Origin: Candidatus Nomurabacteria bacterium
Lineage (GTDB): Bacteria > Patescibacteriota > Minisyncoccia > Phycocordibacterales > UBA9973
Direction: 5' to 3'
Length of the DNA: 64,000 bases
Assembly: GCA_016699365.1 (NCBI GenBank)
Contig: CP064973.1
Coordinates: 365,684 to 429,683, forward strand
Shown: positions 1 through 64,000 of the stretch, piece by piece
Layout of the letters: every line of letters begins with the position of its first letter
How positions within the stretch are numbered: position 1 is the first letter of the stretch
Position numbers and translations under genes: made by a program
Notes under the pieces: generated by a model
The model's input: only the letters and a program-made list of their open reading frames with translations
Database searches by the model: none
What the model was told of the DNA's origin: nothing

Positions 1-67
1 TGGTATTGCGTTTGTTGATAAAATTTCTGATAAGGCTGCTAATGCTGTAGAGAATAGTGCAGTAGGG

Positions 68-484
68 GTGAGTAACTGGATAAATGAAAAAGCGCAGGCA
101 ACAAAAAAATTCGCAGAGGAAAAAGCCGTACTAACCGCTTCTATCGTTGCTTACAAAGCAGAGCGTACCAAGGAAGGTCTCGCAAGGATTCAAGACAGTA
201 TATTTAACCAATTTAATAAACTTAATAACTTTATGACCGAGGCAGGCAATTTTGCTAGTGCGGAGGTTAGAAGAATAAAAATGAGACTAAAAGATGAAAT
301 TATAGCTTATAAAATGAGAGAGCTGGATAAAGAAATTGCGAGAGATGCTATGGTCGCAAATAATTTAGAAGATGCTAAGCAGGCTAGATTAAACGCAATA
401 AAAGATAAGGCCAACAAACTCATTTCTCTAAGAGACGGTCTAAACAAGGTTGCAATAACAAATAATTCACAAGTAGCTATATAA
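68..484 (+). CDS. hypothetical coiled-coil protein (K/E/A-rich, no recognisable domain)
   Basis: Intact 138-aa ORF from the six-frame track; the composition suggests coiled coil. No family recognised from sequence. Confidence 0.35.
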   Translation: MSNWINEKAQATKKFAEEKAVLTASIVAYKAERTKEGLARIQDSIFNQFNKLNNFMTEAGNFASAEVRRIKMRLKDEIIAYKMRELDKEIARDAMVANNLEDAKQARLNAIKDKANKLISLRDGLNKVAITNNSQVAI

Positions 485-486
485 TT

Positions 487-864
487 ATGACTTTAGACGA
501 TTATATAAATGAAATAAAAAATTCTGATGTACTTCCACCAGAACAGAAAGCAAAGGCTGTTGCACTTCTAACATCTCGAGCTATTACTCCAGCGGTACTT
601 GATGAGGTACAAGCTTTGATTGACAGTGAGTTGGACAAGTCTTTCTCTGAAGCTGGAATACAAGCTGATCTTAAAAATCCTGAAGTTGCAGAGATTATTG
701 CTAAAGCTGATGCGGATATATCTTCCGTGGAACAAGACTTAGATAATAGTGTTAAATTTTTTGAAGAAGAAATGAACGCTCTTGAGGCGCAGGTGAAAGA
801 AGTAGATGATGCTGTAACTCAAGGTAAAATTGAGGATTTGAAAAAAGATTTGGCTTCAGTATAA
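487..864 (+). CDS. hypothetical acidic protein
   Basis: 125-aa ORF that starts 3 bp after the previous stop, so translational coupling is likely. D/E-rich; no family recognised. Confidence 0.35.
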   Translation: MTLDDYINEIKNSDVLPPEQKAKAVALLTSRAITPAVLDEVQALIDSELDKSFSEAGIQADLKNPEVAEIIAKADADISSVEQDLDNSVKFFEEEMNALEAQVKEVDDAVTQGKIEDLKKDLASV

Positions 865-902
865 ACTTAGTGAATCAAAGCCCTAGATAATAGGGTTTTG
901 AT

Positions 903-931
903 TTGACATAAAAGCCCGATTTTGATAGTAT
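903..931 (+). promoter_or_regulatory. sigma70-like promoter (TTGACA-17 bp-TAGTAT) in front of the rpsN-led ribosomal gene string
   Basis: TTGACA at 903-908 and TAGTAT at 926-931 with a 17-bp spacer, read directly from the sequence. It follows a terminator-like hairpin (aagcccta..tagggttt) after the upstream gene. Confidence 0.4.
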
Positions 932-1047
932 AGGCGAAGCCAAATAGGTATCTGGCGAATCCGTGTTTCTCCTTTAGTTTGCTCGTTTTTGAGCTAATTT
1001 AAGAAAAGACACGAGATATTCCCAAATACTAAAAGGCTTTTATATAT

Positions 1048-1233
1048 ATGGCTAAAAAATCAACCGTTGCACGGTCAAAAAGAAAACCAAAATTTAGTAC
1101 TCGAAAAGTAAATCGATGTTTTCGTTGTGGTCGCACACGTGGTTTCATGGGAGATTTCGGAGTTTGTCGTATTTGCTTTAGAGAATTAGCAAACGAAGGT
1201 AAGATTCCAGGTATCCGTAAATCTAGTTGGTAA
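1048..1233 (+). CDS. rpsN: 30S ribosomal protein S14, zinc-binding type Z (61 aa)
   Basis: [46 protein letters not shown] shows the Cys4 zinc motif and the classic S14-Z sequence. Confidence 0.92.
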
Positions 1234-1258
1234 TCATAATTCAATAATAAAAATCACT

Positions 1259-1645
1259 ATGGATCCAATCGCAGACATGTTAATAAAGCTAAAGAACGCT
1301 AACCGTGCAGAGCACGAAACTGTTAGTGTTCCTTTTTCACAGATAAAACTCGCTATTTTAGAGTGTTTGGTTGGTGAAGGGTACATAAAATCAGTTACAA
1401 AGAAGACTGAAAAAACTCACCCAACTCTTGAAGCTGAATTGGCTTATAGAGATGGATCTCCTCGTATAAGTGATGTTTCTAGAATTTCAAAGCCTTCTCG
1501 CAGAATGTACATGGGTGCAAAAGATATCAGACCTATCAAAAATGGCTTTGGACTTATTGTCCTATCAACTCCAAAGGGTATTATGTCTGGAACAAAAGCA
1601 AAGAAAGAACTGGTCGGTGGAGAGGTGCTATTTAAAATGTGGTAA
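1259..1645 (+). CDS. rpsH: 30S ribosomal protein S8
   Basis: N-terminus MDPIADMLIKLKNANRAEHETVSVPFSQIK and C-terminal GGEVL...W are typical S8. Its position after S14 matches spc operon order. Confidence 0.92.
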   Translation: MDPIADMLIKLKNANRAEHETVSVPFSQIKLAILECLVGEGYIKSVTKKTEKTHPTLEAELAYRDGSPRISDVSRISKPSRRMYMGAKDIRPIKNGFGLIVLSTPKGIMSGTKAKKELVGGEVLFKMW

Positions 1646-1658
1646 TAACAAAAGATTT

Positions 1659-2192
1659 ATGTCACGCGTAGGAAAAAAACAACTTAAAATCGAATCTGGA
1701 GTAACAATTACTTACGTTGATGGTCTTTGTACTGTTACAGGTCCAAAGGGTACTATTACAAAAAACTTCCGAGATGATATTGAAATAAAAATCGAGGATG
1801 GATTGGTAACTTTCTCACCAAGAAAAGACACAGTGTTCAGTAGAGCTCTATGGGGAACATATGCTTCTCATGTTGAAAACATGATTAACGGTGTTACAAA
1901 TATGTTCTCAAAGAAATTGATTCTTGAGGGAGTTGGATTCAAGTCAGAGGTTTCTGGTCAAAATCTAAACCTAGCATTAGGCTTCTCTCACCCTGTGGTT
2001 GTTCCAATCCCAGCAGGTCTTACAGTAACTGCTGAAAAGAACGTAATCACTGTTTCTGGAATAGACAAAGAACTTGTAGGACAATTTACAGCAAAAGTTC
2101 GTGCGATGAAAAAGCCTGAGCCTTATAAAGGTAAAGGATTCCGTTACGACACAGAGACTATTCGCCGAAAACAAGGTAAGAAATCTGCATAA
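1659..2192 (+). CDS. rplF: 50S ribosomal protein L6
   Basis: [22 protein letters not shown]... is an L6 N-terminus. The track ORF 1470-2192 is an in-frame upstream extension that overlaps rpsH. The true start is ATG 1659. Confidence 0.9.
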
Positions 2193-2197
2193 AAAAT

Positions 2198-2548
2198 ATG
2201 AAAACAGTAAACAAAAAAACAGAAAAGAGAAACCGCATAAAACGAAAGATCAAGATCAAGATCAGTGGTACTTCAGAGCGTCCACGCTTGTCAGTTTTTC
2301 GCTCAAATAAGTTTATATACGCACAGCTTATTGATGACACAAAAGGCACAACTCTGGCTTCATATTCAGATGTAAAAATAGACAAAGGAACAAAAAATGA
2401 AAGAGCAATAAGTGTTGGAAAAGAAATTGCTAAGATTGCTATTGAGAAGGGAATAAAAACTGTTGTTTTTGATAGAAATGGATTTAAATATACTGGACGT
2501 GTAAAACTTCTTGCAGATAAAGCTCGAGAAGGAGGATTAATTTTTTAA
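2198..2548 (+). CDS. rplR: 50S ribosomal protein L18
   Basis: [35 protein letters not shown] is an L18 signature. Confidence 0.9.
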
Positions 2549-2557
2549 ACTAATTAT

Positions 2558-3199
2558 ATGGATACAGAAGAGAACAAAAACATAACACCTGAAGTTGTAG
2601 CAGCAGAACCTAAGAAGGAGGCTGTTGTTCCACAGAAGAGAGAAGGTGGATCTCGTGGAGCACCAAAAGGTCATGGAGGAAATCGCTCTGGAGGCAGAAG
2701 TGGAGGTTTTTCTAGACCAAAACCAGAATTTGACCAAAAGATTATTGATATCCGTCGCGTTACTCGTGTTGTAGCAGGAGGACGTCGCATGAGTTTCTCT
2801 GTAGCTATGGTTATAGGAGACAAGAAAGGTTCAGTAGGATTTGGAACAGGAAAGGCTACAGATACAGCGCTCGCTATATCTAAAGCACTAAAGAATGCTA
2901 GAAAGAACATGATAACAATCAAGACTACAAAAGGAATGTCTATTCCTCATGAAGTAGAAGCAAAATTCGCAAGTTCACGAATCAAAATATCTCCAAACAA
3001 GAGACACGGAATAGTTGCAGGTAGTACTGTTCGTGATATCGTAATACTAGCAGGATTGAAAAACATTACAGGAAAGATTCATTCAGGAAGTAAAAACAAA
3101 TTGAATAACGCACAAGCTACTCTTAAGGCATTGTCACTTATAGCAACAAAGAAGCGAGTTGCTCCTGTAGAAGAAGTACAATCATACGTACAGCAATAA
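2558..3199 (+). CDS. rpsE: 30S ribosomal protein S5 (with Gly/Arg-rich N-terminal extension)
   Basis: IIDIRRVTRVVAGGRRMSFSVAMVIGDKKGSVGFGTGKATDTALAISKA is an S5 core. It is followed directly by L15 with no L30 gene in between. Confidence 0.9.
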   Translation: MDTEENKNITPEVVAAEPKKEAVVPQKREGGSRGAPKGHGGNRSGGRSGGFSRPKPEFDQKIIDIRRVTRVVAGGRRMSFSVAMVIGDKKGSVGFGTGKATDTALAISKALKNARKNMITIKTTKGMSIPHEVEAKFASSRIKISPNKRHGIVAGSTVRDIVILAGLKNITGKIHSGSKNKLNNAQATLKALSLIATKKRVAPVEEVQSYVQQ

Positions 3200-3210
3200 T
3201 TTGAAATTTT

Positions 3211-3654
3211 ATGCAAATACACAAACTAAAAAGAAATACTCCAAATAAAAAGAGCGCTCAAGTAGGACGTGGTGGTACTCGTGGAAAAACTTCTGGACGT
3301 GGAACAAAAGGACAGAAGTCACGCGCAGGTAACAAGAGACGCCCTCATATTCGAGATATCATAAAAAAGCTACCTAAACTTCGTGGTAGAGGTAAAAACA
3401 GTTTCGTTAGTTTTGAAATTAAACCAGCAGTTGTGAACCTATCTGCAATCGAATCTAATTTCAAAGCAGGGGATATTGTTACACCAACTATATTACTTGA
3501 AAAAAAGCTCGTAAAACGCATCCGTGGTATTACACCAAAAGTTAAACTATTAGGTACTGGTGAATTAACTAAGAAAATAATCTTCTCAAGAATACTAGTT
3601 TCAGAATCAGCAAAAGCTAAGATAGCTGCAACTGGAGGAGAAATACGCAAATAA
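3211..3654 (+). CDS. rplO: 50S ribosomal protein L15
   Basis: MQIHKLKRNTPNKKSAQVGRGGTRGKTSGRGTKGQKSRAG is a glycine/lysine-rich L15 N-terminus. Confidence 0.9.
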   Translation: MQIHKLKRNTPNKKSAQVGRGGTRGKTSGRGTKGQKSRAGNKRRPHIRDIIKKLPKLRGRGKNSFVSFEIKPAVVNLSAIESNFKAGDIVTPTILLEKKLVKRIRGITPKVKLLGTGELTKKIIFSRILVSESAKAKIAATGGEIRK

Positions 3655-3659
3655 AAATT

Positions 3660-4931
3660 ATGACAAAGTTCTGGCAAAAAATACATAAAATATTTACTGA
3701 TAAACAACTAAGAAAGCGAATATTGTTCACTGTGTTAATGCTGGCGGCTTTTAGAATTTTGGCTGCTATTCCAGTTCCGGGGATAGATACATCTCGACTA
3801 GCTTCTCTGCTCGCAAACAACCAATTCTTGGGAATAATAAATATATTTTCTGGAGGAGGACTATCAAACCTATCAATTATAATGTTGGGTGTAGGTCCAT
3901 ATATCACAGCTTCTATCATAATGCAGCTTCTTACTCTTATGATCCCTCGTTTGAAGGAGATGTATCAAGAAGAAGGTGAGATCGGAAGAAAGCGTTTTAC
4001 TCAATACTCAAGACTTCTTACAGTCCCTCTAGCTGCTATTCAAGGTTTTAGTTTGCTTGTAATACTTGCAAGACAAGGAGTTTTGCCTGCACTAGGATTA
4101 TTTGATCTTATAACTAGCATAGTAGTTATAATTGCTGGTTCTATGCTTTTGATGTGGATTGGTGAACTTATCACAGAATTCGGTATAGGTAACGGTGTCT
4201 CAGTTATAATTTTTGCAGGTATCGTAGCGACAGTTCCAACTCAAATGAGTCAAATCTTGTTCTCTTTTGATCCATCTCAGGTGCCATTTTATATACTCTT
4301 TATATTGGCTGGTATATTGATGATTATTGGAGTTATATATGTTACTGAGGCTGAAAGACCTATCCCTGTTACATATGCAAAACAATCAAGAGGTAACGCA
4401 ACAACACAAGGAGCTTCTACATATATCCCACTGCGCGTTAACCAAGCTGGAGTTATTCCTATAATTTTCGCACTATCAATACTTCTATTTCCACAACTTA
4501 TAGGTAACTACCTAGCAACTTCAACATCACTGTTTCTTTTGAAAGTTTCTGACTTCATGCTCTTGTTTGCTCAAGGAACACTTTGGTATGGAATTGCATA
4601 CTTTGTATTGGTATTCTTGTTCACTTACTTCTACACTGCTGTTACTTTTGATCCGCACGCTATGGCTACAAACTTACAAAAAGGCGGTGCTTTTGTTCCA
4701 GGTATTAGACCAGGAACTGCAACAGAAGAATATGTAGGTAACATAGTTACTCGCATAACATTCCTAGGCGCTCTATTCTTGGGATTGGTAGCAGTATTTC
4801 CATTCATCATTCAGAAAGTTACAGGTATCACACAACTTGCTATCGGCGGAACAGCACTCTTGATCGTAGTTTCTGTAGTGCTTGATATAATCAAAAAAAT
4901 CGACGCTCAGCTATCAATGCGAGAATACTAA
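3660..4931 (+). CDS. secY: preprotein translocase subunit SecY
   Basis: 423-aa polytopic membrane protein with SecY motifs (LFTVLMLAAFRI..., GGTALLIVVSV). Canonical position after rplO. Confidence 0.95.
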   Translation: MTKFWQKIHKIFTDKQLRKRILFTVLMLAAFRILAAIPVPGIDTSRLASLLANNQFLGIINIFSGGGLSNLSIIMLGVGPYITASIIMQLLTLMIPRLKEMYQEEGEIGRKRFTQYSRLLTVPLAAIQGFSLLVILARQGVLPALGLFDLITSIVVIIAGSMLLMWIGELITEFGIGNGVSVIIFAGIVATVPTQMSQILFSFDPSQVPFYILFILAGILMIIGVIYVTEAERPIPVTYAKQSRGNATTQGASTYIPLRVNQAGVIPIIFALSILLFPQLIGNYLATSTSLFLLKVSDFMLLFAQGTLWYGIAYFVLVFLFTYFYTAVTFDPHAMATNLQKGGAFVPGIRPGTATEEYVGNIVTRITFLGALFLGLVAVFPFIIQKVTGITQLAIGGTALLIVVSVVLDIIKKIDAQLSMREY

Positions 4932-5027
4932 AATATAAAGTAGCAAAAAACATACTGTCCAAAAATAATTCATAAATAAATTTATGAATTATTTTTCTAA
5001 AAGGACATTTTATGTTAGGATGCGAGT

Positions 5028-5636
5028 ATGGAAAACAAACCTCAAACATTTATATTCTTTGGCAGATCTGGATCTGGCAAGGGAACACAAGCTAAATTAC
5101 TCAAAGAACTTCTAGAAGGTAAAAACCGCAAGGTTATTTACCTTGAAACGGGTGAAAAGTTTAGAGACTTTATTCAGAAAGATAACTATACAGCTAATTT
5201 AACGAAGGGTGTTATGAAAGACGGAGGGCTACTGCCACCTTTTTTACCTGTATGGATTTGGGCAGATTCACTAATTGAGCAGTTTACTGGAGTAGAAGAT
5301 TTGATACTAGACGGACTTGCTCGTAGAGCATCAGAGGCTCCGGTGCTTGATTCTGCAATTTCTTTTTACAAAAGAGAAAGACCTTATGTTGTATCTATAA
5401 ATGTATCTAGGAATTGGTCAAAAGAACGCATGATGAGTCGAGGTAGGAGTGATGATACAGAAGAGTATATAGAGTCACGACTTGATTGGTATGATAGGGA
5501 TGTGGTGCCTGCTATAGAGTATTTTAGAAATCACTCAGGTTATCATTTTATTGATGTGCACGGTGAGCAGTCTATTGAAAAAGTTCACGAAGAATTGATT
5601 AAAAAGATTTCAATTTTAAAAGGTGATAATAATTAA
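5028..5636 (+). CDS. adk: adenylate kinase-like (P-loop GRSGSGKGTQA)
   Basis: FIFFGRSGSGKGTQAKLL P-loop. Canonical spc-operon position between secY and map. Divergent, without a LID zinc motif. Confidence 0.75.
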   Translation: MENKPQTFIFFGRSGSGKGTQAKLLKELLEGKNRKVIYLETGEKFRDFIQKDNYTANLTKGVMKDGGLLPPFLPVWIWADSLIEQFTGVEDLILDGLARRASEAPVLDSAISFYKRERPYVVSINVSRNWSKERMMSRGRSDDTEEYIESRLDWYDRDVVPAIEYFRNHSGYHFIDVHGEQSIEKVHEELIKKISILKGDNN

Positions 5637-6387
5637 AACAAAAAAAGAAATAGAAATTTTGCGTGAGGGCGGGAAGATCTTGGGTAAGGTGTTGGATTCC
5701 GTGGTCAAAAAAGTAAAACCAGGAATCACTACAGACGAGTTAGATAGATATGCGTATGAATTGATAAAAAAGGCTGGTGGTAAGCCTGCTTTTTTAGACT
5801 ACCAGCCTGATGGAGCTTCTTACCCATATCCAGCAACAATATGTATTTCAGTAAATGACGAAATAGTGCACGGTATTCCAAGTCCTAGAATTTTAAAAGA
5901 AGGCGATGTCGTTTCTCTTGATTTAGGACTTAATTACAAAGGTATGTTTACTGACCATGCTCGAACCGTGGGTGTGGGTAAAACAAATCTTAAATCTAGA
6001 AAATTACTTTCTGTCGCAGAAGAAGCATTGCATATAGGTATTGACCAGGCTCGTGCTGGAAATACTACAGGAGATATAGGGCATGCTATAGAAAGTTTTA
6101 TAAAACCATATAAATATGGAATCGTAAGAGAGCTTGCAGGACACGGAGTAGGACGTGCAATTCACGAAGATCCTTATATACCTAACTTTGGTAAGGCAGG
6201 GCATGGAGAAAAGCTTGTGGCGGGTATGGTGATTGCGATAGAGCCTATGGTAAACGAAGGCACAGCTTCTGTTGTATTTGAAGATGATGGATATACTGTT
6301 TCTACAAAAGACGGTAAAAAGAGTGCCCATTTTGAGCATACGGTTCTTATAACCGATGGAGATCCAGAAGTTTTAACAGAAGTATAA
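5623..6387 (+). CDS. map: methionine aminopeptidase type I
   Basis: 254 aa with metal-ligand regions (DVVSLDLG, HGVGRAIHE, IEPM). It overlaps adk by 14 bp. Confidence 0.9.
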   Translation: MIIIKTKKEIEILREGGKILGKVLDSVVKKVKPGITTDELDRYAYELIKKAGGKPAFLDYQPDGASYPYPATICISVNDEIVHGIPSPRILKEGDVVSLDLGLNYKGMFTDHARTVGVGKTNLKSRKLLSVAEEALHIGIDQARAGNTTGDIGHAIESFIKPYKYGIVRELAGHGVGRAIHEDPYIPNFGKAGHGEKLVAGMVIAIEPMVNEGTASVVFEDDGYTVSTKDGKKSAHFEHTVLITDGDPEVLTEV

Positions 6388-6414
6388 AATACCCCGTGAA
6401 TACGGGGTATTTTA
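6387..6414. terminator. bidirectional intrinsic terminator hairpin (ataccccgt gaat acggggtat)
   Basis: Perfect 9-bp GC-rich stem flanked by A and T runs, lying between convergent map(+) and 6412-7122(-). Confidence 0.6.
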
Positions 6415-7122
6415 TACTAATTCTTCTTCAAATACTTCTTCAGGTTTCAATGTTTTATTTTTTAAATTTTCTTGTGCCTGTAAATTTGTATATTCGATAT
6501 GAGTCTCCTTGTCTTTTTCGCTGACTTCTTGGTACCCATTTTCGATTTTACCGGATGATTCTTTAAAGAATTTTTTAGTTGCATCTACATTGTTCGGATG
6601 CATATATTCATATAAAAATTCCTCTGCCTCTTCTTTGTTTTTTATATCACTAGGTTCATATACCTTGTTGTATAATCTTTCATATCTTTTGATCTCACTT
6701 TTGTAATCCTCATATAATTTTGTAAAGTCTCGCAGGCTTTCTGCCGAAGAATCACGATATTTCATTGTAATTAGTATTAATGCTTCTAGAGCTTTCAGTC
6801 GATCCAGCATGTTTATTTGTGTCATGGAACTCATTTTTTCAAAATTAGCATCTTCTCTTAAGTCCAGACCATATTTACTGAACACTGATTTTTCAAAAGT
6901 ATTCATTTTATTGAAATCTTCTTCTGACATACTCGCAATATTTACATGAGTCCCTCTTTGGTAATATTCAGGTTTTGGGTGAGTAATTTCTTCTGCCTTT
7001 TGCTGAGTTACACCTCCAGTGTTTGATATATCCCTCTCTCCTGGGTCCATATCCTCAAGTGGCTTGGCTTGATCAAAGTTATTCATTTTATCCATATGGC
7101 TACTATACCATCTATTTTTCAT
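6412..7122 (-). CDS. hypothetical acidic protein
   Basis: 236-aa ORF, E/K/D-rich, with no recognisable family. It is divergent from the 7141-9867 ATPase with only an 18-bp spacer. Confidence 0.4.
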   Translation of the reverse strand: MKNRWYSSHMDKMNNFDQAKPLEDMDPGERDISNTGGVTQQKAEEITHPKPEYYQRGTHVNIASMSEEDFNKMNTFEKSVFSKYGLDLREDANFEKMSSMTQINMLDRLKALEALILITMKYRDSSAESLRDFTKLYEDYKSEIKRYERLYNKVYEPSDIKNKEEAEEFLYEYMHPNNVDATKKFFKESSGKIENGYQEVSEKDKETHIEYTNLQAQENLKNKTLKPEEVFEEELV

Positions 7123-7140
7123 ACTGTATAATAGAAAGTA

Positions 7141-9867
7141 ATGGAACCCAATTTTTTCAAAGAATTACCCAAATTTCAATCTCCTGAAGAGGAGTTGAAA
7201 TTTTTGCGAGAACACATAGCAAAAAGAGAGCAACAGTTAACTGAAGCAGGTTCTACTCCTGAGAAAAAAAATATAGCAGATGAGACCTTGCAGGCTTACA
7301 AGAATATTCCTCAAGAACAAGTTTTGTTGGAAAAAAATAAAGTCTCTGAAGCAGAAGCAGGACAATTTGTATTAAGACTAAAGCCAGAAGCCCACGATGC
7401 AAAGATGGAAGAGCTTTTGGGTGTTTTGATCTCTAGAGGCATAAAGGCTGCTATGGAGATGGCGTCTGGATTTAAGAATCCACATATAGATGATGACTTT
7501 CATAGATTCTTGGTTCAGTACTTAACTTCAACTCAAAACATTCCTGGATTAAAAGAAGGAACTCCGATGTTTAAGGGTCTTAACATGTCTCTTTTTGAAG
7601 TTACACTACCTCCTTCTGCGACAGGTAACGAAAAGAATTTCAAAGAACTTTTAGGTGCTATGGAGCAGTTTTATGCAGGTATGCAATCTGTTGCAGGGGA
7701 TATGAGCAATAAAACAAAAGAATATTACACACTCGAAATTGCTCTATCTAGTTCAAGCAACGAAGTTGTTGTGTACGCTGCTGTTCCAAAAAACAAAGGT
7801 CAACTATTTGAAAAACAAGTTTTATCTTTTTATACAGACGCAAAAGTTCGAGAAGTTAGTGATGACTACAATATATTTTCTGTAGGAGGGGCTTCTTCTG
7901 GTGCGTACGCTAGTTTGTCTGAGAATCCAATTATGCCAATCAAGACTCACGATATGCTTGATCATGATCCTATGCAAGCAGTTTTGAATGTTTTTTCAAA
8001 GATGAAACGTGAAGGTGAAGGAGCAGCTATACAATTTACCATCATCCCAGCTGGGGATACTTTTATAAAACGATTCACAAGTATCTTAAAGGATGTAAAA
8101 GATGGCTTATCTATAAAAGAGGCCAATGAAAAATATAAAGTCGGTTCTGCTATCCTAAGTGCTTCAAAAAATCTATTATTTGGATCTGGAAAAGAAAAAG
8201 ATAAAGACAAAAAAATTGATGATAATGCTGTAAATCATATAAGTGAAAAGATCAAAAGTTCCATTTTAGAAGTCGGCATACGGGTAATTGCTTCTGCAGA
8301 GACAAAAGAGAGAGCAGATGATATCTTGGTTGAGCTAGAAAGTGCGTTCAATCAATTTAATGATCCTGGAAGTAATAGATTTGCTTTCAATAAAATTTCA
8401 GACAAGAATTTACCAGGATTATTTCATGAGTATTCATATAGACTGATAAATGAATCCGAGAACCTTCCTCTAAATCTAAAAGAAATTTCAACAGTTTTTC
8501 ATTTTCCAGTTGGAGTAGGTAATCCACAGCTCAAAGAAGCAAAAGCTGGTATTGCTCCAGCACCACTCGATATGTCTAGTGATGGAATATTGCTCGGTAT
8601 AAATAAATACAGAGGTATGGAAACTCCTGTGCATATGAAGCGCGAAGATCGTATGCGTCACTTTTATGTTATTGGTCAGACCGGTACTGGTAAAACTGTG
8701 ATTTTGAAGAATATGATTGCTCAGGATATTGCAAATGGTGATGGATGTTGTTTTATAGATCCACACGGCACCGATATTCAAGATATATTGTCATATGTTC
8801 CGCCAGAGAGAATCGATGATGTTATCTATTTTGATCCTGCTTATATTCCTCGACCAATGGCGCTAAACATGCTTGAATTTGATCCACGATACCCAGAGCA
8901 GAAGACTATGGTTATAGACACACTCATGATGATCTTCAACCAGCTCTTTTCAAAAGAATCTATGGGGCCGATGTTTGAGCAGTATTTTAAAAATGGTGCA
9001 TATTTGGTTATGGATCATCCAGAGAGTGGCTCTACCTTGCTTGAAATCACCCGTGTTCTAGCAGATAAAGCTTTCCGAGATATGAAGCTACAACACTGTA
9101 AAAACCCTATTGTGAAGCAATTTTGGGCTTCTGCTGAAGCAACTACAGGTGATCAAGGTCTTTCAAACTTCGTACCCTACATCACTTCAAAATTTGATGT
9201 GTTTATCTCAAACGAGTTTACTCGTCCTGTTGTACTCCAAGAAACTTCTGCACTTAATTTTAGAGATATCATGGATAACAAGAAAATTCTTCTTGTGAAT
9301 CTGTCCAAGGGAAGACTAGGGGAACTGAATGCAAACTTGATAGGTATGCTTATTGTTATGAAGTTTCAGATGGCAGCACTTTCACGCGTTGATTCTTATG
9401 GAAAGCAGATGTCAGATTTTTATTTATACATAGATGAATTCCAGAACGTAACAACTCCTGCAATAGCATCTATTCTATCTGAGGCTCGTAAATATAGACT
9501 GTCGCTCAACGTTGCTCACCAATATATTTCACAGCTTCCAGATGATATTAAAAATGCAGTTTTTGGTAACGTGGGTTCAATGGCAGTATTTCGCATAAGT
9601 CCAGAAGATGCTTCGTTCTTGGAACCAAAATTTACTCCAACATTTACTGCACAAGATATTTCAAGACTCGATAACTACAACGCATATATGAGTATGATTA
9701 TAAATGGTGCACCGGCGTTGAAACCCTTCAATATAGAAACATTGGCGCCACGAAAAGGAAACGTAGAAATAGTAGAAAAATTGAAACAAATCTCATATCT
9801 AAAATACGGGCGTGATCGCGCAGAAGTAGAGGAAGAAGTTTTTGCAAAATTCAAGAAGTCTCAATAG
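7141..9867 (+). CDS. large P-loop ATPase, type IV secretion coupling-protein-like (VirD4/TraD/TrwB-type AAA domain) with ~500-aa N-terminal domain of unknown function
   Basis: Walker A HFYVIGQTGTGKTVILKNMI followed by IDPHGTDIQDIL. Walker B DFYLYIDEFQNV and an RKYRLSLNVAHQYISQL region resemble TrwB/TraD-type coupling ATPases. No other T4SS genes nearby. Confidence 0.55.
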   Translation: MEPNFFKELPKFQSPEEELKFLREHIAKREQQLTEAGSTPEKKNIADETLQAYKNIPQEQVLLEKNKVSEAEAGQFVLRLKPEAHDAKMEELLGVLISRGIKAAMEMASGFKNPHIDDDFHRFLVQYLTSTQNIPGLKEGTPMFKGLNMSLFEVTLPPSATGNEKNFKELLGAMEQFYAGMQSVAGDMSNKTKEYYTLEIALSSSSNEVVVYAAVPKNKGQLFEKQVLSFYTDAKVREVSDDYNIFSVGGASSGAYASLSENPIMPIKTHDMLDHDPMQAVLNVFSKMKREGEGAAIQFTIIPAGDTFIKRFTSILKDVKDGLSIKEANEKYKVGSAILSASKNLLFGSGKEKDKDKKIDDNAVNHISEKIKSSILEVGIRVIASAETKERADDILVELESAFNQFNDPGSNRFAFNKISDKNLPGLFHEYSYRLINESENLPLNLKEISTVFHFPVGVGNPQLKEAKAGIAPAPLDMSSDGILLGINKYRGMETPVHMKREDRMRHFYVIGQTGTGKTVILKNMIAQDIANGDGCCFIDPHGTDIQDILSYVPPERIDDVIYFDPAYIPRPMALNMLEFDPRYPEQKTMVIDTLMMIFNQLFSKESMGPMFEQYFKNGAYLVMDHPESGSTLLEITRVLADKAFRDMKLQHCKNPIVKQFWASAEATTGDQGLSNFVPYITSKFDVFISNEFTRPVVLQETSALNFRDIMDNKKILLVNLSKGRLGELNANLIGMLIVMKFQMAALSRVDSYGKQMSDFYLYIDEFQNVTTPAIASILSEARKYRLSLNVAHQYISQLPDDIKNAVFGNVGSMAVFRISPEDASFLEPKFTPTFTAQDISRLDNYNAYMSMIINGAPALKPFNIETLAPRKGNVEIVEKLKQISYLKYGRDRAEVEEEVFAKFKKSQ

Positions 9868-9931
9868 AATCTTGCTTAAAGACCTACTCTCAGGTATTAT
9901 GAGGGCACTTTAGTATTAATATAAAGAATAT

Positions 9932-10408
9932 ATGGCACGACCAAATGAAGAAAAGTCATTAATAATCATCAAACCAGATACACTTCAGCGAAATCTTGTG
10001 GGTGAAATAATAAGTCGCTTTGAAAGAAAGGGTTTGAAGATAATTGGTATGAAAATGATGACAGTAGAGGATGCTGTTTTAAAAGAACATTACGCACATA
10101 TTGCAGATAAACCATTTTTCCCTGGTATTTTAAATTACATGAAAACATGTCCTGTTATAGTAATGGCGGTTTCAGGTATCAATGCTATATCAGCAATAAG
10201 ACTAATAGTCGGCCCAACACGAGGATATGAAGCAGACGCTGGTAGCATAAGAGGAGATTTCTCTATGAGTGCTCAATCCAATCTGGTTCACGCATCTGAT
10301 TCTTTGGAGGCTGGAGAAAATGAGATAAAAAGATTTTTTAAATCGGAAGAATTATTTTCTTATGGAAAAATTGATACAGATTTAATATATTCTGAACACA
10401 AAGATTAA
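9932..10408 (+). CDS. ndk: nucleoside diphosphate kinase
   Basis: EKSLIIIKPDTLQRNLVGEIISRFERKGLKIIGMKMM and the active-site region GSIRGDFSMS...NLVHASDS. Confidence 0.9.
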   Translation: MARPNEEKSLIIIKPDTLQRNLVGEIISRFERKGLKIIGMKMMTVEDAVLKEHYAHIADKPFFPGILNYMKTCPVIVMAVSGINAISAIRLIVGPTRGYEADAGSIRGDFSMSAQSNLVHASDSLEAGENEIKRFFKSEELFSYGKIDTDLIYSEHKD

Positions 10409-10417
10409 TTTTTTGAC

Positions 10418-10448
10418 AAAAACCCATTAAGATGGGTTTTTGTTTTGT
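10418..10448 (+). terminator. intrinsic terminator after ndk (aaacccat taa gatgggttt + T run)
   Basis: Perfect hairpin followed by tttttgtttt. Confidence 0.6.
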
Positions 10449-10485
10449 TTAAAAGTTGTAAAACAAATAAAAATGTTCGTCTAGA

Positions 10486-10514
10486 TTGCGAGATTGAAAA
10501 CACTAGTCTATAAT
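10486..10514 (+). promoter_or_regulatory. sigma70-like promoter TTGCGA-17 bp-TATAAT
   Basis: TTGCGA at 10486-10491 and TATAAT at 10509-10514 with a 17-bp spacer. It drives the ~185-nt leader/sRNA described next. Confidence 0.4.
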
Positions 10515-10520
10515 ATCCAT

Positions 10521-10704
10521 AGGATTACTTACAAGTATTACCGAGAACATTTAAGTTTATGGGATTCTAATCTTTTGTAATGTTGGTGGAGCCGAAAGGT
10601 GACCGATACACTACATCGAGGAGGCCCACGTAGCATAAAATACGCTACGGTAAAACTCTGGGTAGTCCTAAAAAGTCTCTCTGCCGCGTGGCAGGGATTT
10701 TTTT
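10521..10704 (+). ncRNA. candidate structured leader or small RNA ending in an intrinsic terminator (ctgccgcgtggcag + T7) that abuts the ATG of the downstream membrane-protein gene
   Basis: The promoter-to-terminator unit lies wholly in an intergenic region. The terminator hairpin at 10681-10694 is followed by ggattttttt and then the ATG at 10705, an attenuator-like arrangement. The class was not identified. Confidence 0.3.
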
Positions 10705-11157
10705 ATGGTTTTAAAGTATAATATATCCATGACAACCGCAAAGTATATCAAAATCAGACTTCTTGGGCTTATTTTGTTTATTTTATTTACCAATCTTTTG
10801 GCAATGAAGTTCTTTTGGTATTTGAGTATTTGGTGGTTTGATATGCCGATGCACTTTTTAGGCGGAGTATTTTTAGGATTTTTATATATTGGACTTGGTC
10901 ATACTATAAAATCTAGCTTCTTTACTTTACCATCAGCTATCCTGTCTCGTTCTAGTGTAATTCGTTTCGTAATATTTGTTTTGTCGATTGGTTTTGCATG
11001 GGAAGTGTACGAATTTGGAGTCGCTCGTATAACATTTGGAGATTTAGGCACACCGCTCGATTCAATTAGTGATTTATTTTTTGATATAGCAGGAGGTTTG
11101 TTTGCTTACATTTTGGTTCTAAGAAATATATGGGCAAATAAAAATAATAATATATAA
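10705..11157 (+). CDS. hypothetical small membrane protein (4 predicted TM helices)
   Basis: Hydrophobic 150-aa ORF. It lacks the CrcB/Fluc GGxxTFSTF motif. Confidence 0.4.
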   Translation: MVLKYNISMTTAKYIKIRLLGLILFILFTNLLAMKFFWYLSIWWFDMPMHFLGGVFLGFLYIGLGHTIKSSFFTLPSAILSRSSVIRFVIFVLSIGFAWEVYEFGVARITFGDLGTPLDSISDLFFDIAGGLFAYILVLRNIWANKNNNI

Positions 11158-11165
11158 TATACTAG

Positions 11166-12533
11166 ATGGATAAAAAAGAAGCCGTTGTAACTTTTTGCTC
11201 TGGTGCAGGCACTGTGACTGGTGCTAATTTTCTTTTTGAAGCTAGTGGTCACAAAATACTAATTGATTGCGGTCTATTACAATCAACAAAACTTGCCGAT
11301 GAAATAAACTGGCAGGATTTCTCTTATGACCCAAAACAAATTGATGCTTTGTTTATAACACATGCGCATATAGACCACATAGGTCGTATACCAAAATTAT
11401 TCAAGGATGGATTCAGGGGTGTTATATATTCTACAAATGCTACCAAGGATTTAGCGCTACCTATGCTTTTAGACACAACTGTAATACTAGGTAGAGACAT
11501 AGAACATAAATTGGATGAGATATACACAGCAGAATCGGTAGTTGAAATTATGAAGCTATGGAAAGGTGTAGACTATCATGAGAAAGTTAGCGAATTCTCA
11601 GAATTAGAGATTTTTTATAAAGACGCTGGTCATATACTTGGTTCTGGAATGCTTTATATAAAATATAACGGCAAGAATATAGTCTTTACTGGAGACTTGG
11701 GCAATTCTCCTTCGCCTATACTTTTAGATACTGAAAAAGTCGACGATGCCGATTATATGATAATGGAATCTGTCTATGGTGATAGAAATCATGAGTCTAG
11801 AGGAGAGCGCAAACAAAGACTGCAGGCTATAATTCAAGATAATTTTAAAAGAAATGGGACATTGATAATCCCAACCTTCTCTCTCGAGCGTTCACAAGAA
11901 CTATTATTTGAAATAAATGATCTTGTTGAAAATGAGCGCATACCTAAGATGCCTATATTTTTTGATTCACCTCTAGCAATAAAACTAACAAAGGTTTATA
12001 GGAATTATGAAAAACTTCTAAACAAAGATGCTCTTGTCCATATAGACCATGGAGATGATATTTTTATGTTTAAGGGTTTACACACAACTCTAAAAACAGA
12101 AGAATCAAAGATGATATTAAATACACCAGACCCTAAGATAATTATTGCCGGAAGTGGTATGTCTAATGGGGGAAGGATTGTTCATCATGAAAAAAATTAT
12201 CTTCCAGACGAAAACAATACACTGCTTTTGATAGGGTATCAGTCTTCAGGCACAATGGGGCGTGCAATAGAAGATGGTGCTGAAACTGTAAAGATATTTG
12301 GTGAAGATGTCCCAGTTAGGGCCCATATTGAAAAAATTAGTGGATATTCTGGACACAAAGATTCTGACAATCTAATAAATTTTGTATCGGACACACAAGA
12401 AAGGGTAAAGAAAGTTTATCTGGCGATGGGAGAACCAAAGTCTTCATTATTTTTAGCTCAAAAGTTACGTGATAATTTTGGTATAGACGCAGTTGTGCCA
12501 AAAGGAGGGGATGTTGTAACCCTCGCATGCTAA
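11166..12533 (+). CDS. beta-CASP family MBL-fold hydrolase (RNA-metabolising metallo-beta-lactamase, RNase J/CPSF-like)
   Basis: HxHxDH motif FITHAHIDHIGRIP and a GD..NS/ESVYGD beta-CASP arrangement. Length 455 aa. Confidence 0.7.
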   Translation: MDKKEAVVTFCSGAGTVTGANFLFEASGHKILIDCGLLQSTKLADEINWQDFSYDPKQIDALFITHAHIDHIGRIPKLFKDGFRGVIYSTNATKDLALPMLLDTTVILGRDIEHKLDEIYTAESVVEIMKLWKGVDYHEKVSEFSELEIFYKDAGHILGSGMLYIKYNGKNIVFTGDLGNSPSPILLDTEKVDDADYMIMESVYGDRNHESRGERKQRLQAIIQDNFKRNGTLIIPTFSLERSQELLFEINDLVENERIPKMPIFFDSPLAIKLTKVYRNYEKLLNKDALVHIDHGDDIFMFKGLHTTLKTEESKMILNTPDPKIIIAGSGMSNGGRIVHHEKNYLPDENNTLLLIGYQSSGTMGRAIEDGAETVKIFGEDVPVRAHIEKISGYSGHKDSDNLINFVSDTQERVKKVYLAMGEPKSSLFLAQKLRDNFGIDAVVPKGGDVVTLAC

Positions 12534-12542
12534 TATATTTAT

Positions 12543-13175
12543 ATGGGTACTGAATATTTATGTTACAACGGTCCGATTGGGAATGGAGACAAACACAATC
12601 ATTTAAAAGTAAAGCTCGGTGTATCCGGTGCAGCAGAAACTGGTCACTGTGGTGTTAATGCACTCGAAAAGGCGAAAGAACTTGGTAGGGAAATAGTCCG
12701 ACAAGGTGGTATTCTCGTTACTGGTGCAACAACCGGATTTCCTCTTTGGAGTGCTATGGGTGCAAAAGAAGAAAAAGGAATGTCTATAGGCTTATCTCCT
12801 GCGACTAGTGAGCGAGAACATGTCGATACATACAGACTTCCTCTGGACTATATGGATTTGATTATATACACAGGATTTGGTTATCCAGGAAGAGATCTGC
12901 TATTTACTCGCACCTGTGATGCTGTGTTTATAGGTTGTGGACGTATAGGTACAATACATGAATTCACCATTGCTTTTGAAGACAACAAACCAATTGGAAT
13001 ACTAGAAGGTGAATGGGATACGGCTAAAGATATAAAAAAATTATTAGAAGACGGCCATAGACCAAATGCTAAAATCGTTTTTGATTCTGATCCAAAAGAG
13101 TTAGTAAAAAAAGTAATGAAGCTTGTTGAAGCAGACAAGGTTCAAGAGTTTAAATTAAAATCTGACTCTCTATAA
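12543..13175 (+). CDS. Rossmann-fold LOG-like/TIGR00725-like protein
   Basis: LGVSGAAETGHCG..GGILVTGATTG...PGRDLLFTRTCDAVFIGCGRIGTIHEF resembles the SLOG/LOG family topology. Assigned with moderate confidence. Confidence 0.45.
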   Translation: MGTEYLCYNGPIGNGDKHNHLKVKLGVSGAAETGHCGVNALEKAKELGREIVRQGGILVTGATTGFPLWSAMGAKEEKGMSIGLSPATSEREHVDTYRLPLDYMDLIIYTGFGYPGRDLLFTRTCDAVFIGCGRIGTIHEFTIAFEDNKPIGILEGEWDTAKDIKKLLEDGHRPNAKIVFDSDPKELVKKVMKLVEADKVQEFKLKSDSL

Positions 13176-13179
13176 AATA

Positions 13180-13209
13180 AAAAACTCCCCAAAGGTAGGG
13201 GAGTTTTTT
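13180..13209. terminator. bidirectional terminator hairpin (ctcccc aaaggta ggggag + T7)
   Basis: Lies between convergent 12543-13175(+) and rplT(-). Confidence 0.6.
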
Positions 13210-13211
13210 AT

Positions 13212-13556
13212 TTATGCTACTTGTTTGAATATCTTTTCAAAAGTTGCTGGATTTTCGATTGCGATTTGTGATAGAACTTTTCTATCCAATCCGATATTGT
13301 TCTTCTTTAGCTTGTCTATGAACTTGCTGTATGACATTCCTAGTTCGCGAGTTGCAGCATTTATGTCTACTTGCCAACTTGCTCTACGATCTGCCTTCTT
13401 GTCTTTTCTGTGTGCAAAAGCATGTGTTCCTGCGTGTGCAATAGCTTCTTTTGCTTGAGCTTCTTTAGTACTTCTTCCAAAACGATAACCTTTTGTTTTA
13501 GAAAGTACATTTTTGCGACGCTTGTTTTTTATGACTCCTCTTTTTACTCTTGACAT
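13212..13556 (-). CDS. rplT: 50S ribosomal protein L20
   Basis: MSRVKRGVIKNKRRKNVLSKTKGYRFGRS...AHRKDKKADRRASWQVDINA is an L20 signature. Confidence 0.9.
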   Translation of the reverse strand: MSRVKRGVIKNKRRKNVLSKTKGYRFGRSTKEAQAKEAIAHAGTHAFAHRKDKKADRRASWQVDINAATRELGMSYSKFIDKLKKNNIGLDRKVLSQIAIENPATFEKIFKQVA

Positions 13557-13557
13557 A

Positions 13558-13746
13558 TTACATATTTGGAAGCATCTGGCTTCTTATCTTATTTTTCATA
13601 ATAAACTCTTTCATCTTTCGGCCTGCAAGTTGTTCTGTACGACTTTGTTTTGCATTGAAGTGGTTGAATCCTGGTTTTCTACCCAAGAGCTTTCCGCTTT
13701 TTGTCTTTTTCAAACGCTTTGCGTATGATTTGTTTGTTTTTATCAT
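13558..13746 (-). CDS. rpmI: 50S ribosomal protein L35
   Basis: MIKTNKSYAKRLKKTKSGKLLGRKPGFNHFNAKQS is L35. It sits in the infC-rpmI-rplT arrangement. Confidence 0.85.
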   Translation of the reverse strand: MIKTNKSYAKRLKKTKSGKLLGRKPGFNHFNAKQSRTEQLAGRKMKEFIMKNKIRSQMLPNM

Positions 13747-13776
13747 AGTCTTCTTAAATATTTTTGCTTGTAATAA

Positions 13777-14298
13777 TTAAATGATTGCTTTTTTAGTATC
13801 ACGTTCTAGTGTTACTGTTATACCCTTTGGACCTCGTTTGTATGATTCGCTGACTTTATAATCTTCGGTTATGAGATGTAGTACTCGGTCCAATCTTTCT
13901 CGCAAGAATGCATCAGCCATGAATTTTGCTCTACCAGCAAGGAATAATTCAACTTTTATGCGATGGCCTTCTTTTAACCAATTTGAAGCTTGTTTAGCTT
14001 TTAGTTCGAGATCATGCTCGCCTGTAGCTATTTTAACTTGTATTGATTTTGTTTCTGTAGGTTTCGCTCCTGCTTTTGCCTTCTTCTGTTTCTTGTTTTG
14101 TTCATACTGATACTTCCCGAAGTCCATTATCTTTGCAACTGGGGGATTGGCGTTTGGAGATATTTCAATCAAATCCATGCCTCGCTCTATTGCCATATCT
14201 AGGGCTTCTTTGAATGAAAGTACACCCAAATTGCCATTTTCACTATCTATGACTCTTAGTTCTTTAGCTCGTATTTGGTTGTTTATGCGTTCTCGCAA
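13777..14298 (-). CDS. infC: translation initiation factor IF-3 (TTG start)
   Basis: RINNQIRAKELRVIDSENGNLGVLSFKEALDMAIERGMDLIEISPNANPPVAKIMDFGKYQYE aligns with the IF3 N- and C-domains. The annotated start codon is TTG at 14298-14296, a non-AUG start typical for infC. Confidence 0.85.
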   Translation of the reverse strand: MRERINNQIRAKELRVIDSENGNLGVLSFKEALDMAIERGMDLIEISPNANPPVAKIMDFGKYQYEQNKKQKKAKAGAKPTETKSIQVKIATGEHDLELKAKQASNWLKEGHRIKVELFLAGRAKFMADAFLRERLDRVLHLITEDYKVSESYKRGPKGITVTLERDTKKAII

Positions 14299-14419
14299 GC
14301 GTTCAGTATTGTTAAGAAATAGGTAATTTAGTTCGAATACCTTGGTCCATATAATAGCCTTTTATAAGGATAAAGTCAATAAACAGCTTGGCCTTTTGTT
14401 GTGCTAATCTATTTAATAT

Positions 14420-15175
14420 ATGGGGCCGATACTTTTCTATAAAAACCTAGGCGAAACACCTCTTGAGGCTATAGAGCGTTTTCGCCTTATAAACCCACTC
14501 TACAAGAATGTGCCTATGACATATGCTGGCAGATTGGACCCTGCGGCCACAGGTCTCTTAGTGCTCCTGGGGGGTGATTTATGCAAAGAAAAGGATCTGT
14601 ACACTAGTCTGCCAAAGACATATGAAGTTTCGATGCTTTTTGGTTTCAATACTGATTCATACGATCTTTTGGGTATTCCTAATATTTCTAAAAATAGTAA
14701 TAAAATATCAGAAGAAGATATAAAAAATGAATTGCAGAAAATTTTTACAAACACACCAATCACTTTGAATCAGAAATACCCGATATTCTCTTCTAAGACA
14801 ATAAAAGGTAAGTCCCTTATATCACTTGCTAGAGCTGGTATTGAAATTACAAGACCAAGACACAAAGTTGAGTTATATAGCGGATATTTGAAGTCTATAA
14901 AGAAAGCATCTAGTATAGAGATAGAGAATAGAGTTTCAGAAATATGCGGTTTGGTAAAAGGAGATTTTAGACAAGAAGAAACACTAAGGTCTTGGAGAAA
15001 TGTTTTAAAAAATTGGGGACATTTTACAATTGCTACATTTGAAATAAAAGTTGGTTCTGGTTTCTATGTCAGAACATTTGTAGATGATATTGGTAAAAAG
15101 TTAAAAACTGGAGCAGTTGTGTATTCGCTGAATCGAATAACAGTTGGGGATTATGAAATAGAAAATGCTCTCTAG
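14420..15175 (+). CDS. truB: tRNA pseudouridine synthase, TruB family
   Basis: Catalytic motif YAGRLDPAATGLLVLLGG with the conserved Asp. Length 251 aa. Confidence 0.65.
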   Translation: MGPILFYKNLGETPLEAIERFRLINPLYKNVPMTYAGRLDPAATGLLVLLGGDLCKEKDLYTSLPKTYEVSMLFGFNTDSYDLLGIPNISKNSNKISEEDIKNELQKIFTNTPITLNQKYPIFSSKTIKGKSLISLARAGIEITRPRHKVELYSGYLKSIKKASSIEIENRVSEICGLVKGDFRQEETLRSWRNVLKNWGHFTIATFEIKVGSGFYVRTFVDDIGKKLKTGAVVYSLNRITVGDYEIENAL

Positions 15176-15193
15176 AACCTAGAGAGCATTTGT

Positions 15194-16417
15194 TTAATTT
15201 TTGCGTGCCAAATTTGCATTTGAATATTCTTCTTCACCTGTAACTTCACGAATTACGTAAGGTTCAACGAACGACGGTATGATTATTTTCTGATTTTTTT
15301 CGGTCAGTTCGAGTTCCAGCAAAGAATCTTTTGGGAATCTTTTTAAACTCTGATCGAAGAAGTCGTGTTCCAAATACTGATCATCCCATATATAACAGGC
15401 TCTATCTTTTACGACTGGCCAGCATTTTGGATCTTGTCTTATAAGTAGAGTATTGTATTCGTTTTGCTCTAAAATCCTTTCTATTTCTTCTTTGGCGCTT
15501 TTACTATTCAAGATCGGTATCTTTATAGTGTTGTAAAAAGCAAAGAATCCACCTTGACCTTTTCTACGCACTCTTTCGCTTATGCCTCTCTCTGTTAGTA
15601 AATAGTGCTGTATGATGTTTACTTTTTGATAGTGGACAGGTATGTTAGACATTTTAAATTTTCTATCAATCAAAAATTTGCGTTCATCTTCGATTGGTAC
15701 AGGTATTCCTAGAAAATTAAAAACTAACTTAACAACTTCGTTTACTTTTCCTTTGAAGGTTTTGTTTTTGTTGTTCACTATTCGTAAATGTGCGTGCCCG
15801 GTCCAAGACTCTTTAAGTCTTTTGTCTCGGTATCGAGCTTGTCTAGGTGTTTCATACCTCGCTTCGTTACTCAATGTACTGTAGAAATCTAAGGCACCAT
15901 CTGCTGCGGTTACCATGTGTATCACTGCTTCGTATCGAGCATCTCGCAGTCCCACTACCGAATGTCCTTTTGATTGGATCATTTGTTCGTATGCTCTTTG
16001 TTCACGCCTGTTAACATAAGCCAATCCTTCGATTGCCCCACGGTCGTAGAGTATTACTACCTTTTCTGCACCTGTGTCTTTTGCGTATTGTTCGATCATG
16101 TCTTCATAATGCAACATGAAATCTAAAACATACTCTTGGAATTTTATACTTCCAGGTATGAGACGGGAGTTTATAAGGATCGTTGCTGTCTCATGAGCAA
16201 TAAGCACCTTATACCCAAGACTTGTTAGTTTGCTGTGTAAGACTGAAAGCACAGTAGTCTTGCCTGAGCATGGGCCACCAGTTAGAGCGATTTTGTATAT
16301 TCTTTGCTTTTTCATATTTAAATGTACTTTTATATACCCATTAAACGCGATTGTGCTCAGTAAGTCAAACCATAGTAAAAGGCGCATAATTTGTGCGCCT
16401 TTGTTTAGTTTATGCAA
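15194..16417 (-). CDS. fusion protein: N-terminal P-loop NTPase (NadR ribosylnicotinamide-kinase-like/AAA_28) + C-terminal CYTH (triphosphate tunnel metalloenzyme) domain
   Basis: Walker A IALTGGPCSGKTTVL lies near the N-terminus. The C-terminal domain begins with the CYTH hallmark EDERKFLIDRKF and continues with ...YIWDDQYLEHDFFDQ...LELELTE. Confidence 0.55.
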   Translation of the reverse strand: MHKLNKGAQIMRLLLWFDLLSTIAFNGYIKVHLNMKKQRIYKIALTGGPCSGKTTVLSVLHSKLTSLGYKVLIAHETATILINSRLIPGSIKFQEYVLDFMLHYEDMIEQYAKDTGAEKVVILYDRGAIEGLAYVNRREQRAYEQMIQSKGHSVVGLRDARYEAVIHMVTAADGALDFYSTLSNEARYETPRQARYRDKRLKESWTGHAHLRIVNNKNKTFKGKVNEVVKLVFNFLGIPVPIEDERKFLIDRKFKMSNIPVHYQKVNIIQHYLLTERGISERVRRKGQGGFFAFYNTIKIPILNSKSAKEEIERILEQNEYNTLLIRQDPKCWPVVKDRACYIWDDQYLEHDFFDQSLKRFPKDSLLELELTEKNQKIIIPSFVEPYVIREVTGEEEYSNANLARKN

Positions 16418-16818
16418 ATATTTTGGATCAAGTCGGGTAAGATAATCGAGTTAACACTGGGCCCTTTTTTTTCCAGCAACGCATCCTTACTATAAGTTTT
16501 TCCGTGAGGGAATATATACACCAATCCTACTATTTTAGAATTTATTTTTATCGTCCCTCCTGGCATCTTGCTCCATACATCTTTATTGATATTGAAGCTA
16601 ATGCAGCTTTCTGGATGTTTATCCATACTCCACTTGTTATTTTTTTTGTTGTATACACAAATGTTTTTCAGTAACACAAAAAGAAACTTCTCGCTTTGAG
16701 AGTAGTGTTCTATCTCTGCTCTGCAGTGTTTTCCGTGCCTATAGAACTCCACGTATCTATTGGCACCTTCAGTATTGAGTATGTGCGTAAGCTCTCTCCA
16801 ATTATCAACAGTTTTCAT
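16405..16818 (-). CDS. hypothetical protein
   Basis: 137-aa ORF whose 3' end overlaps the start of the AAA-CYTH gene by 13 bp. No family recognised. Confidence 0.35.
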   Translation of the reverse strand: MKTVDNWRELTHILNTEGANRYVEFYRHGKHCRAEIEHYSQSEKFLFVLLKNICVYNKKNNKWSMDKHPESCISFNINKDVWSKMPGGTIKINSKIVGLVYIFPHGKTYSKDALLEKKGPSVNSIILPDLIQNICIN

Positions 16819-16901
16819 ATGTAACTTTTTTTACATTTAATCATAAAAAGAGCGGGGTGTCAAAGGAAAAATAAATAGCCGATAATATCGGCTATGAAAA
16901 T

Positions 16902-17075
16902 TTATTTGAAAGATTTTGATCCAATTTTTACTGCCAAGTACGCAGCTCCAGAAGATGCTGTATTTTTCTTGAGCTTTGACCAGTCTATTTCCTCTGCGAT
17001 ATTTTTATTTTCACTTGAGGCTAACTTGAGCTCATTTATCAATACAAGCTTATTTATTGTTTCTTTGTCTAACAT
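16902..17075 (-). CDS. possible small protein (57 aa) MLDKETINKLVLINELKLASSENKNIAEEIDWSKLKKNTASSGAAYLAVKIGSKSFK
   Basis: It falls below the 60-aa track cutoff and was found by manual translation. It looks more protein-like than the antisense 69-aa ORF at 16894-17103. It lies ~60 bp downstream of conserved box A. Confidence 0.2.
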   Translation of the reverse strand: MLDKETINKLVLINELKLASSENKNIAEEIDWSKLKKNTASSGAAYLAVKIGSKSFK

Positions 17076-17134
17076 ATACGTCGTTTTTTGTGAGTATAGG
17101 TGAAAAATTCAATGAGTGCAAGGATGGGGGGTTG

Positions 17135-17187
17135 GTCACAGATATTTTGCTCGCCGTCGCTTGCAAAATTCCGCGACCCAGGCTCAC
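17135..17187. repeat. conserved ~53-bp box, copy A (gtcacagatattttgctcgccgtcgcttgcaaaattccgcgacccaggctcac)
   Basis: About 85% identical to 20873-20927, copy B. It contains a GTCGC-N12-GCGAC hairpin whose stem is conserved between copies while the loop differs. Confidence 0.6.
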
Positions 17188-17267
17188 TTGTTTTTCTTGC
17201 TAGAAAAATATAATTGCGCCTTTCGCCTCCCCCACGTGAAGTGCGCAGGCACTTCACTCATTTTCAC

Positions 17268-17305
17268 TGAAAAAATAAAAGCGCCTTTTGGGCGCTAATA
17301 TTTTT
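17268..17305. terminator. intrinsic terminator at the 3' end of tmRNA (gcgcc ttttg ggcgc flanked by A and T runs)
   Basis: Read on the minus strand it is GCGCCCAAAAGGCGC + UUUUAUUUUUU, immediately after the tmRNA acceptor end. Confidence 0.6.
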
Positions 17306-17310
17306 ACCAG

Positions 17311-17694
17311 TGGAAATGGGGGGAGTCGAACCCCCGTGCAAGGGAGGTTTCGTATGGAGTCTACGTGCATAGTTTGTTTTATTTGTTTAAAGCAAATATC
17401 TATAAAACCAACAAAATAATATTTACTCGATTCTCAATTGTTTCGAAAATTATCTGAGACGCGATATTTTTCTATCCCGATAGATGTTGCCTCGTGTATT
17501 TTATCGGAAGTCGAACACAGAGACACTCGCGAGCTTAAGCTCGAGCGAGAGCAAGATCAGCCATACCGAAGTATGGTGATGTTACCTTACCAAATGTTTT
17601 TGCATTTGAGTTTTGTGCGCTGTTTTACGAGCGTTTCGCACGAGCTCGGCACGCACCATACAAAACTAATCCTTTGTCGATGCCTTACATTCCC
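17311..17694 (-). ncRNA. ssrA: tmRNA (transfer-messenger RNA, ssrA), ~384 nt
   Basis: Minus-strand 5' end is GGGAATGTAAGGCATCGACAAAGG. The 3' end is GGGGGTTCGACTCCCCCCATTTCCA, a T-arm plus an acceptor that pairs with the 5' end. An internal tag reading frame is present, and the gene lies immediately downstream of smpB. Confidence 0.85.
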
Positions 17695-17698
17695 ATTA

Positions 17699-18160
17699 TT
17701 ACTTTTTCAAAGTTCTACCTATTTCACGATCTATATCACGTTTCTTGATTGTCTCACGTTTATCAAATTTCTTCTTACCTCGTGCGACCGCAACAGAGAC
17801 CTTTATCTTAGGGCCTTTATTATACAATGATATAGGTATTAGTGTCAAACCCTTAGTAGATTCGGTTTTTAATAGGGTTTCGATTTCTTTTTTGTTTAAT
17901 AGTAGTCGTCGAGTTCGAAGCGAGTCGTAATCTTCTTTGGTGTTATTCGGCTGATAAGGGGATATGTTCATCCCTAGGACATAAGCTTCACCACCTCTTA
18001 TTATTACACGCGCACCTTCAAGCGTTGCCTTGCCTGTTCGTATTGATTTGACCTCATTCCCAAAAAGCTCGATTCCTGCTTCTATTTTTTCCAGGAATTC
18101 GTAGTTGAAGTGAGCTTTTCGATTTTCAGTAAATGTAGGCATAGGCAGATTGTAGCACAT
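17699..18160 (-). CDS. smpB: SsrA-binding protein SmpB
   Basis: FNYEFLEKIEAGIELFGNEVKSIRTGKATLEGARV...RRLLLNKKEIETL...KIKVSVAVARGKKKFDKRE is an SmpB signature. The probable true start is the second Met at 18142. Confidence 0.85.
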   Translation of the reverse strand: MCYNLPMPTFTENRKAHFNYEFLEKIEAGIELFGNEVKSIRTGKATLEGARVIIRGGEAYVLGMNISPYQPNNTKEDYDSLRTRRLLLNKKEIETLLKTESTKGLTLIPISLYNKGPKIKVSVAVARGKKKFDKRETIKKRDIDREIGRTLKK

Positions 18161-18393
18161 TTATTTTCTGCATTTTTATAGCTCATTCATTCTCAAAGCT
18201 TTACTTTGAGAATGAATGAGCGAGGAAAGGGGATCGGGGAAAACTCTAGTTTTCTCCGTGGAGGAGAGCAGTGAAACGTTGAGAACCGAGAGGTTCTCAA
18301 AAAAAATTCTCTCGTTTAATATTGTATTTAATGATCTACAAAGATTATAGACGAGGGTAATTTTTTGGTGTATAGTGAAGTACGTTTAAATAT

Positions 18394-20313
18394 ATGAAAT
18401 CACCAATAAAAAACTTAAAAAATCTTAATTCTAAAGGAAAAAAACCAGGTGGCGCACCTACGACTTTTGGTAGTCACATAATCACAGCTTTCTTGATATT
18501 TATGTTGATCTCAGCTCTGTATACTGTAATCACAGAAAATAAGAAAGAAGTCCAAGAAGTTACTTTGTCTGAGGTTGCTTCTCTAATTGAGACCAGTCAG
18601 GTGAAGAGTATTGAAGTTGAAGGGGATGTTTTAAATATCGAGCTCAATGACGGAACTCTCAAGAAATCTAAAAAAGAGATAGAATCTTCTCTATCTGAAA
18701 CTTTAGCAAACTACGGTGTTGCTAGTGAGAAAATTTCTGCTACTCCAATCAATATAAAAAGTCAGACAGGATTTGGGTATTGGCTTATTACAATTCTTCC
18801 GATACTAATTCCGATTGCTTTTATAATCCTATTCTTCTGGTTTATGTCACGTCAGGTAAAAGGCGCGGGGATGCAAGCTTTTTCCTTCGGTCAATCAAAA
18901 GCAAAAATAACTGATCCAAATGATAAAAATAATCGTGTAACTTTCAAAGATGTTGCTGGTTCAAAAGAAGCAAAAGAAGAGTTGAAAGAAATAGTAGATT
19001 TTCTTCGTAATCCAAAAAAGTTTCTTGATATTGGTGCCCGTATTCCAAAGGGTGTTTTGCTTACAGGTGTACCAGGAACAGGAAAGACACTTCTTGCTCG
19101 TGCTGTTGCAGGAGAAGCTGGGGTTCCGTTTTTCCACCTATCAGGTTCAGAGTTTGTAGAGATGTTTGTTGGAGTTGGAGCTAGTCGTGTGCGTGATCTT
19201 TTTCAGCTAGCAAAACGCACAGCACCAGCGATTATATTTATAGATGAGATTGATGCAGTAGGACGAGTGCGTGGAACAGGTGTTGGTGGAGGTAACGACG
19301 AGCGCGAACAGACTCTAAACCAGATTCTAGTAGAGATGGACGGTTTCGAACCCAATGAAAAAGTTATTGTAATGGCTGCAACAAATCGCTCTGATGTACT
19401 GGATCCAGCGTTGCTTCGTCCAGGACGTTTTGATAGAAGAGTAGTCTTGGACTTACCAGATAGATCAGACCGAGAGGAGATTTTGGCTATTCATGCTATT
19501 AGAAAACCACTAGCAGAAGATGTGAACCTCAAGGTTATAGCAGAACGTACACCAGGATTTTCTGGTGCTGATCTATATTCTCTAATGAACGAAGGAGCAA
19601 TACTTGCTGCACGTGAAGATCGCAAGAAAGTTGCTCAGTTTGATTTTATTCGTTCAATCGAAAAAGTTATGATGGGTCCTGAACGCAAGAGTCATTTGTT
19701 GTCTCCAATTGAGAAGAAAATTACTGCATATCACGAAGCCGGTCATGCGGTTGTGGCGAGTGTGCTTCCATATGCAGACCCAGTTCACAAAGTTTCTATA
19801 GTTGCTCGTGGACGTGCTGGAGGATATACACTGAAGCTTCCTCTAGAAGATCGCAAACTTCAATCACGCAAAGAATTTCTAGATGATATAGCTATGTCAC
19901 TCGGTGGATACGTTGCGGAGGAAATGATTTTTGGTGATATTACGACTGGTCCTTCGAACGATCTTCAAGTTTCAAGTTCTCTTGCACGTGCGATGGTTAC
20001 ACGATGGGGGATGAGTGATCTTATTGGTCCAGTAGCGCTTGAAAGCGACGGTGGGCGCACAATGTTTGGTCGCGGCGTAGAAGACCGAGAATATTCTGAA
20101 ACAATGTCTACGAAAATTGATGATGAAGTAAAACGCATAATGAATGAAGCTCTCGAGAAAGCTCGTAAAGTTTTGACTGAAAATCGTAAGTGCCTCGATG
20201 CTGTTGCAGACAAGTTGATTGAAGTAGAAACACTTGAGCAACCAGAGTATGAGGAGATAATTAAAGCTCACGGTATTAGTCCAAAAAAGAAATCTGAAGA
20301 AATAAAAGCATAA
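18394..20313 (+). CDS. ftsH: ATP-dependent zinc metalloprotease FtsH
   Basis: N-terminal TM helices, AAA module [23 protein letters not shown], an SRH region, and the zinc motif HEAGHAVV. Confidence 0.95.
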
Positions 20314-20314
20314 T

Positions 20315-20345
20315 AAAATCCCCCGCAGACGTGGGGGATTTTATT
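20315..20345. terminator. bidirectional terminator hairpin (atccccc gcagacgt gggggat + T run)
   Basis: Lies between convergent ftsH(+) and 20344-20814(-). Confidence 0.55.
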
Positions 20346-20814
20346 ATTGAGCTTTGGTTTGTCCGACTGATTGGAGTTCAGAGGATATTGTATCAAGTAG
20401 GTCGTGGTGGAAGTTCATGCATTCTTCTGCAAGTGTCATAAGGAGTTCATGATTCAGAGTTTCCGCTACACCTTTTACAAGCCCCCAGTGCACGAAAGCT
20501 GCTCCTTCAAAGAACCCTGACCACTCGAGTATTTCTGTTGGATTCTCCCACTCTCCGCCGATATAAAGTTCACGCATCTCTCGAAGCTTTGCACCGGTCT
20601 TTTCAAATTTTGCATTTACGATTTCAGATACACCAAGTTCGCCGGCAAGTTTTTTAAGCTCATCTGCATGAATACGATTTTTATCTAATATATCTGTTAG
20701 TTCGTTTTCTCCTAGAACAGGGGATAGGACAGATCGTCCTTTTTCTAGTGTCTCATCTCCAACCAATGCGAATGCCAATACCTCTCCCAATTTTTTAGCT
20801 GCGAATTCGTTCAT
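20344..20814 (-). CDS. hypothetical protein (possible ferritin-like/four-helix-bundle)
   Basis: 156-aa helical ORF with weak E..H-type motifs (EECMNFHHDLLD). Conserved box B lies ~60 bp upstream of its start. Confidence 0.3.
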   Translation of the reverse strand: MNEFAAKKLGEVLAFALVGDETLEKGRSVLSPVLGENELTDILDKNRIHADELKKLAGELGVSEIVNAKFEKTGAKLREMRELYIGGEWENPTEILEWSGFFEGAAFVHWGLVKGVAETLNHELLMTLAEECMNFHHDLLDTISSELQSVGQTKAQ

Positions 20815-20872
20815 ATGTTTTATTGATTAAGTTATAAGGGTATTTTTATTTTAGCATACGAGTCTATTTGTC

Positions 20873-20927
20873 GTCACAGATATTTTACTCGCCGTCGCTC
20901 GTAAAATTCCGCGACCCCGGCTCGTGG
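20873..20927. repeat. conserved ~53-bp box, copy B (gtcacagatattttactcgccgtcgctcgtaaaattccgcgaccccggctcgtgg)
   Basis: Paralog of 17135-17187. Like copy A it lies just beyond the 3' end of a minus-strand RNA gene (tRNA-Ile) and just upstream of a minus-strand CDS. Confidence 0.6.
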
Positions 20928-21003
20928 TTTTGCGTGCTCGCAAAACATCACTGCGCCTTGGGCTAGTATCGAAAATAGGAAGCAGTTCCTATTTTCTATC
21001 TAG

Positions 21004-21077
21004 TCCACCCTCTTGGATTCGAACCAAGGACCCCAGAGGTATAAGCTCTGTGCTCTAACCAACTGAGCTAAGGGTGG
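21004..21077 (-). tRNA. tRNA-Ile with anticodon UAU (decodes AUA)
   Basis: Minus-strand read CCACCCT TA GCTC AGTTGGTTA GAGC A CAGAG CTTATAC CTCTG GGGTC CTTGG TTCGAAT CCAAG AGGGTGG A. The anticodon loop CTTATAC gives UAU. Confidence 0.7.
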
Positions 21078-21186
21078 ATATATTTGGCTAGACTTTGATA
21101 TTAGCTTATTTAGAGATTTTTTTCAAAGTTTTTGGTGTACTTGCCAACCTAGACAAATGAGTGTAGAGTGATAAAAAAATCGCACA

Positions 21187-21996
21187 ATGAAAAGCGTTAA
21201 AAAAAGATTCAATGATCTTGCTAGTAGAAATCTAGACAAGGTACAGGCATATCATAAATATACACAAGACGACCAGAGAACCTGGAAGTTGTTGTGGGAC
21301 AATCAGACCAGACAACTGGAACATATTGCTCACAAAGCCTTCTTTAAAGGTTTAAAAAAACTTGGGATTACAGGAGAAAAGATTCCTGTATTTTCAGAAA
21401 TTAATCGTCGACTCGAGAAACTCACAGGATGGAGAATATATGTCTGTGATGGAACTCTTGATGATGATATTTTGTACTACGGGCTCATGAACAAGATGTT
21501 CCCGGTGACGAACTTTTTTCGTCTATTGAAGGATTGGCAGTATACTCCTGCCCCCGACATGTTTCATGAGATATTCGGGCATTTGCCGATGCTTACTTTA
21601 AAAAAGTATGGCGAATGTATTCAGATGTTTGGAATAGTGGCGAAAAGATATAATTTCTCACCAGAAGTTATGAAAATCCTCCCACCAGCATTTTGGTTTT
21701 TAGTGGAGTTCATACTTGTTCGTGGTCATGGGGATCGTCGTATTGCTGGCCCAGGAATACTTTCGTCTGTAGGAGAAACTTTATATGCAGCCGCAAGCTC
21801 AAAGCCGACAATTCACTCTTGTGGAGATAGTCCCGAGGCGATGAAGAATTTTATTCGTCAGGCAATGTATACGAAGTATGATATTACTAAGCTTCAAATT
21901 GAATATTTTCAAGTAGAAAGTTTTGACTTGTACTATGAGATGATTATGAAGTATCTGCCTAAGGTTGTTGCCGAAGAATTGAAAATCGCAGCTTAA
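21187..21996 (+). CDS. biopterin-dependent aromatic amino acid hydroxylase-like (phenylalanine 4-monooxygenase-like)
   Basis: Iron-binding motif PDMFHEIFGHLPML (PDxxHExxGHxP) in a monomeric bacterial-size (269 aa) protein. Confidence 0.6.
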   Translation: MKSVKKRFNDLASRNLDKVQAYHKYTQDDQRTWKLLWDNQTRQLEHIAHKAFFKGLKKLGITGEKIPVFSEINRRLEKLTGWRIYVCDGTLDDDILYYGLMNKMFPVTNFFRLLKDWQYTPAPDMFHEIFGHLPMLTLKKYGECIQMFGIVAKRYNFSPEVMKILPPAFWFLVEFILVRGHGDRRIAGPGILSSVGETLYAAASSKPTIHSCGDSPEAMKNFIRQAMYTKYDITKLQIEYFQVESFDLYYEMIMKYLPKVVAEELKIAA

Positions 21997-22000
21997 ATAA

Positions 22001-22031
22001 AAAAATCCCCCAATTTTGGGGGATTTATTTT
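22001..22031. terminator. bidirectional terminator (aaatcccccaa tt ttgggggattt + T run)
   Basis: Perfect palindrome lying between convergent genes. Confidence 0.6.
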
Positions 22032-24212
22032 TTACTCAAAATGCATATCGTTGTATCTTTCGCGTATAGCTTCGACGAGTATAGGGTAGTCGCCAAGCGC
22101 GCAATCTTTCTCTATAAGCGTGCGGGCTTCATTGCGCGCAGCTTCTACCATCTTTATATTGCGTATTGCTTCCATACCAAGATCAGTTATACCCCATTGT
22201 TTTCCTCCTCCGAGTTCTCCAGCTCCGCGAAGTGCCAAGTCTAATTCTGCTAGCTCAAAACCACTTTTTGCTGACACAAGTGCCTTCAATCTGTCTGCGG
22301 TTTTTTGTGATTTTGCATCAGCAAATAAGTAGCAATATGCTTGATGATTTGATCTGATTACACGTCCACGCAACTGGTGAAGTTGTGCTAGTCCGAAACG
22401 TTCCGCGCCTTCTATTACGATTATGGTTGCGTTTGGTACGTTTACTCCGACTTCGACAACTGATGTCGCACAGAGAATATTGATTTCATGATTATAGAAA
22501 GATTCCATCACTTCTTCTTTTTTCTGTTTGGTCATTTTAGAATGCAGTACTCCAATTTCGTATTCTGGAAAGACTTCTTTTTTCAATCTTTTGGCTTCTT
22601 CTGTAACAGACTTTGCTATGATAGCCATTTCTTTTTCTGGGTCGGGCTCGTTGATACGTGGACAGATTATGTATACCTGTCTACCGTTTTTTAATTCTTC
22701 ACGAATTTTTTCATATGAACCTTCTCTTTTGTTTGAAGGAATTATTTCAGTATGAATTGGTTTTCTGCCAAGCGGCATTTGATCAAGTACAGTTAGGTCT
22801 AAGTCTCCATATATTGTTAGGGCCAGTGTGCGCGGGATAGGCGTTGCAGTCATAGAGAGTAGGTGAGGGGCGATTACTTTACCATTCGACTCTTTGTGAG
22901 CAAGCTTACTTCTCTGTATTGTTCCAAATCTATGCTGCTCATCGATTATAACTAGAGCTAAATGTTTAAATTTTACAGATTTTTGAATTAGTGCATGTGT
23001 TCCTATAAGTATTGGGATTTCTCCATTTTCTACCCATTTCAAAAGTTGTGTTCGAGATATATTTGTCCAGTTGCCAACATTGGAGGCTACTTTGGATGGG
23101 AATTTCCTACAGCCACTTCCTGTGATCAGTCCTATGTTTATTCCAGTGTGTTCAAAAAAAGAAATAAAGTTTTCAAAAAGTTGTGTAGCAAGTATTTCAG
23201 TCGGAGCCATATATGCGACTTGTAGTGATCCAAAAGTTTGTTTTGCGGGACGATTTGTAATGATGCCGTATGCGGCACTTGCTGCTACTGCGGTTTTACC
23301 ACTTCCAACATCACCCTCGAGCAGTCTAGACATGGGGTGTGTTTTTACTAAATCAGCTCGGATTCCTTCAATTGCATTTTTTTGCCCATCTGTAATTGGG
23401 AATGGGAATCTGTCTGTGAATTCTTTTAGGTCTTCTTTTTCAATTTTTATTTCGTATGAATATGAGCTCTTGAATATATGGCGTTCCTGTTGCTTCTTCA
23501 GTTGAATCAAGAAAACTTCTTCAAATGCAAAACGCTTACGCGCTGCTTCTGCGTCATTTTCATTGCGAGGTGTGTGAATCCAAATCAGTGCTGTTCCGAG
23601 TTTTGGTAAGTTGTATTTTTTTAATATATATTCTGGTATTGGGTCTGTAATAGAATTTTGGATTCCCGATTTAAATATTCTATCTATTGCGTGATATATA
23701 AACTTTGAAGTAACACCTCGGCTCTCTGGATATATAGGATATCGGATACCTGAGTTTTCTACTCCTTCTTTTACAAAAAGGGTATCGTGGATATCAATTG
23801 GTAGAGTAGGTGTTTTTTCAATTTCAGGATTGGTTATAGATAAGCCATTTTTGGTTTGGCTTATTTTACCTGTCACTTTTACACTATCACCAACTGTAAA
23901 CATCTTCGCGAGATATGCCTGATTGAACCAGACTATGCTGATTGTTCCTGTCTGGTCCTCGACAGTTGCTTCGCCCATTGGGACTTTTGTGCGAAAAGAT
24001 TTCTTTGTTTTTGCGCGCGTGATTGTGCCGTGAATAGTCGCGATTTCTCCTGGGTTTAAATCACGAATAAAGTGCAGTTCTGATATATCACTATAACGAG
24101 TGGGGAAGTGATATAAGAGGTCATGTATGGTGTTTATACCAAGGCGCAAGAGCGCCTTCTCTTCTGTTGTTTGTATCTTGAAATGTTTTTTTAGTGGGTC
24201 AGAGGTTTGCAT
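22032..24212 (-). CDS. recG: ATP-dependent DNA helicase RecG
   Basis: 726 aa with an N-terminal wedge/OB region, helicase motif I LLEGDVGSGKTAVA, and DEQHRFG (motif II). Confidence 0.9.
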   Translation of the reverse strand: MQTSDPLKKHFKIQTTEEKALLRLGINTIHDLLYHFPTRYSDISELHFIRDLNPGEIATIHGTITRAKTKKSFRTKVPMGEATVEDQTGTISIVWFNQAYLAKMFTVGDSVKVTGKISQTKNGLSITNPEIEKTPTLPIDIHDTLFVKEGVENSGIRYPIYPESRGVTSKFIYHAIDRIFKSGIQNSITDPIPEYILKKYNLPKLGTALIWIHTPRNENDAEAARKRFAFEEVFLIQLKKQQERHIFKSSYSYEIKIEKEDLKEFTDRFPFPITDGQKNAIEGIRADLVKTHPMSRLLEGDVGSGKTAVAASAAYGIITNRPAKQTFGSLQVAYMAPTEILATQLFENFISFFEHTGINIGLITGSGCRKFPSKVASNVGNWTNISRTQLLKWVENGEIPILIGTHALIQKSVKFKHLALVIIDEQHRFGTIQRSKLAHKESNGKVIAPHLLSMTATPIPRTLALTIYGDLDLTVLDQMPLGRKPIHTEIIPSNKREGSYEKIREELKNGRQVYIICPRINEPDPEKEMAIIAKSVTEEAKRLKKEVFPEYEIGVLHSKMTKQKKEEVMESFYNHEINILCATSVVEVGVNVPNATIIVIEGAERFGLAQLHQLRGRVIRSNHQAYCYLFADAKSQKTADRLKALVSAKSGFELAELDLALRGAGELGGGKQWGITDLGMEAIRNIKMVEAARNEARTLIEKDCALGDYPILVEAIRERYNDMHFE

Positions 24213-24285
24213 CTAAGCATTGTAACTTTTTAAGGGAATAATAAAAAATCCCTCTCATTTATAGAAAGGGATTCTTAAATTTATT

Positions 24286-24789
24286 TTATTTATCTCCCAA
24301 GACTACAACTGTTCCGCGCATACTAGGATTTGAGTGATTGTGGTATTCATAGGTCCCACTCTCAGTGAATGTAAAAGAGTATGATTCTCCATTTTGGTAG
24401 TTTCTCCCTGCGTCAAAGTCTGAGAACTCTGTGTGCTGTGGGTGTGGATTTGATGCGACCCACATATTGAGAGAGGAGTCATTTGAGAATCTTACTGTAT
24501 CTCCCATTTCTATATTTATTATATTTGGACTAAAACCAGAAGAAGTATACATTACTAAAATTTCTTCTCTTTGAGATTCTTTTGTTTCAGAAACTTTTTC
24601 GGTGTCTATATTTGGATTCTCTGTTTTTTCGACTAAAATTTCTTGTTCAGTTTCTAGTTGTGTTTCAGTATTTTTTTCTTCTCCGAATATAATAAACCCT
24701 CCGATTGCTATAAGTGCGATAAGTCCCAATATTGCTGATGTTTTACTCATTTGTTTTTTAGTTAATTTTATTAAATATAAATCAGACAT
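24286..24789 (-). CDS. secreted/membrane-anchored cupredoxin-like domain protein (no Cys ligand)
   Basis: N-terminal TM helix. The C-terminal beta-rich domain GDTVRFSNDS...GTYEYHNHSNPSMRGTVVV resembles EfeO/YtkA-type cupredoxin folds. It is the last gene of the HK-RR operon. Confidence 0.4.
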   Translation of the reverse strand: MSDLYLIKLTKKQMSKTSAILGLIALIAIGGFIIFGEEKNTETQLETEQEILVEKTENPNIDTEKVSETKESQREEILVMYTSSGFSPNIINIEMGDTVRFSNDSSLNMWVASNPHPQHTEFSDFDAGRNYQNGESYSFTFTESGTYEYHNHSNPSMRGTVVVLGDK

Positions 24790-24790
24790 T

Positions 24791-24820
24791 ATAAAAACAG
24801 GCCTGAGCCTGTTTTTATAA
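24791..24820. terminator. terminator hairpin (aaacaggc ctga gcctgttt)
   Basis: Perfect 8-bp stem flanked by A and T runs. Confidence 0.5.
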
Positions 24821-25186
24821 TCCTAATATAGATTTTATTTTATCAGACAATTCGTCTAGCGTGAAGTTTGATTTGATCATGAAATCTGTTGCACCAAGTT
24901 CACGAGCACGTGCTATGTCTTTGTCTTCTGATAGATTTGAGAAAACTATTACAGGTGTTTTTGCGAGAGCAGCATTTGAGCGTATTTTTTCTAGAACTGT
25001 GAATCCGTCCATAGTAGGAAGTACTAAGTCTAGGAGTACAAAATCAGGATTTTCACTATCTGCAATCTTCACTGCATCTTCACCTGTTGAGGCAGTAAGT
25101 ACTTGAAATCCATCTTTTGATAATTTTCCTGCTGCAAGTCCTTGTAGGAATGAATCGTCTTCAATTATAAGAATTTTCTTTGGCAT
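24815..25186 (-). CDS. response regulator, receiver domain only (CheY-like)
   Basis: KILIIEDD...DFVLLDLVLPTMDGFTVLEKIR...KTPVIVFSNL carries the phospho-acceptor Asp and Lys. Confidence 0.8.
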   Translation of the reverse strand: MPKKILIIEDDSFLQGLAAGKLSKDGFQVLTASTGEDAVKIADSENPDFVLLDLVLPTMDGFTVLEKIRSNAALAKTPVIVFSNLSEDKDIARARELGATDFMIKSNFTLDELSDKIKSILGL

Positions 25187-25210
25187 ATAATGTATTGTAC
25201 TCGTGACACC

Positions 25211-25963
25211 TTATCTGTGCAAGGGTAGTGAAAATGTAAAAGTAGTGCCTTCACTTTCGGTAGATTTGAAGTTTATTTTACCACCATGTTTTTCTATTAT
25301 GTGCTTAGTTGTATATAAACCCAATCCTGATCCAATAGAGTCTTTGGCTTTGGCATTTGTAGCTCTATAAAATTTACCAAATATTTGTTCTTGCTCACTT
25401 ACAGGTATTCCTATGCCAGTGTCTTTTACTGAAATTTCCACTTCGTTTTCATTTGCATGAATAGATATGAGCACCTTGTCTCCTGTATTGCTGTATTTAA
25501 TTGCATTTTCGATTAGATTTTGAATAACAACTCTAACCTTTTCTTTGTCGCAAGTTATCTGTTTGATTGGATTTTCTGGTTTTAAGAAAATTGTCTCAAT
25601 ACCTTTTTTGAAAGCTTCACTAGAGAAGTCAAAAAGAGTTTCATCTATTAGTTTGACCATATCCACTTCTTCAAAATTGTAAGTCAGAGATGTTGTGTCT
25701 GCATGATTGAGTGAAAGCATTTCGTTTACAAGCGATAACATGCGTTCGTTTGAATCACTTGCACGTTTCATAAAATCTGTTTGCTCAGGAGTTAGTTCGC
25801 CAAAATCTTTGTCTAGAAACATGCGGAGTATCCACTTCACAGCGGAAAGGGTAGTTCGGAGCTGGTGCGCAGATATAGAAATCCAATTACTTTTTAGTGC
25901 ATTTTGTTGCTTGAGTTCTTCGTTCTCTTTTTTAAGTTGTTCAATTTCTTCTGTTTCAGTCAT
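25211..25963 (-). CDS. cytoplasmic sensor histidine kinase (coiled coil + HisKA + HATPase_c)
   Basis: H-box ISAHQLRTTLSAV, N-box NLIENAIKYS, and G-boxes DTGIGIP and GSGLGLY. The track ORF continues to 26230, but those extra 89 codons are translation of the GC-rich inverted repeat. The proposed start is MTETEE. Confidence 0.75.
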   Translation of the reverse strand: MTETEEIEQLKKENEELKQQNALKSNWISISAHQLRTTLSAVKWILRMFLDKDFGELTPEQTDFMKRASDSNERMLSLVNEMLSLNHADTTSLTYNFEEVDMVKLIDETLFDFSSEAFKKGIETIFLKPENPIKQITCDKEKVRVVIQNLIENAIKYSNTGDKVLISIHANENEVEISVKDTGIGIPVSEQEQIFGKFYRATNAKAKDSIGSGLGLYTTKHIIEKHGGKINFKSTESEGTTFTFSLPLHR

Positions 25964-26003
25964 GAGAGCATTATACCTTGCGAGGGTATGTAGTACAAAA
26001 TTT

Positions 26004-26214
26004 GCGGTGTTTGTTGGACAAAGTTCGAAACTATTTCGAGCAAAATCCAAACGATTAAAACTAATATAATGGACTCGGCAGGGCGAAACAATTTGTCTGG
26101 GGGAATGGATTCGCCCTGCCTCGGCTGATTTCCCGCCCGCAGGAGGGGTCTGGGGAGGAATGCGGGCGGGTTTCGGACTGGGGGTTTTCAGAAATTTCGC
26201 CATCGGATTTCGTA
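26004..26214. repeat. inverted copy of the left 211 bp of the 327-bp GC-rich unit (reverse complement of 27794-28004, 1 mismatch seen)
   Basis: Direct comparison of the two stretches. GC-rich and hairpin-dense, e.g. cccgcccgca...tgcgggcggg. Confidence 0.85.
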
Positions 26215-26235
26215 CCAATAAAGTTGGCACACCGC

Positions 26236-26667
26236 CTATGTTTTTATTCTATCAATATTTTCTACCGATAGCCAAGCCGACATCATTCCAAATCCTGCCT
26301 TGTTAATTTCAAACGGCTCAATTTCTTTCGGATTTTTCAAAAATATCAAAAGACAATAATTTTTATTTTTGAATAACTCAAAAAATTCCTTAATTTTATC
26401 TTTTTCGATTCCGTCATCATTTCCGTATTCATCTAAAATCTGACTAACTTTTTCGGGTGTTAAATCGGAAAAGGAAACCACTTTTTCTACTTCGGTCTTG
26501 ATTGAAACAGGTTCACCAGAATCTTTGAAATAAACAGTATCGCCTTTTCCGATTTTTCCCCAAGGAGAGTGTTTTGATTTATACCACCGAGATTCAATTT
26601 TCTTTTGTCCCGAAAGAATTTTTTGAGTTAATCCCCATGATTTTTTCATTATTGCCACATGGTCCAT
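26236..26667 (-). CDS. ASCH-like (PUA-fold) domain protein
   Basis: MKKSWGLTQKILSGQKKIESRWYKSKHSPW...GDTVYF resembles ASCH-domain openings. Moderate to low confidence. Confidence 0.35.
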   Translation of the reverse strand: MDHVAIMKKSWGLTQKILSGQKKIESRWYKSKHSPWGKIGKGDTVYFKDSGEPVSIKTEVEKVVSFSDLTPEKVSQILDEYGNDDGIEKDKIKEFFELFKNKNYCLLIFLKNPKEIEPFEINKAGFGMMSAWLSVENIDRIKT

Positions 26668-26705
26668 ATTTATTTTTTCTTTAGTTCATAATACTTGCTA
26701 ATTTT

Positions 26706-27473
26706 CTAATAACCTTTTGTTTTCAGCCAATCAATAATTATGTTAGAAAATTTTTCTGGATTAAACAAACACCAATCATGATTACCGTCTACGAATTTTA
26801 ATTCAGAATTTTCTATATTCCGATGAAAATTTTCTGCAAGATTTTTAGGAAATATTTCATCTTGTTCGCCCCACAAAATTAAGGTTTTTGCACTAACATT
26901 ATGGAAATCAGGGAAGTCGGTCAATAAAAACTTTTTTACCACACTTATCGTAAATTTCCGTTCAGAAAATCTTTTGGAAACATTTTCAAAAAAGTCTCTA
27001 ACAATTAGCAAAAAAGTCCCAAGATTTCTATATTTGAAAATGTCGCGGATTGTTTTTTCAATAAAATAAATATACAAAAACTTAAATTTTGAAATATTTT
27101 GTGAAAGTCCGACAGAATCAGTCAGAACCATTAACTGAATATTTTTATTGCTCGCTGATAACTGTAGAGCTACAACACCACCGAAAGAATGGCCAACAAT
27201 TGCAATTTTCCCAAAGTTAAGGAAAGTTATAAATTTTTTCAAAATTTTGGAATAATCTGAAATATTGCTTGAGCATGTGGATTTTCCAAAACAAGGTAAG
27301 TCGGGAGCAATAACTAAATATTCTTTTGACAAAAAATCCAAAACTTTTTTATAAGTTAAGGCATTTACTCCACCACCATGCAAAAACAAAATCGCATTTC
27401 CCGAACCAACTTGAAAATATCTCAATTTATCATGCCCGTCTTCAAAATATTTTTCCGTATATTGCATGGTCAT
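26706..27473 (-). CDS. alpha/beta-fold hydrolase
   Basis: Nucleophile elbow GHSFGG, HGGG oxyanion-region LFLHGGGVNA, and a C-terminal His (DGNHDW). Confidence 0.7.
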   Translation of the reverse strand: MTMQYTEKYFEDGHDKLRYFQVGSGNAILFLHGGGVNALTYKKVLDFLSKEYLVIAPDLPCFGKSTCSSNISDYSKILKKFITFLNFGKIAIVGHSFGGVVALQLSASNKNIQLMVLTDSVGLSQNISKFKFLYIYFIEKTIRDIFKYRNLGTFLLIVRDFFENVSKRFSERKFTISVVKKFLLTDFPDFHNVSAKTLILWGEQDEIFPKNLAENFHRNIENSELKFVDGNHDWCLFNPEKFSNIIIDWLKTKGY

Positions 27474-27682
27474 TTCATTAGATCATCAATTGAAACGCCC
27501 AACCCTTTGGCGATTTTTGCCATAGTTTCAATTGTCGGATTCGGTGTTGCGCCAGATTCAACTTTGATAATCACATTATAAGCAATATCAGCCAACTTCG
27601 AGAGTTTATCCTGCGAAATACCGAGTTTCTCTCTGTATTTTTTTATATTTTTTGCAATTGTTGGTAATTCTTTTGACTTCAT
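27470..27682 (-). CDS. XRE-family helix-turn-helix transcriptional regulator (70 aa)
   Basis: LGISQDKLSKLADIAYNVIIKVESG...IETMAKIAKGLGVSIDDL is a Cro/C1-type HTH. It overlaps the hydrolase gene by 4 bp. Confidence 0.75.
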   Translation of the reverse strand: MKSKELPTIAKNIKKYREKLGISQDKLSKLADIAYNVIIKVESGATPNPTIETMAKIAKGLGVSIDDLMK

Positions 27683-27793
27683 AGTATAATTATACTAGTA
27701 TAGATAGTGAGATAAGTTTTACTATTATAACTTTACCAAATAAAATGAATTTAATCAAACAAAATTTTTGGCGGTGCATTTCGCAAAGCGAAA

Positions 27794-28120
27794 TACGAAA
27801 TCCGATGGCGAAATTTCTGAAAATCCCCAGTCCGAAACCCGCCCGCATTCCTCCCCAGACCCCTCCTGCGGGCGGGAAATCAGCCGAGGCAGGGCGAATC
27901 CATTCCCCCAGACAAATTGTTTCGCCCTGCCGAGTCCATTATATTAGTTTTAATCGTTTGGATTTTGCTCGAAATAGTTTCGAACTTTGTCCAACAAACA
28001 CCGCCAAAATTGAAAATCGGAATCGGAAGCCGAAATGGGGTCGGCACGAAGTGCCGACACAAATGTATTCCCCCCAAAAAATCCTGAATCTGAAAGGGTT
28101 CGCCACGCTCCGCGTGGCTC
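27794..28120. repeat. 327-bp GC-rich, hairpin-dense unit (U). Its left 211 bp and right 120 bp each recur as inverted copies at the outer ends of the 26004-29639 segment.
   Basis: Strong stems such as ggcagggcgaa...ttcgccctgcc, ggtcggcac gaa gtgccgac and gccacgc tcc gcgtggc sit in an otherwise AT-rich genome. The two inverted repeats overlap by 4 bp, CCGC at 28001-28004. Confidence 0.8.
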
Positions 28121-28139
28121 CTCGTTTGCCAATACAATT

Positions 28140-29648
28140 ATGAATAATCAAACCAAAAAGTTTTTCATTTATACTCGCAAGTCTACGGACGACAAAGACA
28201 GACAAGTCCGCAGTATTTCTGACCAATTAGCGGAATTGAAAAGTTTAGCGTTGAAAGAACAAATTGATGTTGTTGATGTCTTTGTCGAAAAGCAGACCGC
28301 CAAAATACCAGGTCGCCCTGTGTTTAATGAAATGTTGGAAAGAATGGAAAAGGGTGAAGCGACTGGTATTTTGGCGTGGCATCCCGATAGACTTGCGAGA
28401 AACTCGGTAGACGGAGGAAAAATCATCTACCTCGTTGATACTGGAATAATTAGTGAAATGAAATTTCCAACTTTTTGGTTTGATCCGACACCGCAAGGCA
28501 AATTCATGCTTTCAATCGCTTTTTCGCAATCCAAGTATTATGTAGATAATTTGTCGGAAAATATAAAGCGAGGTCATCGCAACAAAGTGAAAGACGGAAT
28601 ATGGCCTCAAATGGCTCCGCTTGGATATGTGAACAAAAATAGAAAAATTATTCCCGATGAGAATATCGCACCTTTAATCAAGAAAACATTTGAGGCATAT
28701 TCGTCTGGGTCTTTCACTTTGCGCCAACTCCGCGATAAGTTTAACGAACTTGGATTGAAGCGAAAAAGCGGAAAGGAACTTGCGGTGTCGAATTATCAAA
28801 AACTTTTGAAAAATCCAATTTACACAGGACTAATGTTGTATAACGGCGAGATACACGAAGGTAAACACGAACCGATTATCACAAAGAAACTTTTTGATTC
28901 CGTTCAGGAAGTGATGATGAGAAAAAGCAAACCTCATTCCAAAGGACTAAAACCATTTTTGTACAGAGGATTTTTCCGTTGCGGAGAATGTGGCTGTTTC
29001 ATTACCACTGAAACACAGAAAGGTTATAACTATTTGCGATGTACGAAACGGAAAAATCCTTGCTCACAAAAATATACCCGTGAGGAAATCATCACTTCCG
29101 AAATTCAAAAGGAAATCAAAAAAGTTTCTTTGCCAGACGATTGGGCTAAATGGATGTTAGCGGAAAATGAAAAAGACAAATTGGTGGAAGCCCAATCGTC
29201 TACGCTTTTTGCCGACAAAACAAAAGCCGATATTTCTCTTTTGGATTCCAAAATTGAGAAGCTGATGAACGCTTACTTAGAGAACGCTTTATCACTTGAG
29301 GAATATCGAGAAATGAAAAACAAGCTAGTGAACGAAAAACAGCTTCTCAAAGAGAAATTATCGGCTTTTGAGCAAAAAGCGAATAATCGGTTCGAACTTA
29401 CCGAAAAGTTTTTGAAATACAATATGGAATTGGCAAACGAGGGAATAAATGAAGAGAAACTTCATTTATTCAAAAAAGTCGGTTCGAACTTTATTATTGA
29501 AGCTCGAACCGTACTTTTTGAGCCACGCGGAGCGTGGCGAACCCTTTCAGATTCAGGATTTTTTGGGGGGAATACATTTGTGTCGGCACTTCGTGCCGAC
29601 CCCATTTCGGCTTCCGATTCCGATTTTCAATTTTGGCGGAGGATGTGA
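28140..29648 (+). CDS. large serine recombinase (resolvase catalytic domain + recombinase domain + zinc ribbon + coiled coil)
   Basis: FIYTRKSTDDKDRQVRSISDQ holds the catalytic Ser region. GILAWHPDRLARN, a Cys cluster CGECGCF...C..., and a long C-terminal coiled coil follow. The proposed start is ATG 28140 (MNNQTKK). The last ~40 codons run into inverted repeat 29520-29639. Confidence 0.85.
   Translation: MNNQTKKFFIYTRKSTDDKDRQVRSISDQLAELKSLALKEQIDVVDVFVEKQTAKIPGRPVFNEMLERMEKGEATGILAWHPDRLARNSVDGGKIIYLVDTGIISEMKFPTFWFDPTPQGKFMLSIAFSQSKYYVDNLSENIKRGHRNKVKDGIWPQMAPLGYVNKNRKIIPDENIAPLIKKTFEAYSSGSFTLRQLRDKFNELGLKRKSGKELAVSNYQKLLKNPIYTGLMLYNGEIHEGKHEPIITKKLFDSVQEVMMRKSKPHSKGLKPFLYRGFFRCGECGCFITTETQKGYNYLRCTKRKNPCSQKYTREEIITSEIQKEIKKVSLPDDWAKWMLAENEKDKLVEAQSSTLFADKTKADISLLDSKIEKLMNAYLENALSLEEYREMKNKLVNEKQLLKEKLSAFEQKANNRFELTEKFLKYNMELANEGINEEKLHLFKKVGSNFIIEARTVLFEPRGAWRTLSDSGFFGGNTFVSALRADPISASDSDFQFWRRM
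29520..29639. repeat. inverted copy of the right 120 bp of unit U (reverse complement of 28001-28120, 120/120)
   Basis: Exact match on direct comparison. Its outer end overlaps the CCA end of the adjacent tRNA. Confidence 0.9.
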
Positions 29649-29723
29649 GATTCGAACTCACGGAGCTGTTTAAGGCTCGGCAGTTTAGTAAACTGCTGGT
29701 TTCAACCACTCACCCAATCCTCC
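29634..29723 (-). tRNA. type-II (long variable arm) tRNA with encoded CCA and non-canonical anticodon loop UUACUAA (formal anticodon ACU); identity uncertain (Ser-like)
   Basis: Minus-strand read GGAGGAT TG GGT GAGTGGTTGAA ACC A GCAGT TTACTAA ACTGC CGAGCCTTAAACAGCTCCG TGAGT TCGAATC TCACA TCCTCC G CCA. It has a good acceptor and T-arm, but the anticodon loop is unusual. Confidence 0.5.
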
Positions 29724-29744
29724 ATATTTCAAATACAGAAACAG

Positions 29745-29831
29745 CGGAGACGGTGAGATTCGAACTCACGGGGGTTTTTACACCCCGCCTCCTTAGCAAG
29801 GAGGTACCTTAAACCACTCAGACACGTCTCC
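29745..29831 (-). tRNA. tRNA-Ser (anticodon GCU), type II
   Basis: Minus-strand read GGAGACG...CCTCC TTGCTAA GGAGG + long variable arm CGGGGTGTAAAAACCCCCG + TGAGT TCGAATC TCACC GTCTCC G. The anticodon loop gives GCU. Confidence 0.7.
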
Positions 29832-29876
29832 ATATCGAGATGAGAATACCACAACACGGCCATTTTTTCTAGTTTT

Positions 29877-30593
29877 TTAGTGCGCCACCACTAGTGCGAT
29901 TATGTTTCTCGCACCAGCTTCGCGTAAGACTCGGCGAGCTTCTTTTAGAGTTGCACCAGTTGTATATACATCGTCGATCAAGATTATATTTTTTCCTCTC
30001 ATATCTACTCCAGACTTTATTTTGTATGCACCTTGTAGATTTCTCAATCTTTCCAATCGGTTCCTGACTTTTGCTTGAGCTTTTGTGTCGCGGATTTTTT
30101 CTAATATATCTCCACCATATAGAAACTCTTTATCCGTGAGATTTTCTATAAAAGCTCTCGCCAGGAGTGCTGATTGATTATATCCACGTATGCGTTTTCG
30201 GTTTCTTGTGATTGGTATCGGTATAATCAGAGTTTCTTTGTTTGCATTGAAAATATTCTTTTCACTCAATATGTCTATGTTGTGTTCATACAAAGATTGG
30301 CCTAATATTTTTGCAATAGGGAATCTGCCATGGTATTTGAGTAGCCACAATGCATGCTTTACCGTACTGTCTTTATATGAAAAGCATGCATGCACAAAAG
30401 AATCTGGGATTTGGTTCGGTTCGGGGATTTTTCCTAGACATTTATCACATAGTACACTCCCTGTATTTTTGCACTTTATACACTTGGTTGGGAAAATGTA
30501 CTCGAGTATTGATGAGATTATATTCATAAATAAAATATGTATATATGATATAATACAATTACTGAATTTTATATATGGCAAACACATTTTCAA
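29877..30593 (-). CDS. comF: ComF family protein (competence protein ComFC; zinc finger + phosphoribosyltransferase domain)
   Basis: N-terminal CxxC...CxxC (CIKCKNTGSVLCDKC) and the C-terminal PRTase motif ILIDDVYTTGATLKEA. The true start is probably an internal Met near 30527. Confidence 0.75.
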   Translation of the reverse strand: MKMCLPYIKFSNCIISYIHILFMNIISSILEYIFPTKCIKCKNTGSVLCDKCLGKIPEPNQIPDSFVHACFSYKDSTVKHALWLLKYHGRFPIAKILGQSLYEHNIDILSEKNIFNANKETLIIPIPITRNRKRIRGYNQSALLARAFIENLTDKEFLYGGDILEKIRDTKAQAKVRNRLERLRNLQGAYKIKSGVDMRGKNIILIDDVYTTGATLKEARRVLREAGARNIIALVVAH

Positions 30594-31720
30594 AAATACT
30601 AAACGACGGATTGGCGATTTTTAAGAAGACTTCCAATGAGAGTGTTGTTGGAATAGATATTGGATCTTCAGCCATAAAGGTTGTTCAATTAAAGAAGAAG
30701 GGCGCAAAAGCAGTACTAGAGACTTACGGTGCTCTTTCACTTGGCCCGTATTTGGAGGGAGGGGTTGTTGGTCAGACTACAAATCTACCTATAGAAAAAA
30801 TTGCCCAAGGATTAACTGATGTTATGCGCGAAGCTGGTATTACAACAAAACAAGGTGCGGTATCCATACCTGCATCTGCCAGTTTAGTTTTTCTAATTGA
30901 ATTACCTGCAGTTATAGATGAGAGTCAGTTAGCATCGATTATTCCGACTGAGGCTAGAAAATATATTCCAGTTCCAATATCCGAAGTATCACTTGATTGG
31001 TGGCCTATTCCTAAAAAAGATTCTGCTTTAGATGGTGCTGTTGGTCCAGACGGTAAACCTCTAAAAGAAGCAGCGAAGACTGAAGTTTTAGTTGCTGCAA
31101 TTCACAATGACACTATACAAAAATACAGAGACATAATCGCAAAGACAAGTCTGTCAGTAGATTTTTTTGAAATAGAACTTTTTTCAAGCATACGAAGTAG
31201 TTTTGGTAGGGAGCTTTCTACTGTTTTAATAATCGATATGGGTGCTCTTAAAACTAAGTTATCTATTATAGAGTACGGTATCGTCAGAAAGTTCCATAGT
31301 ATTGATCGAGGCTCTCAGGATATAACCAACGCACTGTCAAAATCTTTAGGTGTAACTTTTTTGCAAGCAGAGCAGATGAAGAGAGATTTTGGAATGCTTG
31401 GTAATCAAAAAGATCCAAGTATGCCAGAAATTATTTCATTGTCTGTAGACTATATATTGAGTGAGACAAACAGTGCAATTCTAAATTACGAAAGACAGTA
31501 CGGAAAAACTATTAGTAAAGTTATTTTGACAGGTGGGGGAGTTCTATTGAAAGGTTTTAAAGAAAGAGCAACAGAACAGTTGAGATCAGAAGTTGTGATG
31601 GCTAGACCATTCGACAAAGTAGAGGCACCTGCTTTCTTGGACAATGTTCTTGAAACCGCTGGTCCGGAGTTTGCTGTCGCAGCAGGACTTGCTTTGCGAC
31701 GATTGCAGGAATCTTCATAG
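30575..31720 (+). CDS. pilM: type IV pilus assembly protein PilM (actin-like ATPase fold)
   Basis: VVGIDIGSSAIKVVQLKKKG N-terminus and 381-aa length. First gene of the pilM-N-O string. Confidence 0.85.
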   Translation: MANTFSKILNDGLAIFKKTSNESVVGIDIGSSAIKVVQLKKKGAKAVLETYGALSLGPYLEGGVVGQTTNLPIEKIAQGLTDVMREAGITTKQGAVSIPASASLVFLIELPAVIDESQLASIIPTEARKYIPVPISEVSLDWWPIPKKDSALDGAVGPDGKPLKEAAKTEVLVAAIHNDTIQKYRDIIAKTSLSVDFFEIELFSSIRSSFGRELSTVLIIDMGALKTKLSIIEYGIVRKFHSIDRGSQDITNALSKSLGVTFLQAEQMKRDFGMLGNQKDPSMPEIISLSVDYILSETNSAILNYERQYGKTISKVILTGGGVLLKGFKERATEQLRSEVVMARPFDKVEAPAFLDNVLETAGPEFAVAAGLALRRLQESS

Positions 31721-31802
31721 TTTTACACATTATTTTCTATACATAGTAGCTAGTTCGTATTACAATATAACAATGTTAGAAGCTTGTGCTTCGTTTATGT
31801 AA

Positions 31803-32495
31803 ATGGATAAAGACTTTCAAACATCTTTTATACCTAAAAAATCTCTTGCAGAAGAGCGTGTTACTACGCGTCGACCTGCAAGCCTACTTGTGTTTTTTGC
31901 AACATTAGTTTTCTTTGCATCTTTAGCTTCTGCAGCAGGCGTGTATTTTTATAGAGCGTCATTGGTAAAACAAGTAGAAGCTATGTCTAGTCAGCTTGAT
32001 AAAGCTAGAGCACGTTTTGAACCATCGCTTATCACTGATCTTGAAGACTTAGATCGTAGACTATCTGCATCAGAGAGTGTCATATCAAATCATACAGTTA
32101 TAAGTCCTATATTTGAGACACTTGAAACTTTGACTCTAAAAACAATTCGCTATACAAGCATGGATTATGAGATTGATAAAGAAAATGGAGGAGCTGTAAA
32201 TATAAAACTCCGAGGCCAGTCTTCAAGTGGCTATACTCCTATAGCGTTACAGTCTGATATGTTCTTGCAAAACAAATACATAATAGATCCAATATTTTCA
32301 AATCTTTTAGTTGATGCAAGCGGAAAGGTGAACTTTGATTTAGAGTTTACAGTCGATCCTACATATTTGTCATACACAGAATTTGTAAATAGATCTGCAG
32401 TTTCAGACACTTCAGATATAGTTCCGGTTAGCACACAGACAACAGATACATCTGCAACAGAAGACACTACCAATAGTACCCAACTAAACCCATAA
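31803..32495 (+). CDS. PilN-like pilus assembly protein (single TM + periplasmic domain)
   Basis: N-terminal TM helix, then a coiled/periplasmic domain. Position after pilM. Confidence 0.5.
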   Translation: MDKDFQTSFIPKKSLAEERVTTRRPASLLVFFATLVFFASLASAAGVYFYRASLVKQVEAMSSQLDKARARFEPSLITDLEDLDRRLSASESVISNHTVISPIFETLETLTLKTIRYTSMDYEIDKENGGAVNIKLRGQSSSGYTPIALQSDMFLQNKYIIDPIFSNLLVDASGKVNFDLEFTVDPTYLSYTEFVNRSAVSDTSDIVPVSTQTTDTSATEDTTNSTQLNP

Positions 32496-32499
32496 ATTT

Positions 32500-33081
32500 A
32501 TGATGAGATTTATTTTTCCAATTATTTTGTTTGTAGCCTCAATAGGATTGTTTTTGGGTGTAACAAATCCTATCTATAAAGCCACAAAAGAACTCAAAGC
32601 AGAAACAGCAACCTATGCTGAAGCTTTGGCTAATTCAAAACAATTGGAAGAGAGACGTGATGAGCTTGTGGCTAAATACAATGAATTTGCTCCAAGTGAT
32701 GTTGAGAGATTGCGAAAGCTCTTGCCAGACAACGTAGACAATATACGTTTGATTTTAGAGATTGATTATATAGCTTCTAGATATGGTATGTCAGTTACAA
32801 ACGTAGCTTTTGACGTAGACAACAAAGAAGCTTCAGATACAGAAAATTCAATAGCTGAAGGGGGAAGTAGTTTGAGTATGACAAATCGAGATATTGGAAC
32901 ATTTGATTTGAGTTTTTCTACACAAGCTTCTTATGATAATTTTCAAAAGTTTTTGATTGATTTGGAAAATAGTTTGCGTATTGTAGATATACAGGAAATT
33001 ACTTTCGATTCAACAGCTTCAGAAGGCAGAGATTTTTATAAGTACAACATTAAGATTAAAACATATTGGTTAAAGAATTAG
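32500..33081 (+). CDS. PilO-like pilus assembly protein
   Basis: N-terminal TM helix plus a coiled-coil. Position and topology typical of PilO. Confidence 0.5.
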   Translation: MMRFIFPIILFVASIGLFLGVTNPIYKATKELKAETATYAEALANSKQLEERRDELVAKYNEFAPSDVERLRKLLPDNVDNIRLILEIDYIASRYGMSVTNVAFDVDNKEASDTENSIAEGGSSLSMTNRDIGTFDLSFSTQASYDNFQKFLIDLENSLRIVDIQEITFDSTASEGRDFYKYNIKIKTYWLKN

Positions 33082-33085
33082 ATTT

Positions 33086-33706
33086 ATGAGCAAGATTATT
33101 AAACGTCTAATAACAGTAGCAGTATTGGTTGCCTTAATTGCAATCGGGTATTCTTTGGTTTCGAACAAGAAGCAAGACAGTCAGTCTCTATCAACTGTAG
33201 GAGCTTCTGCAGACAGTACAAATGAAACCGGAGATGAATTCTTGGCGACTCTTCTGAATCTTCAAGTATTAAAACTAGATGGTGATATCTTCAATGCAAA
33301 TACATTTACAGGTTTACAAGATTTCTCAATAACTCTTGTTCAGCTTGGTAACCAGGGTCGTCCAAATCCTTTTGCTCCTATAGGATCAGACCTTTCTCCT
33401 ACGAGTGTAATATCAAGTCCTAGTGTCATAACAAATACGCCTACTTCTATAACAACTACAAGCTCAGTACTTCAGGGTGCTTTGCTAGCTGGAACAGTCG
33501 CAACTGAAAGATGGTTTGAGTGGGGTCTCACAGAATCTCTGGGTGCAAGTACAACAAAATTACTAGGCAGTACTAGTCCTTATACTGCTACGGTTTCTGG
33601 TCTAACAGCAAACACAACTTACTTCTATAAGGCTGCAGCTAAAATAAACGGACAGACTGTTTACGGATCGGTTGTATCTTGGAAAACGCTCAGCACAAGT
33701 AATTAG
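33086..33706 (+). CDS. hypothetical pilus-associated membrane-anchored protein (S/T-rich)
   Basis: TM anchor plus a Ser/Thr-rich region. It belongs to the pilMNO string, where a PilP-like protein would be expected. Confidence 0.3.
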   Translation: MSKIIKRLITVAVLVALIAIGYSLVSNKKQDSQSLSTVGASADSTNETGDEFLATLLNLQVLKLDGDIFNANTFTGLQDFSITLVQLGNQGRPNPFAPIGSDLSPTSVISSPSVITNTPTSITTTSSVLQGALLAGTVATERWFEWGLTESLGASTTKLLGSTSPYTATVSGLTANTTYFYKAAAKINGQTVYGSVVSWKTLSTSN

Positions 33707-33726
33707 TTGTTTGTTCAAATTTTTAT

Positions 33727-35463
33727 ATGACTTTTTTAGAACATCTTGCTGGTCAAGGTATTATTACAGACAATCAAATAAGTGAAGTAATCAGACTCGC
33801 CGAAGAGAAACATGGCGGGAATATTGACGATATGCTCGTAGAGCTTGGTTTAGATGATAAAAAACTTTTGGAACTTAAAGGTAGTTTTTTCAATGTTCCA
33901 ACAAAAGATGTTGATCTAAGACAAATAACTTCTGACACATTGAAATATATTCCTGAAGATTCAGCGAAGCATTATATGTTTGTTCCTCTAGGTATAAAAG
34001 ATGGAGTGCTCGAGGTTGGTATAGTGAACCCTGACAATATAGGAGCAATAGATGCTATACAATTTATAACTTCAAAGATGAATATTCCTTATAAGATATT
34101 TTTGATATCAAGTAAGGCATTTGAAGGTATTTTAAAAAATTATGAGGGCCTAACAGGAGAAGTTGATCAAGCAATATCTGAAATTGATAAAGAAATAGAG
34201 TCTGTAAATACTAGCGATATTGTAATAGAAGATAGAAATATCCAGGCTAAATTAAAACCAGGCGAAGAAGAGCGTATTGTTGAAGACGCGCCTATAATCA
34301 AAGTTGTTGCAGTTATATTGCGTCACGCAACAGAAGGAAACGCTTCTGATATTCACATAGAAAACACAGGTGACAAAGTAAAGGTACGTTTTCGTGTGGA
34401 CGGAGTCTTGCATACTAGTCTTGTACTACCTTTAAATGTTTACGCAGGAATAGTTGCTCGTATAAAGATAATGGCAAAACTACGATTGGATGAAAAACGT
34501 AAACCTCAAGACGGAAGTTTTGCTACAAAGATAGCTGGTAGAAAAGTAGAGTTTCGTGTGTCTACATTCCCAGCCTATTATGGTGAAAAAGTTGTGATGA
34601 GAATTCTCGATTCTTCACGTGGAGTGAAGAAGCTTTCAGAATTGGGCCTATCTGAACATAACTACAAACTTATAAAAGAAGCATTGGCAAAGCCATACGG
34701 TCTTATACTGATGACAGGTCCAACTGGTTCCGGTAAATCTACTACTGTGTATTCGATGTTGAATGAGCTCGACAAAGAAAAGTCCAATGTCGTGTCTCTA
34801 GAAGATCCGGTTGAATATCAAATCCCAGACGTAAACCAGTCTCAGGTTATGCCAGAGATAGGGTACTCTTTTGCTTCAGGTCTTCGTTCAATATTGCGTC
34901 AAGATCCGAACATAATAATGGTGGGAGAAATACGCGACAAAGAAACAGCTCAGCTTGCAATTCAGGCGGCTCTAACAGGTCACTTGGTATTGTCTACTTT
35001 ACACACGAACTCTGCTGTTGGTGTAGTTCCGCGTTTGGTGGACATGGGAGTTGATCCTTATCTAATTGCGCCAACACTTATACTCTCTATAGCTCAACGT
35101 CTTGCTCGTGTTGTGTGCGAGGATTCACGCAAAGAAGTTCCTATGGATGAAACCATGAAAGAGCTTTTGGACAATCAATTTAAAGATTTACCAGAGAAAT
35201 ACAGAGGTCAGTTGCCTGCACGGGACAAAATGTATGAAGTTGTGCCTTCAGCTGAATGTCCAAATGGAACTCGCGGACGTATGGCAGTATTTGAAATGTT
35301 CGCCGTTAGTAAAGAGATGCAACATGTTATTTTAACTAGTCCGGTAGAGGCGGAAATATATAAAGTGGCTAGAGCAGACGGTATGCTTACCATGAAAGAG
35401 GATGCGATTATTAAAAGTCTAAAAGGGGAGTTGCCGTTTCAAGAAATCTACAATGATTTGTAA
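33727..35463 (+). CDS. pilB: type IV pilus assembly ATPase PilB (GspE family)
   Basis: Walker A LMTGPTGSGKSTT, an Asp box and a His box, and N-terminal GspII_E-like domains. Length 578 aa. Confidence 0.9.
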   Translation: MTFLEHLAGQGIITDNQISEVIRLAEEKHGGNIDDMLVELGLDDKKLLELKGSFFNVPTKDVDLRQITSDTLKYIPEDSAKHYMFVPLGIKDGVLEVGIVNPDNIGAIDAIQFITSKMNIPYKIFLISSKAFEGILKNYEGLTGEVDQAISEIDKEIESVNTSDIVIEDRNIQAKLKPGEEERIVEDAPIIKVVAVILRHATEGNASDIHIENTGDKVKVRFRVDGVLHTSLVLPLNVYAGIVARIKIMAKLRLDEKRKPQDGSFATKIAGRKVEFRVSTFPAYYGEKVVMRILDSSRGVKKLSELGLSEHNYKLIKEALAKPYGLILMTGPTGSGKSTTVYSMLNELDKEKSNVVSLEDPVEYQIPDVNQSQVMPEIGYSFASGLRSILRQDPNIIMVGEIRDKETAQLAIQAALTGHLVLSTLHTNSAVGVVPRLVDMGVDPYLIAPTLILSIAQRLARVVCEDSRKEVPMDETMKELLDNQFKDLPEKYRGQLPARDKMYEVVPSAECPNGTRGRMAVFEMFAVSKEMQHVILTSPVEAEIYKVARADGMLTMKEDAIIKSLKGELPFQEIYNDL

Positions 35464-35506
35464 ATTGGTAAAAAACGGAGTGTTTATAGTATAATTAGAA
35501 GCAATT

Positions 35507-35908
35507 ATGGAAGAATCCAAAAAATACAAAATATTAATTATTGACGACGACAATTTTTTGCTAGACATGTACGCTATGAAATTTTCTCAGGAGCCAAAAT
35601 TTTCTGTAGATACAGCTCTCGGTTCTACTTTGGCTTATGAGAAATTAAAAGCAGGGGCTTCTCCAGATGTTATGTTGATGGACATTGTTATGCCGGGAAT
35701 GGATGGATTTGAACTTCTCGAAAAGTTGCGCGATGAAAAAATAGCAGAAGGTACTATGAAAATTATACTTTCAAACCGTGGTCAACAATCTGACATAGAA
35801 CGTGGTGCGACTCTAGGAGTGGCTGGTTATATCGTAAAAGCTTCTAGTACACCAGGCGAGGTTATTACTAAAGTAACTGAAATTGTTACCAAACAATTAC
35901 CAAGATAA
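35507..35908 (+). CDS. CheY-like response regulator receiver (PilH-like) within the pilus locus
   Basis: KILIIDDD...VMLMDIVMPGMDGFELLEKLR...KIILSN carries the receiver motifs. It lies between pilB and pilT. Confidence 0.75.
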   Translation: MEESKKYKILIIDDDNFLLDMYAMKFSQEPKFSVDTALGSTLAYEKLKAGASPDVMLMDIVMPGMDGFELLEKLRDEKIAEGTMKIILSNRGQQSDIERGATLGVAGYIVKASSTPGEVITKVTEIVTKQLPR

Positions 35909-35910
35909 TT

Positions 35911-36969
35911 ATGGATTACGCAAAAGAACTAGAAGATTTATTGGTTACTCTTATTCGTGAAGGCGGATCAGATCTTCATATTGCTGGAATGCGCTATCCT
36001 GCAATCCGCGTTTCAGGACAATTAAACTTTTTAGTTAAGCATAATATTTATACAAAAGAAGATTCTTTGGGAATACTTCGAGAACTGTTGGACGATGTTA
36101 AATATAAAAAGTTTTTAGAAGACCAAGAGATTGATTTTTCATACGATTTTAAAGGTGAGGCTAGGCTTCGTGGTAACGCCTTCTTTACAAAAGGTATAGC
36201 GGGTATTGCTCTCCGACTTATACCACAAGTTAAGACTCTAGCTGAGCTCAGACTTCCTCCAATTATTGAAACTTTTTGTAGAAAAAAACAAGGATTTTTT
36301 CTTGTCGTAGGACCAGTTGGTCAAGGTAAGTCCACAACTCTTGCCTCTATGATAAGTCTTATAAACAACGAACGTGCAGAACACATAGTAACTATCGAAG
36401 ACCCAATAGAATACATGTATACACCGAAGCACTCTATTATAGATCAGCGTGAAGTTGGTATAGATACAAAAGATTTCAATTCAGCCCTGAAGTCTGTGTT
36501 TCGTGAAGATGTAAACGTAATACTGATTGGTGAGATGCGCAATGCTGAGACTATTTCTACTGCTGTTACAGCTGCTGAAACAGGTCACTTGGTTTTCTCT
36601 ACTCTTCATACAAACAACGCTTCTCAGACTATTGACCGTATCATCGATGCGTTTCCACCTGGCCAACAAGATCAGATTCGTATACAACTTGCTTCAAGTT
36701 TGATCGGAATATTTTCTCAGCGTCTTATACCTTGTATAACTGGGGGACTTGTTCCAGCATATGAGCTTCTCGTAAACAACAACGCTGTACAAAACCTTAT
36801 CCGAGAAAAACGTACACACGAGATAGATGTAGTAATAGAAACTGGATATGAGCACGGTATGATAGATATGAACCGCTCCCTTGTAGAACTTGTACGTGCA
36901 GGACAAATTACAATGGACAATGCTTACTTATATTCACTTAACCCAAAAGCTCTAGAGCGATTGCTATAA
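35911..36969 (+). CDS. pilT: type IV pilus retraction ATPase PilT
   Basis: Walker A VVGPVGQGKSTTLASMI and a compact 352-aa PilT architecture. Confidence 0.9.
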   Translation: MDYAKELEDLLVTLIREGGSDLHIAGMRYPAIRVSGQLNFLVKHNIYTKEDSLGILRELLDDVKYKKFLEDQEIDFSYDFKGEARLRGNAFFTKGIAGIALRLIPQVKTLAELRLPPIIETFCRKKQGFFLVVGPVGQGKSTTLASMISLINNERAEHIVTIEDPIEYMYTPKHSIIDQREVGIDTKDFNSALKSVFREDVNVILIGEMRNAETISTAVTAAETGHLVFSTLHTNNASQTIDRIIDAFPPGQQDQIRIQLASSLIGIFSQRLIPCITGGLVPAYELLVNNNAVQNLIREKRTHEIDVVIETGYEHGMIDMNRSLVELVRAGQITMDNAYLYSLNPKALERLL

Positions 36970-36978
36970 TTTTAAAAT

Positions 36979-38181
36979 ATGACCTTCAAATATAAAGTTG
37001 TTTCAAATACAGGTGAACAAAAAGAGGGCTCAATCGATGCTCAAACAAAAGATTTGGCGATCGCCGCACTTCAGCGTCGTGGTTTTATAGTTGTTTCTAT
37101 AAAAGGGGAAGAGGACAAAAACCTACTTCAAATGTCAGTCTTTGAACATGTGCCAGCAAAAGACATAGTCATACTTTCTCGTCAGATAGCAACACTTTTC
37201 GAAGCACAAGTTTCTGCACTAAAAGCATTTTCACTTCTTGCTTCAAACGTAGAGAACCCGCTACTTTCTAGAAATTTGAATCAAGTAGTAGATGACTTGC
37301 AGGCCGGATATTCTATTTCAGGAGCATTGGCAAAACATCCAGATGTGTTTTCAGCTTTTTATGTAAACATGGTAAAAGCTGGAGAAGAGTCTGGAAAATT
37401 GAACGACACTTTCAATTTCCTAGCAGACTATCTAGACCGAAACTATGCTCTCACATCGAAAACTCGCAACGCACTCATATATCCAGCGTTCGTTATTTTT
37501 ACTTTCTTTGTGGTAATGGGGTTGATGTTTACAATAGTTATACCTAAACTCTCTTCTATTATCACAGAAAGTGGTCAGGATATACCTCTGTATACAAAGG
37601 TGGTAATCGGTGCGAGTGACTTCTTTGTAAATTATGGATTTTTCATACTAATATTCTTTGTTATTGCTGGAGTATATATCTGGTATCTTTCACGAACTAA
37701 CTCTGGTAAACAATATCTCGATGGTTTGAAGATATCTTTTCCTGTTATAGGCAAGCTCTTCAAGAAACTTTATCTTGCACGTATTGCTGACAACTTGGAT
37801 ACGATGCTTTCTTCTGGTATATCAATCGTGCGTTCTATAGAAATCACAGGAGACGTTGTTGGAAACCGTGTCTATTCTGAGATTTTAAAAAAAGCTGAAG
37901 AAGATGTAAAAGGTGGTTCATCTCTCTCTGATGCATTTGCAAAACACGAACCTATTCCACCGATTTTGGTGCAGATGGTAAAAGTGGGTGAGGAGACTGG
38001 GTCTCTAGGAAGTATCTTGAAAACTTTGGCTAAGTTCTACAAACGTGAAGTGGACGATGCAGTTGATACGCTCGTATCACTTATCGAGCCTATTATGATC
38101 GTCGCACTTGGTTTGGGTGTTGGTGTGCTCCTAGCATCAGTTCTCGTCCCGATCTACAACATCGCAGGAGGGATATCGTAG
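36979..38181 (+). CDS. pilC: type IV pilus platform protein PilC (GspF family)
   Basis: 400-aa polytopic protein with two T2SSF repeats (ALIYPAFVIFTFFVVMG..., IEPIMIVALGLGVG). Confidence 0.9.
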   Translation: MTFKYKVVSNTGEQKEGSIDAQTKDLAIAALQRRGFIVVSIKGEEDKNLLQMSVFEHVPAKDIVILSRQIATLFEAQVSALKAFSLLASNVENPLLSRNLNQVVDDLQAGYSISGALAKHPDVFSAFYVNMVKAGEESGKLNDTFNFLADYLDRNYALTSKTRNALIYPAFVIFTFFVVMGLMFTIVIPKLSSIITESGQDIPLYTKVVIGASDFFVNYGFFILIFFVIAGVYIWYLSRTNSGKQYLDGLKISFPVIGKLFKKLYLARIADNLDTMLSSGISIVRSIEITGDVVGNRVYSEILKKAEEDVKGGSSLSDAFAKHEPIPPILVQMVKVGEETGSLGSILKTLAKFYKREVDDAVDTLVSLIEPIMIVALGLGVGVLLASVLVPIYNIAGGIS

Positions 38182-38194
38182 AATAAATATAATT

Positions 38195-38224
38195 AAAACC
38201 CCGCATATTGCGGGGTTTTTTTTA
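38195..38224. terminator. bidirectional terminator (aaaaccccgcaatattgcggggtttt)
   Basis: Perfect hairpin with a long T run, between pilC(+) and the 38222-41164(-) gene. Confidence 0.65.
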
Positions 38225-41164
38225 TTGAATTATGAATTTTTCTGAATGAATAATATGCCCGTTTTGTATGATTTCTGCTTCATATAATCCTGACGGGAAT
38301 AATGAAATGTTTAACTCGACAATATTATTTTCATCTGTATTCATATTAGACACAGGCTGACCTAAATTATTTACAATAACAATATTAGTATTTGTATTTT
38401 TGAAAACACTTAAGTCAATATATATTTTATTGCTAGATGGATTGGGGTAGAGGATGGTATTTTCTACATCAATACCTTCTTTGCATACAATGGATACAGC
38501 AATACTGTTTGAATTTTTAAAACAACCAGTTGCTGTTTTTATTACTCTGCATTTGTAGTTTCCGGCTGATGTTGCTGTGTAATTTATATTAGTAGCACCA
38601 GTTATTGCTGTGGCACCTTTGTACCACTGGTAGCTTAAGCCCACTCCTTCATTTGCTGTAAGAGTAACACTCTCTCCGGCACAGAAACTTGTCGGTCCTC
38701 CTGCTGATATACTTGCTGGCGGATTTTTATTTACTGTTACTATTATTGCGTTTGAAGCTGTGCCTGAGCACTCGTTGGAGCTTATGCAGGTATAAGATCC
38801 TGTAGTTGATACGGTTAAAAATTCATTTGTTTCTCCTGATATTGCAACACCATTTTTATACCACTGTACAGCTGTACCTGTATGAGTTGTTGTTAATACA
38901 ATACTATTGCCTTGGCAAAAAGTGGTAGAACCTAGAGCATTTATAGACACAGAAGGTCCGGTGTCTTCATCGGTGAGTCCATCGCAGTCATCATCTATAG
39001 TATTGCAGATTTCGGGGGATGGAATACATTCGCCAAATAATTTTATAACCCAGTAGTCGAAATTACCTATAGAATTTTCAGTTTTATCACCTGAAATATT
39101 TGATTGAGACATACCACCTAGTATGTATCCTTTATCAGAAGTTTGTTGTAATGAGAAAAAATAATCATCTCCGCTTCCTCCTATAGTATTTTGCCATTCG
39201 ATTACACCAGACTCATTAATTTTGACTACCCAGTAATCACTTGATAGAGACGCCTCATTTTTATCCCCGTATATACCAGAGGCTGAAGTTCCTCCAAGAA
39301 TATAGCCCCCATCTAGTATATTTTTTACAGACAATAAATCATCCGTAGAATTACCTCCTATTGTGTTTTCCCATTCAATAAATCCTTCGGCGCTTAATTT
39401 AATAACCCAATAATCAGAGCCTCCAAAATTTATTTCAGTCTTATCGCCTGAGATGCTTGAAAGAGAAATTCCTCCCAGTATATATCCTCCGTCAGGGGTT
39501 TGTTGCACAGAATACATTATATCGCTCATGTTTCCTCCTATGGTATTCTGCCATTCAATATTTCCATCATTATTTAATTTAACAACCCAATAGTCGTACA
39601 TTGAAGATACTTCAGTTTTATCACCAGATATACCAGAGGATGAATTTCCACCTAAAATATATCCTCCATCCACTGTTTGTTGAACTGATTGAAGATTATC
39701 ATCTCCGCTTCCTCCTATAGTATTTTGCCATTCGATTACACCTGAGCTGTCTAATTTAATAACCCAGTAATCTAAGAATCCAATTAATACTTCAGTTTTA
39801 TCACCAGATATACCAGAGGATGAATTTCCACCTAAAATATATCCTCCATCCACTGTTTGTTGAACTGATTGAAGATTATCATCTCCGCTTCCTCCTATAG
39901 TATTTTGCCATTCGATTACACCTGAGCTGTCTAATTTAATAACCCAGTAATCAGATAAGCCTAAGGATAATTCAGTCTTATCTCCTGAAATACCTGAATA
40001 AGAAGATCCACCTAAAATATATCCTCCATCAGAGGTTTGTTTAATAGAGTAAAAAAAGTCTTGACTACTTCCTCCTATGGTATTCTGCCATTCAATATTT
40101 CCATCATTCCCCAATTTAATAATCCAATAGTCATCAGATAAAGATATTTCCGTTTTGTCACCCGATATACCAGAGGATGAATTACCTCCTAAAATATACC
40201 CACCGTCATATGTCTGTTCTATTGAGTAAAGGCCATCATAGTTTGATCCTCCTATGGTATTCTGCCATTCGATTTCTGGTGCAGTTTCGATATAAGTACT
40301 TGGTCTATTTGCATCGATGAAGTCTGTTCCATCAATAATTCCATCACGTTGCATATTAGCAAAAGCAATAGTTGTTTGTTCAGCTGTCATTGTTCCTGCG
40401 AAATGAATTCCGCTATTTGCACAAGGTTCAATACAGTCAACTAGTCCTCCGTAACCACCTCTACCGTTATCTCTTGGGTAAAGGATATTTCCATTTCCTG
40501 AATAACTGTACAAAGAGTTTCGTATACTAAAATGAAGATGGGGAGACATAGGGGTGCCTCCTCCGGGTGCAGTATAACCTGATCCAATTCTAGCAATTGG
40601 CTGACCTCTTGTTACCCATTCACCAATAGATACAGTAAAATCATCAATACTATTACAAATACTTCCATCGGTATTGTTTAGAGTAGTGACGTGATTGTAT
40701 TCACTTGTATTTATACTGTCGCCTTCATAATAATGCTCTACAACAATAACCCATCCGGAATACGCTGCAACACCTAATCCGCTTGAAATTTTTATATCAA
40801 CAATAATTCCATTAGCAGAAACAAATATTGTGTCTCCGTTGTCTCCTCCTTCTCGGTTTAAGTCACATCCTGGGTGATCACCTTTACTTGTATTACCAAA
40901 GTCACCCTCGTCTCCTGCGCTGAATATTCCAGTACATCCAGTCAAACACTCTCTTTGAGGATTTGCAATTGGATTGTTGGGGTAGAGTGTATTTTGTTCC
41001 GGACTAAGATTTTCACTTATCTCGTACTCATTACCTTCGGCTGTGTAACCCCTATCATCAACAGGGTAGTCCCAGCCGTCTACATAAAGAGTGTCCGGTG
41101 TTTGCGAAAAGATTGCGGATGCAATTATTAGCATCAACGCAATTAGAAGAATAAACTTTTTCAT
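38222..41164 (-). CDS. secreted 980-aa multidomain protein: M23 (LytM) peptidase domain + ~8 SBBP-type beta-propeller repeats + MopE/Ig-like region + T9SS-type C-terminal sorting domain
   Basis: N-terminal signal peptide. The M23 motifs are HPGCDL and SPHLHFSIR. Repeats have the form IEWQNTIGG...DGGYILGG.SSSGISGDKTE....DYWVIKL. The C-terminus is NTILYPNPSSNKIYIDLS...GLYEAEIIQNGHIIHSEKFIIQ. Confidence 0.7.
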   Translation of the reverse strand: MKKFILLIALMLIIASAIFSQTPDTLYVDGWDYPVDDRGYTAEGNEYEISENLSPEQNTLYPNNPIANPQRECLTGCTGIFSAGDEGDFGNTSKGDHPGCDLNREGGDNGDTIFVSANGIIVDIKISSGLGVAAYSGWVIVVEHYYEGDSINTSEYNHVTTLNNTDGSICNSIDDFTVSIGEWVTRGQPIARIGSGYTAPGGGTPMSPHLHFSIRNSLYSYSGNGNILYPRDNGRGGYGGLVDCIEPCANSGIHFAGTMTAEQTTIAFANMQRDGIIDGTDFIDANRPSTYIETAPEIEWQNTIGGSNYDGLYSIEQTYDGGYILGGNSSSGISGDKTEISLSDDYWIIKLGNDGNIEWQNTIGGSSQDFFYSIKQTSDGGYILGGSSYSGISGDKTELSLGLSDYWVIKLDSSGVIEWQNTIGGSGDDNLQSVQQTVDGGYILGGNSSSGISGDKTEVLIGFLDYWVIKLDSSGVIEWQNTIGGSGDDNLQSVQQTVDGGYILGGNSSSGISGDKTEVSSMYDYWVVKLNNDGNIEWQNTIGGNMSDIMYSVQQTPDGGYILGGISLSSISGDKTEINFGGSDYWVIKLSAEGFIEWENTIGGNSTDDLLSVKNILDGGYILGGTSASGIYGDKNEASLSSDYWVVKINESGVIEWQNTIGGSGDDYFFSLQQTSDKGYILGGMSQSNISGDKTENSIGNFDYWVIKLFGECIPSPEICNTIDDDCDGLTDEDTGPSVSINALGSTTFCQGNSIVLTTTHTGTAVQWYKNGVAISGETNEFLTVSTTGSYTCISSNECSGTASNAIIVTVNKNPPASISAGGPTSFCAGESVTLTANEGVGLSYQWYKGATAITGATNINYTATSAGNYKCRVIKTATGCFKNSNSIAVSIVCKEGIDVENTILYPNPSSNKIYIDLSVFKNTNTNIVIVNNLGQPVSNMNTDENNIVELNISLFPSGLYEAEIIQNGHIIHSEKFIIQ
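39607..39952. repeat. perfect tandem duplication inside the SBBP-repeat gene: 166 bp at 39607-39772 identical to 39787-39952 (period 180 bp = one 60-aa repeat)
   Basis: Direct comparison of the two stretches. Flanking repeats are more diverged. Confidence 0.85.
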
Positions 41165-41376
41165 ATTTTATTTTTTTTTTGTTAAAGAAAATTTATTAAA
41201 TTTTATCTCCAAATTTATATTTTGTCATTTAGAAGTAGTCATTTTTTGTGGATATTTATCCACAACTAGGGGATTTACATAGTAAAAACCCTTTTATGCT
41301 ATACTTTAGGTATTATAAATAGGTCGCGTCGCAATCGATTAATGAAAGCGGCAAATTTTAAAAAGTTTTATTTTAT

Positions 41377-41850
41377 ATGTCACAAAAAAACAAAGGTTTC
41401 ACACTTATAGAACTCTTGGTTGTTATCGCAATCATCGGTATTCTAGCTTCAGTAGTTTTGGCTTCACTTAACACAGCACGTACAAAAGGTGCAGATGCTG
41501 CAGTAAAAGCTAACTTGTCCAATGCTCGTGCACAAGCAGAACTTTTCTATGATGCAAATAGCAATAGTTATGATTCAGTTTGTACAACTGACCTTGCTAC
41601 TGTAAAAGGTATTGGAGATTCTGTATTAGCAGCTGCTAAAGCTCATACAGGGGCTACAGCTTCTATAGGGGTAGATACAACTGTGTTTAATTACACATCT
41701 CAAATCGTTGCTTGTCATGATGACGCAACAGGATGGGCTGCAATTGTAAGTTTGAAAAACCCAACAACTGCAAGTAGTGGATTCTGTGTTGACTCAACTG
41801 GTGCTGCTAAAGAAGCGACAACTCTAGCTTCAACTATTGTAACTTGTTAA
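41377..41850 (+). CDS. type IV pilin (prepilin-type N-terminal cleavage/methylation domain)
   Basis: The MSQKNKGFTLIELLVVIAIIGILASVVLASL leader is followed by a variable C-terminal domain with a Cys pair. Confidence 0.75.
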   Translation: MSQKNKGFTLIELLVVIAIIGILASVVLASLNTARTKGADAAVKANLSNARAQAELFYDANSNSYDSVCTTDLATVKGIGDSVLAAAKAHTGATASIGVDTTVFNYTSQIVACHDDATGWAAIVSLKNPTTASSGFCVDSTGAAKEATTLASTIVTC

Positions 41851-41870
41851 GTTGAGTCTATTGAAGTTTT

Positions 41871-41900
41871 AAAAAACACTCCACAATGGAGTGTTTTTTT
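41871..41900 (+). terminator. intrinsic terminator after pilin gene (aacactcca caa tggagtgtt + T7)
   Basis: Perfect 9-bp stem plus a T run. Termination after the first pilin gene could make it the most highly expressed one, consistent with it being the major pilin. Confidence 0.65.
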
Positions 41901-41990
41901 GTGAAAGATACTCACAGTGCATAGGTGATTCCTGCTATTATATAAGATTGCTTATGATACAATTAATATATTGTTAATAATTTTTTTACC

Positions 41991-42506
41991 ATGAAAAAAG
42001 ACAAATACACAAAAGGTTTTACACTCTTGGAATTACTTATTGTGATTGTAATTATCGGCCTACTTTCTGCCATAATTATGGGTGCCTTGAATAGTGCTAG
42101 AGCAAATAGTCGTGATTCTAAAGATATCACCGAACTTAAATCAGTAGTAAATGCACTAAATCTATATTTTAGTACAAACGGATATTATCCTGCTGTAGCA
42201 ACATCTCTAGTTCCAACATATATTCCAGTTATGCCTTCAAATATATACTACACCGGCTTGAGTGGTTCAGCTGGACAGTGCGCCTCTTATCATGTAGGTG
42301 TTTCTTTGGAAAAAAACAATGTAGTCCTTAATACAGACCGAGATCTACTTTCTACGACTGCAGGTCTTGTGGGGACAGGCTATACAAACCTTTGTGGTAA
42401 TACAAATGGATTGAACGCTAGCTCTATCAGAGGTGATGATGCGCAGTCTTGTAAAGGTACAGTAGTAGAGCCTGCTGGTGGAAAATGTTTTGATCTTGTA
42501 CCGTAA
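41991..42506 (+). CDS. type IV pilin-like protein
   Basis: KGFTLLELLIVIVIIGLLSAII prepilin N-terminus. Confidence 0.7.
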   Translation: MKKDKYTKGFTLLELLIVIVIIGLLSAIIMGALNSARANSRDSKDITELKSVVNALNLYFSTNGYYPAVATSLVPTYIPVMPSNIYYTGLSGSAGQCASYHVGVSLEKNNVVLNTDRDLLSTTAGLVGTGYTNLCGNTNGLNASSIRGDDAQSCKGTVVEPAGGKCFDLVP

Positions 42507-42513
42507 AAAATAA

Positions 42514-43320
42514 ATGTATACCTTCTTACCAATATTTATAATATTTATTTTAGGACTCTTTATCGGGAGCTTTCTTAATGTTGTTATATACAGATATCAG
42601 ACCGGCTGGGGACTTGGCGGCAGATCTATGTGTTTGTCATGCGGCAAGACACTTCATTGGTATGAGCTTTTTCCAATTTTCAGTTATATATTTTTGCGTG
42701 GTAAGTGTTCAGTTTGTAAATCAAAAATTTCTATTCAGTATCCACTTGTTGAAATATCAACAGCTTTTATCTTTGTCTTTTTAGCCAATAAATTTCTATC
42801 TTCTGAAGTGGTATCTTTTGTAACTGTCGCTCCGCTCATATACTCTATGTTTATGGCATCGCTTCTTATAGTGATAGCTGTGTACGATATTCGACACAAG
42901 ATTATTCCCAACGCACTTGTATATACTTTTATCCTATTTGCTTTTCTAGGAATGTTTACAAATGTATATGGGATTGTTGCTCCAGCTCCGATAGATGCAT
43001 TTGCTGGAATACTCTTACCTTTACCTTTTTATCTACTTTGGCTTTTGTCAAAAGGTAGACTCATGGGGTTTGGTGACCTGAAGCTTATGATGGGAATGGG
43101 ATTCTTTTTAGGTTTATCAAATGGAGTAGCGGCACTCATGATATCTTTTTGGGTTGGTGCAGTTGTATCAATACTCCTTCTTCTAGCAAAACACTCTCGA
43201 TATACTATGAAGAGTGAAGTTCCTTTTGGTCCGTTTTTAGTATTCGGTACATTGTTTGTTTATGTTTTTGAAACATCTTTCCAAACGCTTTCTATTTTTT
43301 TGAGTAATTTATTTTTCTAA
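42514..43320 (+). CDS. pilD: prepilin peptidase (A24 family, PilD)
   Basis: Cytoplasmic zinc finger CLSCGKTL...CSVCKSK, conserved Asp-containing helices, and a polytopic topology. Confidence 0.85.
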   Translation: MYTFLPIFIIFILGLFIGSFLNVVIYRYQTGWGLGGRSMCLSCGKTLHWYELFPIFSYIFLRGKCSVCKSKISIQYPLVEISTAFIFVFLANKFLSSEVVSFVTVAPLIYSMFMASLLIVIAVYDIRHKIIPNALVYTFILFAFLGMFTNVYGIVAPAPIDAFAGILLPLPFYLLWLLSKGRLMGFGDLKLMMGMGFFLGLSNGVAALMISFWVGAVVSILLLLAKHSRYTMKSEVPFGPFLVFGTLFVYVFETSFQTLSIFLSNLFF

Positions 43321-43968
43321 ATGAAGGTAAATAAAAACAATTATAAATACACAAGAGGGATGACATTCATAGAGCTTATAGTGGTTTTGTCTATAGTCGG
43401 GATTATATCTAGTGTCACACTCTTGAATTTCTCTGATTTCTCTACCAGGGCATCACTCCAAAATCTTTCTCAAGATATTGCTCTTCATATTAAAAAAGCT
43501 CAGACCAATGCAATATCTGGAAGATTGACTGGAGGTTTAGATACAGGCCAGCCGCCTGCTTATGGAATTTATTTCAACATGGATACGCCAGAGTCTTTTA
43601 TTTACTTTAGAGATTTGGGTTCTCCTAGAAATTTCTTGTTTGATGGTAACTGTGATAATCCTGGTGAGCTCGGGGTTGAGTGTTTATCTACAACAACAAT
43701 CCAGTCAAATGACGCAATATCTGATATTTGTACACACGATGGGTCTTGTGGTTACGAGGATTTATCAGTTACATACGTTAGACCTTTTCCAGAGCCAAAA
43801 ATTTATGGAACAAAATTTGATACTTTATACGAATTACCATCAGGTGCAAAAATAGAAATAATTTCTCCAAAAGGAATAAATATGAATATTTCTATATGGC
43901 CAACAGGGCAGATCAGTGTTTCTGACGGTGCTGTTGATGCATGTGGTGGAGGAGGAGTAGCTTGTTAA
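43321..43968 (+). CDS. minor pilin-like protein (prepilin N-terminus)
   Basis: GMTFIELIVVLSIVGIISS motif. Confidence 0.6.
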   Translation: MKVNKNNYKYTRGMTFIELIVVLSIVGIISSVTLLNFSDFSTRASLQNLSQDIALHIKKAQTNAISGRLTGGLDTGQPPAYGIYFNMDTPESFIYFRDLGSPRNFLFDGNCDNPGELGVECLSTTTIQSNDAISDICTHDGSCGYEDLSVTYVRPFPEPKIYGTKFDTLYELPSGAKIEIISPKGINMNISIWPTGQISVSDGAVDACGGGGVAC

Positions 43969-44621
43969 TTTATATGAAATACAAAAATCATAAAAATAAA
44001 AATTCTGGATTTACGATTATTGAGATTGTTATAGCAGTAGGTCTTTTTACTGTTGTGATGATTATTGGTATTGGAGCAGTTTTAAAAGTAAATCAAATTC
44101 ATAAAAAAACAACTGATACTAGACAGGCAATAGACAGCATGCACTTTGTTCTAGAAGATATGTCTAGAAATATTAGACTAGGAAGTTTTTATAATTGTAG
44201 AGCATCTATCGGAGGTTTAGGGGAAACAGAAGATTGTCCGTTTGAGGAAGGTATAACCCCATACCAATCTATGGCTTTTGAGAGAGTAAATGGCAACCCT
44301 GCTGATGATGGTGACCAGGTTGTGTATAGAATTGTAGAGGTATCTGGTACTGGAATATATAAGCTGGTAAAGGGCACTGGTATTGCTTGTGCTACTTCTC
44401 CTACAGGTAGTGGATGTCTTGATTTGACCCCGTATTCTGTACACATAGATCCAAACAAATCCGGTTTCAATATTGAAAACGCAGAAAATCCAAACCCATT
44501 GCTCGGTGATGGAACACAACCAAGAGTTATTATCCGATTAGCTGGAGATATAGTTTATCAAGATATAGTGACTCCTTTTTCAGTCCAGACAACTATATCT
44601 CAAAGACAAATTGATTTCTAA
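43941..44621 (+). CDS. minor pilin-like protein
   Basis: SGFTIIEIVIAVGLFTVVMII motif. It overlaps the upstream gene by 28 bp. Confidence 0.6.
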   Translation: MWWRRSSLLIYMKYKNHKNKNSGFTIIEIVIAVGLFTVVMIIGIGAVLKVNQIHKKTTDTRQAIDSMHFVLEDMSRNIRLGSFYNCRASIGGLGETEDCPFEEGITPYQSMAFERVNGNPADDGDQVVYRIVEVSGTGIYKLVKGTGIACATSPTGSGCLDLTPYSVHIDPNKSGFNIENAENPNPLLGDGTQPRVIIRLAGDIVYQDIVTPFSVQTTISQRQIDF

Positions 44622-44626
44622 AATAT

Positions 44627-45223
44627 ATGCATAAAATTTTTTCAAAAATAAACAAAGAAAAAAATAGCAACCAAGGTTTTACTATTGTAGAGACTCTTGT
44701 AGCTTTGGCTATATTTTCTTCATCAATTGTTTTTTTGATAGTTGTTTCAAGTGGTGGTGTATCAAATACCACACTAGCGAAGTCTAGGCTTACAGCCTCA
44801 TACTTGGCCCAAGAGGGAGTAGAGATTGTTCGCAATCTCAGAGATACTTCAGTTATAGCTGATCCTTCAGGTGAGGGATGGTCTACTTTCATATCAAGTA
44901 CTAGTTCTTGTACAGGAACTCAAGGTTGTAATATAGATCCATCAAGTCTAGATATTTGTGCATGTACTGGCTCCACTTGTAATATTCCATACTCAGAAGC
45001 TTCAGGATATTTCGGATATGACCAGAGTCATGCTTGCGACCTGCCTAGTGGTTCAATTGCTTCGCCTTTTACTAGAACAATATTTATTTTGCAAATTCCA
45101 GAAACTACAGCAAACGATGTTTTGGTTACTAGTAAAGTTACTTGGTATCAAGGTGTTTCAGAACAGACAATTACTTATCAAAATATATTGATGGATTGGC
45201 AGCCTCATATAAGTGCAATATAA
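44627..45223 (+). CDS. minor pilin-like protein
   Basis: QGFTIVETLVALAIFSSSIVFL motif. Confidence 0.6.
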   Translation: MHKIFSKINKEKNSNQGFTIVETLVALAIFSSSIVFLIVVSSGGVSNTTLAKSRLTASYLAQEGVEIVRNLRDTSVIADPSGEGWSTFISSTSSCTGTQGCNIDPSSLDICACTGSTCNIPYSEASGYFGYDQSHACDLPSGSIASPFTRTIFILQIPETTANDVLVTSKVTWYQGVSEQTITYQNILMDWQPHISAI

Positions 45224-45226
45224 AAT

Positions 45227-45823
45227 ATGAAAATATTTATTAAACAAATAAAAAAAGCAGACAAAAATCAGGGTGGTTTCGTCGTACTTTTTACAGTTTT
45301 GATATCAGTGATTGTTTTAGTTTTAGCAACTGGAATATTTAATATAGCTTTAAAAGAAACTGAACTTACCATATCTGCAAAAGAATCTAACTTAGCATTT
45401 TATGCAGCAGACGCTGGTAGTGAGTGTGCACTTTACTATGACCTTAAAGAAAACGCTTTCAATCCAATTTCTCCAATAACACCAGAGTGTAGAGACGGCG
45501 TCGTGTCTAATTTTGAGACTATCTCTCCAACATTATTTACATTTGAATTCGACCTATCTCCTCGTAGCTGTGCGACAATTGAAGTCAATAAAAATTTTGA
45601 CATAGATGGTGCTAGTTTCACACGTATAATATCTCAAGGGTATAACATAGATTGCGCACAATTGGATTCATTTGATACAAATCGTATAGTCGAGAGACTC
45701 TTGGAAGTAAAATATCCAAATCCAGTAGCTGCGGTTCCAGACGGTGGTTTTGTCGAAGCCGGCGAAGCACCAGCCCCAGAGGGCGGAGTAGTTGATGATG
45801 GGGCGGGCGCAGGGGTACTCTAG
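45227..45823 (+). CDS. PilX-like minor pilin/pseudopilin
   Basis: NQGGFVVLFTVLISVIVLVLATGIFNIALKE hydrophobic N-terminus without the canonical G-F/E motif, plus a Gly/Ala/Pro-rich tail. Confidence 0.5.
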   Translation: MKIFIKQIKKADKNQGGFVVLFTVLISVIVLVLATGIFNIALKETELTISAKESNLAFYAADAGSECALYYDLKENAFNPISPITPECRDGVVSNFETISPTLFTFEFDLSPRSCATIEVNKNFDIDGASFTRIISQGYNIDCAQLDSFDTNRIVERLLEVKYPNPVAAVPDGGFVEAGEAPAPEGGVVDDGAGAGVL

Positions 45824-45871
45824 ATTCGAATATTTTTTGGATAATACATATATCACGAGGTATACTCATAA

Positions 45872-47914
<2,043 letters not shown>

Positions 47915-47937
47915 AATCGCCATTTACGGCGATTGGT

Positions 47938-48240
47938 TTAAGTCCGAGTTTTAAGCAGGAAATCAAGCAAGACCCATACTTTGCTGAATTCTTGTCTACG
48001 TAATTCAGTAAGTTCTTCACTCATTAAAACTGCTTTTAAAAATATATCGTGCGTGAATACGTTGAGCTCCGTTGCAAGTCGACTAATAAAAGTCATTTGT
48101 ATGCCACATGGATCATCTATTGGTGTTTCATCAATTTCATTTATAACTGATATATCGATCGCAGTTCTTTGCGCTAACTGCTCGATGGTCATATTTCGCA
48201 CGGAGCAGTAATGTTCAATTGCTTTCTTTAAGTTTTTCAT
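47938..48240 (-). CDS. small HTH-domain protein
   Basis: MTIEQLAQRTAIDISVINEI is a helix-turn-helix like segment. Length 100 aa. Confidence 0.35.
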   Translation of the reverse strand: MKNLKKAIEHYCSVRNMTIEQLAQRTAIDISVINEIDETPIDDPCGIQMTFISRLATELNVFTHDIFLKAVLMSEELTELRRQEFSKVWVLLDFLLKTRT

Positions 48241-48320
48241 TCTAGTATTTTTTCTTTAATCTATCATAAAAGATTGATTTGTCAAATGAAATAATAATCA
48301 AAATAAGCTATAATTTGGGG

Positions 48321-48599
48321 ATGCAAAAGGCAGATATAGACAAATTGGCCACACTGGCGCGCCTCGACATGAGTGATTCCGAGAAGGAAAGCTTACTTGG
48401 GGACTTTGGTGCAATACTTGAATACATAGACCAGATCAGCTCTGTAAATGTTTCTAGTACTTCTGATATCCAAAATAATACTTTAAACGTGGTACGTGAA
48501 GATGTGGCTATTCGTGCTGATGAAAATACTCTTGGATTGATTTCTGAGAATTTACCTGAAAGCACAGATGGATTCCTAAAAGTAAAACAGATTTTGTAA
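48321..48599 (+). CDS. gatC: Asp-tRNA(Asn)/Glu-tRNA(Gln) amidotransferase subunit C
   Basis: ADIDKLATLARLDMSDSEKESLLGDFGAILEYIDQI is a GatC signature. The track ORF starts at 48279. The likely start is Met 48321, which gives 92 aa. Confidence 0.8.
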   Translation: MQKADIDKLATLARLDMSDSEKESLLGDFGAILEYIDQISSVNVSSTSDIQNNTLNVVREDVAIRADENTLGLISENLPESTDGFLKVKQIL

Positions 48600-48600
48600 T

Positions 48601-50034
48601 ATGAAAATTGATTTAAATTCTCTAACAATACAAATTGCGCATGATGCAATAAAAGCGGGCGAGTATTCTGCTCGAGATTTGGCAAATGCGTATTTGGAAC
48701 AAATTGAAAATAAAAACAAAGATCTCAATATATACATTGAAGTTTTTTCTGATGTATTAGAACAAGCTGATAGGGCAGATGAAATGTTCAGGTCAGGTTC
48801 CGCAACTCTACTTACAGGTATTCCGATTGCTCTAAAAGACAATATGCTCATTAGTGGAAAATCTGCAACCTGTGGATCACAAATACTAAGTGGGTATGTT
48901 GCAAGTTACGATTCTACTGTTGCAAAAACTCTAAAAGAAAATGGCGCTGTAATACTTGGGCGTACAAATATGGATGAATTTGCTATGGGAAGTTCTTCAG
49001 AGACTTCTTTTTATGGTGTTCCAAAAAATCCATATGATACTTCTCGTGTACCAGGAGGATCTTCTGGTGGGTCGTCTGCAGCTGTAGCGGCAAACATGGC
49101 ACTGGCAACTCTCGGTTCAGACACAGGAGGTTCTATTCGACAACCCGCAGCATTTTGCGGAGTAGTAGGTCTCAAGCCTACATACAGCACAATCTCCCGC
49201 TATGGAATAATCGCGCTTGCAAGTTCGCTTGATCAGGTTGGTCCATTTACACGAAATGTAGATGATACGAAAATACTTTTTGATACTCTAAGTGTACCAG
49301 ACAAATCAGAGGCTACTTCTATTAGCGCAGAAAATCGTAAAGTTAATTTTGCAAATACAAAAAAAATTGGTATTCCGAGAGACTTTTTGACTGGATTGAA
49401 TCCTGAGGTAGAAAGAAATTTCAATGAATCAATTGAGCATTTAAAATCTCTTGGTTATGAAATTGTTGACGTATCACTACCTCTTATAAAGTATTCACTT
49501 GCTGTGTATTATATTATTCAGCCAGCTGAAGCGTCTTCTAATCTGGCGCGTTTTGATGGAGTACGCTACGGACTTCGTAGTGAAGGAAAAAATCTTGAAG
49601 AAGTTTATTCAAAGACTCGCGGAACTGGATTCGGCAAGGAGACGCGTCGTCGCATCCTGCTTGGAACATATGTACTTTCACATGGATATTATGATGCGTA
49701 TTACAACAAAGCCCTACTGCTTCAAAAAGAAATCACAAATGAATTAAAAAATATTTTTAAAAGCGTGGATTTTATCTTTACACCCACAACAGCAACAGGT
49801 GCATTCAAAATAGGAGAGAAGTCCGACCCTGTTTCTATGTATCTGTCTGATATTTTTACAGTGCCAGCAAACATCGCAGGTACTCCAGCTATATCAGTAC
49901 CTTCAGGATTTACATCCGAAGGATTACCAATTGGTATGCAATTCATGGGAGCGCATTTTAGTGAACAAGAACTTTTTGAAGTCGCGAAAAAGTTTGAAGA
50001 TAAAACTGGCTTTAACAGACCTGTGTTAGAATAG
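48601..50034 (+). CDS. gatA: Glu-tRNA(Gln) amidotransferase subunit A (amidase signature family)
   Basis: Amidase signature GGSSGGSSAAVAA...GSDTGGSIRQPAAFCG. It starts 1 bp after the gatC stop. Confidence 0.9.
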   Translation: MKIDLNSLTIQIAHDAIKAGEYSARDLANAYLEQIENKNKDLNIYIEVFSDVLEQADRADEMFRSGSATLLTGIPIALKDNMLISGKSATCGSQILSGYVASYDSTVAKTLKENGAVILGRTNMDEFAMGSSSETSFYGVPKNPYDTSRVPGGSSGGSSAAVAANMALATLGSDTGGSIRQPAAFCGVVGLKPTYSTISRYGIIALASSLDQVGPFTRNVDDTKILFDTLSVPDKSEATSISAENRKVNFANTKKIGIPRDFLTGLNPEVERNFNESIEHLKSLGYEIVDVSLPLIKYSLAVYYIIQPAEASSNLARFDGVRYGLRSEGKNLEEVYSKTRGTGFGKETRRRILLGTYVLSHGYYDAYYNKALLLQKEITNELKNIFKSVDFIFTPTTATGAFKIGEKSDPVSMYLSDIFTVPANIAGTPAISVPSGFTSEGLPIGMQFMGAHFSEQELFEVAKKFEDKTGFNRPVLE

Positions 50035-50038
50035 TTTT

Positions 50039-50737
50039 ATGGCAGCAGCTCCAAAACCAAAACCAAAAGCCGGAGGAGGAAGTGGAATAGGACCAATACC
50101 TTGGGTTATTATCTCTGTGTTAGGAATATTGGCTGTAATAGTATTTTTGGGCCAAGGTGTGAGAGTAAGTGGTGGCTCTGCTTTTCCAACATATTTAAAT
50201 GTTGAGTATCTTTTCTACAGGATTGTTAAATTACTTGAAATTCTCTGGGATGCTATTGTAAATGGAGGAATATTCAATTTCTTTTCTATTGTATTAGGAA
50301 TCATAGGTGTACTGATGGCTGTTTTGATTGCGTATACATACTTGCGTATAAAAGAAATTGAAGATGCAAAGCATCATGAGCTTGAAAAAGAGGGTGTAGA
50401 GCCAGAACCTGTTGTACAAAAACAAAATGAACGTTGGGAGTCTATAGAGCGACATATGGATACTGAGAGTGAGGCAGAATGGCGCCAAGCAATACTTGAG
50501 GCAGATATAATACTCGATGACATGGTTGCACGTATGGGTTATAAAGGCGAGAATCTTGGTGAGAGATTGAAAAATGTAGAGCCTAGTGATTTCAAAACTT
50601 TGCAAAACGCATGGGAAGCTCACAAAGTTCGCAACCGTATTGCACACGATGGATCAGAATATGTACTTTCACGTCACGAAGCAAAAAGAGTAATCGAACT
50701 GTACAAATCTGTTTTCCAAGAGTTTGAATATATATAA
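50039..50737 (+). CDS. hypothetical membrane protein (2 TM + charged C-terminal domain)
   Basis: Gly-rich N-terminus, two TM helices, then a helical acidic domain. Confidence 0.35.
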   Translation: MAAAPKPKPKAGGGSGIGPIPWVIISVLGILAVIVFLGQGVRVSGGSAFPTYLNVEYLFYRIVKLLEILWDAIVNGGIFNFFSIVLGIIGVLMAVLIAYTYLRIKEIEDAKHHELEKEGVEPEPVVQKQNERWESIERHMDTESEAEWRQAILEADIILDDMVARMGYKGENLGERLKNVEPSDFKTLQNAWEAHKVRNRIAHDGSEYVLSRHEAKRVIELYKSVFQEFEYI

Positions 50738-50740
50738 AAT

Positions 50741-50770
50741 AAAAAGCACCTTAAAGGTGCTTTTTATTTT
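50741..50770. terminator. bidirectional terminator (aaagcacc ttaa aggtgcttt)
   Basis: Perfect hairpin. It lies between the + gene end and the 3' end of the minus-strand tRNA cluster. Confidence 0.6.
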
Positions 50771-50771
50771 G

Positions 50772-50845
50772 CGCGACCGACCGGACTTGAACCGGCAACC
50801 TCCCGCGTGACAGGCGGGTGCTCTAACCAGTTGAGCTACGATCGC
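50772..50845 (-). tRNA. tRNA-Asp (GUC)
   Basis: Minus-strand read GCGATCG TA GCTC AACTGGTTA GAGC A CCCGC CTGTCAC GCGGG ... TTCAAGT ... CGGTCGC G. Confidence 0.8.
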
Positions 50846-50882
50846 ATTTTTATTTTCCGAACACAAATATAAATGTCCGTGT

Positions 50883-50955
50883 GTCGGAGGTGGGGATCGA
50901 ACCCACGACCCCAGGCTTATGAGTCCTGTGCTCTACCGACTGAGCTACCCCGACA
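50883..50955 (-). tRNA. tRNA-Met (CAU), elongator type (G1-C72 paired); Ile2/lysidine type not excluded
   Basis: GTCGGGG TA GCTC AGTCGGTA GAGC A CAGGA CTCATAA GCCTG GGGTC GTGGG TTCGATC CCCAC CTCCGAC A. Confidence 0.7.
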
Positions 50956-50990
50956 TTTTCCAGTTTCAAAGCCTGGATTGTTGCGGGGGG

Positions 50991-51062
50991 ACGATTCGAA
51001 CGTCCGTCTTCAGGTTATGAGCCTGATGAGATAACCACTTCTCTACCCCGCTATATAAAAAA
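50991..51062 (-). tRNA. initiator tRNA-fMet (CAU)
   Basis: AGCGGGG ... TCAGG CTCATAA CCTGA ... GGACG TTCGAAT CGTCC CCCCGCA A. Position 1 and position 72 are both A and cannot pair; an unpaired 1-72 position is the hallmark of an initiator tRNA. The overall sequence is close to bacterial tRNA-fMet. Confidence 0.75.
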
Positions 51063-51170
51063 TTGCCTTTTCTAAGACAAAGGTATTGTACCTAAATAGG
51101 GTATTTTTGCAACCCGCAAGGTGTTTTTAACCTTTATAAACATTATTTTTCTCTGCTATACTAAAATTAC

Positions 51171-52127
51171 ATGAAGCATATAGGACTTATAGCTATAGGG
51201 GGTTTTGCTGGACTACTCATAGTTTCTGCTTTTCCAAATATTTTTCCTAATAATTTTGACAATAGATCACTTACTGGTTTTTCTGCGGGTGCATTGAATT
51301 CTTGGCGAGCACAAGGCGGATTCAAGACTGATTATAATATTGGTTCAAAAAGTACAGACATAAGTTATATTCAAAGTTATTTACAAGGATTATATCCTGA
51401 TATTGTTGTTAAATCGGATGGGGTTTTGGGTAAGATTACCTCATCTACTTTAATCAGATTTCAAGAAGATGAAGAAATTCCTCTCACAGGAGTTGTCGAT
51501 AGCAAGACACGTGAAGCTTTCAATGAGGTTCTCTTGTCTGAGTTATGCCCAAAAGTTTCTGGCGAAGATGTAGATTTACTTTTTGCCATAAACAAGAAAA
51601 ATAAAGTTAGTTCTGAATTTATTCCTAGCAACTTAGTTGTTTTACCAGATTACACTAATCCAAATGGAATTATCTGTTTGAAAGATATTGCAAGTGAGGC
51701 TTATATAAAAATGTTTGATGATGCAAAAAAAGAAAACATAACACTTGGTATTACTTCAGGTTTTAGAAAATATGAAATCCAAGATTATCTTTTCAATCTT
51801 TATACAGAAACTATGGGTCTTGCAGAGGCGTCGCGAGTGAGTGCTCTGCCAGGGCACTCTGAGCATCAGCTTGGTACTACTATGGACTTAACTGGATCAT
51901 CGATCGGTTTTGCATCCACAAGCAAGCTAATGTCTAGTAATATAGAAGGTAATTGGTTAGAGCAAAACGCGTACAAATATGGTTTTGTAATGTCTTATCC
52001 AGAAGACAAGGAAAGTATTACGGGTTATTCATATGAACCATGGCACTACAGATATGTTGGCGTAGAAGTTGCCGAAGCAGTGAAAGATTCAGGATTAACT
52101 TTAGGTGAATATTTACAAATAATTTAA
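51171..52127 (+). CDS. D-alanyl-D-alanine carboxypeptidase, VanY/M15B family, with N-terminal peptidoglycan-binding domain
   Basis: Signal peptide, a PG_binding_1-like segment (LGKITSSTLIRFQEDEEIPLTGVVD), and the M15 motifs SGFRKYEIQ and GHSEHQLGTTMDL. Confidence 0.75.
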   Translation: MKHIGLIAIGGFAGLLIVSAFPNIFPNNFDNRSLTGFSAGALNSWRAQGGFKTDYNIGSKSTDISYIQSYLQGLYPDIVVKSDGVLGKITSSTLIRFQEDEEIPLTGVVDSKTREAFNEVLLSELCPKVSGEDVDLLFAINKKNKVSSEFIPSNLVVLPDYTNPNGIICLKDIASEAYIKMFDDAKKENITLGITSGFRKYEIQDYLFNLYTETMGLAEASRVSALPGHSEHQLGTTMDLTGSSIGFASTSKLMSSNIEGNWLEQNAYKYGFVMSYPEDKESITGYSYEPWHYRYVGVEVAEAVKDSGLTLGEYLQII

Positions 52128-52181
52128 TATTCTAATTGTAAAACGCTTTTATTTTGCTATACTTTTTGCGTTTATACAAAA

Positions 52182-52254
52182 GCCCACGTAGCTCAGTTGG
52201 TAGAGCACGTTCATGGTAAGAACGAGGTCATCGGTTCAATCCCGGTCGTGGGCT
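52182..52254 (+). tRNA. tRNA-Thr (GGU)
   Basis: GCCCACG TA GCTC AGTTGGTA GAGC A CGTTC ATGGTAA GAACG AGGTC ATCGG TTCAATC CCGGT CGTGGGC T. Confidence 0.85.
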
Positions 52255-52285
52255 CAAAAGTCAGTATTTACACTAAACATGTAGT

Positions 52286-52903
52286 GTGGTAGAGTTTAGA
52301 AAATTTACAAATGTGAACGAAGAAAGAAAGTCTACAATTGAGGATCAGATTCTCAATAAATTGTTCACTATAGGAGGGATTATAAAAAACGGAGATTTGC
52401 CTGATCGGGAAAAAGAGAAGATCTTGCATATTTTAGAGCAAGTTACGAAAGGCAATTTTGACCTTGTGTTAAAAGATTCTGCAGACAGGAGAGAGACTAT
52501 TGTCGAAGGGGTTGCAAAACTTCTAGTAGATGAGCCTCATGCTTGTATTGCAGTAATCGGTACAGGGAAAAACAAGCTCCATGTTTTGAAGGCTATAGCA
52601 AAATCTTATGGATTGAGTGATAGAAATATTGAAATCGTAAACGGTTTCGAACATTCACATAACATTCCTGTTGATGAGCTAAGAGGGCACAAATGGAAAG
52701 GTGTTCTACTTGGTCCAGTTCCGCATTCTATTCATGGCGTGGGTGGCCACACAAGTCTTTTTGATTTTGTAAAAGATAGTGTGGGCAAACCAGTCGTTCT
52801 AATGAAGACGAATTCGGACAGTGGCGAGGTCAAGGTCACAAAATCCTCTTTTAAGGTTGGTCTCGAAGATTTGCTTTACAAGATAATCACTTCTACAGTG
52901 TAA
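52286..52903 (+). CDS. hypothetical protein
   Basis: 205-aa ORF, no family recognised. Confidence 0.35.
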   Translation: MVEFRKFTNVNEERKSTIEDQILNKLFTIGGIIKNGDLPDREKEKILHILEQVTKGNFDLVLKDSADRRETIVEGVAKLLVDEPHACIAVIGTGKNKLHVLKAIAKSYGLSDRNIEIVNGFEHSHNIPVDELRGHKWKGVLLGPVPHSIHGVGGHTSLFDFVKDSVGKPVVLMKTNSDSGEVKVTKSSFKVGLEDLLYKIITSTV

Positions 52904-52930
52904 AAACCCCGAATTTCGGGGTTTTAATTT
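52903..52930 (+). terminator. intrinsic terminator (aaaccccgaa ttt cggggttt)
   Basis: Perfect hairpin plus a T-rich tail. Confidence 0.6.
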
Positions 52931-53021
52931 TGCCTATTAAAGCATTTGAACTGTATATGAAATATTTCGAGTTCAATTCTCGGAGGTGGCTCAAAAGGGT
53001 TAATCAAGGTATAATATTTTT

Positions 53022-53702
53022 ATGAAATTTGATCGAAAAATAGTGTCTTTTGAAGAAAAAAAGGATTATCCTGACGATAAAGAGAGAATGGTTTCCGGTA
53101 TTGTTTTAGAGGCAGATAAACAAGAGCAAATGATGCAATTTTTAGAAACTTACGACGGGAGAACTGTCAGTCAATTTGTATATTTTGTTGAGGCAATGTC
53201 ACATGTTGGAGAGTTCCAAATCGACAATAAAAAAATGGTTATGGCAAAAACGTTTGATGGAAATACAGTTAGTTACTTGGACCCCACACAGGCTGTATTG
53301 TGCGGAGAGGCTACTGATCAGGCTAGTTATGAGTACATGTATGATAAATTCTGGAATTTGAAAATGGTTAATTCATTCGGCTCTATAAAAAGAGAAGCTA
53401 CATCCAGAAAAGATGAGATTCGTCGGATATGGTCATTGTGGGATCCGAAATTTAAAGAACTTGAAAATGAAGTATCCGAGGAAAAAATTAAGCTACAGGA
53501 TGAAATGGAAGGAAATGCAAGACGAGAGGGAGTATTGAAGCTTCAAGAATATAAAAAGAGAACCAACGAAGTACTCGAAAAAGAACGAAAAGACAGGATT
53601 GCAGACATATATAAAAAAGCACATGAACAGATAATTCAATATACCAATGATCTTCTTTTAGATCTCAAAAACATACCAGAAAATCTTCCATGGGAGGATT
53701 AA
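53022..53702 (+). CDS. hypothetical Lys/Glu-rich protein
   Basis: 226-aa ORF, no family recognised. Confidence 0.35.
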   Translation: MKFDRKIVSFEEKKDYPDDKERMVSGIVLEADKQEQMMQFLETYDGRTVSQFVYFVEAMSHVGEFQIDNKKMVMAKTFDGNTVSYLDPTQAVLCGEATDQASYEYMYDKFWNLKMVNSFGSIKREATSRKDEIRRIWSLWDPKFKELENEVSEEKIKLQDEMEGNARREGVLKLQEYKKRTNEVLEKERKDRIADIYKKAHEQIIQYTNDLLLDLKNIPENLPWED

Positions 53703-53720
53703 TATTCTGTATTTTCTCTT

Positions 53721-54599
53721 GTGGACAAAGAACAAATCAAAAACCGCATAATAGAAATTGAAATCGCCATGGCAGGGGTGGATTTTTGGTCTGACAAAAA
53801 CAAAGCTCAGGCAATGATCCGAGAAATTGGAGACTTAAAAAACAAACTTGAAGGTGTGGGAGAATTTGACCGAGGGGATTGTATTATGACAATTTTTTCT
53901 GGCGCTGGCGGAGACGATTCCGAAGATTTTACTAGAATGCTTTTTAATATGTATTTAAAATTATTTGCGCGCAAGAATTTTAAATATTCACTACTTTCTC
54001 AAAACGAAAATGATCATGGTGGATTTAGAAATATATCTATCGAAGTGATGGGAAAAAACACCTATGGAACTTTGAAGAACGAATCCGGTGTTCATAGACT
54101 TGTTAGACTCTCACCATTTAATGCAAAGAAATTACGCCAGACATCTTTTTCACTCGTGGAAGTGATTCCAAAAATTCCTGAAGGTGCTTTACCTGAAATA
54201 AGGCCTGACGATATAAAAGTAGAAATGTCCAAGTCCGGTGGTCCTGGGGGACAGAATGTAAACAAACGCGAAACTGCAGTACGTGCCACCCATATACCAA
54301 CTGGCATCAATGTATACGTAACTACTGAAAGATCTCAAGAACAGAATAGAGCTCGTGCAATGGAGATGCTTGCTGGAAAATTATATAAACGCGCAGAAGA
54401 GGATAAGAAAACTCTTGCGGAAAGTCTCCAGATATCGAAGACTACAGATATAGAGTGGGGGAATCAAATCAGGTCATATGTACTCCATCCCTACAAAATG
54501 GTCAAAGATCATCGAACAGATATAGAAACAAGCGATGTGGACGGAGTGCTTTTAGAAGGCCAGTTGGACGATTTTCTAGAAGCAGAGAAAGGTATATAG
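53721..54599 (+). CDS. prfB: peptide chain release factor 2 (GTG start, no programmed frameshift, short N-terminal domain)
   Basis: SPF motif (RLSPFNAKK) and GGQ motif (SGGPGGQNVNK). A continuous ORF from GTG 53721. Confidence 0.85.
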   Translation: MDKEQIKNRIIEIEIAMAGVDFWSDKNKAQAMIREIGDLKNKLEGVGEFDRGDCIMTIFSGAGGDDSEDFTRMLFNMYLKLFARKNFKYSLLSQNENDHGGFRNISIEVMGKNTYGTLKNESGVHRLVRLSPFNAKKLRQTSFSLVEVIPKIPEGALPEIRPDDIKVEMSKSGGPGGQNVNKRETAVRATHIPTGINVYVTTERSQEQNRARAMEMLAGKLYKRAEEDKKTLAESLQISKTTDIEWGNQIRSYVLHPYKMVKDHRTDIETSDVDGVLLEGQLDDFLEAEKGI

Positions 54600-54730
54600 A
54601 TGTTTTAAATATGGTCTAAAAACTGGAATTTTGAAACAAAAAAATATGCTATAATACATTACGTCCAATCTTGTAATTATTTTCATTTTTTTGTTGTAAA
54701 ACAAAAATCTTCCAATTAAAACTTTTTATT

Positions 54731-55414
54731 ATGATAAATTTTAATAACGTTACTAAAATATACCCAGGCGCAGACGAACCATCTCTTGAGGGTATAGACA
54801 TAGCCATCACCCAAGGTGAATTCGTGTCTATTGTGGGCCATTCTGGTGCTGGAAAAACTACTTTAACCAAACTTATATTAGCCGAAGAGCATCCGAGTAC
54901 AGGTACGGTTTTCTTTGAATCTTCAAATATTCATGCACTTAGACCTAGTGATGTAACAAAATTGCGTCGCAAGATAGGTGTTGTCTTCCAAGATTTTAGA
55001 CTACTTCCAAATAAAACTGCATACGAGAATATAGCTTTTGCTATGGAAGCAGCAGGCAAGACAGACGAGGAAATCCAAGCAGACGTCCCACACGTACTAG
55101 AACTTGTAGATTTGTCTAGTAAGATTTTTCATTTTCCATCTCAGATGTCTGGAGGAGAAAAGCAGAGACTAGCTATAGCAAGAGCAATCATAAACCAGCC
55201 AGACGTGATTATTGCTGATGAGCCAACAGGGAACCTTGATCCTATAAATACATACGAAGTTGTGCAGATCCTAAAGAAGATAAATGATCTTGGTACTACT
55301 GTTCTACTTACTACACATAACCGTGGTGTGATAGAATCAATTGGGCGAAGAGTTATAACTTTAGAAAAAGGTCGTATCGTGCGAGATGATAAAGAAGGTA
55401 AATACGTAATATAA
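54731..55414 (+). CDS. ftsE: cell-division ABC ATPase FtsE
   Basis: Walker A GHSGAGKTT, signature LSGGEKQRLAIARA, Walker B VIIADEPTGNLD. Followed by ftsX. Confidence 0.9.
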   Translation: MINFNNVTKIYPGADEPSLEGIDIAITQGEFVSIVGHSGAGKTTLTKLILAEEHPSTGTVFFESSNIHALRPSDVTKLRRKIGVVFQDFRLLPNKTAYENIAFAMEAAGKTDEEIQADVPHVLELVDLSSKIFHFPSQMSGGEKQRLAIARAIINQPDVIIADEPTGNLDPINTYEVVQILKKINDLGTTVLLTTHNRGVIESIGRRVITLEKGRIVRDDKEGKYVI

Positions 55415-55418
55415 AAAT

Positions 55419-56342
55419 ATGTCTTGGATAGATTCAAAAAGAATTATTAGATCAGGTTTCTTGAACTTTTGGCGCAACGGGATTGTTTCTGTAGCTTCTT
55501 TACTTGTTGCTACTATTACTTTGTCTGTTATAACTTCTCTGATACTCCTTCAGGCAGTTTTACATTTTTCTCTTGAGCAGATACAGAACAAGGTAGATGT
55601 AACTATATACATGACGAATAATGCTCCAGAAGATCAAATTCTAGATCTAAAGGCATCTCTAGAAAAACTCCCAGAAGTTACTGCTGTTACTTATACTTCA
55701 AGCGAGCAGGCTTTAGAGAATTTTAAAAATCTACATCAAGATGATTTCCTAACACTTCAGGCTTTAAATGAACTAGATGAAAACCCTCTAGGTGCGTCTT
55801 TGAATGTAAAAGCAGAAGATACTTCTCAATATGAAAGCATAACCAACTTTCTCGAAACTGGACCGGTTTTATCAAACGAGGGGACTTCTATCATAGATAA
55901 GGTAAACTATCATCAAAATAAATTAGTCATAGACAGATTAACTTCCATAATAAATGGCGCTCAAAAACTTGGCTTCATAGTAACTTTGATTTTAGTTCTA
56001 ATCTCAATCGTTATAACTTTCAATACTATTAGACTAACCATATACTTTGCTCGAGAAGAAATTGGAGTAATGCGACTTGTGGGTGCAGAAAATAAATACA
56101 TCAGAGGTCCTTTTATGGTTGAAGGAATACTCTATGGATCGATTGCTTCAGTACTGACACTTATACTTTATATACCTATAACTTTCTGGTTAGGTAGAAA
56201 TATGACAGGATTTTTCGGCATGAATTTGTTTACATATTATTTGAATAATATCTTTCAGGTTTTTATTATAATTCTGTTTTCTGGTGTGATACTTGGAGCA
56301 GTGTCGAGCTTCCTAGCAGTTCGTAAGTATTTAACAAAGTAA
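55419..56342 (+). CDS. ftsX: cell-division permease-like protein FtsX
   Basis: N-terminal TM helix, a periplasmic domain, and three C-terminal TM helices. Position after ftsE. Confidence 0.8.
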   Translation: MSWIDSKRIIRSGFLNFWRNGIVSVASLLVATITLSVITSLILLQAVLHFSLEQIQNKVDVTIYMTNNAPEDQILDLKASLEKLPEVTAVTYTSSEQALENFKNLHQDDFLTLQALNELDENPLGASLNVKAEDTSQYESITNFLETGPVLSNEGTSIIDKVNYHQNKLVIDRLTSIINGAQKLGFIVTLILVLISIVITFNTIRLTIYFAREEIGVMRLVGAENKYIRGPFMVEGILYGSIASVLTLILYIPITFWLGRNMTGFFGMNLFTYYLNNIFQVFIIILFSGVILGAVSSFLAVRKYLTK

Positions 56343-56353
56343 GAATATTTTAT

Positions 56354-58006
56354 ATGAGGAAAAACACAAAATACATTTTTGTGGTGGGCGGTGTTATATC
56401 AGGAGTTGGAAAAGGTATCACCACATCATCAATTGGCAAGATTCTCCAGGATCGAGGATTAGAAGTCACTGCAATAAAGATTGACCCGTACGTAAATGTC
56501 GATGCGGGTACTATGAACCCCACCGAACATGGTGAGGTTTTTGTATTACACGATGGAGATGAGACAGATCAGGATATGGGTAACTATGAGCGCTTCTTGG
56601 ATATTAAGCTCGGTAGAGTCAATTATATGACCACAGGGCGTGTATACAAGAGTGTTATAGACCGTGAGCGCAATCTTGGCTATGGTGGAAAATGTGTGCA
56701 AGTTGTGCCTCATATACCGCTTGAGATAATTGATCGTATTCACAAGGCTAGAGATGAGGCAGGTGCTGATGTTGTAGTCATAGAAGTAGGCGGAACTGTA
56801 GGTGAATACGAAAATATATTGTTTCTAGAAGCTGCTCGTATGATGAAGATAAAGAATCCGAAAGATGTATTTTTTGTGATGGTTTCATATCTGCCTGTGC
56901 CAAGTAAGGTTGGGGAAATGAAAACCAAGCCTACTCAACATGCAGCACGTTTGCTAAACGCTTCTGGTATTCAGCCGGATATAATCATTGCACGTTCTGA
57001 TAAAAAACTTGATGAAAAACGAAAAGAAAAATTATCTTTCTTTTGCAATATCCCAGAAGATAGAGTTATATCAGCACCAGACGTAGAAAGTATTTACGAT
57101 GTTCCTCTAAATTTTGAACGCGAAGGCTTAGGTGACACACTCTGTGACATTATGTCTTTGTCTTGCAGCAAGCCTAACAAAGGTCATTCGAAGGATTGGA
57201 ATAAATTTGTTGGGAATGTACGCAATTCAAAAGACGAGGTCCGTATTGCTATCGTTGGAAAATATTTTGATACGGGAGACTTTACTTTATCTGACTCCTA
57301 TCTGTCTGTTATTGAAGCTTTAAAATATTCTGCTTATGCTTTAAAAAAGAAACCTGTTCTAACATGGCTAAATGCATTTGATTTTGAGAAAAATCCTAAA
57401 AAAGTTTCTGAGCTAAAAAAATATGATGGAGTGCTGGTTCCGGGAGGGTTTGGTGCGCGTGGTATCCCAGGGAAACTCATGGTTATAAAATATGCGCGCG
57501 AGCACAAGATCCCATACTTCGGACTATGTTATGGTATGCAACTTCTAACTATTGAGTACGCTAGAAATATTCTAGGATTGAAAGATGCCACATCTCGCGA
57601 GATTGACCCTAAGTCAAAAAATCTAGTCATAGATCTTATCCCAGAACAAATAGAAAAGCTTTCCAAGATGCAATATGGTAACACTATGCGACTTGGAGAT
57701 TATGTAGCTAAACTAAAGCGGGGGACTTTAGCTTTTGGTGCATACAAATCAGATTCTATAACAGAGCGCCATAGACATAGATATGAAGTAAACCCAGAAT
57801 ATGTAAAAAGATTGGAAGACAAGGGATTGGTTTTTTCTGGTAAATCTCCAGATGGTTCACTTTGTGAAATTGCAGAGTTGCCAAAAAATGTACATCCATT
57901 TTTCTTGGGCGTACAATTTCATCCAGAATTTTTAGCACACCCACTACACCCGCACCCACTATTTACAGCTTTTATAAAAGCTTCAATAGAAAACAAGAAA
58001 AAGTAA
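56354..58006 (+). CDS. pyrG: CTP synthase
   Basis: N-terminus IFVVGGVISGVGKGITTSS and a glutaminase domain with GLCYGMQL and the His/Glu region. Length 550 aa. Confidence 0.95.
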   Translation: MRKNTKYIFVVGGVISGVGKGITTSSIGKILQDRGLEVTAIKIDPYVNVDAGTMNPTEHGEVFVLHDGDETDQDMGNYERFLDIKLGRVNYMTTGRVYKSVIDRERNLGYGGKCVQVVPHIPLEIIDRIHKARDEAGADVVVIEVGGTVGEYENILFLEAARMMKIKNPKDVFFVMVSYLPVPSKVGEMKTKPTQHAARLLNASGIQPDIIIARSDKKLDEKRKEKLSFFCNIPEDRVISAPDVESIYDVPLNFEREGLGDTLCDIMSLSCSKPNKGHSKDWNKFVGNVRNSKDEVRIAIVGKYFDTGDFTLSDSYLSVIEALKYSAYALKKKPVLTWLNAFDFEKNPKKVSELKKYDGVLVPGGFGARGIPGKLMVIKYAREHKIPYFGLCYGMQLLTIEYARNILGLKDATSREIDPKSKNLVIDLIPEQIEKLSKMQYGNTMRLGDYVAKLKRGTLAFGAYKSDSITERHRHRYEVNPEYVKRLEDKGLVFSGKSPDGSLCEIAELPKNVHPFFLGVQFHPEFLAHPLHPHPLFTAFIKASIENKKK

Positions 58007-58007
58007 G

Positions 58008-58415
58008 CTATTTCTTAGCGCACTTATTACATGTCCCAAAAAATTCTAAAGAGTGAGAATGTATTTTTGCAAACTTACTAACCTTGTTTAGTAACTTGGA
58101 CTCGTCTATCATTTTGCAATTATCTATATCTTCTATATCTCCACAGGAGTTGCATATTATATGGTGATGATGCGAGTGAATGTATTCAAAATACATTTTA
58201 TCTTTTCGCATTTCAATTTTGGATATAATATTGTATTTCTTGAATTGTTCGAGAGTTCTGTAGATTGTGGTCAGGTTAATTGAGGGGATTTTAAGGTTTA
58301 TCTCTTCCGCAGAAACAGGTCTTTTTATTTTGTATAAGAAATCAAACACCTCCATCCTTGCAGGTGTTATTTTTAGATTCAAGTCTTTTAGTATTTTTGC
58401 GTAATCTAATGACAT
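58008..58415 (-). CDS. Fur-family metalloregulator (Zur-like)
   Basis: DNA-binding N-domain, a HHHHxxCxxC metal site (SHHHHIICNSCG), and a C-terminal CxxC (CNKC). Divergent from the ZIP transporter gene. Confidence 0.8.
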   Translation of the reverse strand: MSLDYAKILKDLNLKITPARMEVFDFLYKIKRPVSAEEINLKIPSINLTTIYRTLEQFKKYNIISKIEMRKDKMYFEYIHSHHHHIICNSCGDIEDIDNCKMIDESKLLNKVSKFAKIHSHSLEFFGTCNKCAKK

Positions 58416-58432
58416 AATCCAACTGTACCAAA

Positions 58433-58471
58433 AAGATATCTAAATGCAAATGACTTGCATTTAGATATCTT
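58433..58471. promoter_or_regulatory. Fur/Zur-box-like operator: perfect 17-bp inverted repeat aagatatctaaatgcaa-N5-ttgcatttagatatctt
   Basis: Palindrome read directly from the sequence, centred in the 73-bp divergent intergenic region between the Fur-family gene (-) and the ZIP transporter gene (+). Confidence 0.7.
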
Positions 58472-58488
58472 CAATATATAATAATTGT

Positions 58489-59235
58489 ATGTTAATAATT
58501 ATTGCTTTACTCATTGCCGCTGCTATTTTCTTAGGTGGCTTGTTTGCTTTAAAATTTAAAGATAAGTCACACTTGATTGTAGGTTTTAGTGCTGGAACAG
58601 TAGTCGGTGTTGCTTTCTTTGATCTTTTGCCTGAGGCTATTGAAATTGGTAATGCTCAGAATATAGACTACATAGCTACTATAGTTGCTGTCGGTTTTGT
58701 CATATATCTTTTAGTTGATAGGTTTTTTCATACACATTCTCATGGTGATATAGGCGGAGAGTGTCACGTTCATGAACATAAAAACGAGGATTCAAATAGA
58801 GGGGTAGTTAGGGCTTCTAGTATATCTATACATAGTTTGCTCGATGGTGTAGGTATTGGACTTGCATTTCAAGTTTCTAGTACATTGGGAGTGGTAGTTA
58901 CCTTGGCTGTGCTTGCTCACGGATTCTCTGATGGTATAAATACCGTATCTTCTATTATAAAAGATGGTGGAAGTAAGAATAAGGCATTCAGATGGCTTAT
59001 TGCAGATTCTGTTGCTCCAGCTGTAGGTATACTTTCTACATTATTTTTTAGTGTTACAGATAAAGCCTTGGCCATAGTCCTCGCTTTGTTTACAGGATTC
59101 TTCATCTATCTAGGTGCGAGCGATCTTGTTCCAGAGAGCTATCATTCGCATCCTACAAAATGGACTACAATACTGACACTTGCTGGTATGGGATTGATAT
59201 ATATTGTAATTAAAATAGCGCATTCAGCACATTAA
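58489..59235 (+). CDS. ZIP-family divalent metal transporter (ZupT-like)
   Basis: 8 TM helices, a His-rich loop (HTHSHGDIGGECHVHEH), and conserved HGFSDG and GxxxD motifs. Confidence 0.8.
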   Translation: MLIIIALLIAAAIFLGGLFALKFKDKSHLIVGFSAGTVVGVAFFDLLPEAIEIGNAQNIDYIATIVAVGFVIYLLVDRFFHTHSHGDIGGECHVHEHKNEDSNRGVVRASSISIHSLLDGVGIGLAFQVSSTLGVVVTLAVLAHGFSDGINTVSSIIKDGGSKNKAFRWLIADSVAPAVGILSTLFFSVTDKALAIVLALFTGFFIYLGASDLVPESYHSHPTKWTTILTLAGMGLIYIVIKIAHSAH

Positions 59236-59273
59236 AAAACGGGTTTTAAACCTGTTTTTGTTATAATATTTCT

Positions 59274-60440
59274 ATGTTTAAATTTTTTAAGATCAGTCTT
59301 GTTTTAATATGTTTTATATTACCTGGATTTTCTAATGCAAATACAGAAGACTCTCTCATCGAAGATACTGTAACCAGCTCTAAAGCTAAGGTTATCCAAG
59401 TAGTAAATAAAGAAGTGGATCTTGAGGATGGTGTTTTTGTAAACCCAGTTCATCAAGAAATTACAGCTCTTATAATAAGTGGGGAAGAAAAGGGGAAAGA
59501 AGTTTCTTTTATAAATGATTATATAGAGCTGAAAGAAGGCGAAATTTTTTACTTAAAACATGTAACAAACGAATATTTCAAAACAGATCATTATAGTGTT
59601 GAGGATCCATACAGAATACCAATTCTATATATTTTAATTGGACTTTTTATAATATCAGTTCTAGTTTTCGGTGGTATACAAGGATTGCGTGGATTGGTGA
59701 GTCTTTTTGGAAGTCTTTTCCTCATACTATATGTATTGATGCCTGCTATTTTGAATGGATATTCTCCAATAATGGTTTCCATAGGAGTTTCTTCTCTTAT
59801 TATTATTATCGGTTCATATGTTACTCACGGTTTCAACAAGACCACTACATCTGCTGTGATTGGTATGATTGTGACTGTTTTAATTACTGGAGTTTTGGCA
59901 TATTTATCTGTACATCTAACGAGTCTAACTGGTTTTTCTGATGAAGAATCTATTTATCTAAACTTCAATACGGGAGGGTCTATAGACTTTATAGGATTAT
60001 TGTTTGGAGGAATTATGATTGGTTTGCTTGGAGTTCTTTATGATGTCGCGATTGGGCAAGCAATTTCAGTAGAAGAACTTCACAGGATAGGTCCGCATGT
60101 TTCCCGGGTAAATATATATAAACGTGCTATTCGTATGGGGCGTGAACATATCGGTGCATTAGTAAACACGCTTGCAATTGCATATGTGGGTGCGTCACTG
60201 CCACTGTTACTACTTTTTTACTCTGTTAGTGGATTAGGCTCTCATGCACCGATTATAAACCAAGAAATATTTGCAGTAGAAATAGTACGTACAATGATAG
60301 GGTCTATAGGTCTTGTTTTGGCTGTACCAATAACCACATTGTTATCAGTTTTTATTTTAATGAAAAAACAAAAAGAGGGTAATTCAGAAATTGAAGAAAA
60401 GGAGATGGAAGAAATAAAAAACCACAAACATCATCATTAG
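59274..60440 (+). CDS. polytopic membrane protein, YibE/F-like (N-terminal extracellular domain + ~7 TM, C-terminal His tail)
   Basis: Topology and the GIQGLRGLVSLFGSLFLILYVLMPAI region resemble the YibE/F family. Low confidence. Confidence 0.35.
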   Translation: MFKFFKISLVLICFILPGFSNANTEDSLIEDTVTSSKAKVIQVVNKEVDLEDGVFVNPVHQEITALIISGEEKGKEVSFINDYIELKEGEIFYLKHVTNEYFKTDHYSVEDPYRIPILYILIGLFIISVLVFGGIQGLRGLVSLFGSLFLILYVLMPAILNGYSPIMVSIGVSSLIIIIGSYVTHGFNKTTTSAVIGMIVTVLITGVLAYLSVHLTSLTGFSDEESIYLNFNTGGSIDFIGLLFGGIMIGLLGVLYDVAIGQAISVEELHRIGPHVSRVNIYKRAIRMGREHIGALVNTLAIAYVGASLPLLLLFYSVSGLGSHAPIINQEIFAVEIVRTMIGSIGLVLAVPITTLLSVFILMKKQKEGNSEIEEKEMEEIKNHKHHH

Positions 60441-61072
60441 TTTTTAAATTCATTTATTTTCTCGAACAGTTCTTCTACTGTGTCTACAACAGCGAGTAAT
60501 TTTTCGTATTTTTCTCTCATAAAATATTCCCTGTCATGTGATCCCCAGGTCACAGCAATTGTTGGTATATTCAAAACCGAAGCTTCACGTATATCTCCAA
60601 CAGTATCTGTTATAAAAATAGTTTCACCTGCAGTTGTGTTGTATCTTTCCAATATTATTTTAAATTTTTCTACTTTACTCCTCCCAACCTCACTTGTTGC
60701 CATGAAGCTAAAACAGGGAAGTATTCCGGCGCGTTCTAGTAGTGGATTGCAGTTTCGCTCTCCAGCAGAAGTGTTGATTGCAAGTATGAGCCCTGAATCT
60801 TTTAGAGAGTGTATGAGTTCTGGCATGCCACTAAAAACCGGTAGTTTATTTTTACCTTCCGTATATGCATACTGTCGAGCCTTTTTCTCCTCAGGAGTTT
60901 CCTGTTTTCTTAGGTGTGCTATTTTTGCGGTTTCTTCAAAATAGTTTCCACACATTATTTCCTTTTGCATTTCGGGAGTTATTCCAGGATAAATGTTTTG
61001 TAGATTTTTTGCAGCATATCCAACACTGTCTACTATTACACCGTCTAGATCGAAGATGATTAGTTTTTTCAT
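60437..61072 (-). CDS. HAD-superfamily hydrolase (subfamily IA)
   Basis: Motif I IIFDLDGVIVDS, motif II (S/T) INTSAG, and the Lys/Asp motifs near the C-terminus. Confidence 0.7.
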   Translation of the reverse strand: MKKLIIFDLDGVIVDSVGYAAKNLQNIYPGITPEMQKEIMCGNYFEETAKIAHLRKQETPEEKKARQYAYTEGKNKLPVFSGMPELIHSLKDSGLILAINTSAGERNCNPLLERAGILPCFSFMATSEVGRSKVEKFKIILERYNTTAGETIFITDTVGDIREASVLNIPTIAVTWGSHDREYFMREKYEKLLAVVDTVEELFEKINEFKN

Positions 61073-61109
61073 ATTATATTTTTCATTGTGAATTTTAAGA
61101 TATTTAATT

Positions 61110-61901
61110 TTAGTTAGAAGAATATTTTTTTATAAAAAACTTTCCCTTTTCTGTTAATTCAATTTTATCTTTTGTTTTATCAATTTTTATTAATTCATTG
61201 GTATGAGAATAGACTAAAATATCTTTCGGTATCATAAATGTAGTCATATTGTTATAGCTGTCAAATTCTTTTATGTTTCCACTATGCAGATAAATTGAAT
61301 CTATAATTGATTCGAACTTTGAAAAATATGTTGAGTTAAAAAACTTTGCATACTCTTTTTCCCAAAGCATTTCAGGTGCTTCAGACGCAATTTTTTTCTC
61401 TTCTTTAATTTTCTGTAACTCCTGTTTAATTACTTCGGTCTCGTCTTTTATAAGTTCTGTCTTTTCTTTAGCTTCCTTTCTTGTTTCTTGAATCTCGATT
61501 ACTTTTAAAGCGATTTGGTTTTTTATACTTTTTCTGTAAAAGATTCTTGTAATTTTTGGAGAAACCCAAAAGAAAAAGAACGTCAAAAGTATTGGTAGTA
61601 TTAAAAAATTAAACCAATGATCCCAACTATATATAGAAGGAAAAATTGTTGATAAATATTCATTTCTTAGTACGTTATATTTATTATATATTTCTTCCTG
61701 ATTTATAAAGAAAGCGATATATATTATTTTCCAGTTAACCATCAGCCATGAAACTATGAAGTATCCATAAAAAGGTGAGGTAATACGTTCTTTTATCGCC
61801 AAATCAAATGAAGCAACGAATTCATTGTTATCTCCAAAAAAGTCTTTTATTGTTTGAGTAAATTTAGAAATCATAATTACATAACTTGTCGAGGCCTTCA
61901 A
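61110..61901 (-). CDS. hypothetical membrane protein with coiled-coil
   Basis: 263-aa ORF with TM helices plus a KE-rich coiled coil. No family recognised. Confidence 0.35.
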   Translation of the reverse strand: MKASTSYVIMISKFTQTIKDFFGDNNEFVASFDLAIKERITSPFYGYFIVSWLMVNWKIIYIAFFINQEEIYNKYNVLRNEYLSTIFPSIYSWDHWFNFLILPILLTFFFFWVSPKITRIFYRKSIKNQIALKVIEIQETRKEAKEKTELIKDETEVIKQELQKIKEEKKIASEAPEMLWEKEYAKFFNSTYFSKFESIIDSIYLHSGNIKEFDSYNNMTTFMIPKDILVYSHTNELIKIDKTKDKIELTEKGKFFIKKYSSN

Positions 61902-62103
61902 AGGTGGTATACATGGATTCGGTCACGAGTTACTAAGTCTGCTCGTATGAGTACACACTGCGCGGACTAAGTACTCTCGACCCCGACTCGGCGACAAGCA
62001 TTCTTCGCTTCACTCAGAATCTTGTATACCGCCTGCGTCTTTCGAATACATGTACCCTCATAGCTGATTTTTTAATATTAAAAAATATTCAAAAATCACC
62101 TTG

Positions 62104-62174
62104 CTGGGGTACATGGATTCGAACCACGATTAAAGGCTTCAAAGGCCTCTGTCCTACCATTAGACGATACCCCA
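62104..62174 (-). tRNA. tRNA-Gln (UUG)
   Basis: Minus-strand read TGGGGTA TC GTCT AATGGTA GGAC A GAGGC CTTTGAA GCCTT TAAT CGTGG TTCGAAT CCATG TACCCCA G. Confidence 0.8.
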
Positions 62175-62220
62175 ATATAATACGTTACGAACTCTACAAT
62201 AGTACAAAAAAGCACTTTTT

Positions 62221-62694
62221 TCAAGCTTTTTTGTAGTTTCGTATTAGGGGTATCAGATATTCAACAAGTTTTTCTAGATTTTCAAATTGTGGAATGTTGT
62301 ATTTTTCGGAGACTATATCTACATTACCTTTTCTCCAAAATCCCGACGGACATACGATTAGAAGTTTTCCGTCATGGGCAAACAGGCCTGTCTCGAGTAG
62401 TGAGATAGGGGACTTTGTTTTAGGGTCAAAATACATGATTATGTAATCGGATACTGTAAGAGAATTGAGCTCCCATTCTACCTGTTCTTTGAAGTCAGGG
62501 TTTTCTTTTGTTTGTTCCCAAGTAGAATTCCACGCATCTCGGCGAGGGTTTAAAAGTATTACATCTTCATCCTCAAGCATTTCAGAAACTTTTGTCTGCC
62601 AGTCTTCTGCGACACCCATTTCGATACTTCCAGCTAGAAATATTTTCGGTTTAGAATTTTCCGGTATTTTATGAGGCGCTTTTATCACTTCCAT
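62221..62694 (-). CDS. nucleoside 2-deoxyribosyltransferase-like protein
   Basis: N-terminal KIFLAGSIE and a mid-protein glutamate region (SLLETGLFAH) fit the NDT/Rcl-like fold. Moderate confidence. Confidence 0.45.
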   Translation of the reverse strand: MEVIKAPHKIPENSKPKIFLAGSIEMGVAEDWQTKVSEMLEDEDVILLNPRRDAWNSTWEQTKENPDFKEQVEWELNSLTVSDYIIMYFDPKTKSPISLLETGLFAHDGKLLIVCPSGFWRKGNVDIVSEKYNIPQFENLEKLVEYLIPLIRNYKKA

Positions 62695-62791
62695 ATATCT
62701 GTATTATATACCTTCATATATTGTGTTGCAAGTACACTAACAAAATGGCAAATTTAAAACCCCTCCGTTTATAGGGTAGGGGTTTGTATTT

Positions 62792-63100
62792 TTATTGCAT
62801 AACCTTGTAGCGCTGGTTAAACTGCGCTAATTTATTTTGCAGTACTTCAGGTGGAACTTTACCACCATACTGCTCTTTTAAAATAGCAACTTCCTCTTGC
62901 CATATATAGGCTTGAGTACGGAGCTCTTCTTTAGCTCTCTTCTTTAGCTCTGCAGTTTCGGGGTCGTCCTCCTTGGACTTCAAAGCTTCTGAAAAGCTTT
63001 TGATTCCAATAAAGATTACTCCAATCGCCAATATGACGATTACAATTGTTGATACCATCTCTCCAGTTCCGCTGGAGGCATACGCTATTATTTTTTCCAT
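62792..63100 (-). CDS. hypothetical small membrane protein
   Basis: One TM helix plus a charged helical tail. Length 102 aa. Confidence 0.3.
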   Translation of the reverse strand: MEKIIAYASSGTGEMVSTIVIVILAIGVIFIGIKSFSEALKSKEDDPETAELKKRAKEELRTQAYIWQEEVAILKEQYGGKVPPEVLQNKLAQFNQRYKVMQ

Positions 63101-63158
63101 ATAGTGCTATTTTTTAAAATCATAGCACATATAGAATATTTGTCAAATTAAAATCCCC

Positions 63159-63740
63159 TCAGCTAGTAGGGGATTTTTTGTACTTGAAATATGCTATGAG
63201 GCATATTATTGCCGACAGTGCTTGGTATGTTGAGAATATCGGATAGTAAACTTCTGTTTCTTCTACAAGACTATCTGTAATCTTTTCATACATCCACATA
63301 CTTACAGCAACGTGAGCTACTGTGTAGAATATCCATCCCAGAGCCTTTTTTCGGGCAATCATAGGGCCACCTACAACAAATCCAGCGATCACTATAAGCT
63401 GGTAATGCATGTATTCTACTTTGTGTATGAACTCTAGTGTAATAACCGTAAGTCCAGCAACAATAGCAAAAGCGGTAAAGATTCTATCGAACCATGTCTT
63501 CTGTACTACACCAGGGAACTTGTGCCATTTTATGAATCCGTATAAATAAAACAGGGTAGTACCAGCTTCTAATATTGCTAGTCCTGTATCTGGGTTTGGT
63601 ATATATAGATAGAAGAATACAGACAATAGTGCTGCCACGCCTCCAACCACCCAGCCTGCTATATTTTTCCTAAGCAAGAATAGCTTGCTAGTTAAATACA
63701 TAAGCAATAAACATATCTGAAAAAACAAGAACTTATCCAT
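63159..63740 (-). CDS. PnuC-like nicotinamide riboside transporter
   Basis: 7 TM helices and Trp/Tyr-rich motifs (RKNIAGWVVGG, LFYLYGFIKWHKF) resembling PnuC. Moderate to low confidence. Confidence 0.4.
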   Translation of the reverse strand: MDKFLFFQICLLLMYLTSKLFLLRKNIAGWVVGGVAALLSVFFYLYIPNPDTGLAILEAGTTLFYLYGFIKWHKFPGVVQKTWFDRIFTAFAIVAGLTVITLEFIHKVEYMHYQLIVIAGFVVGGPMIARKKALGWIFYTVAHVAVSMWMYEKITDSLVEETEVYYPIFSTYQALSAIICLIAYFKYKKSPTS

Positions 63741-63831
63741 GTAATGAATTTGTTTATAACTATACGTACTTTTCAGGAATAATCAATCTATTGGAAAATT
63801 TAAACCCCTGCATAGTGCAGGGGTTTTTGTT

Positions 63832-63999
63832 TTATATGTTTGCGAACCTTTTTTCGTGCATATATTTACACATGTATTCAGCGGTTTCTTTTGTGCCGAG
63901 TGTTTCGTATCTTCCATCTAAAAGGACATTTTCCACAGCGGATTCGATTAGGTCTGCGAACCACTGTTCTCCAATGTATTCAAGCATCATTTTTGCCGA
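63832..63999 (-). CDS. 3' fragment of a minus-strand gene running off the window (...MMLEYIGEQWFADLIESAVENVLLDGRYETLG...FANI*)
   Basis: Manual translation gives an open frame from the window edge down to a TAA stop at 63832-63834. It is followed by the terminator hairpin aaacccctgcatagtgcaggggttt. Confidence 0.35.
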   Translation of the reverse strand, partial: SAKMMLEYIGEQWFADLIESAVENVLLDGRYETLGTKETAEYMCKYMHEKRFANI

Positions 64000-64000
64000 A

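Follow-up and report, generated by a model that had tools for sequence, protein, structure and literature searches.

Two conserved boxes on the minus strand of the window, i.e., the stretch of 64,000 nucleotides of Candidatus Nomurabacteria DNA that was analysed here, are the P3 arms of two copies of a three-way junction (P1/P2/P3) of about 100 nt. The whole of the observations is probably best read as a family of small, ORF-less, site-specific insertion elements of CPR/Patescibacteria, for which we propose guide-directed insertion at the RNA level.

An insertion is about 130-250 bp long and contains no ORF, and the three-way junction is its distal end. It begins with 8-60 nt that repeat the target gene starting at the insertion point (+1) and restore the 3' end of the tRNA, the tmRNA or topA. 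One or two hairpins follow (P0, often with a CUGC loop), some of them with a U-tract, that substitute for the host terminator. The next part is a guide, the reverse complement of target positions -2 to +N, and after it come, in order, one conserved A, P2, and P3 with its GUGAC end. The native target (from +1 onward, DR2) stands directly after GUGAC, and pairing of the guide with DR2 closes P1 of the three-way junction.

Copies in the window

The window contains exactly two occurrences of a 27-nt degenerate core, CGCCGTCGCTNGNAAAATTCCGCGACC, at 17152-17178 and 20890-20916, versus 0 in 100 shuffles. These are the two boxes, A and B, that an earlier note on this DNA had reported, and we verified their coordinates; their 45-nt P3 parts (17135-17179 and 20873-20917) differ at 3 positions, and on the 5' side in the minus-strand reading the similarity extends beyond P3 as far as about 17232 and 20960. 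Both boxes do lie 3' of minus-strand RNA genes, as had been noticed: the tmRNA (17308/17310-17694) and tRNA-Ile(UAU) (21003-21077). The second hairpin with a "GCAG loop" near each box exists as well, and in the minus-strand reading its loop is CUGC (17236-17257 and 20971-20996). A divergent third copy, C, is located after tRNA-Gln (61904-62059). The parts of the three copies are as follows.

Copy A
17310..17330, minus strand: H/DR1, tmRNA T-loop to 3' end, UUCGACUCCCCCCAUUUCCAC; left target copy
17270-17296, minus strand: terminator hairpin and U-tract
17259-17269, minus strand: guide2, CAGUGAAAAUG; imperfect reverse complement of the tmRNA acceptor 3' strand
17236..17257, minus strand: P0 hairpin, GUGAAGUGC-CUGC-GCACUUCAC
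17222..17235, minus strand: guide1, GUGGGGGAGGCGAA; reverse complement of tmRNA UUCGACUCCCCC with 1 mismatch; P1 5' strand
17180..17221, minus strand: conserved A, then P2 (GGC-GCA...hairpin, AGCA loop...GAG-CC)
17135..17179, minus strand: P3 (box A), GGGUCGCGGAAUUUUGC-AA-GC-GACG-GC-GA-GCAAAAUAUCUGUGAC, end ...GUGAC
17122..17134, minus strand: DR2, CAACCCCCCAUCC; decayed second copy of the tmRNA T-loop/T-stem 3' part; P1 3' strand

Copy B
20997-21010, minus strand: tRNA-Ile end and H (GGGUG/GACUAGAUA)
20971-20996, minus strand: P0 hairpin, CUGC loop
20959-20970, minus strand: guide, GAUACUAGCC-CA; CA is complementary to target -2,-1 (UG)
20918-20958 and 20873-20917, minus strand: P2 and P3 (box B); CM score 109.6 bits
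20863..20872, minus strand: DR2, GACAAAUAGA; native tRNA-Ile end and flank (empty site in relative L107, GGACAAUAGAAAA)

Copy C
62105-62123, minus strand: left part, tRNA-Gln T-loop to 3' end
62065-62098, minus strand: AT-rich hairpin
62041-62059, minus strand: guide, GAGGGUACAUGUAUUCGAA; 17/18 match to the reverse complement of the tRNA 3' part
61984-62040, minus strand: divergent P2
61922-61983, minus strand: P3 of the ACUUAG...CUUAGUAA subtype, end CUCGUGAC
61904-61921, minus strand: DR2, CGAAUCCAUGUAUACCAC

The insertion point of copy A is between UU and CGAC of the tmRNA, and the final AA of its guide1 pairs with these UU at target positions -2,-1. The P3 of copy C contains no GCGAC at all.

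Fold and covariation

The fold is kept by abundant compensatory change. Minus-strand folds of copies A and B have z-scores of -4.9 and -5.5, and those on the plus strand are weaker. In an alignment of 77 sequences, the paired cells amount to 90%, compared to 34-46% when the partners were slid, and there are 549 cells with double changes, compared to 183 in shuffles. The covariation check across relatives that had been suggested earlier bears the fold out in a broader set: 36 of the 39 base pairs, the basal P3 pairs included, have changes on both sides. G-U pairs outnumber A-C mismatches (205 versus 45). It should be noted that the apparent invariance of P3 is inflated because an exact 20-nt pattern served as the seed of the alignments.

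This evidence also revises which hairpin is conserved. The inverted repeat GTCGC-N12-GCGAC, described earlier as a hairpin with a conserved stem, is present; however, covariation favours the long P3 hairpin instead, and the shorter one was rejected as the conserved fold. Likewise, the covariation-like pattern seen between the boxes is sound inasmuch as the differences between A and B are compensatory (UUUUGC/GCAAAA versus UUUUAC/GUAAAA), but these are located in the long hairpin, GGUCGCGG:CYGUGACC. The GTCGC/GCGAC complementarity could represent an alternative pairing, and it recurs as GCGCGAC/GUCGCGC in the short-P2 subtype. A kissing interaction between the CUGC loop of P0 and the AGCAG loop of P2 is complementary on paper; the permutation test did not support it (at least 4 pairs in 34% versus 31%, with imperfect automatic loop extraction).

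Targets, direct repeats and guide

Insertions are found in the T-loops of tRNA and tmRNA genes, at tRNA 3' ends, at the 3' end of topA and around the stop codons of small genes. The exact match of the target direct repeat has a median of 8 nt (mean 10.7, maximum 31 nt), compared to a median of 5 in mismatched controls. At topA the direct repeat is 60 nt long and the element supplies a new protein C-terminus, with the native end and terminator coming after DR2. In most copies 33-112 nt separate the left repeat from the junction. The 12-nt reverse complement of the guide matches the site 33-112 nt upstream in about 40% of all copies. In 19 of 24 cases, the dinucleotide that precedes the conserved A covaries with target positions -2,-1 (the combinations of target and guide being UU/AA, UG/CA, CA/UG, GA/UC and GU/AC); the exceptions are tandem copies or parsing errors. 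In topA copies read by eye (e.g., L024 and L064), a guide U can stand opposite A of the left copy and opposite G of DR2, which suggests that guide pairing tolerates wobble, as RNA does.

Distribution and mobility

An exact-pattern scan of GTDB representative genomes yielded 104 loci, about 85 of them genuine and nearly all in CPR, and a metagenome scan yielded at least 120 loci, with at least 91 genuine copies among the matches listed. Copies number in the hundreds, and the possibility raised earlier, that only two copies exist and relatives lack them, fails. The suggestion of a small non-autonomous repeat family was right in spirit but understated the case, as these are phylum-wide, structured, site-specific insertions.

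A tRNA, a tmRNA or a further copy is located on the same strand no more than 100 nt upstream in 67 of 112 copies. The constant neighbour is the upstream gene, the 3' end of which is duplicated by the element. The tally of the genes that follow the box, also called for earlier, revealed no common partner: the ORFs after 89 copies are heterogeneous (VOC, RelA/SpoT, YraN, GrpE), and many copies have none. The outcome essentially matches the alternative under which the boxes belong to tRNA/tmRNA 3' trailers without a link to downstream genes. A single copy carries a cargo gene, DUF488, and no larger cargo was seen among the metagenomic copies listed (at least 91). In about 200 copies, there is no enzyme gene between the left repeat and P0, i.e., no autonomous copy. 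A phage or plasmid origin was rejected, with no matches in IMG/VR, INPHARED and PLSDB.

Close relatives were picked via FtsH homologues, the exact SmpB of the window being without a record. In L107 the tmRNA and tRNA-Ile sites are both cleanly empty. The FtsH protein of L108 is identical, yet its tmRNA site is filled and the native terminator has been pushed beyond DR2. The window, L105 and L106 (FtsH 97% and 92% identical) have differing subtypes, one decayed copy, and 2-3 tandem copies. As judged by these genome comparisons, the element is mobile, because the tmRNA and tRNA-Ile sites that are occupied in the window are empty, hold other subtypes or carry tandem arrays in close relatives. In L223 a 131-nt unit is in tandem; the tandem units are identical and, therefore, unequal crossing-over, rather than repeated insertion, may explain the arrays.

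Proposed mechanism

We infer from the anatomy of the copies a scheme that is quite possible, if still short of the probable. The junction would act as RNA, on the strand of the host gene. The guide would base-pair with the uninterrupted target across the insertion point, and the P2/P3 core would position the 3' end of the element (GUGAC) for joining to target position +1. Joining could occur by RNA catalysis, in a reverse-splicing-like reaction, or the site could be presented to a protein encoded elsewhere. The insertion would be harmless to the host gene because the element supplies its own gene end and terminator. The proposal addresses the joining step and leaves out the joint gain of a new target copy and a new guide.

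More tentatively, and on balance doubtfully, the P2/P3 core of about 100 nt and a programmable guide of 9-24 nt might be the machine itself, either a new ribozyme class or the RNA of an undescribed RNA-guided insertion system of CPR. In both versions, the GUGAC 3' end would join +1 and make harmless "gene-end-replacing" insertions.

Several observations bear on this scheme. The junction lies 3' of terminator-like hairpins and, therefore, would become RNA only through read-through or from an unseen promoter. No reverse transcriptase (RT) or tyrosine integrase was found among the 56 window ORFs covered by the Pfam scan (about 20 further ORFs of at least 100 aa are outside it), and no partner enzyme was identified. 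The only recombinase among the ORFs scanned is a large serine recombinase, located at tRNA-Ser; serine recombinase chemistry would not yield repeats of 8-60 nt. Finally, a folded single-stranded DNA recombination site would give the same anatomy of target copy, inverse copy, folded region and target copy.

Alternative explanations

This last point leads to the alternative that survives best, although we consider it rather unlikely: the junction would be a recombination site made of folded single-stranded DNA (or structured in some other way), served in trans by a recombinase encoded elsewhere. P1, formed by the guide and the target copy, would imitate double-stranded target DNA, with the elements acting as non-autonomous cassettes. 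There are precedents, namely the attC sites of integrons and the forked CTX-phage hairpin, but the attC cores RYYYAAC/GTTRRRY are missing here. The topology of target copy, cargo, inverse copy, folded region and target copy fits, single sites hold tandem arrays, and one cassette carries a gene; on the other hand, none of about 200 copies has an associated recombinase, and viral contigs as well as phage and plasmid records contain no match. The insertion positions in the T-loop and at the 3' end fit tRNA-targeting integrases, for which they are reportedly the classical sublocations. Conversely, each of the many targets would need a specificity of its own, which a sequence-reading recombinase does not supply. 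The place behind terminators speaks against efficient transcription, whereas in DNA the conserved G-U pairs and the guide pairing that relies on wobble would amount to G-T mismatches.

It is improbable that the junction is a resident functional small RNA, co-transcribed with the 3' ends of tRNAs, tmRNA or mRNAs and freed by tRNA processing, in the manner of tRNA-linked small RNAs. The repeats would then be old local duplications, retained solely to close the P1 helix. The rRNA-like conservation of the P3 sequence over CPR phyla, the tandem G-A motifs in P3, which are typical of protein-binding RNA, and the strand, which is always that of the upstream RNA gene, would all suit such an RNA. So would the P1 pairing kept in old topA copies despite diverged repeats; however, the guide also complements two bases upstream of the repeat, which is needless for a mere closing helix. 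Near-identical strains differ in having empty or filled sites, subtypes are swapped at one site, several differing copies and tandem arrays occur per genome, and protein-gene ends are among the targets, with the reading frame restored. The promoter/operator or 5'-UTR element controlling the downstream gene, favoured in the earlier note, is hardly credible, since the promoter-like hexamers, which in copies A and B are found at the 3' end or immediately beyond it, belong to flank that is not conserved, the genes after about 85 copies are mutually unrelated while the upstream gene is the conserved partner, and copies are found in tandem and also in front of other tRNAs.

Implications

If the guide sets the insertion site, the insertion element would be a very small natural sequence-programmed insertion system, built on a compact core without any protein gene in cis; its interest would lie in a potentially new ribozyme or RNA-guided mechanism and in its use as a scaffold for tools. 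The family accounts for a common unannotated feature of CPR genomes, i.e., structured DNA after many tRNA genes, partial copies of tRNA 3' ends and changed ends of genes such as topA, and indicates that reduced CPR genomes harbour an active, fast-turning-over family of mobile elements. Caution is needed in annotation, as tRNA 3' fragments and short "ORFs" in such spacers are by-products of the element.

Comparison with known systems

The layout of the element, with a complement of its own target, matches none of the families tested, and a full-text literature search found no published description of it. The nearest match in the literature was to TIGR-Tas arrays, which have 36-nt guides and are unrelated to the element. 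The Rfam search proposed earlier produced no match to the element: at gathering thresholds, Rfam 15 yields only the tmRNA and tRNAs in the window, nothing credible overlaps the element in 16800-21200 at E <= 10, and 18 related loci yield only tRNAs and one LOOT RNA elsewhere. For the element, scores stayed below threshold in all Rfam families, including hammerhead, twister, twister-sister, pistol, hatchet, hairpin and HDV ribozymes, group I and II introns, tRNA-like, SRP and 6S RNAs.

Specific candidates were rejected as follows. A hammerhead is contradicted by the absence of CUGANGA, the strand reading CYGUGAC and being base-paired, and GAAA occurs only with target UU at -2,-1, i.e., it covaries with the target. 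A group I intron requires a P3-P9 core of at least 200 nt, a U-G 5' splice pair and a terminal G; here the core has about 100 nt, the base at -1 can be U, A or G and forms a Watson-Crick pair, and the last base of the element is C. For a primer-binding site, retron or DGR, the guide should match CCA, but it matches the genomic flank (tmRNA ...CCAC/UGGUA), and no RT adjoins any copy; the repeat differences, read by eye, are not confined to adenines, as they would be in a DGR. A riboswitch or cis-regulatory leader needs related downstream genes, and those of the 89 copies are heterogeneous.

The elements resemble MITEs, REP/BIME, Correia and RPE repeats in being short, non-coding, multi-copy and non-autonomous. 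They differ from these in that terminal inverted repeats and a fixed-length target-site duplication are absent, and in their strict site specificity, fixed orientation to the host gene and a junction conserved over phyla; a MITE was rejected because the repeat is variable (8-60 nt) and target-derived and the two ends of the element are dissimilar.

Integrative elements of tRNA and tmRNA genes, i.e., genomic islands and prophages with tyrosine integrases and their integrase-less "cis-mobilisable" derivatives, share T-loop or 3'-end insertion, the replacement of the 3' part of the gene, a flanking direct repeat and tandem accretion. As in these, direct repeats of the 3' part of the target gene flank the insert and the gene is restored; there is no integrase gene inside the element. 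In contrast to them, the elements are only 130-250 bp long, lack an integrase and usually any gene, possess a covarying three-way junction and a guide across the insertion point, and also target topA and small-protein-gene ends.

Integron attC cassettes and CTX-phage attP are alike in the folded single-strand structure at the distal end, in a basal helix made of an inverse copy paired with boundary sequence common to the insertion site, in arrays at one site, and in a structure that outlasts sequence in parts of the fold. However, the R''/R' core consensus is lacking, and no integron platform or dif site is apparent. The attC motifs R'' RYYYAAC and R' GTTRRRY are absent from the base of the fold, the boundary being GUGAC followed by C(G/A)A with a guide that varies with the target, and no IntI-like match was found among the window ORFs scanned. 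The boundary is target-dependent (8-60 nt), P3 is nearly invariant over phyla, and the G-U pairs point to RNA.

Group I and II introns (IGS, EBS/IBS) and the bridge and seek RNAs of IS110/IS1111 likewise use a short target-complementary stretch within a structured RNA that spans the insertion point. Compared to introns and ribozymes, the core is only about 100 nt long, has no Rfam match and is accompanied by no ORF (no RT, no DEDD recombinase); splicing is not evident so far, and host function is kept through the duplicated gene end and terminator. Bridge and seek RNAs have two guides around a 2-nt core, whereas the element has a single guide and a long identity region; an IS110/IS1111 RNA was rejected on account of the one guide, the 8-60-nt identity and the lack of an ORF. 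As in guide-using mobile RNAs, specificity shifts with the guide, and, as with IStrons and introns, the host gene stays functional.

Conserved fold of the repeated boxes

Boxes A (17135-17187) and B (20873-20927) lie where the earlier note had placed them, and their 27-nt degenerate core is found at exactly two positions in the window and in none of 100 shuffles. The repeat was confirmed, whereas its reported length of ~53 bp was not: in the minus-strand alignment downstream of the two RNA genes, the similarity spans ~95-110 nt, from the AAGGCGCA motif to CUGUGAC. The two minus-strand RNA genes directly upstream were identified as expected by both ARAGORN and Rfam:

17308/17310-17694, minus, tmRNA
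21003-21077, minus, tRNA-Ile(UAU)

It should be noted that tRNA-Ile with anticodon UAU is uncommon in bacteria; this tRNA is kept in all four relatives examined.

The minus strands of the two copies fold with -45.7 and -42.6 kcal/mol (z = -4.9 and -5.5 versus shuffled sequence), and the plus-strand folds of both are weaker. The fold is a three-way junction of (i) P1, the closing helix; (ii) P2, whose base is GNC/GNC, whose internal loop is GGA/GA and whose variable hairpin has the loop AGCA; and (iii) P3, a long hairpin that includes the boxes and reads GGGGUCGCGGAA - variable stem - GA-GC-GACG-GC-GA - variable stem - UAUCYGUGACC. In an alignment of 77 sequences, the proposed structure pairs 90% of cells, compared to 34-46% with partners slid, and contains 549 double-change cells, compared to 183 in shuffles. 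The covariance model derived from this alignment scores the copies after tmRNA and tRNA-Ile (copies A and B) at 101 and 110 bits. In a broader, model-fitted alignment, 36 of 39 pairs are changed on both sides, and basal P3 pairs also change on both sides (GC/AU/CG and AU/GC). The differences between the boxes that had been described as covariation-like are indeed compensatory changes, in mid-P3 and in P2. G-U pairs outnumber A-C mismatches (205 versus 45), indicating that the folding strand is the strand of the host gene. No Rfam 15 family covers the junction, even at E <= 10.

The element begins with a left target copy, followed by a P0 hairpin (often with a CUGC loop), the guide, a conserved A, P2, P3 ending in GUGAC and a second, native target copy (DR2). 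The bidirectional terminator between ftsH and a 156-aa gene (20310-20347) also has CUGC in its minus-strand loop; thus, CUGC loops may be a general terminator habit of this genome and not element-specific.

Targets and direct repeats

In 67 of 112 copies, a tRNA, a tmRNA or a further copy lies on the same strand within 100 nt upstream. In the junctions read, the 3' part of the upstream gene recurs in the P1 3' strand and the bases following; the exact repeat has a mean length of 10.7 nt (up to 31), compared to 5.5 in mismatched controls. In tRNA targets, the repeat begins in the T-loop (after UU, at CGA...) or two bases short of the 3' end, and covers the acceptor strand plus slightly more, e.g., CGATTCTCCCATCCCGCACA in locus L001.

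Copies without a tRNA are placed at the ends of protein genes, including the stop codons of small genes. The topA 3' end is the target in locus L064 and in a group of loci with the same conserved coding pattern upstream. The L064 repeat is 60 nt long, and the host gene is restored: the element-borne topA copy creates a new protein C-terminus (...HKLGK-stop), and the native topA end (...HKLSSVTK-stop) and terminator come after the second repeat. In another locus (L010, 4082-4360, minus), one copy is apparently inserted within the P3 5' strand of another, between GGG and CGAGAGCAC, a position that resembles the T-loop target (GGUU followed by CGA).

The guide

As the 3' strand of P1 repeats target sequence, the 5' strand of P1 is the reverse complement of the target. 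Reverse complement matches of 12 nt lie 33-112 nt upstream in ~40% of copies, and several guides extend over the entire 3' part of the tRNA, the P0 hairpin arising as a branch from them. The two bases between the P1 5' strand and the single conserved A complement target positions -2 and -1, i.e., the two bases before the insertion point, which precede the repeat and do not recur at the right-hand junction. This was observed in 19 of 24 cases (target/guide UU/AA, UG/CA, CA/UG, GA/UC and GU/AC); the other cases are tandem copies or parsing errors. Hence, it is the uninterrupted target, read through the insertion point, that the guide matches. The right end of the element is always ...GUGAC, followed by the first target base (+1), usually in C(G/A)A. 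In topA copies read by eye (e.g., L064 and a second locus, L024), a U of the guide can stand opposite A on the left and opposite G on the right, which is compatible with wobble pairing. The three window copies, of which the divergent third (copy C, 61905-62056, directly 3' of tRNA-Gln) was found by a covariance-model search, are as follows:

Copy A, T-loop insertion in tmRNA; guide GUGGGGGAGGCGAA, one mismatch to UUCGACUCCCCC; right repeat decayed
Copy B, inserted two bases before the tRNA-Ile end; P1 weak
Copy C, T-loop insertion in tRNA-Gln; 17/18 guide; 12-nt exact repeat

Just downstream of tRNA-Ser(ACU), at 29556-29634 (minus), GGGGUCGGCAC-GAAG-GUGCCGAC followed by AC resembles a minimal P3 arm, possibly a fourth relative in stripped-down form that falls under the covariance-model threshold.

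Turnover in relatives and distribution

The genome that contains the window belongs to Pacebacteria/Paceibacterota, and a MAG protein was 100% identical to its FtsH. We fetched the same region from close relatives (L105-L108). The tmRNA site carries the main subtype in the window, a decayed copy without P2 in L105 (FtsH 97%), and a short-P2 subtype and a remnant in L106 (FtsH 92%); it is filled in L108 and empty in L107, though the FtsH proteins of these two are identical. The native terminator directly follows tmRNA in L107, and the same terminator stands after DR2 in L108. The tRNA-Ile site holds one copy in the window, two variants in L105, three tandem copies in L106 and none in L107, whose native flank agrees with the window DR2 (GACAAAUAGA). 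In one copy, the left repeat and P0 are separated by a DUF488 gene, and a 131-nt unit is tandemly repeated in locus L223.

Around these RNA genes, the spacers are hot spots for indels. Relatives lack, at the corresponding position, the AAA_28 P-loop gene (407 aa; 15194-16417, minus) that lies downstream of copy A in the window; conversely, L105/L106 (6932-8256) have three small ORFs, placed between ftsH and the gene for 156 aa, that the window lacks. In L107 (2168-3937), the tmRNA terminator is accompanied by two additional genes, of 322 aa and 235 aa (weak Diphthami_syn_2 matches for the 235-aa product), which L108 lacks. In L223 (9612-9840), the anticodon loop of a second tRNA-Ile copy is broken by ~135 nt holding its own tRNA 3' end copy (UUGCAGGCGCACAAAGG) and a hairpin, apparently a small insertion of another type at this hot spot.

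Using the exact pattern GTCGCGGAA-N8-GCGACGGCGAG and one genome per GTDB species, we found 104 loci, of which ~85 contain the whole motif and the remainder are high-GC chance matches. Whole-motif copies are almost all from Patescibacteria/CPR (Saccharibacteria, Kaiserbacteria, Paceibacterota, Lloydbacteria, Moranbacteria and others), and the covariance model detected many further copies of other subtypes in these loci, including tandem runs. A metagenome scan yielded at least 120 loci, with 91 genuine copies among the matches listed. A Lloydbacteria locus (L026, 5621-5752, plus) also contains a LOOT RNA (RF03000), which has no relation to the element.

Mechanism and comparison with known systems

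The analysis shows the anatomy of the element, its conserved fold, the rule that the guide follows, host-gene restoration and turnover. As a putative mechanism, the junction would act as RNA, and its guide would pick the insertion site and place GUGAC for joining to +1. The G-U pairs, the use of wobble and the junction-centred boundary favour such an RNA-guide mechanism. Conversely, the element sits behind terminator-like hairpins and no partner enzyme was found, which counts against it; the scan of 56 window ORFs (a further ~20 of >=100 aa lie outside it) detected neither a reverse transcriptase nor a tyrosine integrase. The sole recombinase among the scanned ORFs lies at tRNA-Ser:

28035-29648, plus, large serine recombinase, 537 aa (Resolvase + Recombinase + Zn ribbon)
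29634-29831, minus, tRNA-Ser(ACU) in tandem with tRNA-Ser(GCU)

Its 3' end overlaps the tRNA-Ser with the unusual anticodon ACU and encoded CCA, and this region is probably a separate integrated element. The window also contains a type IV pilus/competence-like cluster (PilM, PilO, two T2SSE ATPases, PilC, prepilin peptidase and several pilins) and a 908-aa VirD4/TrwB-like protein, at 30575-45823 and 7141-9867.

In the main alternative, a recombinase would act in trans on a folded single-stranded DNA site, as in attC or CTX. This reading accounts for the same topology; however, it leaves unexplained both the G-U pairs and the many different targets. A resident small RNA is much less likely. So is the promoter/operator module for the downstream gene proposed in the earlier note; the genes downstream of the copies are mutually unrelated.

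No description of the element was found in Rfam or in the full-text literature searched, in which subscription journals are partly covered, and the element fails the defining tests of every family considered. It is similar to tRNA-targeting integrative elements in its replacement 3' end, direct repeats and single-site accretion, and would work similarly to guide-using mobile RNAs.

Follow-up and report, generated by a model that had tools for sequence, protein, structure and literature searches.

The segment from 26004 to 29639 of the window, the 64-kb stretch of DNA analysed here, is probably (we estimate about 0.7, from sequence comparison) a single integrated copy of a compact integrative element in the 3' end of a tRNA-Ser(ACU) gene. 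The family to which we assign it is large and consists of small mobile elements that are widespread in ultra-small Patescibacteria (CPR) and target the 3' ends of serine tRNA genes; almost all members are in genomes labelled Patescibacteria. The element in the window comprises 3,632 bp plus a duplicated 4-nt core and lies between the tRNA-Ser(ACU) 3' end and the DNA that natively follows that tRNA. Its interior holds a conserved, complete, inverted copy of the joined element ends (attP), an arrangement for which we found no described precedent in the literature. The features are as follows.

25964..26003, no strand: host flank B, former attB left half, once just downstream of tRNA-Ser(ACU) (from the flanks in L088, L169, and L170)
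26004..26007, no strand: left crossover core GCGG (attL), common to L', U, and R'; a variable flank adjoins GCGG in every complete element
26004..26214, minus: L', left terminal arm, inverted U 1-211; P-type half-site and two G+C-rich hairpins
26236-26667, minus: ASCH-domain protein, cargo (Pfam PF04266, E = 3e-4, a weak match just above the curated cut-off)
26706-27473, minus: alpha/beta-fold hydrolase, cargo (Pfam Abhydrolase_1, E = 1e-20)
27470-27682, minus: XRE-family HTH regulator, first gene of the cargo operon (Pfam HTH_3, E = 6e-15)
27683..27793, no strand: A+T-rich spacer, promoter-like sites both ways (sigma-70-like consensus matches)
27794..28120, plus: U, the joined element ends (L.R) preserved intact in the interior; a whole attP, inverted
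28001..28004, no strand: internal crossover core CCGC, the L/R junction, where the identity break between exchanged modules maps
28140-29648, plus: large serine recombinase, 502 aa (Pfam PF00239, PF07508, PF13408; Resolvase, Recombinase, Zn_ribbon_recom)
29470..29519, no strand: A-run, hairpin, and T-run inside the recombinase gene, directly inside R' (terminator-like match)
29520..29639, minus: R', right terminal arm, inverted U 208-327; rebuilds tRNA G73-CCA
29634-29723, minus: tRNA-Ser(ACU), target gene, B' half of attB (ARAGORN; Rfam, 54.5 bits)
29636..29639, no strand: right crossover core GCGG (attR), equal to tRNA positions 74-71
29744-29831, minus: tRNA-Ser(GCU) (ARAGORN and Rfam)

Repeat architecture and gene content

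A repeat search, blastn, and base-by-base comparison delimited U as a 327-nt unit with 51% G+C, against 37% in the window. L' is the reverse complement of U 1-211 (27794-28004) at 210 of 211 positions (blastn E = 3e-107), the sole mismatch being 26184 versus 27824, and R' is the reverse complement of U 208-327 (28001-28120) at 120 of 120 (E = 6e-59). Because the outer copies share their terminal 4 nt, which read CCGC in U, joining 29639 to 26004 would rebuild an inverted U. The repeat pairs, the shared core, and this rebuilt copy had been described in an initial annotation, and blastn and base-by-base comparison confirmed all of them. No extra copy of U was found by blastn in the 64-kb window. 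Pfam likewise bore out the genes first proposed for the segment, namely a serine recombinase, an XRE regulator, an alpha/beta hydrolase, and, with a weak match, an ASCH-like protein. Replication genes are absent from the element, and the cargo contains no evident recombination directionality factor.

The recombinase has distant matches to the SPbeta and A118 integrases and falls far below every curated family cut-off (best NCBIfam match XisF, 98 bits versus a cut-off of 375). It has more than 7,600 homologues, and the top 120 clusters are 85 to 97% identical. Its last 43 codons lie within R', and the last 3 codons and the stop lie antisense within the tRNA gene.

We compared about 166 related loci with recombinases 81 to 98% identical to that of the window, from genomes labelled as many different Patescibacteria candidate phyla. 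Wherever the sequence sufficed, the layout was the same: host flank, GCGG-L' (about 200 nt), XRE-led variable cargo, L.R, recombinase, R' (120 nt)-GCGG, and tRNA-Ser 3' end. Script-based classification placed L.R upstream and R'.tRNA-Ser downstream of the recombinase in 82/166 loci, the others being mostly cut by contig ends or carrying variant arms. Of the 137 loci in which the junction upstream of the recombinase gene was readable, 113 have a U-like segment immediately before the gene; most of the remainder have a variant L arm, and 4 or 5 have a plus-strand tRNA-Ser 3' end instead. The build is bipartite family-wide, with a cargo module (XRE and variable genes) within inverted L'/L arms of about 200 nt and a recombinase module within 120-nt inverted R/R' arms, joined at the internal core. 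In the 50 complete elements used for arm, cargo, and flank statistics, the medians for the L'/L arms are 202 nt in length and 99.5% in identity. R and R' have a median identity of 100% within 123 elements and 78% between elements. An identical layout surrounds recombinases only 40 to 43% identical, one of them at tRNA-Ala with the core GTGG.

The tRNA-Ser(ACU) junctions

The overlap of R' with a tRNA CCA end by 6 nt, noted earlier, is correct (TGGCGG = CCGCCA), and ARAGORN and Rfam identify the gene as tRNA-Ser(ACU). R' adjoins the 3' end of a tRNA-Ser gene, of any isoacceptor, in at least 118/166 loci. The left flanks of the 50 complete elements are mutually unrelated, and the right flank is the tRNA-Ser 3' end; the junctions have GCGG alone in common. 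Several left flanks, judged by eye and unscored, end in a hairpin and then a T-run, like a displaced tRNA terminator.

Uninterrupted sites occur in relatives of the host, as the initial annotation had suggested checking. In two of these (L169 and L170) tRNA-Ser(ACU) is unoccupied and is followed by flanks similar to the left flank of the window, ACAAATTCTT and TAAAATTCT, respectively, each abutting GCGG. A further locus, L088, retains a remnant in which the left flank of the window remains joined to nine nucleotides of the tRNA 3' end (GCGG plus AGGAT). Host flank B also contains the -10 box of a histidine kinase gene. Orthologues of this kinase have 247 to 257 aa, which places its start at the ATG at 25963; interruption of the kinase by the element was therefore rejected, and the long ORF reaching 26230 is a read-through of the kinase frame into L'.

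The half-sites point to a serine integrase. The motif TTCGAA occupies +12..17 from the core in the tRNA arm (109 cases) and +17..22 in the L' arm (43 cases), and this 5-bp offset corresponds to the attB/attP geometry of serine integrases; for LI integrase, the ZD motif is shifted by 5 bp between attB and attP (PMC3783163). The R arm gave no clean mirror of L' in the half-site motif comparison. Together with the shared layout, the unoccupied tRNA-Ser(ACU) sites and this geometry support the proposal, made at the outset, that a small element whose recombinase gene is flanked by long inverted repeats integrated next to a tRNA 3' end by crossover inside one of the repeats.

Cargo and control regions

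The cargo is 0.8 to 5.7 kb long in the 50 complete elements and varies across loci, with many restriction-modification and abortive-infection genes. The XRE gene, which adjoins the L copy in 44/50, is the sole conserved cargo gene. The alpha/beta hydrolase gene is missing from the first 80 related loci and is thus variable cargo; ASCH genes also occur as cargo in L084.

The spacer between the XRE gene and U is probably a divergent control region for the XRE and recombinase genes, as judged from sequence; the plus-strand sigma-70-like matches at 27661-27746 are consensus matches alone, as numerous as expected from shuffles. U probably doubles as a long 5' leader on the recombinase transcript, and its hairpins show compensatory changes between elements. 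The 29470..29519 segment looks like a bidirectional terminator that probably ends tRNA-Ser read-through: its hairpin is kept in all but one of 32 distinct sequences, and the minus-strand terminator-like match (29511-29480) is a consensus match at chance frequency.

Possible signatures of recombination at the internal copy

Several patterns suggest that the internal inverted attP copy is recombinationally active. The L'-X-L modules of L030 and L033 are 98.45% identical over 2,712 nt, yet inverted relative to each other; their recombinase modules are only 84.7% identical, the drop falling at the core. L and R arm types occur in differing combinations among elements, the arms within an element are identical or nearly so, and four loci (L031, L084, L089, and L115) contain tandem arrays with precise R'.L' junctions. 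The cargo is inverted in about 5/50 complete elements (3/50 by script, with L056 and L060 read by hand), a count in which some isomers may be assembly choices, since short-read assembly has difficulty in orienting a segment flanked by 200-nt inverted repeats. No unambiguous circular junction was found; the R'.L' joints that follow 15/120 recombinase variants are all explicable by tandem arrays. Pairing of attP with another attP or with attR is not a reaction of canonical serine integrases. Activity at U would therefore require putatively relaxed pairing rules.

Alternative explanations

That last point also speaks for an alternative in which U is a duplicated regulatory or structural block (leader and hairpin insulator inside; terminator or 3' trailer at the ends) with no role in recombination, inversions and swaps arising by homologous recombination and arm identity by gene conversion. 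The likely promoters do precede U and the recombinase start follows it, 19 nt separating the end of R from the ATG. The hairpins of U covary, the conserved terminator-like hairpin adjoins R', and the recombinase gene contains a conserved 14-nt stretch complementary to the sequence before its ATG. However, the duplication has the crossover core at its centre and takes in the two half-sites, which pure regulation would not need; the L030/L033 breakpoint falls at the core between stretches without shared homology for RecA; and the tandem arrays show that this recombinase family uses sites besides pristine attB. We consider this explanation unlikely, if the strongest of the competitors.

Somewhat less probable is that two separately mobile modules sit side by side, an IS-like R-recombinase-R' and a non-autonomous cargo cassette L'-X-L, each with palindromic joined ends, the apparent circular permutation being a by-product of adjacency. 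Each module does behave as a unit in reassortment and inversion, the breakpoints falling at the core, and in L016, L046, L058, L130, and L134 a plus-strand tRNA-Ser 3' end, not L, precedes the recombinase module, which in L016 and L046 also has a minus-strand tRNA-Ser downstream and so lies between two convergent tRNA-Ser genes. Where both arms of such cases are readable, however, they are unequal (79 to 89% identity), as from deletion or recombination between two elements. Palindromic joints would need a self-complementary crossover dinucleotide; the core of the tRNA-Ala relative, GTGG, contains none, and the ZD-motif spacing fits GG as the crossover in the element family. No L.tRNA junction was seen among the related loci, L.R is contiguous in more than 80% of the readable ones, and the cases in which another sequence precedes R appear to be variant L arms, with their own inverted copies found for L084 and L099.

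The initial annotation had also considered an invertible switch. This is right in part, as cargo modules occur in both orientations; moreover, the crossover cores mark the outer ends of the inverted repeats, an arrangement known from the C segment of phage P1. A domesticated, fixed host switch (shufflon- or Cin-like) is nevertheless highly improbable: it is contradicted by insertion polymorphism, and unrelated left flanks, closely similar recombinases across many candidate phyla, variable defence-rich cargo, and tandem copies all argue against it. Collapse of an extrachromosomal circle or chimeric reads into the chromosome during assembly, raised at the same time, has a negligible probability even though repeats of 120 to 211 nt are longer than short-read k-mers and the ends of many related contigs fall inside U, because the same architecture and junction nucleotides recur in dozens of assemblies made independently, by different projects and with different assemblers, including chromosome-level ones (L029 and L062) and contigs of several hundred kilobases.

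For the integrative element that we favor, we infer the role of the internal attP copy as follows. Free elements would be circular and have two attP copies, R'.L' and, in the opposite orientation, L.R (U). One of these would be recombined with attB by the large serine recombinase, probably with crossover at the GG of GCGG. As an attB motif the enzyme would read TTCGAA of the tRNA T-arm; as an attP motif it would read the TTCGAA of L', which lies 5 bp farther from the core. Once integrated, the element would retain an intact U between the XRE and recombinase genes as both recombinase leader and live recombination site. Such a site could let whole cargo or recombinase modules invert and swap between elements and would also fit the stacking of new copies in tandem at the tRNA, and frequent recombination between arms could keep them identical.

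Comparison with known systems

Large serine integrase elements (phages A118/LI, SPbeta with SprA, Bxb1, and phiC31; SCCmec with CcrAB; fdxN with XisF) share the resolvase, recombinase, and zinc ribbon domains, junction identity of a few nucleotides, the 5-bp attB/attP motif offset, and a recombinase gene beside the attachment site. Unlike them, the element described here targets a tRNA 3' end with a left attB half that is not conserved, retains internally a complete inverted attP of about 327 bp, has no evident directionality factor, and forms tandem arrays and module swaps that imply noncanonical site pairings. The clostridial transposons Tn4451 and Tn5397 resemble it in that one large serine recombinase (TnpX or TndX) appears to perform both insertion and excision-type reactions under looser rules of site pairing. 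These transposons differ in inserting at many GA-containing sites rather than at a tRNA end and in having no long inverted internal copy of the joint.

The invertible segments of phages P1 and Mu (Cin/Gin) and shufflons resemble the element in having inverted repeats with crossover sites at their outer ends and a recombinase encoded alongside. Those systems switch protein variants at a fixed location by means of small serine invertases, or of the tyrosine recombinase Rci, with an enhancer and Fis, whereas the family described here has a large serine recombinase, shows insertion polymorphism, and lacks alternative coding ends. Tycheposons and other tRNA-targeting islands of Prochlorococcus are likewise small cargo elements of streamlined genomes, with tRNA integration, tandem stacking, and defence or adaptive cargo; they have tyrosine integrases in 910/937 cases, often carry replication genes, and leave tRNA-fragment direct repeats, and an internal inverted attP is described for none (bioRxiv 10.1101/2020.12.28.424599). 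The yeast 2-micron plasmid, with FLP/FRT within 599-bp inverted repeats, differs in its tyrosine recombinase and in being a plasmid; the element here is integrative, lacks replication and partition genes, and has a putative circle and putative recombinase-driven inversion. What the two would share is a circle with two long inverted repeats and two unique arcs, a recombinase gene in one arc, and a crossover site in each repeat; the arcs occur in both relative orientations.

Repeat structure and gene content of the element

The element is organized around an internal repeat, U (positions 27794 to 28120; 327 nt), which has a G+C content of 51% versus 37% in the window. The left part of U (L) recurs in inverted orientation at 26004 to 26214 (L'; 210 of 211 positions identical, the sole mismatch being 26184 versus 27824), and its right part (R) recurs inverted at 29520 to 29639 (R'; 120 of 120). 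A single 4-nt core, GCGG/CCGC, is common to all three copies, and no further copy of U was found within the 64-kb window. The coordinates, matches, and shared core described in the initial annotation were thus reproduced exactly. The genes listed there (a recombinase, an XRE regulator, an alpha/beta hydrolase, and an ASCH-like protein) were all recovered as domain matches, that to ASCH being weak, and the reported 6-nt overlap of R' with a tRNA gene corresponds to the shared sequence TGGCGG. The relevant features are as follows.

29634-29723, minus strand: tRNA-Ser(ACU), 54.5 bits, overlapping R' at TGGCGG
29744-29831, minus strand: tRNA-Ser(GCU)
Within the element: large serine recombinase, 502 aa, with PF00239, PF07508, and PF13408

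The catalytic domain of the recombinase (PF00239, E = 1e-18) covers residues 9 to 154 and carries the N-terminal motif IYTRKSTDD. The C-terminal part matches PF07508 (E = 1e-14) and a zinc ribbon (PF13408, E = 1e-7), and residues 198 to 409 can be aligned to the C-terminal domain of the A118 integrase. Exact-sequence look-ups returned no identical protein for the recombinase or the hydrolase. In IMG/VR, the best match to the recombinase was only 23% identical and no close relative was found; we therefore rejected the possibility that the element is a phage. An Rfam search of positions 25000 to 30500 (E ≤ 1) returned the two tRNAs only, and so U fits no known RNA family. To the left of the element, the histidine kinase gene is uninterrupted, since its start lies at 25963, as judged from orthologues of 247 to 257 aa. 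Elsewhere in the window are a tRNA-Ile gene with anticodon UAU (21003-21077, minus strand), also present in the related locus L169, and a tmRNA gene (17310-17694, minus strand).

Integration at the 3' end of tRNA-Ser

The initial annotation had read the arrangement as an integration and proposed looking in relatives for an uninterrupted site. Two related loci provide one. In L169, whose kinase orthologue is 69% identical, tRNA-Ser(ACU) is unoccupied and reads ...ACAAATTCTT/GCGG/AGGCGGTGAGATTCGAAC; in L170, the unoccupied gene reads ...TAAAATTCT/GCGG/AGG.... In a third locus, L088 (kinase 90% identical), the flank that lies to the left of the element in the window is still fused to GCGG plus AGGAT, which form the final 9 nt of the tRNA; another island follows. 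Integration of the element at the tRNA-Ser 3' end is thus supported directly. Without the element, the site in the window would read ...ACAAAATTT-GCGG-AGGATGTGAG, and a circle or tandem joint would link 29635 to 26008 through one GCGG.

Across the family, R' adjoins the 3' end of a tRNA-Ser gene, whichever the isoacceptor, and the junction reads ...TTTTGGCGG/AGrrg..GATTCGAAC. The tRNA gene is restored at this end: the native genes contain C74 and do not encode CCA, and R' brings G73-CCA. The tRNA scores 54.5 bits. attL and attR share GCGG alone, with no long direct repeat, and this also applies to the approximately 20 complete elements for which we read the left junction.

Several further observations concern these tRNA genes. 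The L088 island (124-8225), different from the element and at the same tRNA-Ser(ACU) site, leaves 9 nt of the tRNA beside the kinase flank. It encodes a CBASS-like pair (SMODS plus bacterial HORMA), an N6/N4 methyltransferase, an S24 peptidase, and a 510-aa protein without a Pfam match. In L087, the closest relative (kinase 98% identical; positions 1 to 100 compared with 25976 to 29878 of the window), 29878 is joined to 25975, so that it is the tRNA-Ser(GCU) end of the block that points toward the kinase; L087 ends 29 nt into the tRNA gene. The more distant L169 (2966-3348) shares this order (act, gct, followed by the divergent kinase), and the window and L088 have the opposite one, which implies that the block has been inverted; no obvious repeats mark the breakpoints. 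The pair of tRNA-Ser(ACU), with A at position 34, and tRNA-Ser(GCU) recurs in many Patescibacteria loci (the window, L016, L046, L050, L058, L071, L094, L169, and L170); an A34 tRNA-Ser is unusual and looks redundant with GCU. A 604-aa recombinase in L031 (11328-13142), 31% identical to that of the window and without the inverted-repeat layout, ends at the tRNA-Ser(GCU) 3' end, and tRNA-Ser ends appear to be a hot spot common to several recombinase lineages. A third recurrent right junction, GCGG/..ACTCGAGTTAAGTACCC instead of the tRNA, occurs in L009 (7501-7530), L125, and L136 and in 5 of 120 recombinase C termini (...FWRATRVKYP). It has no Rfam match in L009 and may mark where a further family of elements, stacked at the tRNA, ends.

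A widespread family with a conserved layout

Homologs of the recombinase number in the thousands, and the best 120 database clusters are 85 to 97% identical to it; the few named clusters are labeled Patescibacteria, Shapirobacteria, Pacebacteria, Liptonbacteria, and Minisyncoccia. Matches were found in species-representative genomes (322 stretches) and in metagenomes (at least 381 stretches). We sampled 80 loci from each set and added a few extra contigs via individual recombinase variants. Family recombinases are 81 to 98% identical in amino acids across genomes labeled as many different candidate phyla, a degree of similarity that implies recent and frequent gene flow.

U-like sequence lies directly upstream of the recombinase gene in nearly all sampled loci, and in nearly all, an inverted 120-nt R' closes this gene and ends at one and the same nucleotide. 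With enough upstream DNA available, the full layout could be read in 50 elements, including that of the window: host flank/GCGG-L'-cargo-L.R-recombinase-R'-GCGG/tRNA. Their left host flanks are unrelated to one another. It is well supported that the window contains a real integrated member of a widespread Patescibacteria family. Two apparently solo recombinase modules (L014 and L072) more likely have variant L arms, as do L084 and L099. One 73-kb contig (Ga0247842_10000592) carries two copies of the element (L090 and L094) at two tRNA-Ser genes, gga and act.

The cargo of the 50 complete elements ranges from 0.8 to 5.7 kb. Its only conserved gene is the XRE regulator adjoining an L copy; the remaining genes are mostly singletons, and the sampled cargo is rich in restriction-modification, abortive-infection, and other accessory functions. 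Examples include an EcoRI-type methylase with GmrSD and a UvrD helicase, a C5-methylase, an AAA_13 ATPase, Abi_C, a glycosyltransferase, and a cytochrome d1 protein. Replication genes were absent from the cargo of the window and from the sampled cargo (10 proteins from complete elements and Pfam searches of four further contigs), and no candidate RDF was found apart from the XRE protein.

In the complete elements, median values for the L arms are 202 nt in length and 99.5% in identity. R and R' are identical within elements (median, 100%; n = 123), whereas between elements their identity is 78% and drops to 69% over the 36 nt adjoining the core. Therefore, the arms evolve in concert. The same tripartite repeats, with unrelated sequences, surround two other recombinases found next to these elements and only 43% and 40% identical to that of the window, each with two pairs of inverted repeats (L021, 7632-10994; L059, 4882-8279). 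One of the two targets tRNA-Ala(GGC), where the core is GTGG and occupies identical tRNA positions. Judged from these comparisons, the tripartite architecture is old and maintained.

The internal repeat as a predicted attP

The tRNA arm has the consensus GATTCGAAC, with TTCGAA at +12 to +17 from the core (n = 109), and the L' arm has the consensus AAGTTCGAA, with TTCGAA at +17 to +22 (n = 43); the motif spacing of the R arm is less clear than that of the L' arm. In the LI integrase system, the motif bound by the zinc-ribbon domain lies 5 bp further inward in attB than in attP (PMC3783163), and the offset between the tRNA and L' arms is likewise 5 bp. With the crossover set at the GG of GCGG, the motifs occupy positions 11 to 19 and 15 to 23, nearly coinciding with the LI system. 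Because the half-site geometry matches that of a serine integrase pair, R'.L' is the predicted attP and the tRNA end the predicted attB. By the same geometry, U is a complete predicted attP in inverted orientation. The GTGG core in the relative at tRNA-Ala and the spacing of the zinc-ribbon-domain motif both speak against a palindromic GC crossover, which would permit separate circles of each module.

Signs of recombination at the internal copy

Comparison of loci revealed signs that U is recombinationally active. The L'-X-L cargo modules of L030 and L033 are 98.45% identical over 2,712 nt in opposite orientations, whereas the recombinase modules of the two loci match at only 84.7%, with an abrupt loss of identity at the core. 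L-arm and R-arm types are reassorted across the family. The cargo is inverted in about 5 of the 50 complete elements. As a caveat on all these orientations, short-read assembly has difficulty in resolving them across 200-nt inverted repeats. Tandem arrays with precise R'.L' joints were seen in L031, L084, L089, and L115, and to form them, an incoming attP must recombine with attR or attL. Together with the module swaps at the core, the arrays suggest a site pairing looser than the textbook attP × attB. In L130, the recombinase module is reversed against a tRNA-Ser; rarer arrangements have unequal arms, fitting homologous recombination between multiple copies.

Two further arrangements were considered and set aside. 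Read-through across R'.L' in 15 of 120 recombinase C termini could be taken for circles, but the tandem arrays give the same junction. The tRNA/R-recombinase-R'/tRNA loci L016 and L046 are not proof of a second attB captured by U, because their arms are only 79 to 89% identical, as a deletion or a recombination event involving two elements would leave them.

The reason for keeping the spare inverted attP is inferred, and we put at about one in five the probability that it is a working part of a new mobility strategy and not a leftover. If so, a promiscuous, RDF-independent recombinase would use the internal attP for an integron-like cassette platform: at tRNA-Ser genes throughout Patescibacteria, cargo and recombinase modules bounded by inverted repeats would flip, be exchanged, and stack up. 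More speculatively, U might be a built-in template that brings both ends of the element together. L' and R' would anneal to U in single-stranded DNA, so that an integrated copy acquired by natural transformation could give rise to attP again.

Predicted expression features

Plus-strand promoter-like sites at 27661 to 27746, upstream of U and no more numerous than in shuffled sequence, would make U a structured recombinase leader of about 330 nt; they are suggestive only. Pairing in the R hairpins is kept through compensatory changes. Within the recombinase gene, immediately before R', a conserved A-run, hairpin, and T-run (29470-29519) has the shape of a bidirectional terminator. Again suggestive only, this predicted terminator would halt read-through from the tRNA; in the sense direction, the recombinase mRNA would stop at it, some 130 nt short of the stop codon. 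A 14-nt sequence (CCTCGTTTGCCAAT; 28120-28133) begins 20 nt upstream of the recombinase ATG, and its perfect complement lies inside the gene at 29429 to 29442, a location that it keeps in 118 of 129 loci. In effect, the R/R' repeat resumes as this 14-nt pair after a 77-nt interruption containing the terminator-like hairpin.

Significance and comparison with known systems

To our knowledge, descriptions of mobile elements from Patescibacteria are few. Our literature search, to which most subscription journals were outside coverage, yielded no description of this family or its architecture and no natural elements with two attP sites. The build with a spare inverted attP is common to recombinases down to 40% identity, and we found no described serine-integrase counterpart. 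The acceptor/T-arm of tRNA-Ser is a well-defined, universally present natural target, and the recombinase is thus a candidate genetic tool for Patescibacteria, which are hard to manipulate.

The element is a serine-integrase element with an unusual, conserved modular architecture. It shares with large serine integrase elements the resolvase, recombinase, and zinc-ribbon domains, the short shared core, and the 5-bp motif offset. As to a circular form, empty attB sites occur in relatives, and the intact R'.L' junctions that we found are explainable by tandem arrays. A reconstructed circle, in which the core would lie at positions 208 to 211 of the 327 in U, would resemble 2-micron-like flip plasmids in having two long inverted repeats, each with a target, and two arcs. 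Both cargo orientations occur here, which inversion catalyzed by the recombinase, as in those plasmids, may have produced. The replication and partition functions of such plasmids have no counterpart in a cargo of XRE, hydrolase, and ASCH proteins. The alternative of an invertible switch, offered in the initial annotation, stands insofar as some cargo is inverted (the same 5 or so elements, with the same assembly caveat). It fails on the enzyme and the locus: Hin/Gin/Cin switches stay at one locus and use a small serine recombinase that bears an HTH at its C terminus, whereas this recombinase is large, at 502 aa, and its insertion is polymorphic. Islander-type islands likewise insert at tRNA 3' ends and restore the gene, but they use a tyrosine integrase and leave a displaced tRNA fragment as a direct repeat, in contrast to the serine recombinase and 4 repeated nucleotides seen here. 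The nearest ecological analogue of the family is the tycheposons.

Follow-up and report, generated by a model that had tools for sequence, protein, structure and literature searches.

A GC-rich, hairpin-dense block in a Candidatus Nomurabacteria genome as the probable internal attachment-site joint of a serine recombinase element at tRNA-Ser

A GC-rich, hairpin-dense block (27794-28120, hereafter U) in the 64-kb window, by which we mean the whole 64,000-nucleotide stretch of contig CP064973.1 that was analysed, is likely to be the internal attachment-site joint of a ~3.6-kb element (26008-29635) that is moved by a large serine recombinase (LSR) and lies inserted at a tRNA-Ser 3' end. As judged from alignment, U is a joint and not a unit, in which an L arm, a 4-bp core (CCGC) and an R arm follow one another. 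The preliminary description had offered U as either a structured RNA or the site set of the adjacent serine recombinase, and it is the latter reading that gains comparative support, with the partners of the arms swapping at the 4-bp core in 22 resolved loci. Binding of the LSR and recombination at the joints are proposed from sequence.

A sequence check located all four stems that had been quoted for U, with arms starting at these positions:
27838 and 27867: stem cccgcccgca/tgcgggcggg
27888 and 27921: stem ggcagggcgaa/ttcgccctgcc
28039 and 28051: stem ggtcggcac/gtgccgac
28102 and 28112: stem gccacgc/gcgtggc

The GC fraction is 0.511 across 27794-28120 and 0.56-0.64 in the hairpin blocks, compared with 0.370 in the 64-kb window; the 55-60% GC ascribed to U thus applies to the hairpin blocks and not to the entire block. 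Fold prediction, which had been recommended as a check, finds U more stable than dinucleotide shuffles on both strands, with z-scores of -4.16 (plus) and -2.59 (minus) and none of 100 shuffles folding as well. The statement that U recurs in inverted copies has to be revised, as no complete inverted copy of U is present in the window. Instead, its left ~207 nt are repeated in inverted orientation at 26008-26214 and its right ~120 nt at 29520-29639. These halves belong to two inverted repeat pairs, 26001-26214 with 27794-28007 (99% over 214 nt) and 28001-28120 with 29520-29639 (100% over 120 nt). The stem words of U have no further occurrence in the 64-kb window, and nothing else there resembles U. 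The sites and arms are as follows:
26004-26007, minus strand: core of site 1, the putative attR-type joint of L with the host flank (GCGG on the plus strand, CCGC on the minus strand)
26008-26214, minus strand: L' arm, inverted copy of L at the outer cargo end (99% inverted repeat)
27794-28000, plus strand: putative L arm (P-type) of U, with two long hairpins in the distal part and a conserved ~45 nt in the proximal part
27838-27876 and 27888-27931, plus strand: distal GC-rich hairpins of L
27957-28000, plus strand: proximal ~45 nt of L with TTCGAA, kept in all L types
28001-28004, plus strand: core CCGC of site 2, the putative internal attP-type joint (three-site alignment)
28005-28120, plus strand: putative R arm (P'-type) of U, with hairpin A, a C-rich tract and hairpin B (100% inverted repeat)
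28040-28058, plus strand: R hairpin A, covarying
28102-28118, plus strand: R hairpin B, with an invariant stem
28120-28145, plus strand: short extra inverted repeat beginning CCTCGTTTGCCAAT, which pairs with 29417-29442 inside the recombinase gene
29520-29635, minus strand: R' arm, which repeats R in inverted orientation at the recombinase end
29636-29639, minus strand: core of site 3, the putative attL-type joint of tRNA-Ser with R (GCGG on the plus strand)
29634-29723, minus strand: tRNA-Ser(ACT), the target gene (ARAGORN; Rfam tRNA, 54.5 bits)

When the three sites are aligned, CCGC is their sole common sequence; a 19-nt overlap returned by the repeat finder was rejected as the core on this ground. 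Site 2 reads ACACCGC followed by CAAAATTG. Site 1, on the reverse strand, reads ACACCGC and then the host flank AAATTTTG, which runs from 26003 downward. Site 3, also on the reverse strand, reads CATCCTCCGC, the tRNA-Ser 3' end, and then CAAAATTG. The alignment bounds the position of the predicted crossover only to the 4 nt of CCGC. R supplies, with its opening bases, the close of the tRNA 3' end, CTCCGC-CA. Each end joint runs opposite to U in orientation, with L' and L flanking an HTH-led cargo operon and R and R' flanking the recombinase gene; on its outer side, L' adjoins a histidine-kinase gene. The inner edge of R lies at the same position in all loci, and the short repeat at 28120-28145 is preserved upstream of the recombinase ATG in every locus. 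At 120 and 200-270 nt, the arms far exceed the ~25 bp required by an LSR half-site.

A sister strain (L088) provides the breakpoints of the region. It is 100% identical to the window from the ComF-like gene across both tRNA-Ser genes to window position 29634, and 97.6% identical from 26007 into the kinase operon; the interval between those breakpoints is taken up in L088 by another element, of 4.7 kb, with a different LSR. These points are also where the two outer cores lie, and the comparison shows a precise insertion with the tRNA-Ser 3' end as target. The empty attB predicted for the source strain gave no matches in metagenome contigs, from which the strain may be missing, and no excised form was found for the source strain.

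The genes of the element and the promoter-like sequence are these:
28140-29648, plus strand: large serine recombinase, 502 aa (Pfam Resolvase, Recombinase and Zn_ribbon_recom; translation)
27470-27682, minus strand: XRE/HTH_3 gene, 70 aa, first in the cargo operon (Pfam HTH_3, E = 6e-15)
26706-27473, minus strand: alpha/beta hydrolase, cargo (Pfam)
26236-26667, minus strand: ASCH-domain protein, cargo (Pfam)
27661-27690, plus strand: promoter-like TTGGTA-18-TATAAT, directed through U to the recombinase gene (10 of 12 consensus matches; a consensus match alone, the regional count of such sites being not above that in shuffles)

The recombinase has the domain order of the LSR family (PF00239, E = 9.9e-19; PF07508, 9.9e-15; PF13408, 9.5e-8), and we assign the predicted enzyme to that family. 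Its matches to the SPbeta and A118 integrase chains are weak but significant, and it shares <30% identity with characterised LSRs. Phage and plasmid collections contained no relative above 30% identity, and viral contigs contained only a relative of 23% identity, with the element itself absent from them; a phage or plasmid origin is not supported by these comparisons. Exact-protein look-ups returned no match for the kinase (250 aa), the ComF-like gene or the recombinase as 502 or 537 aa. The HTH gene is divergent from the recombinase gene, with U between the two.

Among loci, the cargo modules measure 1.5-6.4 kb and vary in content. Restriction-modification enzymes accompanied by controller-type HTH proteins are frequent; other modules bring further defence candidates, RadC, LexA-like proteins or copper resistance. 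The element is without phage or conjugation genes, and a replication function is not evident.

The open reading frames that run over U and its partial copies had been called spurious, and this is borne out. ORF 27745-28143 had no match in a Pfam search. The kinase gene starts from an ATG of its own (25963), behind TTGTAC-17-TATAAT, and is called as 250 aa in the sister strain, so its N-terminal extension over L' is probably spurious. The recombinase frame reads through R' in its final ~40-43 codons and stops inside the tRNA. Entropies at the three codon positions are 0.49/0.51/0.59 in this R' tail versus 0.24/0.10/0.73 in the gene body, which shows that the R' part of the frame evolves in the manner of noncoding DNA; lacking codon periodicity, the tail was rejected as a conserved protein segment.

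The half-sites were compared by the distance of their motifs from the core. TTCGAA lies 16 nt from CCGC in L versus 11 nt in the T-loop of tRNA-Ser, and in a tRNA-Ala-targeting relative GGTTCG lies 18 nt from the core in the L-like arm versus 13 nt in the tRNA. A hallmark of the published structural model of LSRs is an outer recognition motif that is shifted outward by ~5 bp in attP compared with attB. The spacing shows an L arm that seems to mimic the tRNA T-arm motif with 5 extra bp, as attP half-sites do relative to attB. All five variants of the core-proximal 30 nt of R have TTCGRAA-like motifs, at distances of ~6-12 and ~19-24 nt from the core; this motif is their only common feature, and the P' half-site would therefore be loosely defined. 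No conserved motif is present in the host-side flank X among the 22 resolved loci, which is atypical for an LSR attB and hints at specific recognition of the tRNA half of attB alone.

In L, the conserved portion is the ~45 nt next to the core, and the distal part differs among L types. Because conservation is core-proximal and the long hairpins occur in only one L type, the long GC-rich stems are probably not crossover sites. Thus, the earlier suggestion of an array of crossover sites can be kept for the joints of the adjacent LSR, though probably not for the stems themselves. The fixed inner edge of R and its preserved hairpins imply that the arms have additional functions beyond those of half-sites.

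The same organization recurs across the Patescibacteria. Homologues of the recombinase number in the thousands, the best 120 being 85-97% identical and drawn from many Patescibacteria lineages; among species-representative genomes, 322 relatives were found, the best 80 of them at least 81% identical. Among the best matches, identities of 81-97% extend across lineages, with records naming Saccharibacteria, Paceibacterota, Uhrbacteria, Levyibacteriota, Peribacteria and others. A search of other Patescibacteria assemblies for U had been proposed, and when L and R were mapped on 87 loci from diverse members, the arms were found at module edges beside the recombinase gene. The order L'-cargo-L/R-rec-R' holds in every sufficiently complete locus, R lies on both sides of the recombinase gene, and the L/R joint is always directly upstream of that gene. 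Two records labelled whole chromosomes (L036 and L069) are among the dozens of independent assemblies with this layout, and no relatives without the internal joint were found.

In the 22 fully resolved loci, the joints form the triplet L...ACACCGC/R, tRNA...CTCCGC/R and L...ACACCGC/variable flank without exception, and the host flank past L is different in each. Set against U, the end joints accordingly have the sequence makeup of LSR hybrid joints, with attL- and attR-type sites around a short core. About 70 R' ends adjoin a tRNA 3' half, and a full tRNA-Ser is present at 39 of the 52 scored ends, with the anticodons gct (15), gga (11), tga (8), cga (3) and act (2). A more distant recombinase (L028) has the same two-module layout at tRNA-Ala, with CCAC as core. 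Arrays of three or four modules that abut at the core are seen in L028, L066 and L070. A tRNA/L' junction occurs in none of the loci, nor was a flipped recombinase module (tRNA/R-rec-R'/L') seen, ~70 loci having the gene convergent with the tRNA.

Within a locus, arm copies are mostly 99-100% identical, and between loci they differ by up to 25%. L037 and L040 have the same cargo module (98.45% identity over 2,712 nt between the cores), which faces opposite ways with respect to the recombinase gene; between the recombinase modules of this pair, identity is just 84.7%. The L arms of the two differ by five substitutions and one 9-nt indel, each mirrored in both arms of its locus. In ~25 of 28 loci the HTH gene adjoins U and diverges from the recombinase gene; three loci have it flipped. 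R and R' belong to different lineages in about 15 loci (77-93% identical), and R is a mosaic of blocks. Taken together, the sequences show reassortment, flipping and homogenisation of the modules. Flipping and homogenisation can be explained by homologous recombination between the 120-270-bp repeats. The swapped cargo, bounded by the cores, fits site-specific exchange, as one case and not as proof.

Several more elaborate accounts of these dynamics were set aside. Exotic copying is not needed for arm identity, for which gene conversion is enough, and arms more than ~10% diverged stay unhomogenised; single-strand fold-back and hairpin-primed schemes were considered and found no support in the data. 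In four loci, tRNA-Ser flanks the recombinase gene on each side, which was entertained as proof of an active internal attP; in two of them (L023 and L053) R and R' are just 89% and 79% identical, and these diverged arms fit homologous recombination between element copies. A Hin/Gin-type switch, in which a small serine invertase with a C-terminal HTH acts on a segment that lies between two ~26-bp inverted sites and occurs in both orientations, was likewise rejected: the enzyme is a 502-aa LSR, the recombinase module is never flipped, and the cargo flips (3 of ~28) are explicable by homologous recombination.

An Rfam search in E-value mode over 25000-30500 gave only the two tRNAs as significant, the best match within U having E = 7.6, in line with the earlier remark that U resembles no recognised riboswitch. 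That remark extended to integron attC sites, and here too it stands: attC sites, single imperfect palindromes at the 3' ends of cassettes, are recombined in folded single-stranded form by the tyrosine recombinase IntI, whereas the adjacent enzyme is a serine recombinase and the sites are hybrid joints with distinct arms. In R, hairpin A covaries at three of its six pairs and the stem of hairpin B never varies. In L, hairpin 1 is invariant within the window's L type, and hairpin 2 has one compensatory change plus two G.T states that pair only on the sense strand. There are at least three unrelated L types; the two long L hairpins are confined to one of them, and the others have unrelated GC-rich hairpins in their distal part. 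From these alignments we conclude that stable hairpins are probably favoured in the arms, yet that they make up no single conserved RNA. A stand-alone structured noncoding RNA is accordingly not upheld as the main identity of U, there being no Rfam match and covariation chiefly in one 6-bp hairpin of R. A side role at the RNA level, as leader, trailer or 3' UTR, may exist.

A terminator scan detected one further feature, just inside R':
29470-29511, minus strand: intrinsic-terminator-like hairpin and T-run, antisense to the recombinase gene

The hairpin (29511-29480) is followed by ACTTTTTTGA. Its stem and T-run are kept in essentially all of 66 recombinase genes, with a variable loop, the exceptions being one truncated sequence without the 5' arm and a few with single substitutions. 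Recombinase codons 401-460 show conservation at first, second and third positions alike, which we attribute to the antisense terminator there. The terminator is predicted to halt tRNA-Ser read-through once past R, and from its position R would be the tRNA 3' trailer at one end and the recombinase 5' leader at the other.

On the preferred reading of U as an internal attachment-site joint, the arms would be bound by LSR dimers, and strand exchange would take place inside CCGC. On excision, the two element ends would meet in a second, inverted copy of U. As the cores are polar, the sole precursor attainable through LSR reactions would be a circle with two inverted U copies. The internal copy would then be either inherited since an ancient inverted duplication or functionally required. 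In favour of a function are its universal retention, its unchanging place between the divergent HTH and recombinase genes and its occurrence in the distinct tRNA-Ala family. The internal joint may serve as an LSR-binding operator in the divergent HTH/recombinase control region, and it may also be a live attP, reactive with other tRNA-Ser sites. It would be stable only if inverted, a direct copy allowing the recombinase to delete either its own module or the cargo module. Arm pairs would stay identical through ordinary homologous gene conversion among the 120-270-bp repeats, and inversion between these repeats would flip the cargo at times; the GC-rich hairpins would be accessory, those of L being particular to one L type. 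We put forward only tentatively that these are a distinct class of bipartite, three-site elements in which the internal inverted attP works in the life cycle, without a separate directionality factor.

Other explanations of U were weighed against this one. It is unlikely that U is mainly a structured RNA, namely the 5' leader of the recombinase, with L as the 3' UTR of the cargo and R as the 3' trailer of tRNA-Ser. The plus-strand fold (z-score -4.16), the promoter-like site at 27661-27690 directed through U, the three covarying pairs of R hairpin A, the compensatory change and the two sense-strand-only G.T intermediates of L hairpin 2, and the sense orientation of R both after the tRNA and before the recombinase gene would all agree with such an RNA. 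However, Rfam gives no match, the unrelated hairpins of other L types leave no common fold, and partner exchange exactly at the core is a property of DNA; DNA palindromes can also stay paired via template switching, which the loop flips in L019 and L026 fit, and the invariant hairpin B and L hairpin 1 are uninformative either way. We also doubt, slightly more strongly, that the recombinase flips its own gene in a self-locking inversion switch, recombining L/R with the inverted, attB-like tRNA/R. The gene would be on when co-transcribed with the tRNA and off when convergent and halted by the antisense terminator, off being the resting state. The identical inner arms of R...R' would make product sites equal to substrate sites, the host-side arm of attB is not sequence-specific, the terminator is on the antisense side only, and ~70 loci are convergent with none reading tRNA/R-rec-R'/L'. 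The last point cuts both ways, in that the flipped isomer is never seen and the orientation bias could arise equally from selection or from single-attP integration; moreover, LSRs normally do not pair attP with attL.

The internal joint is very unlikely to be a functionless fossil of an inverted attP duplication, kept by gene conversion, with hairpins that have no role. Gene conversion alone can hold inverted repeats of 120-270 bp identical, and hybrid loci with diverged arms persist unhomogenised, but the layout, the inner edge of R and the HTH/recombinase position are kept despite arm divergence of up to 25%, and the distinct tRNA-Ala-targeting relative has the same features, with no joint-less relative found. 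Equally hard to credit, and marginally more so, are symmetric cassettes, in which the modules would be independent circles (R'/R or L/L') that insert in either orientation by crossover at a palindromic CG or GC. Such a system would be integron-like, except that its substrate would be double-stranded DNA and its enzyme a serine recombinase. Each module does lie within its own perfect inverted repeat and abuts the next at the core in arrays (L028, L066 and L070), and cargo modules reassort and occur in both orientations. Against this, the tRNA/L' junction is absent from all loci, the R'/R junction was not found in 241 million metagenome records (perfect palindromes assemble poorly), and the tRNA-Ala relative has the same layout around CCAC, a core without a palindromic dinucleotide. 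There is least to be said for U as a dispersed REP/MITE-like repeat or an assembly artefact, which we regard as scarcely credible: although it is GC-rich and palindromic and many contigs end at U, its stem words are absent elsewhere in the 64-kb window, its copies are solely at module boundaries beside the recombinase gene, and the layout is present in dozens of independent assemblies, including the whole-chromosome records L036 and L069.

Among known systems, the serine integrases of phages and ICEs (TP901-1 Int, A118/LI Int, SPbeta SprA, phiC31 and Bxb1) have the same set of Resolvase, Recombinase, zinc ribbon and coiled-coil parts. These systems share with the element a short common core, hybrid joints after integration and, as far as the left arms here are concerned, a recognition motif whose distance from the core is ~5 bp greater on the element side than on the host side. 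The element is unlike them in its protein identity of <30%, in its target, the tRNA-Ser 3' end with a second host half-site that is not conserved, in keeping an extra inverted attP-type joint, in its arms of 120-270 nt, which are hairpin-rich, and in its lack of genes for phage functions or conjugation. SCCmec (CcrAB) and Tn4451/Tn5397 (TnpX, TndX) are similarly small, non-phage cargo elements moved by LSRs, which integrate beside or into the end of a conserved housekeeping gene and form tandem arrays and recombinase-less modules. Their LSRs carry out integration and excision without a separate directionality factor. They differ in having direct-repeat ends and no internal inverted joint, in their targets (rlmH and GA dinucleotides) and in their hosts, which are Firmicutes and not Patescibacteria. 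Inverted-site cassettes (engineered phiC31 exchange, the 2-micron FRT sites, the P1 C-segment and the Mu G-segment) likewise permit inversion or exchange and not deletion, and the predicted excised circle resembles the 2-micron plasmid, in which two inverted repeats part the recombinase arc from a second arc; these systems rely on recombinases of the tyrosine or small serine kind, or were engineered, and none is integrative at a tRNA gene.

The tycheposons of Prochlorococcus carry modular cargo in streamlined genomes, target specific tRNA genes, tRNA-Ser among them, and give rise to small islands that contain partial copies of tRNAs (bioRxiv 10.1101/2020.12.28.424599). Tyrosine recombinases are present in 910 of 937 tycheposons, and many have replication genes (bioRxiv 10.1101/2020.12.28.424599). 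Bracketing inverted repeats and an internal att joint, as in the element here, are not described for tycheposons.

The enzyme and the logic of the joints thus appear to be those of known LSR integrative elements. No description of the element was found in the open literature searched, nor was a counterpart of its three-site architecture; within that literature, the tRNA-Ser target, the internal inverted attP, the hairpin-rich arms, the built-in tRNA terminator and the spread in Patescibacteria appear to be undescribed. For annotation, the element accounts for three spurious ORF extensions, and it also accounts for the frequent assembly breaks at such loci. For recombinase tools, it offers a putative natural LSR whose attP/attB arms are readable and whose target, the tRNA-Ser 3' end, is defined and universal.

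The genomes of Patescibacteria are tiny, and descriptions of their mobile elements are few. The high identity of the recombinase across lineages points to a very recent and wide horizontal spread of a small element carrying restriction-modification and further accessory genes. If the internal attP works, it could allow module inversion or exchange between elements, a natural form of cassette exchange, recombinase expression that is latched off after integration, or chromosomal rearrangement between tRNA-Ser genes. The element would then, if this holds true, be one of the chief carriers of genes, above all those for defence, among the conjugation-less Patescibacteria.

Elements other than the main one were found both at the same target site and beside main-family elements. 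The features concerned are as follows.

Window 29634-29723 and 29744-29831: adjoining pair of tRNA-Ser genes.
L088 (near-identical sister strain) 496-5180: different element at the shared tRNA-Ser site, equivalent to window 26008-29633.
L028 11632-14994, L066 4882-8279 and L070 3529-7438 (loci of recombinase relatives): additional two-module elements.

The sister-strain element, which codes for a 439-aa large serine recombinase, a 403-aa product of unknown function and an S66 peptidase, lacks bracketing inverted repeats and has the direct repeat CATCCTCCGC at each end. Positions 4392-4430 of L088 hold the remnant of an "other-arm|R" joint. The additional two-module elements, which are arranged in tandem with the main family, have arm sequences of their own and more distant recombinases; one of the three sits at tRNA-Ala, with the core CCAC.

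One of the two neighboring tRNA-Ser genes in the window has the unusual anticodon ACT. As tRNA-Ser(ACT) also adjoins elements of this kind in four of the fetched loci (L023, L053, L065, and L066), it is a real, conserved gene of these bacteria. Several element-carrying contigs among L008 to L087 are labeled Gammaproteobacteria, Bdellovibrionales, Actinomycetota, or Bacteroidia in the source records; these non-Patescibacteria labels probably reflect mis-binning or automatic mislabeling.

Further repeats were identified in the window.

Window 17135-17185 and 20873-20923: 51-nt direct repeat, copies 92% identical.
Window 39073-40323: tandem repeat, seven copies of a 177- to 180-nt unit, 64 to 96% identical.
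Window 27970-27986, 29388-29397, 29478-29489 and 29502-29511: the word GGTTCGAAC or close variants.

One 51-nt copy lies downstream of the tmRNA gene (17310-17694), the other downstream of tRNA-Ile(TAT) (21003-77). The 3.7-kb stretch between them has a raised GC content (0.42 to 0.44) and contains a 639-aa ORF, whose L088 counterpart carries the annotation FtsH-like AAA protease; no recombinase-sized ORF was seen in this stretch. The tandem repeat, which falls in a minus-strand-skewed region, presumably encodes a repeated 60-aa protein domain. The GGTTCGAAC words, which resemble a tRNA T arm, recur in L-proximal DNA as well as toward the 3' end of the recombinase gene; they could be extra binding sites for the recombinase or the HTH protein.

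Inversion is seen within the hairpins of the arms. In other L types (L017, L019, L028, and others), the distal L arm carries a long hairpin with the stem AAACCAAAAATTTCCTT/AAGGAAATTTTTGGTTT, the interior of which is a G/C-run segment, GGCGGGGGGTGTGGGGGGAGCC, in opposite orientations between loci. In L019 and L026, the loop of hairpin B in the R arm (window 28102-28118) is reverse-complemented as well. The hairpin interiors of both arms flip.
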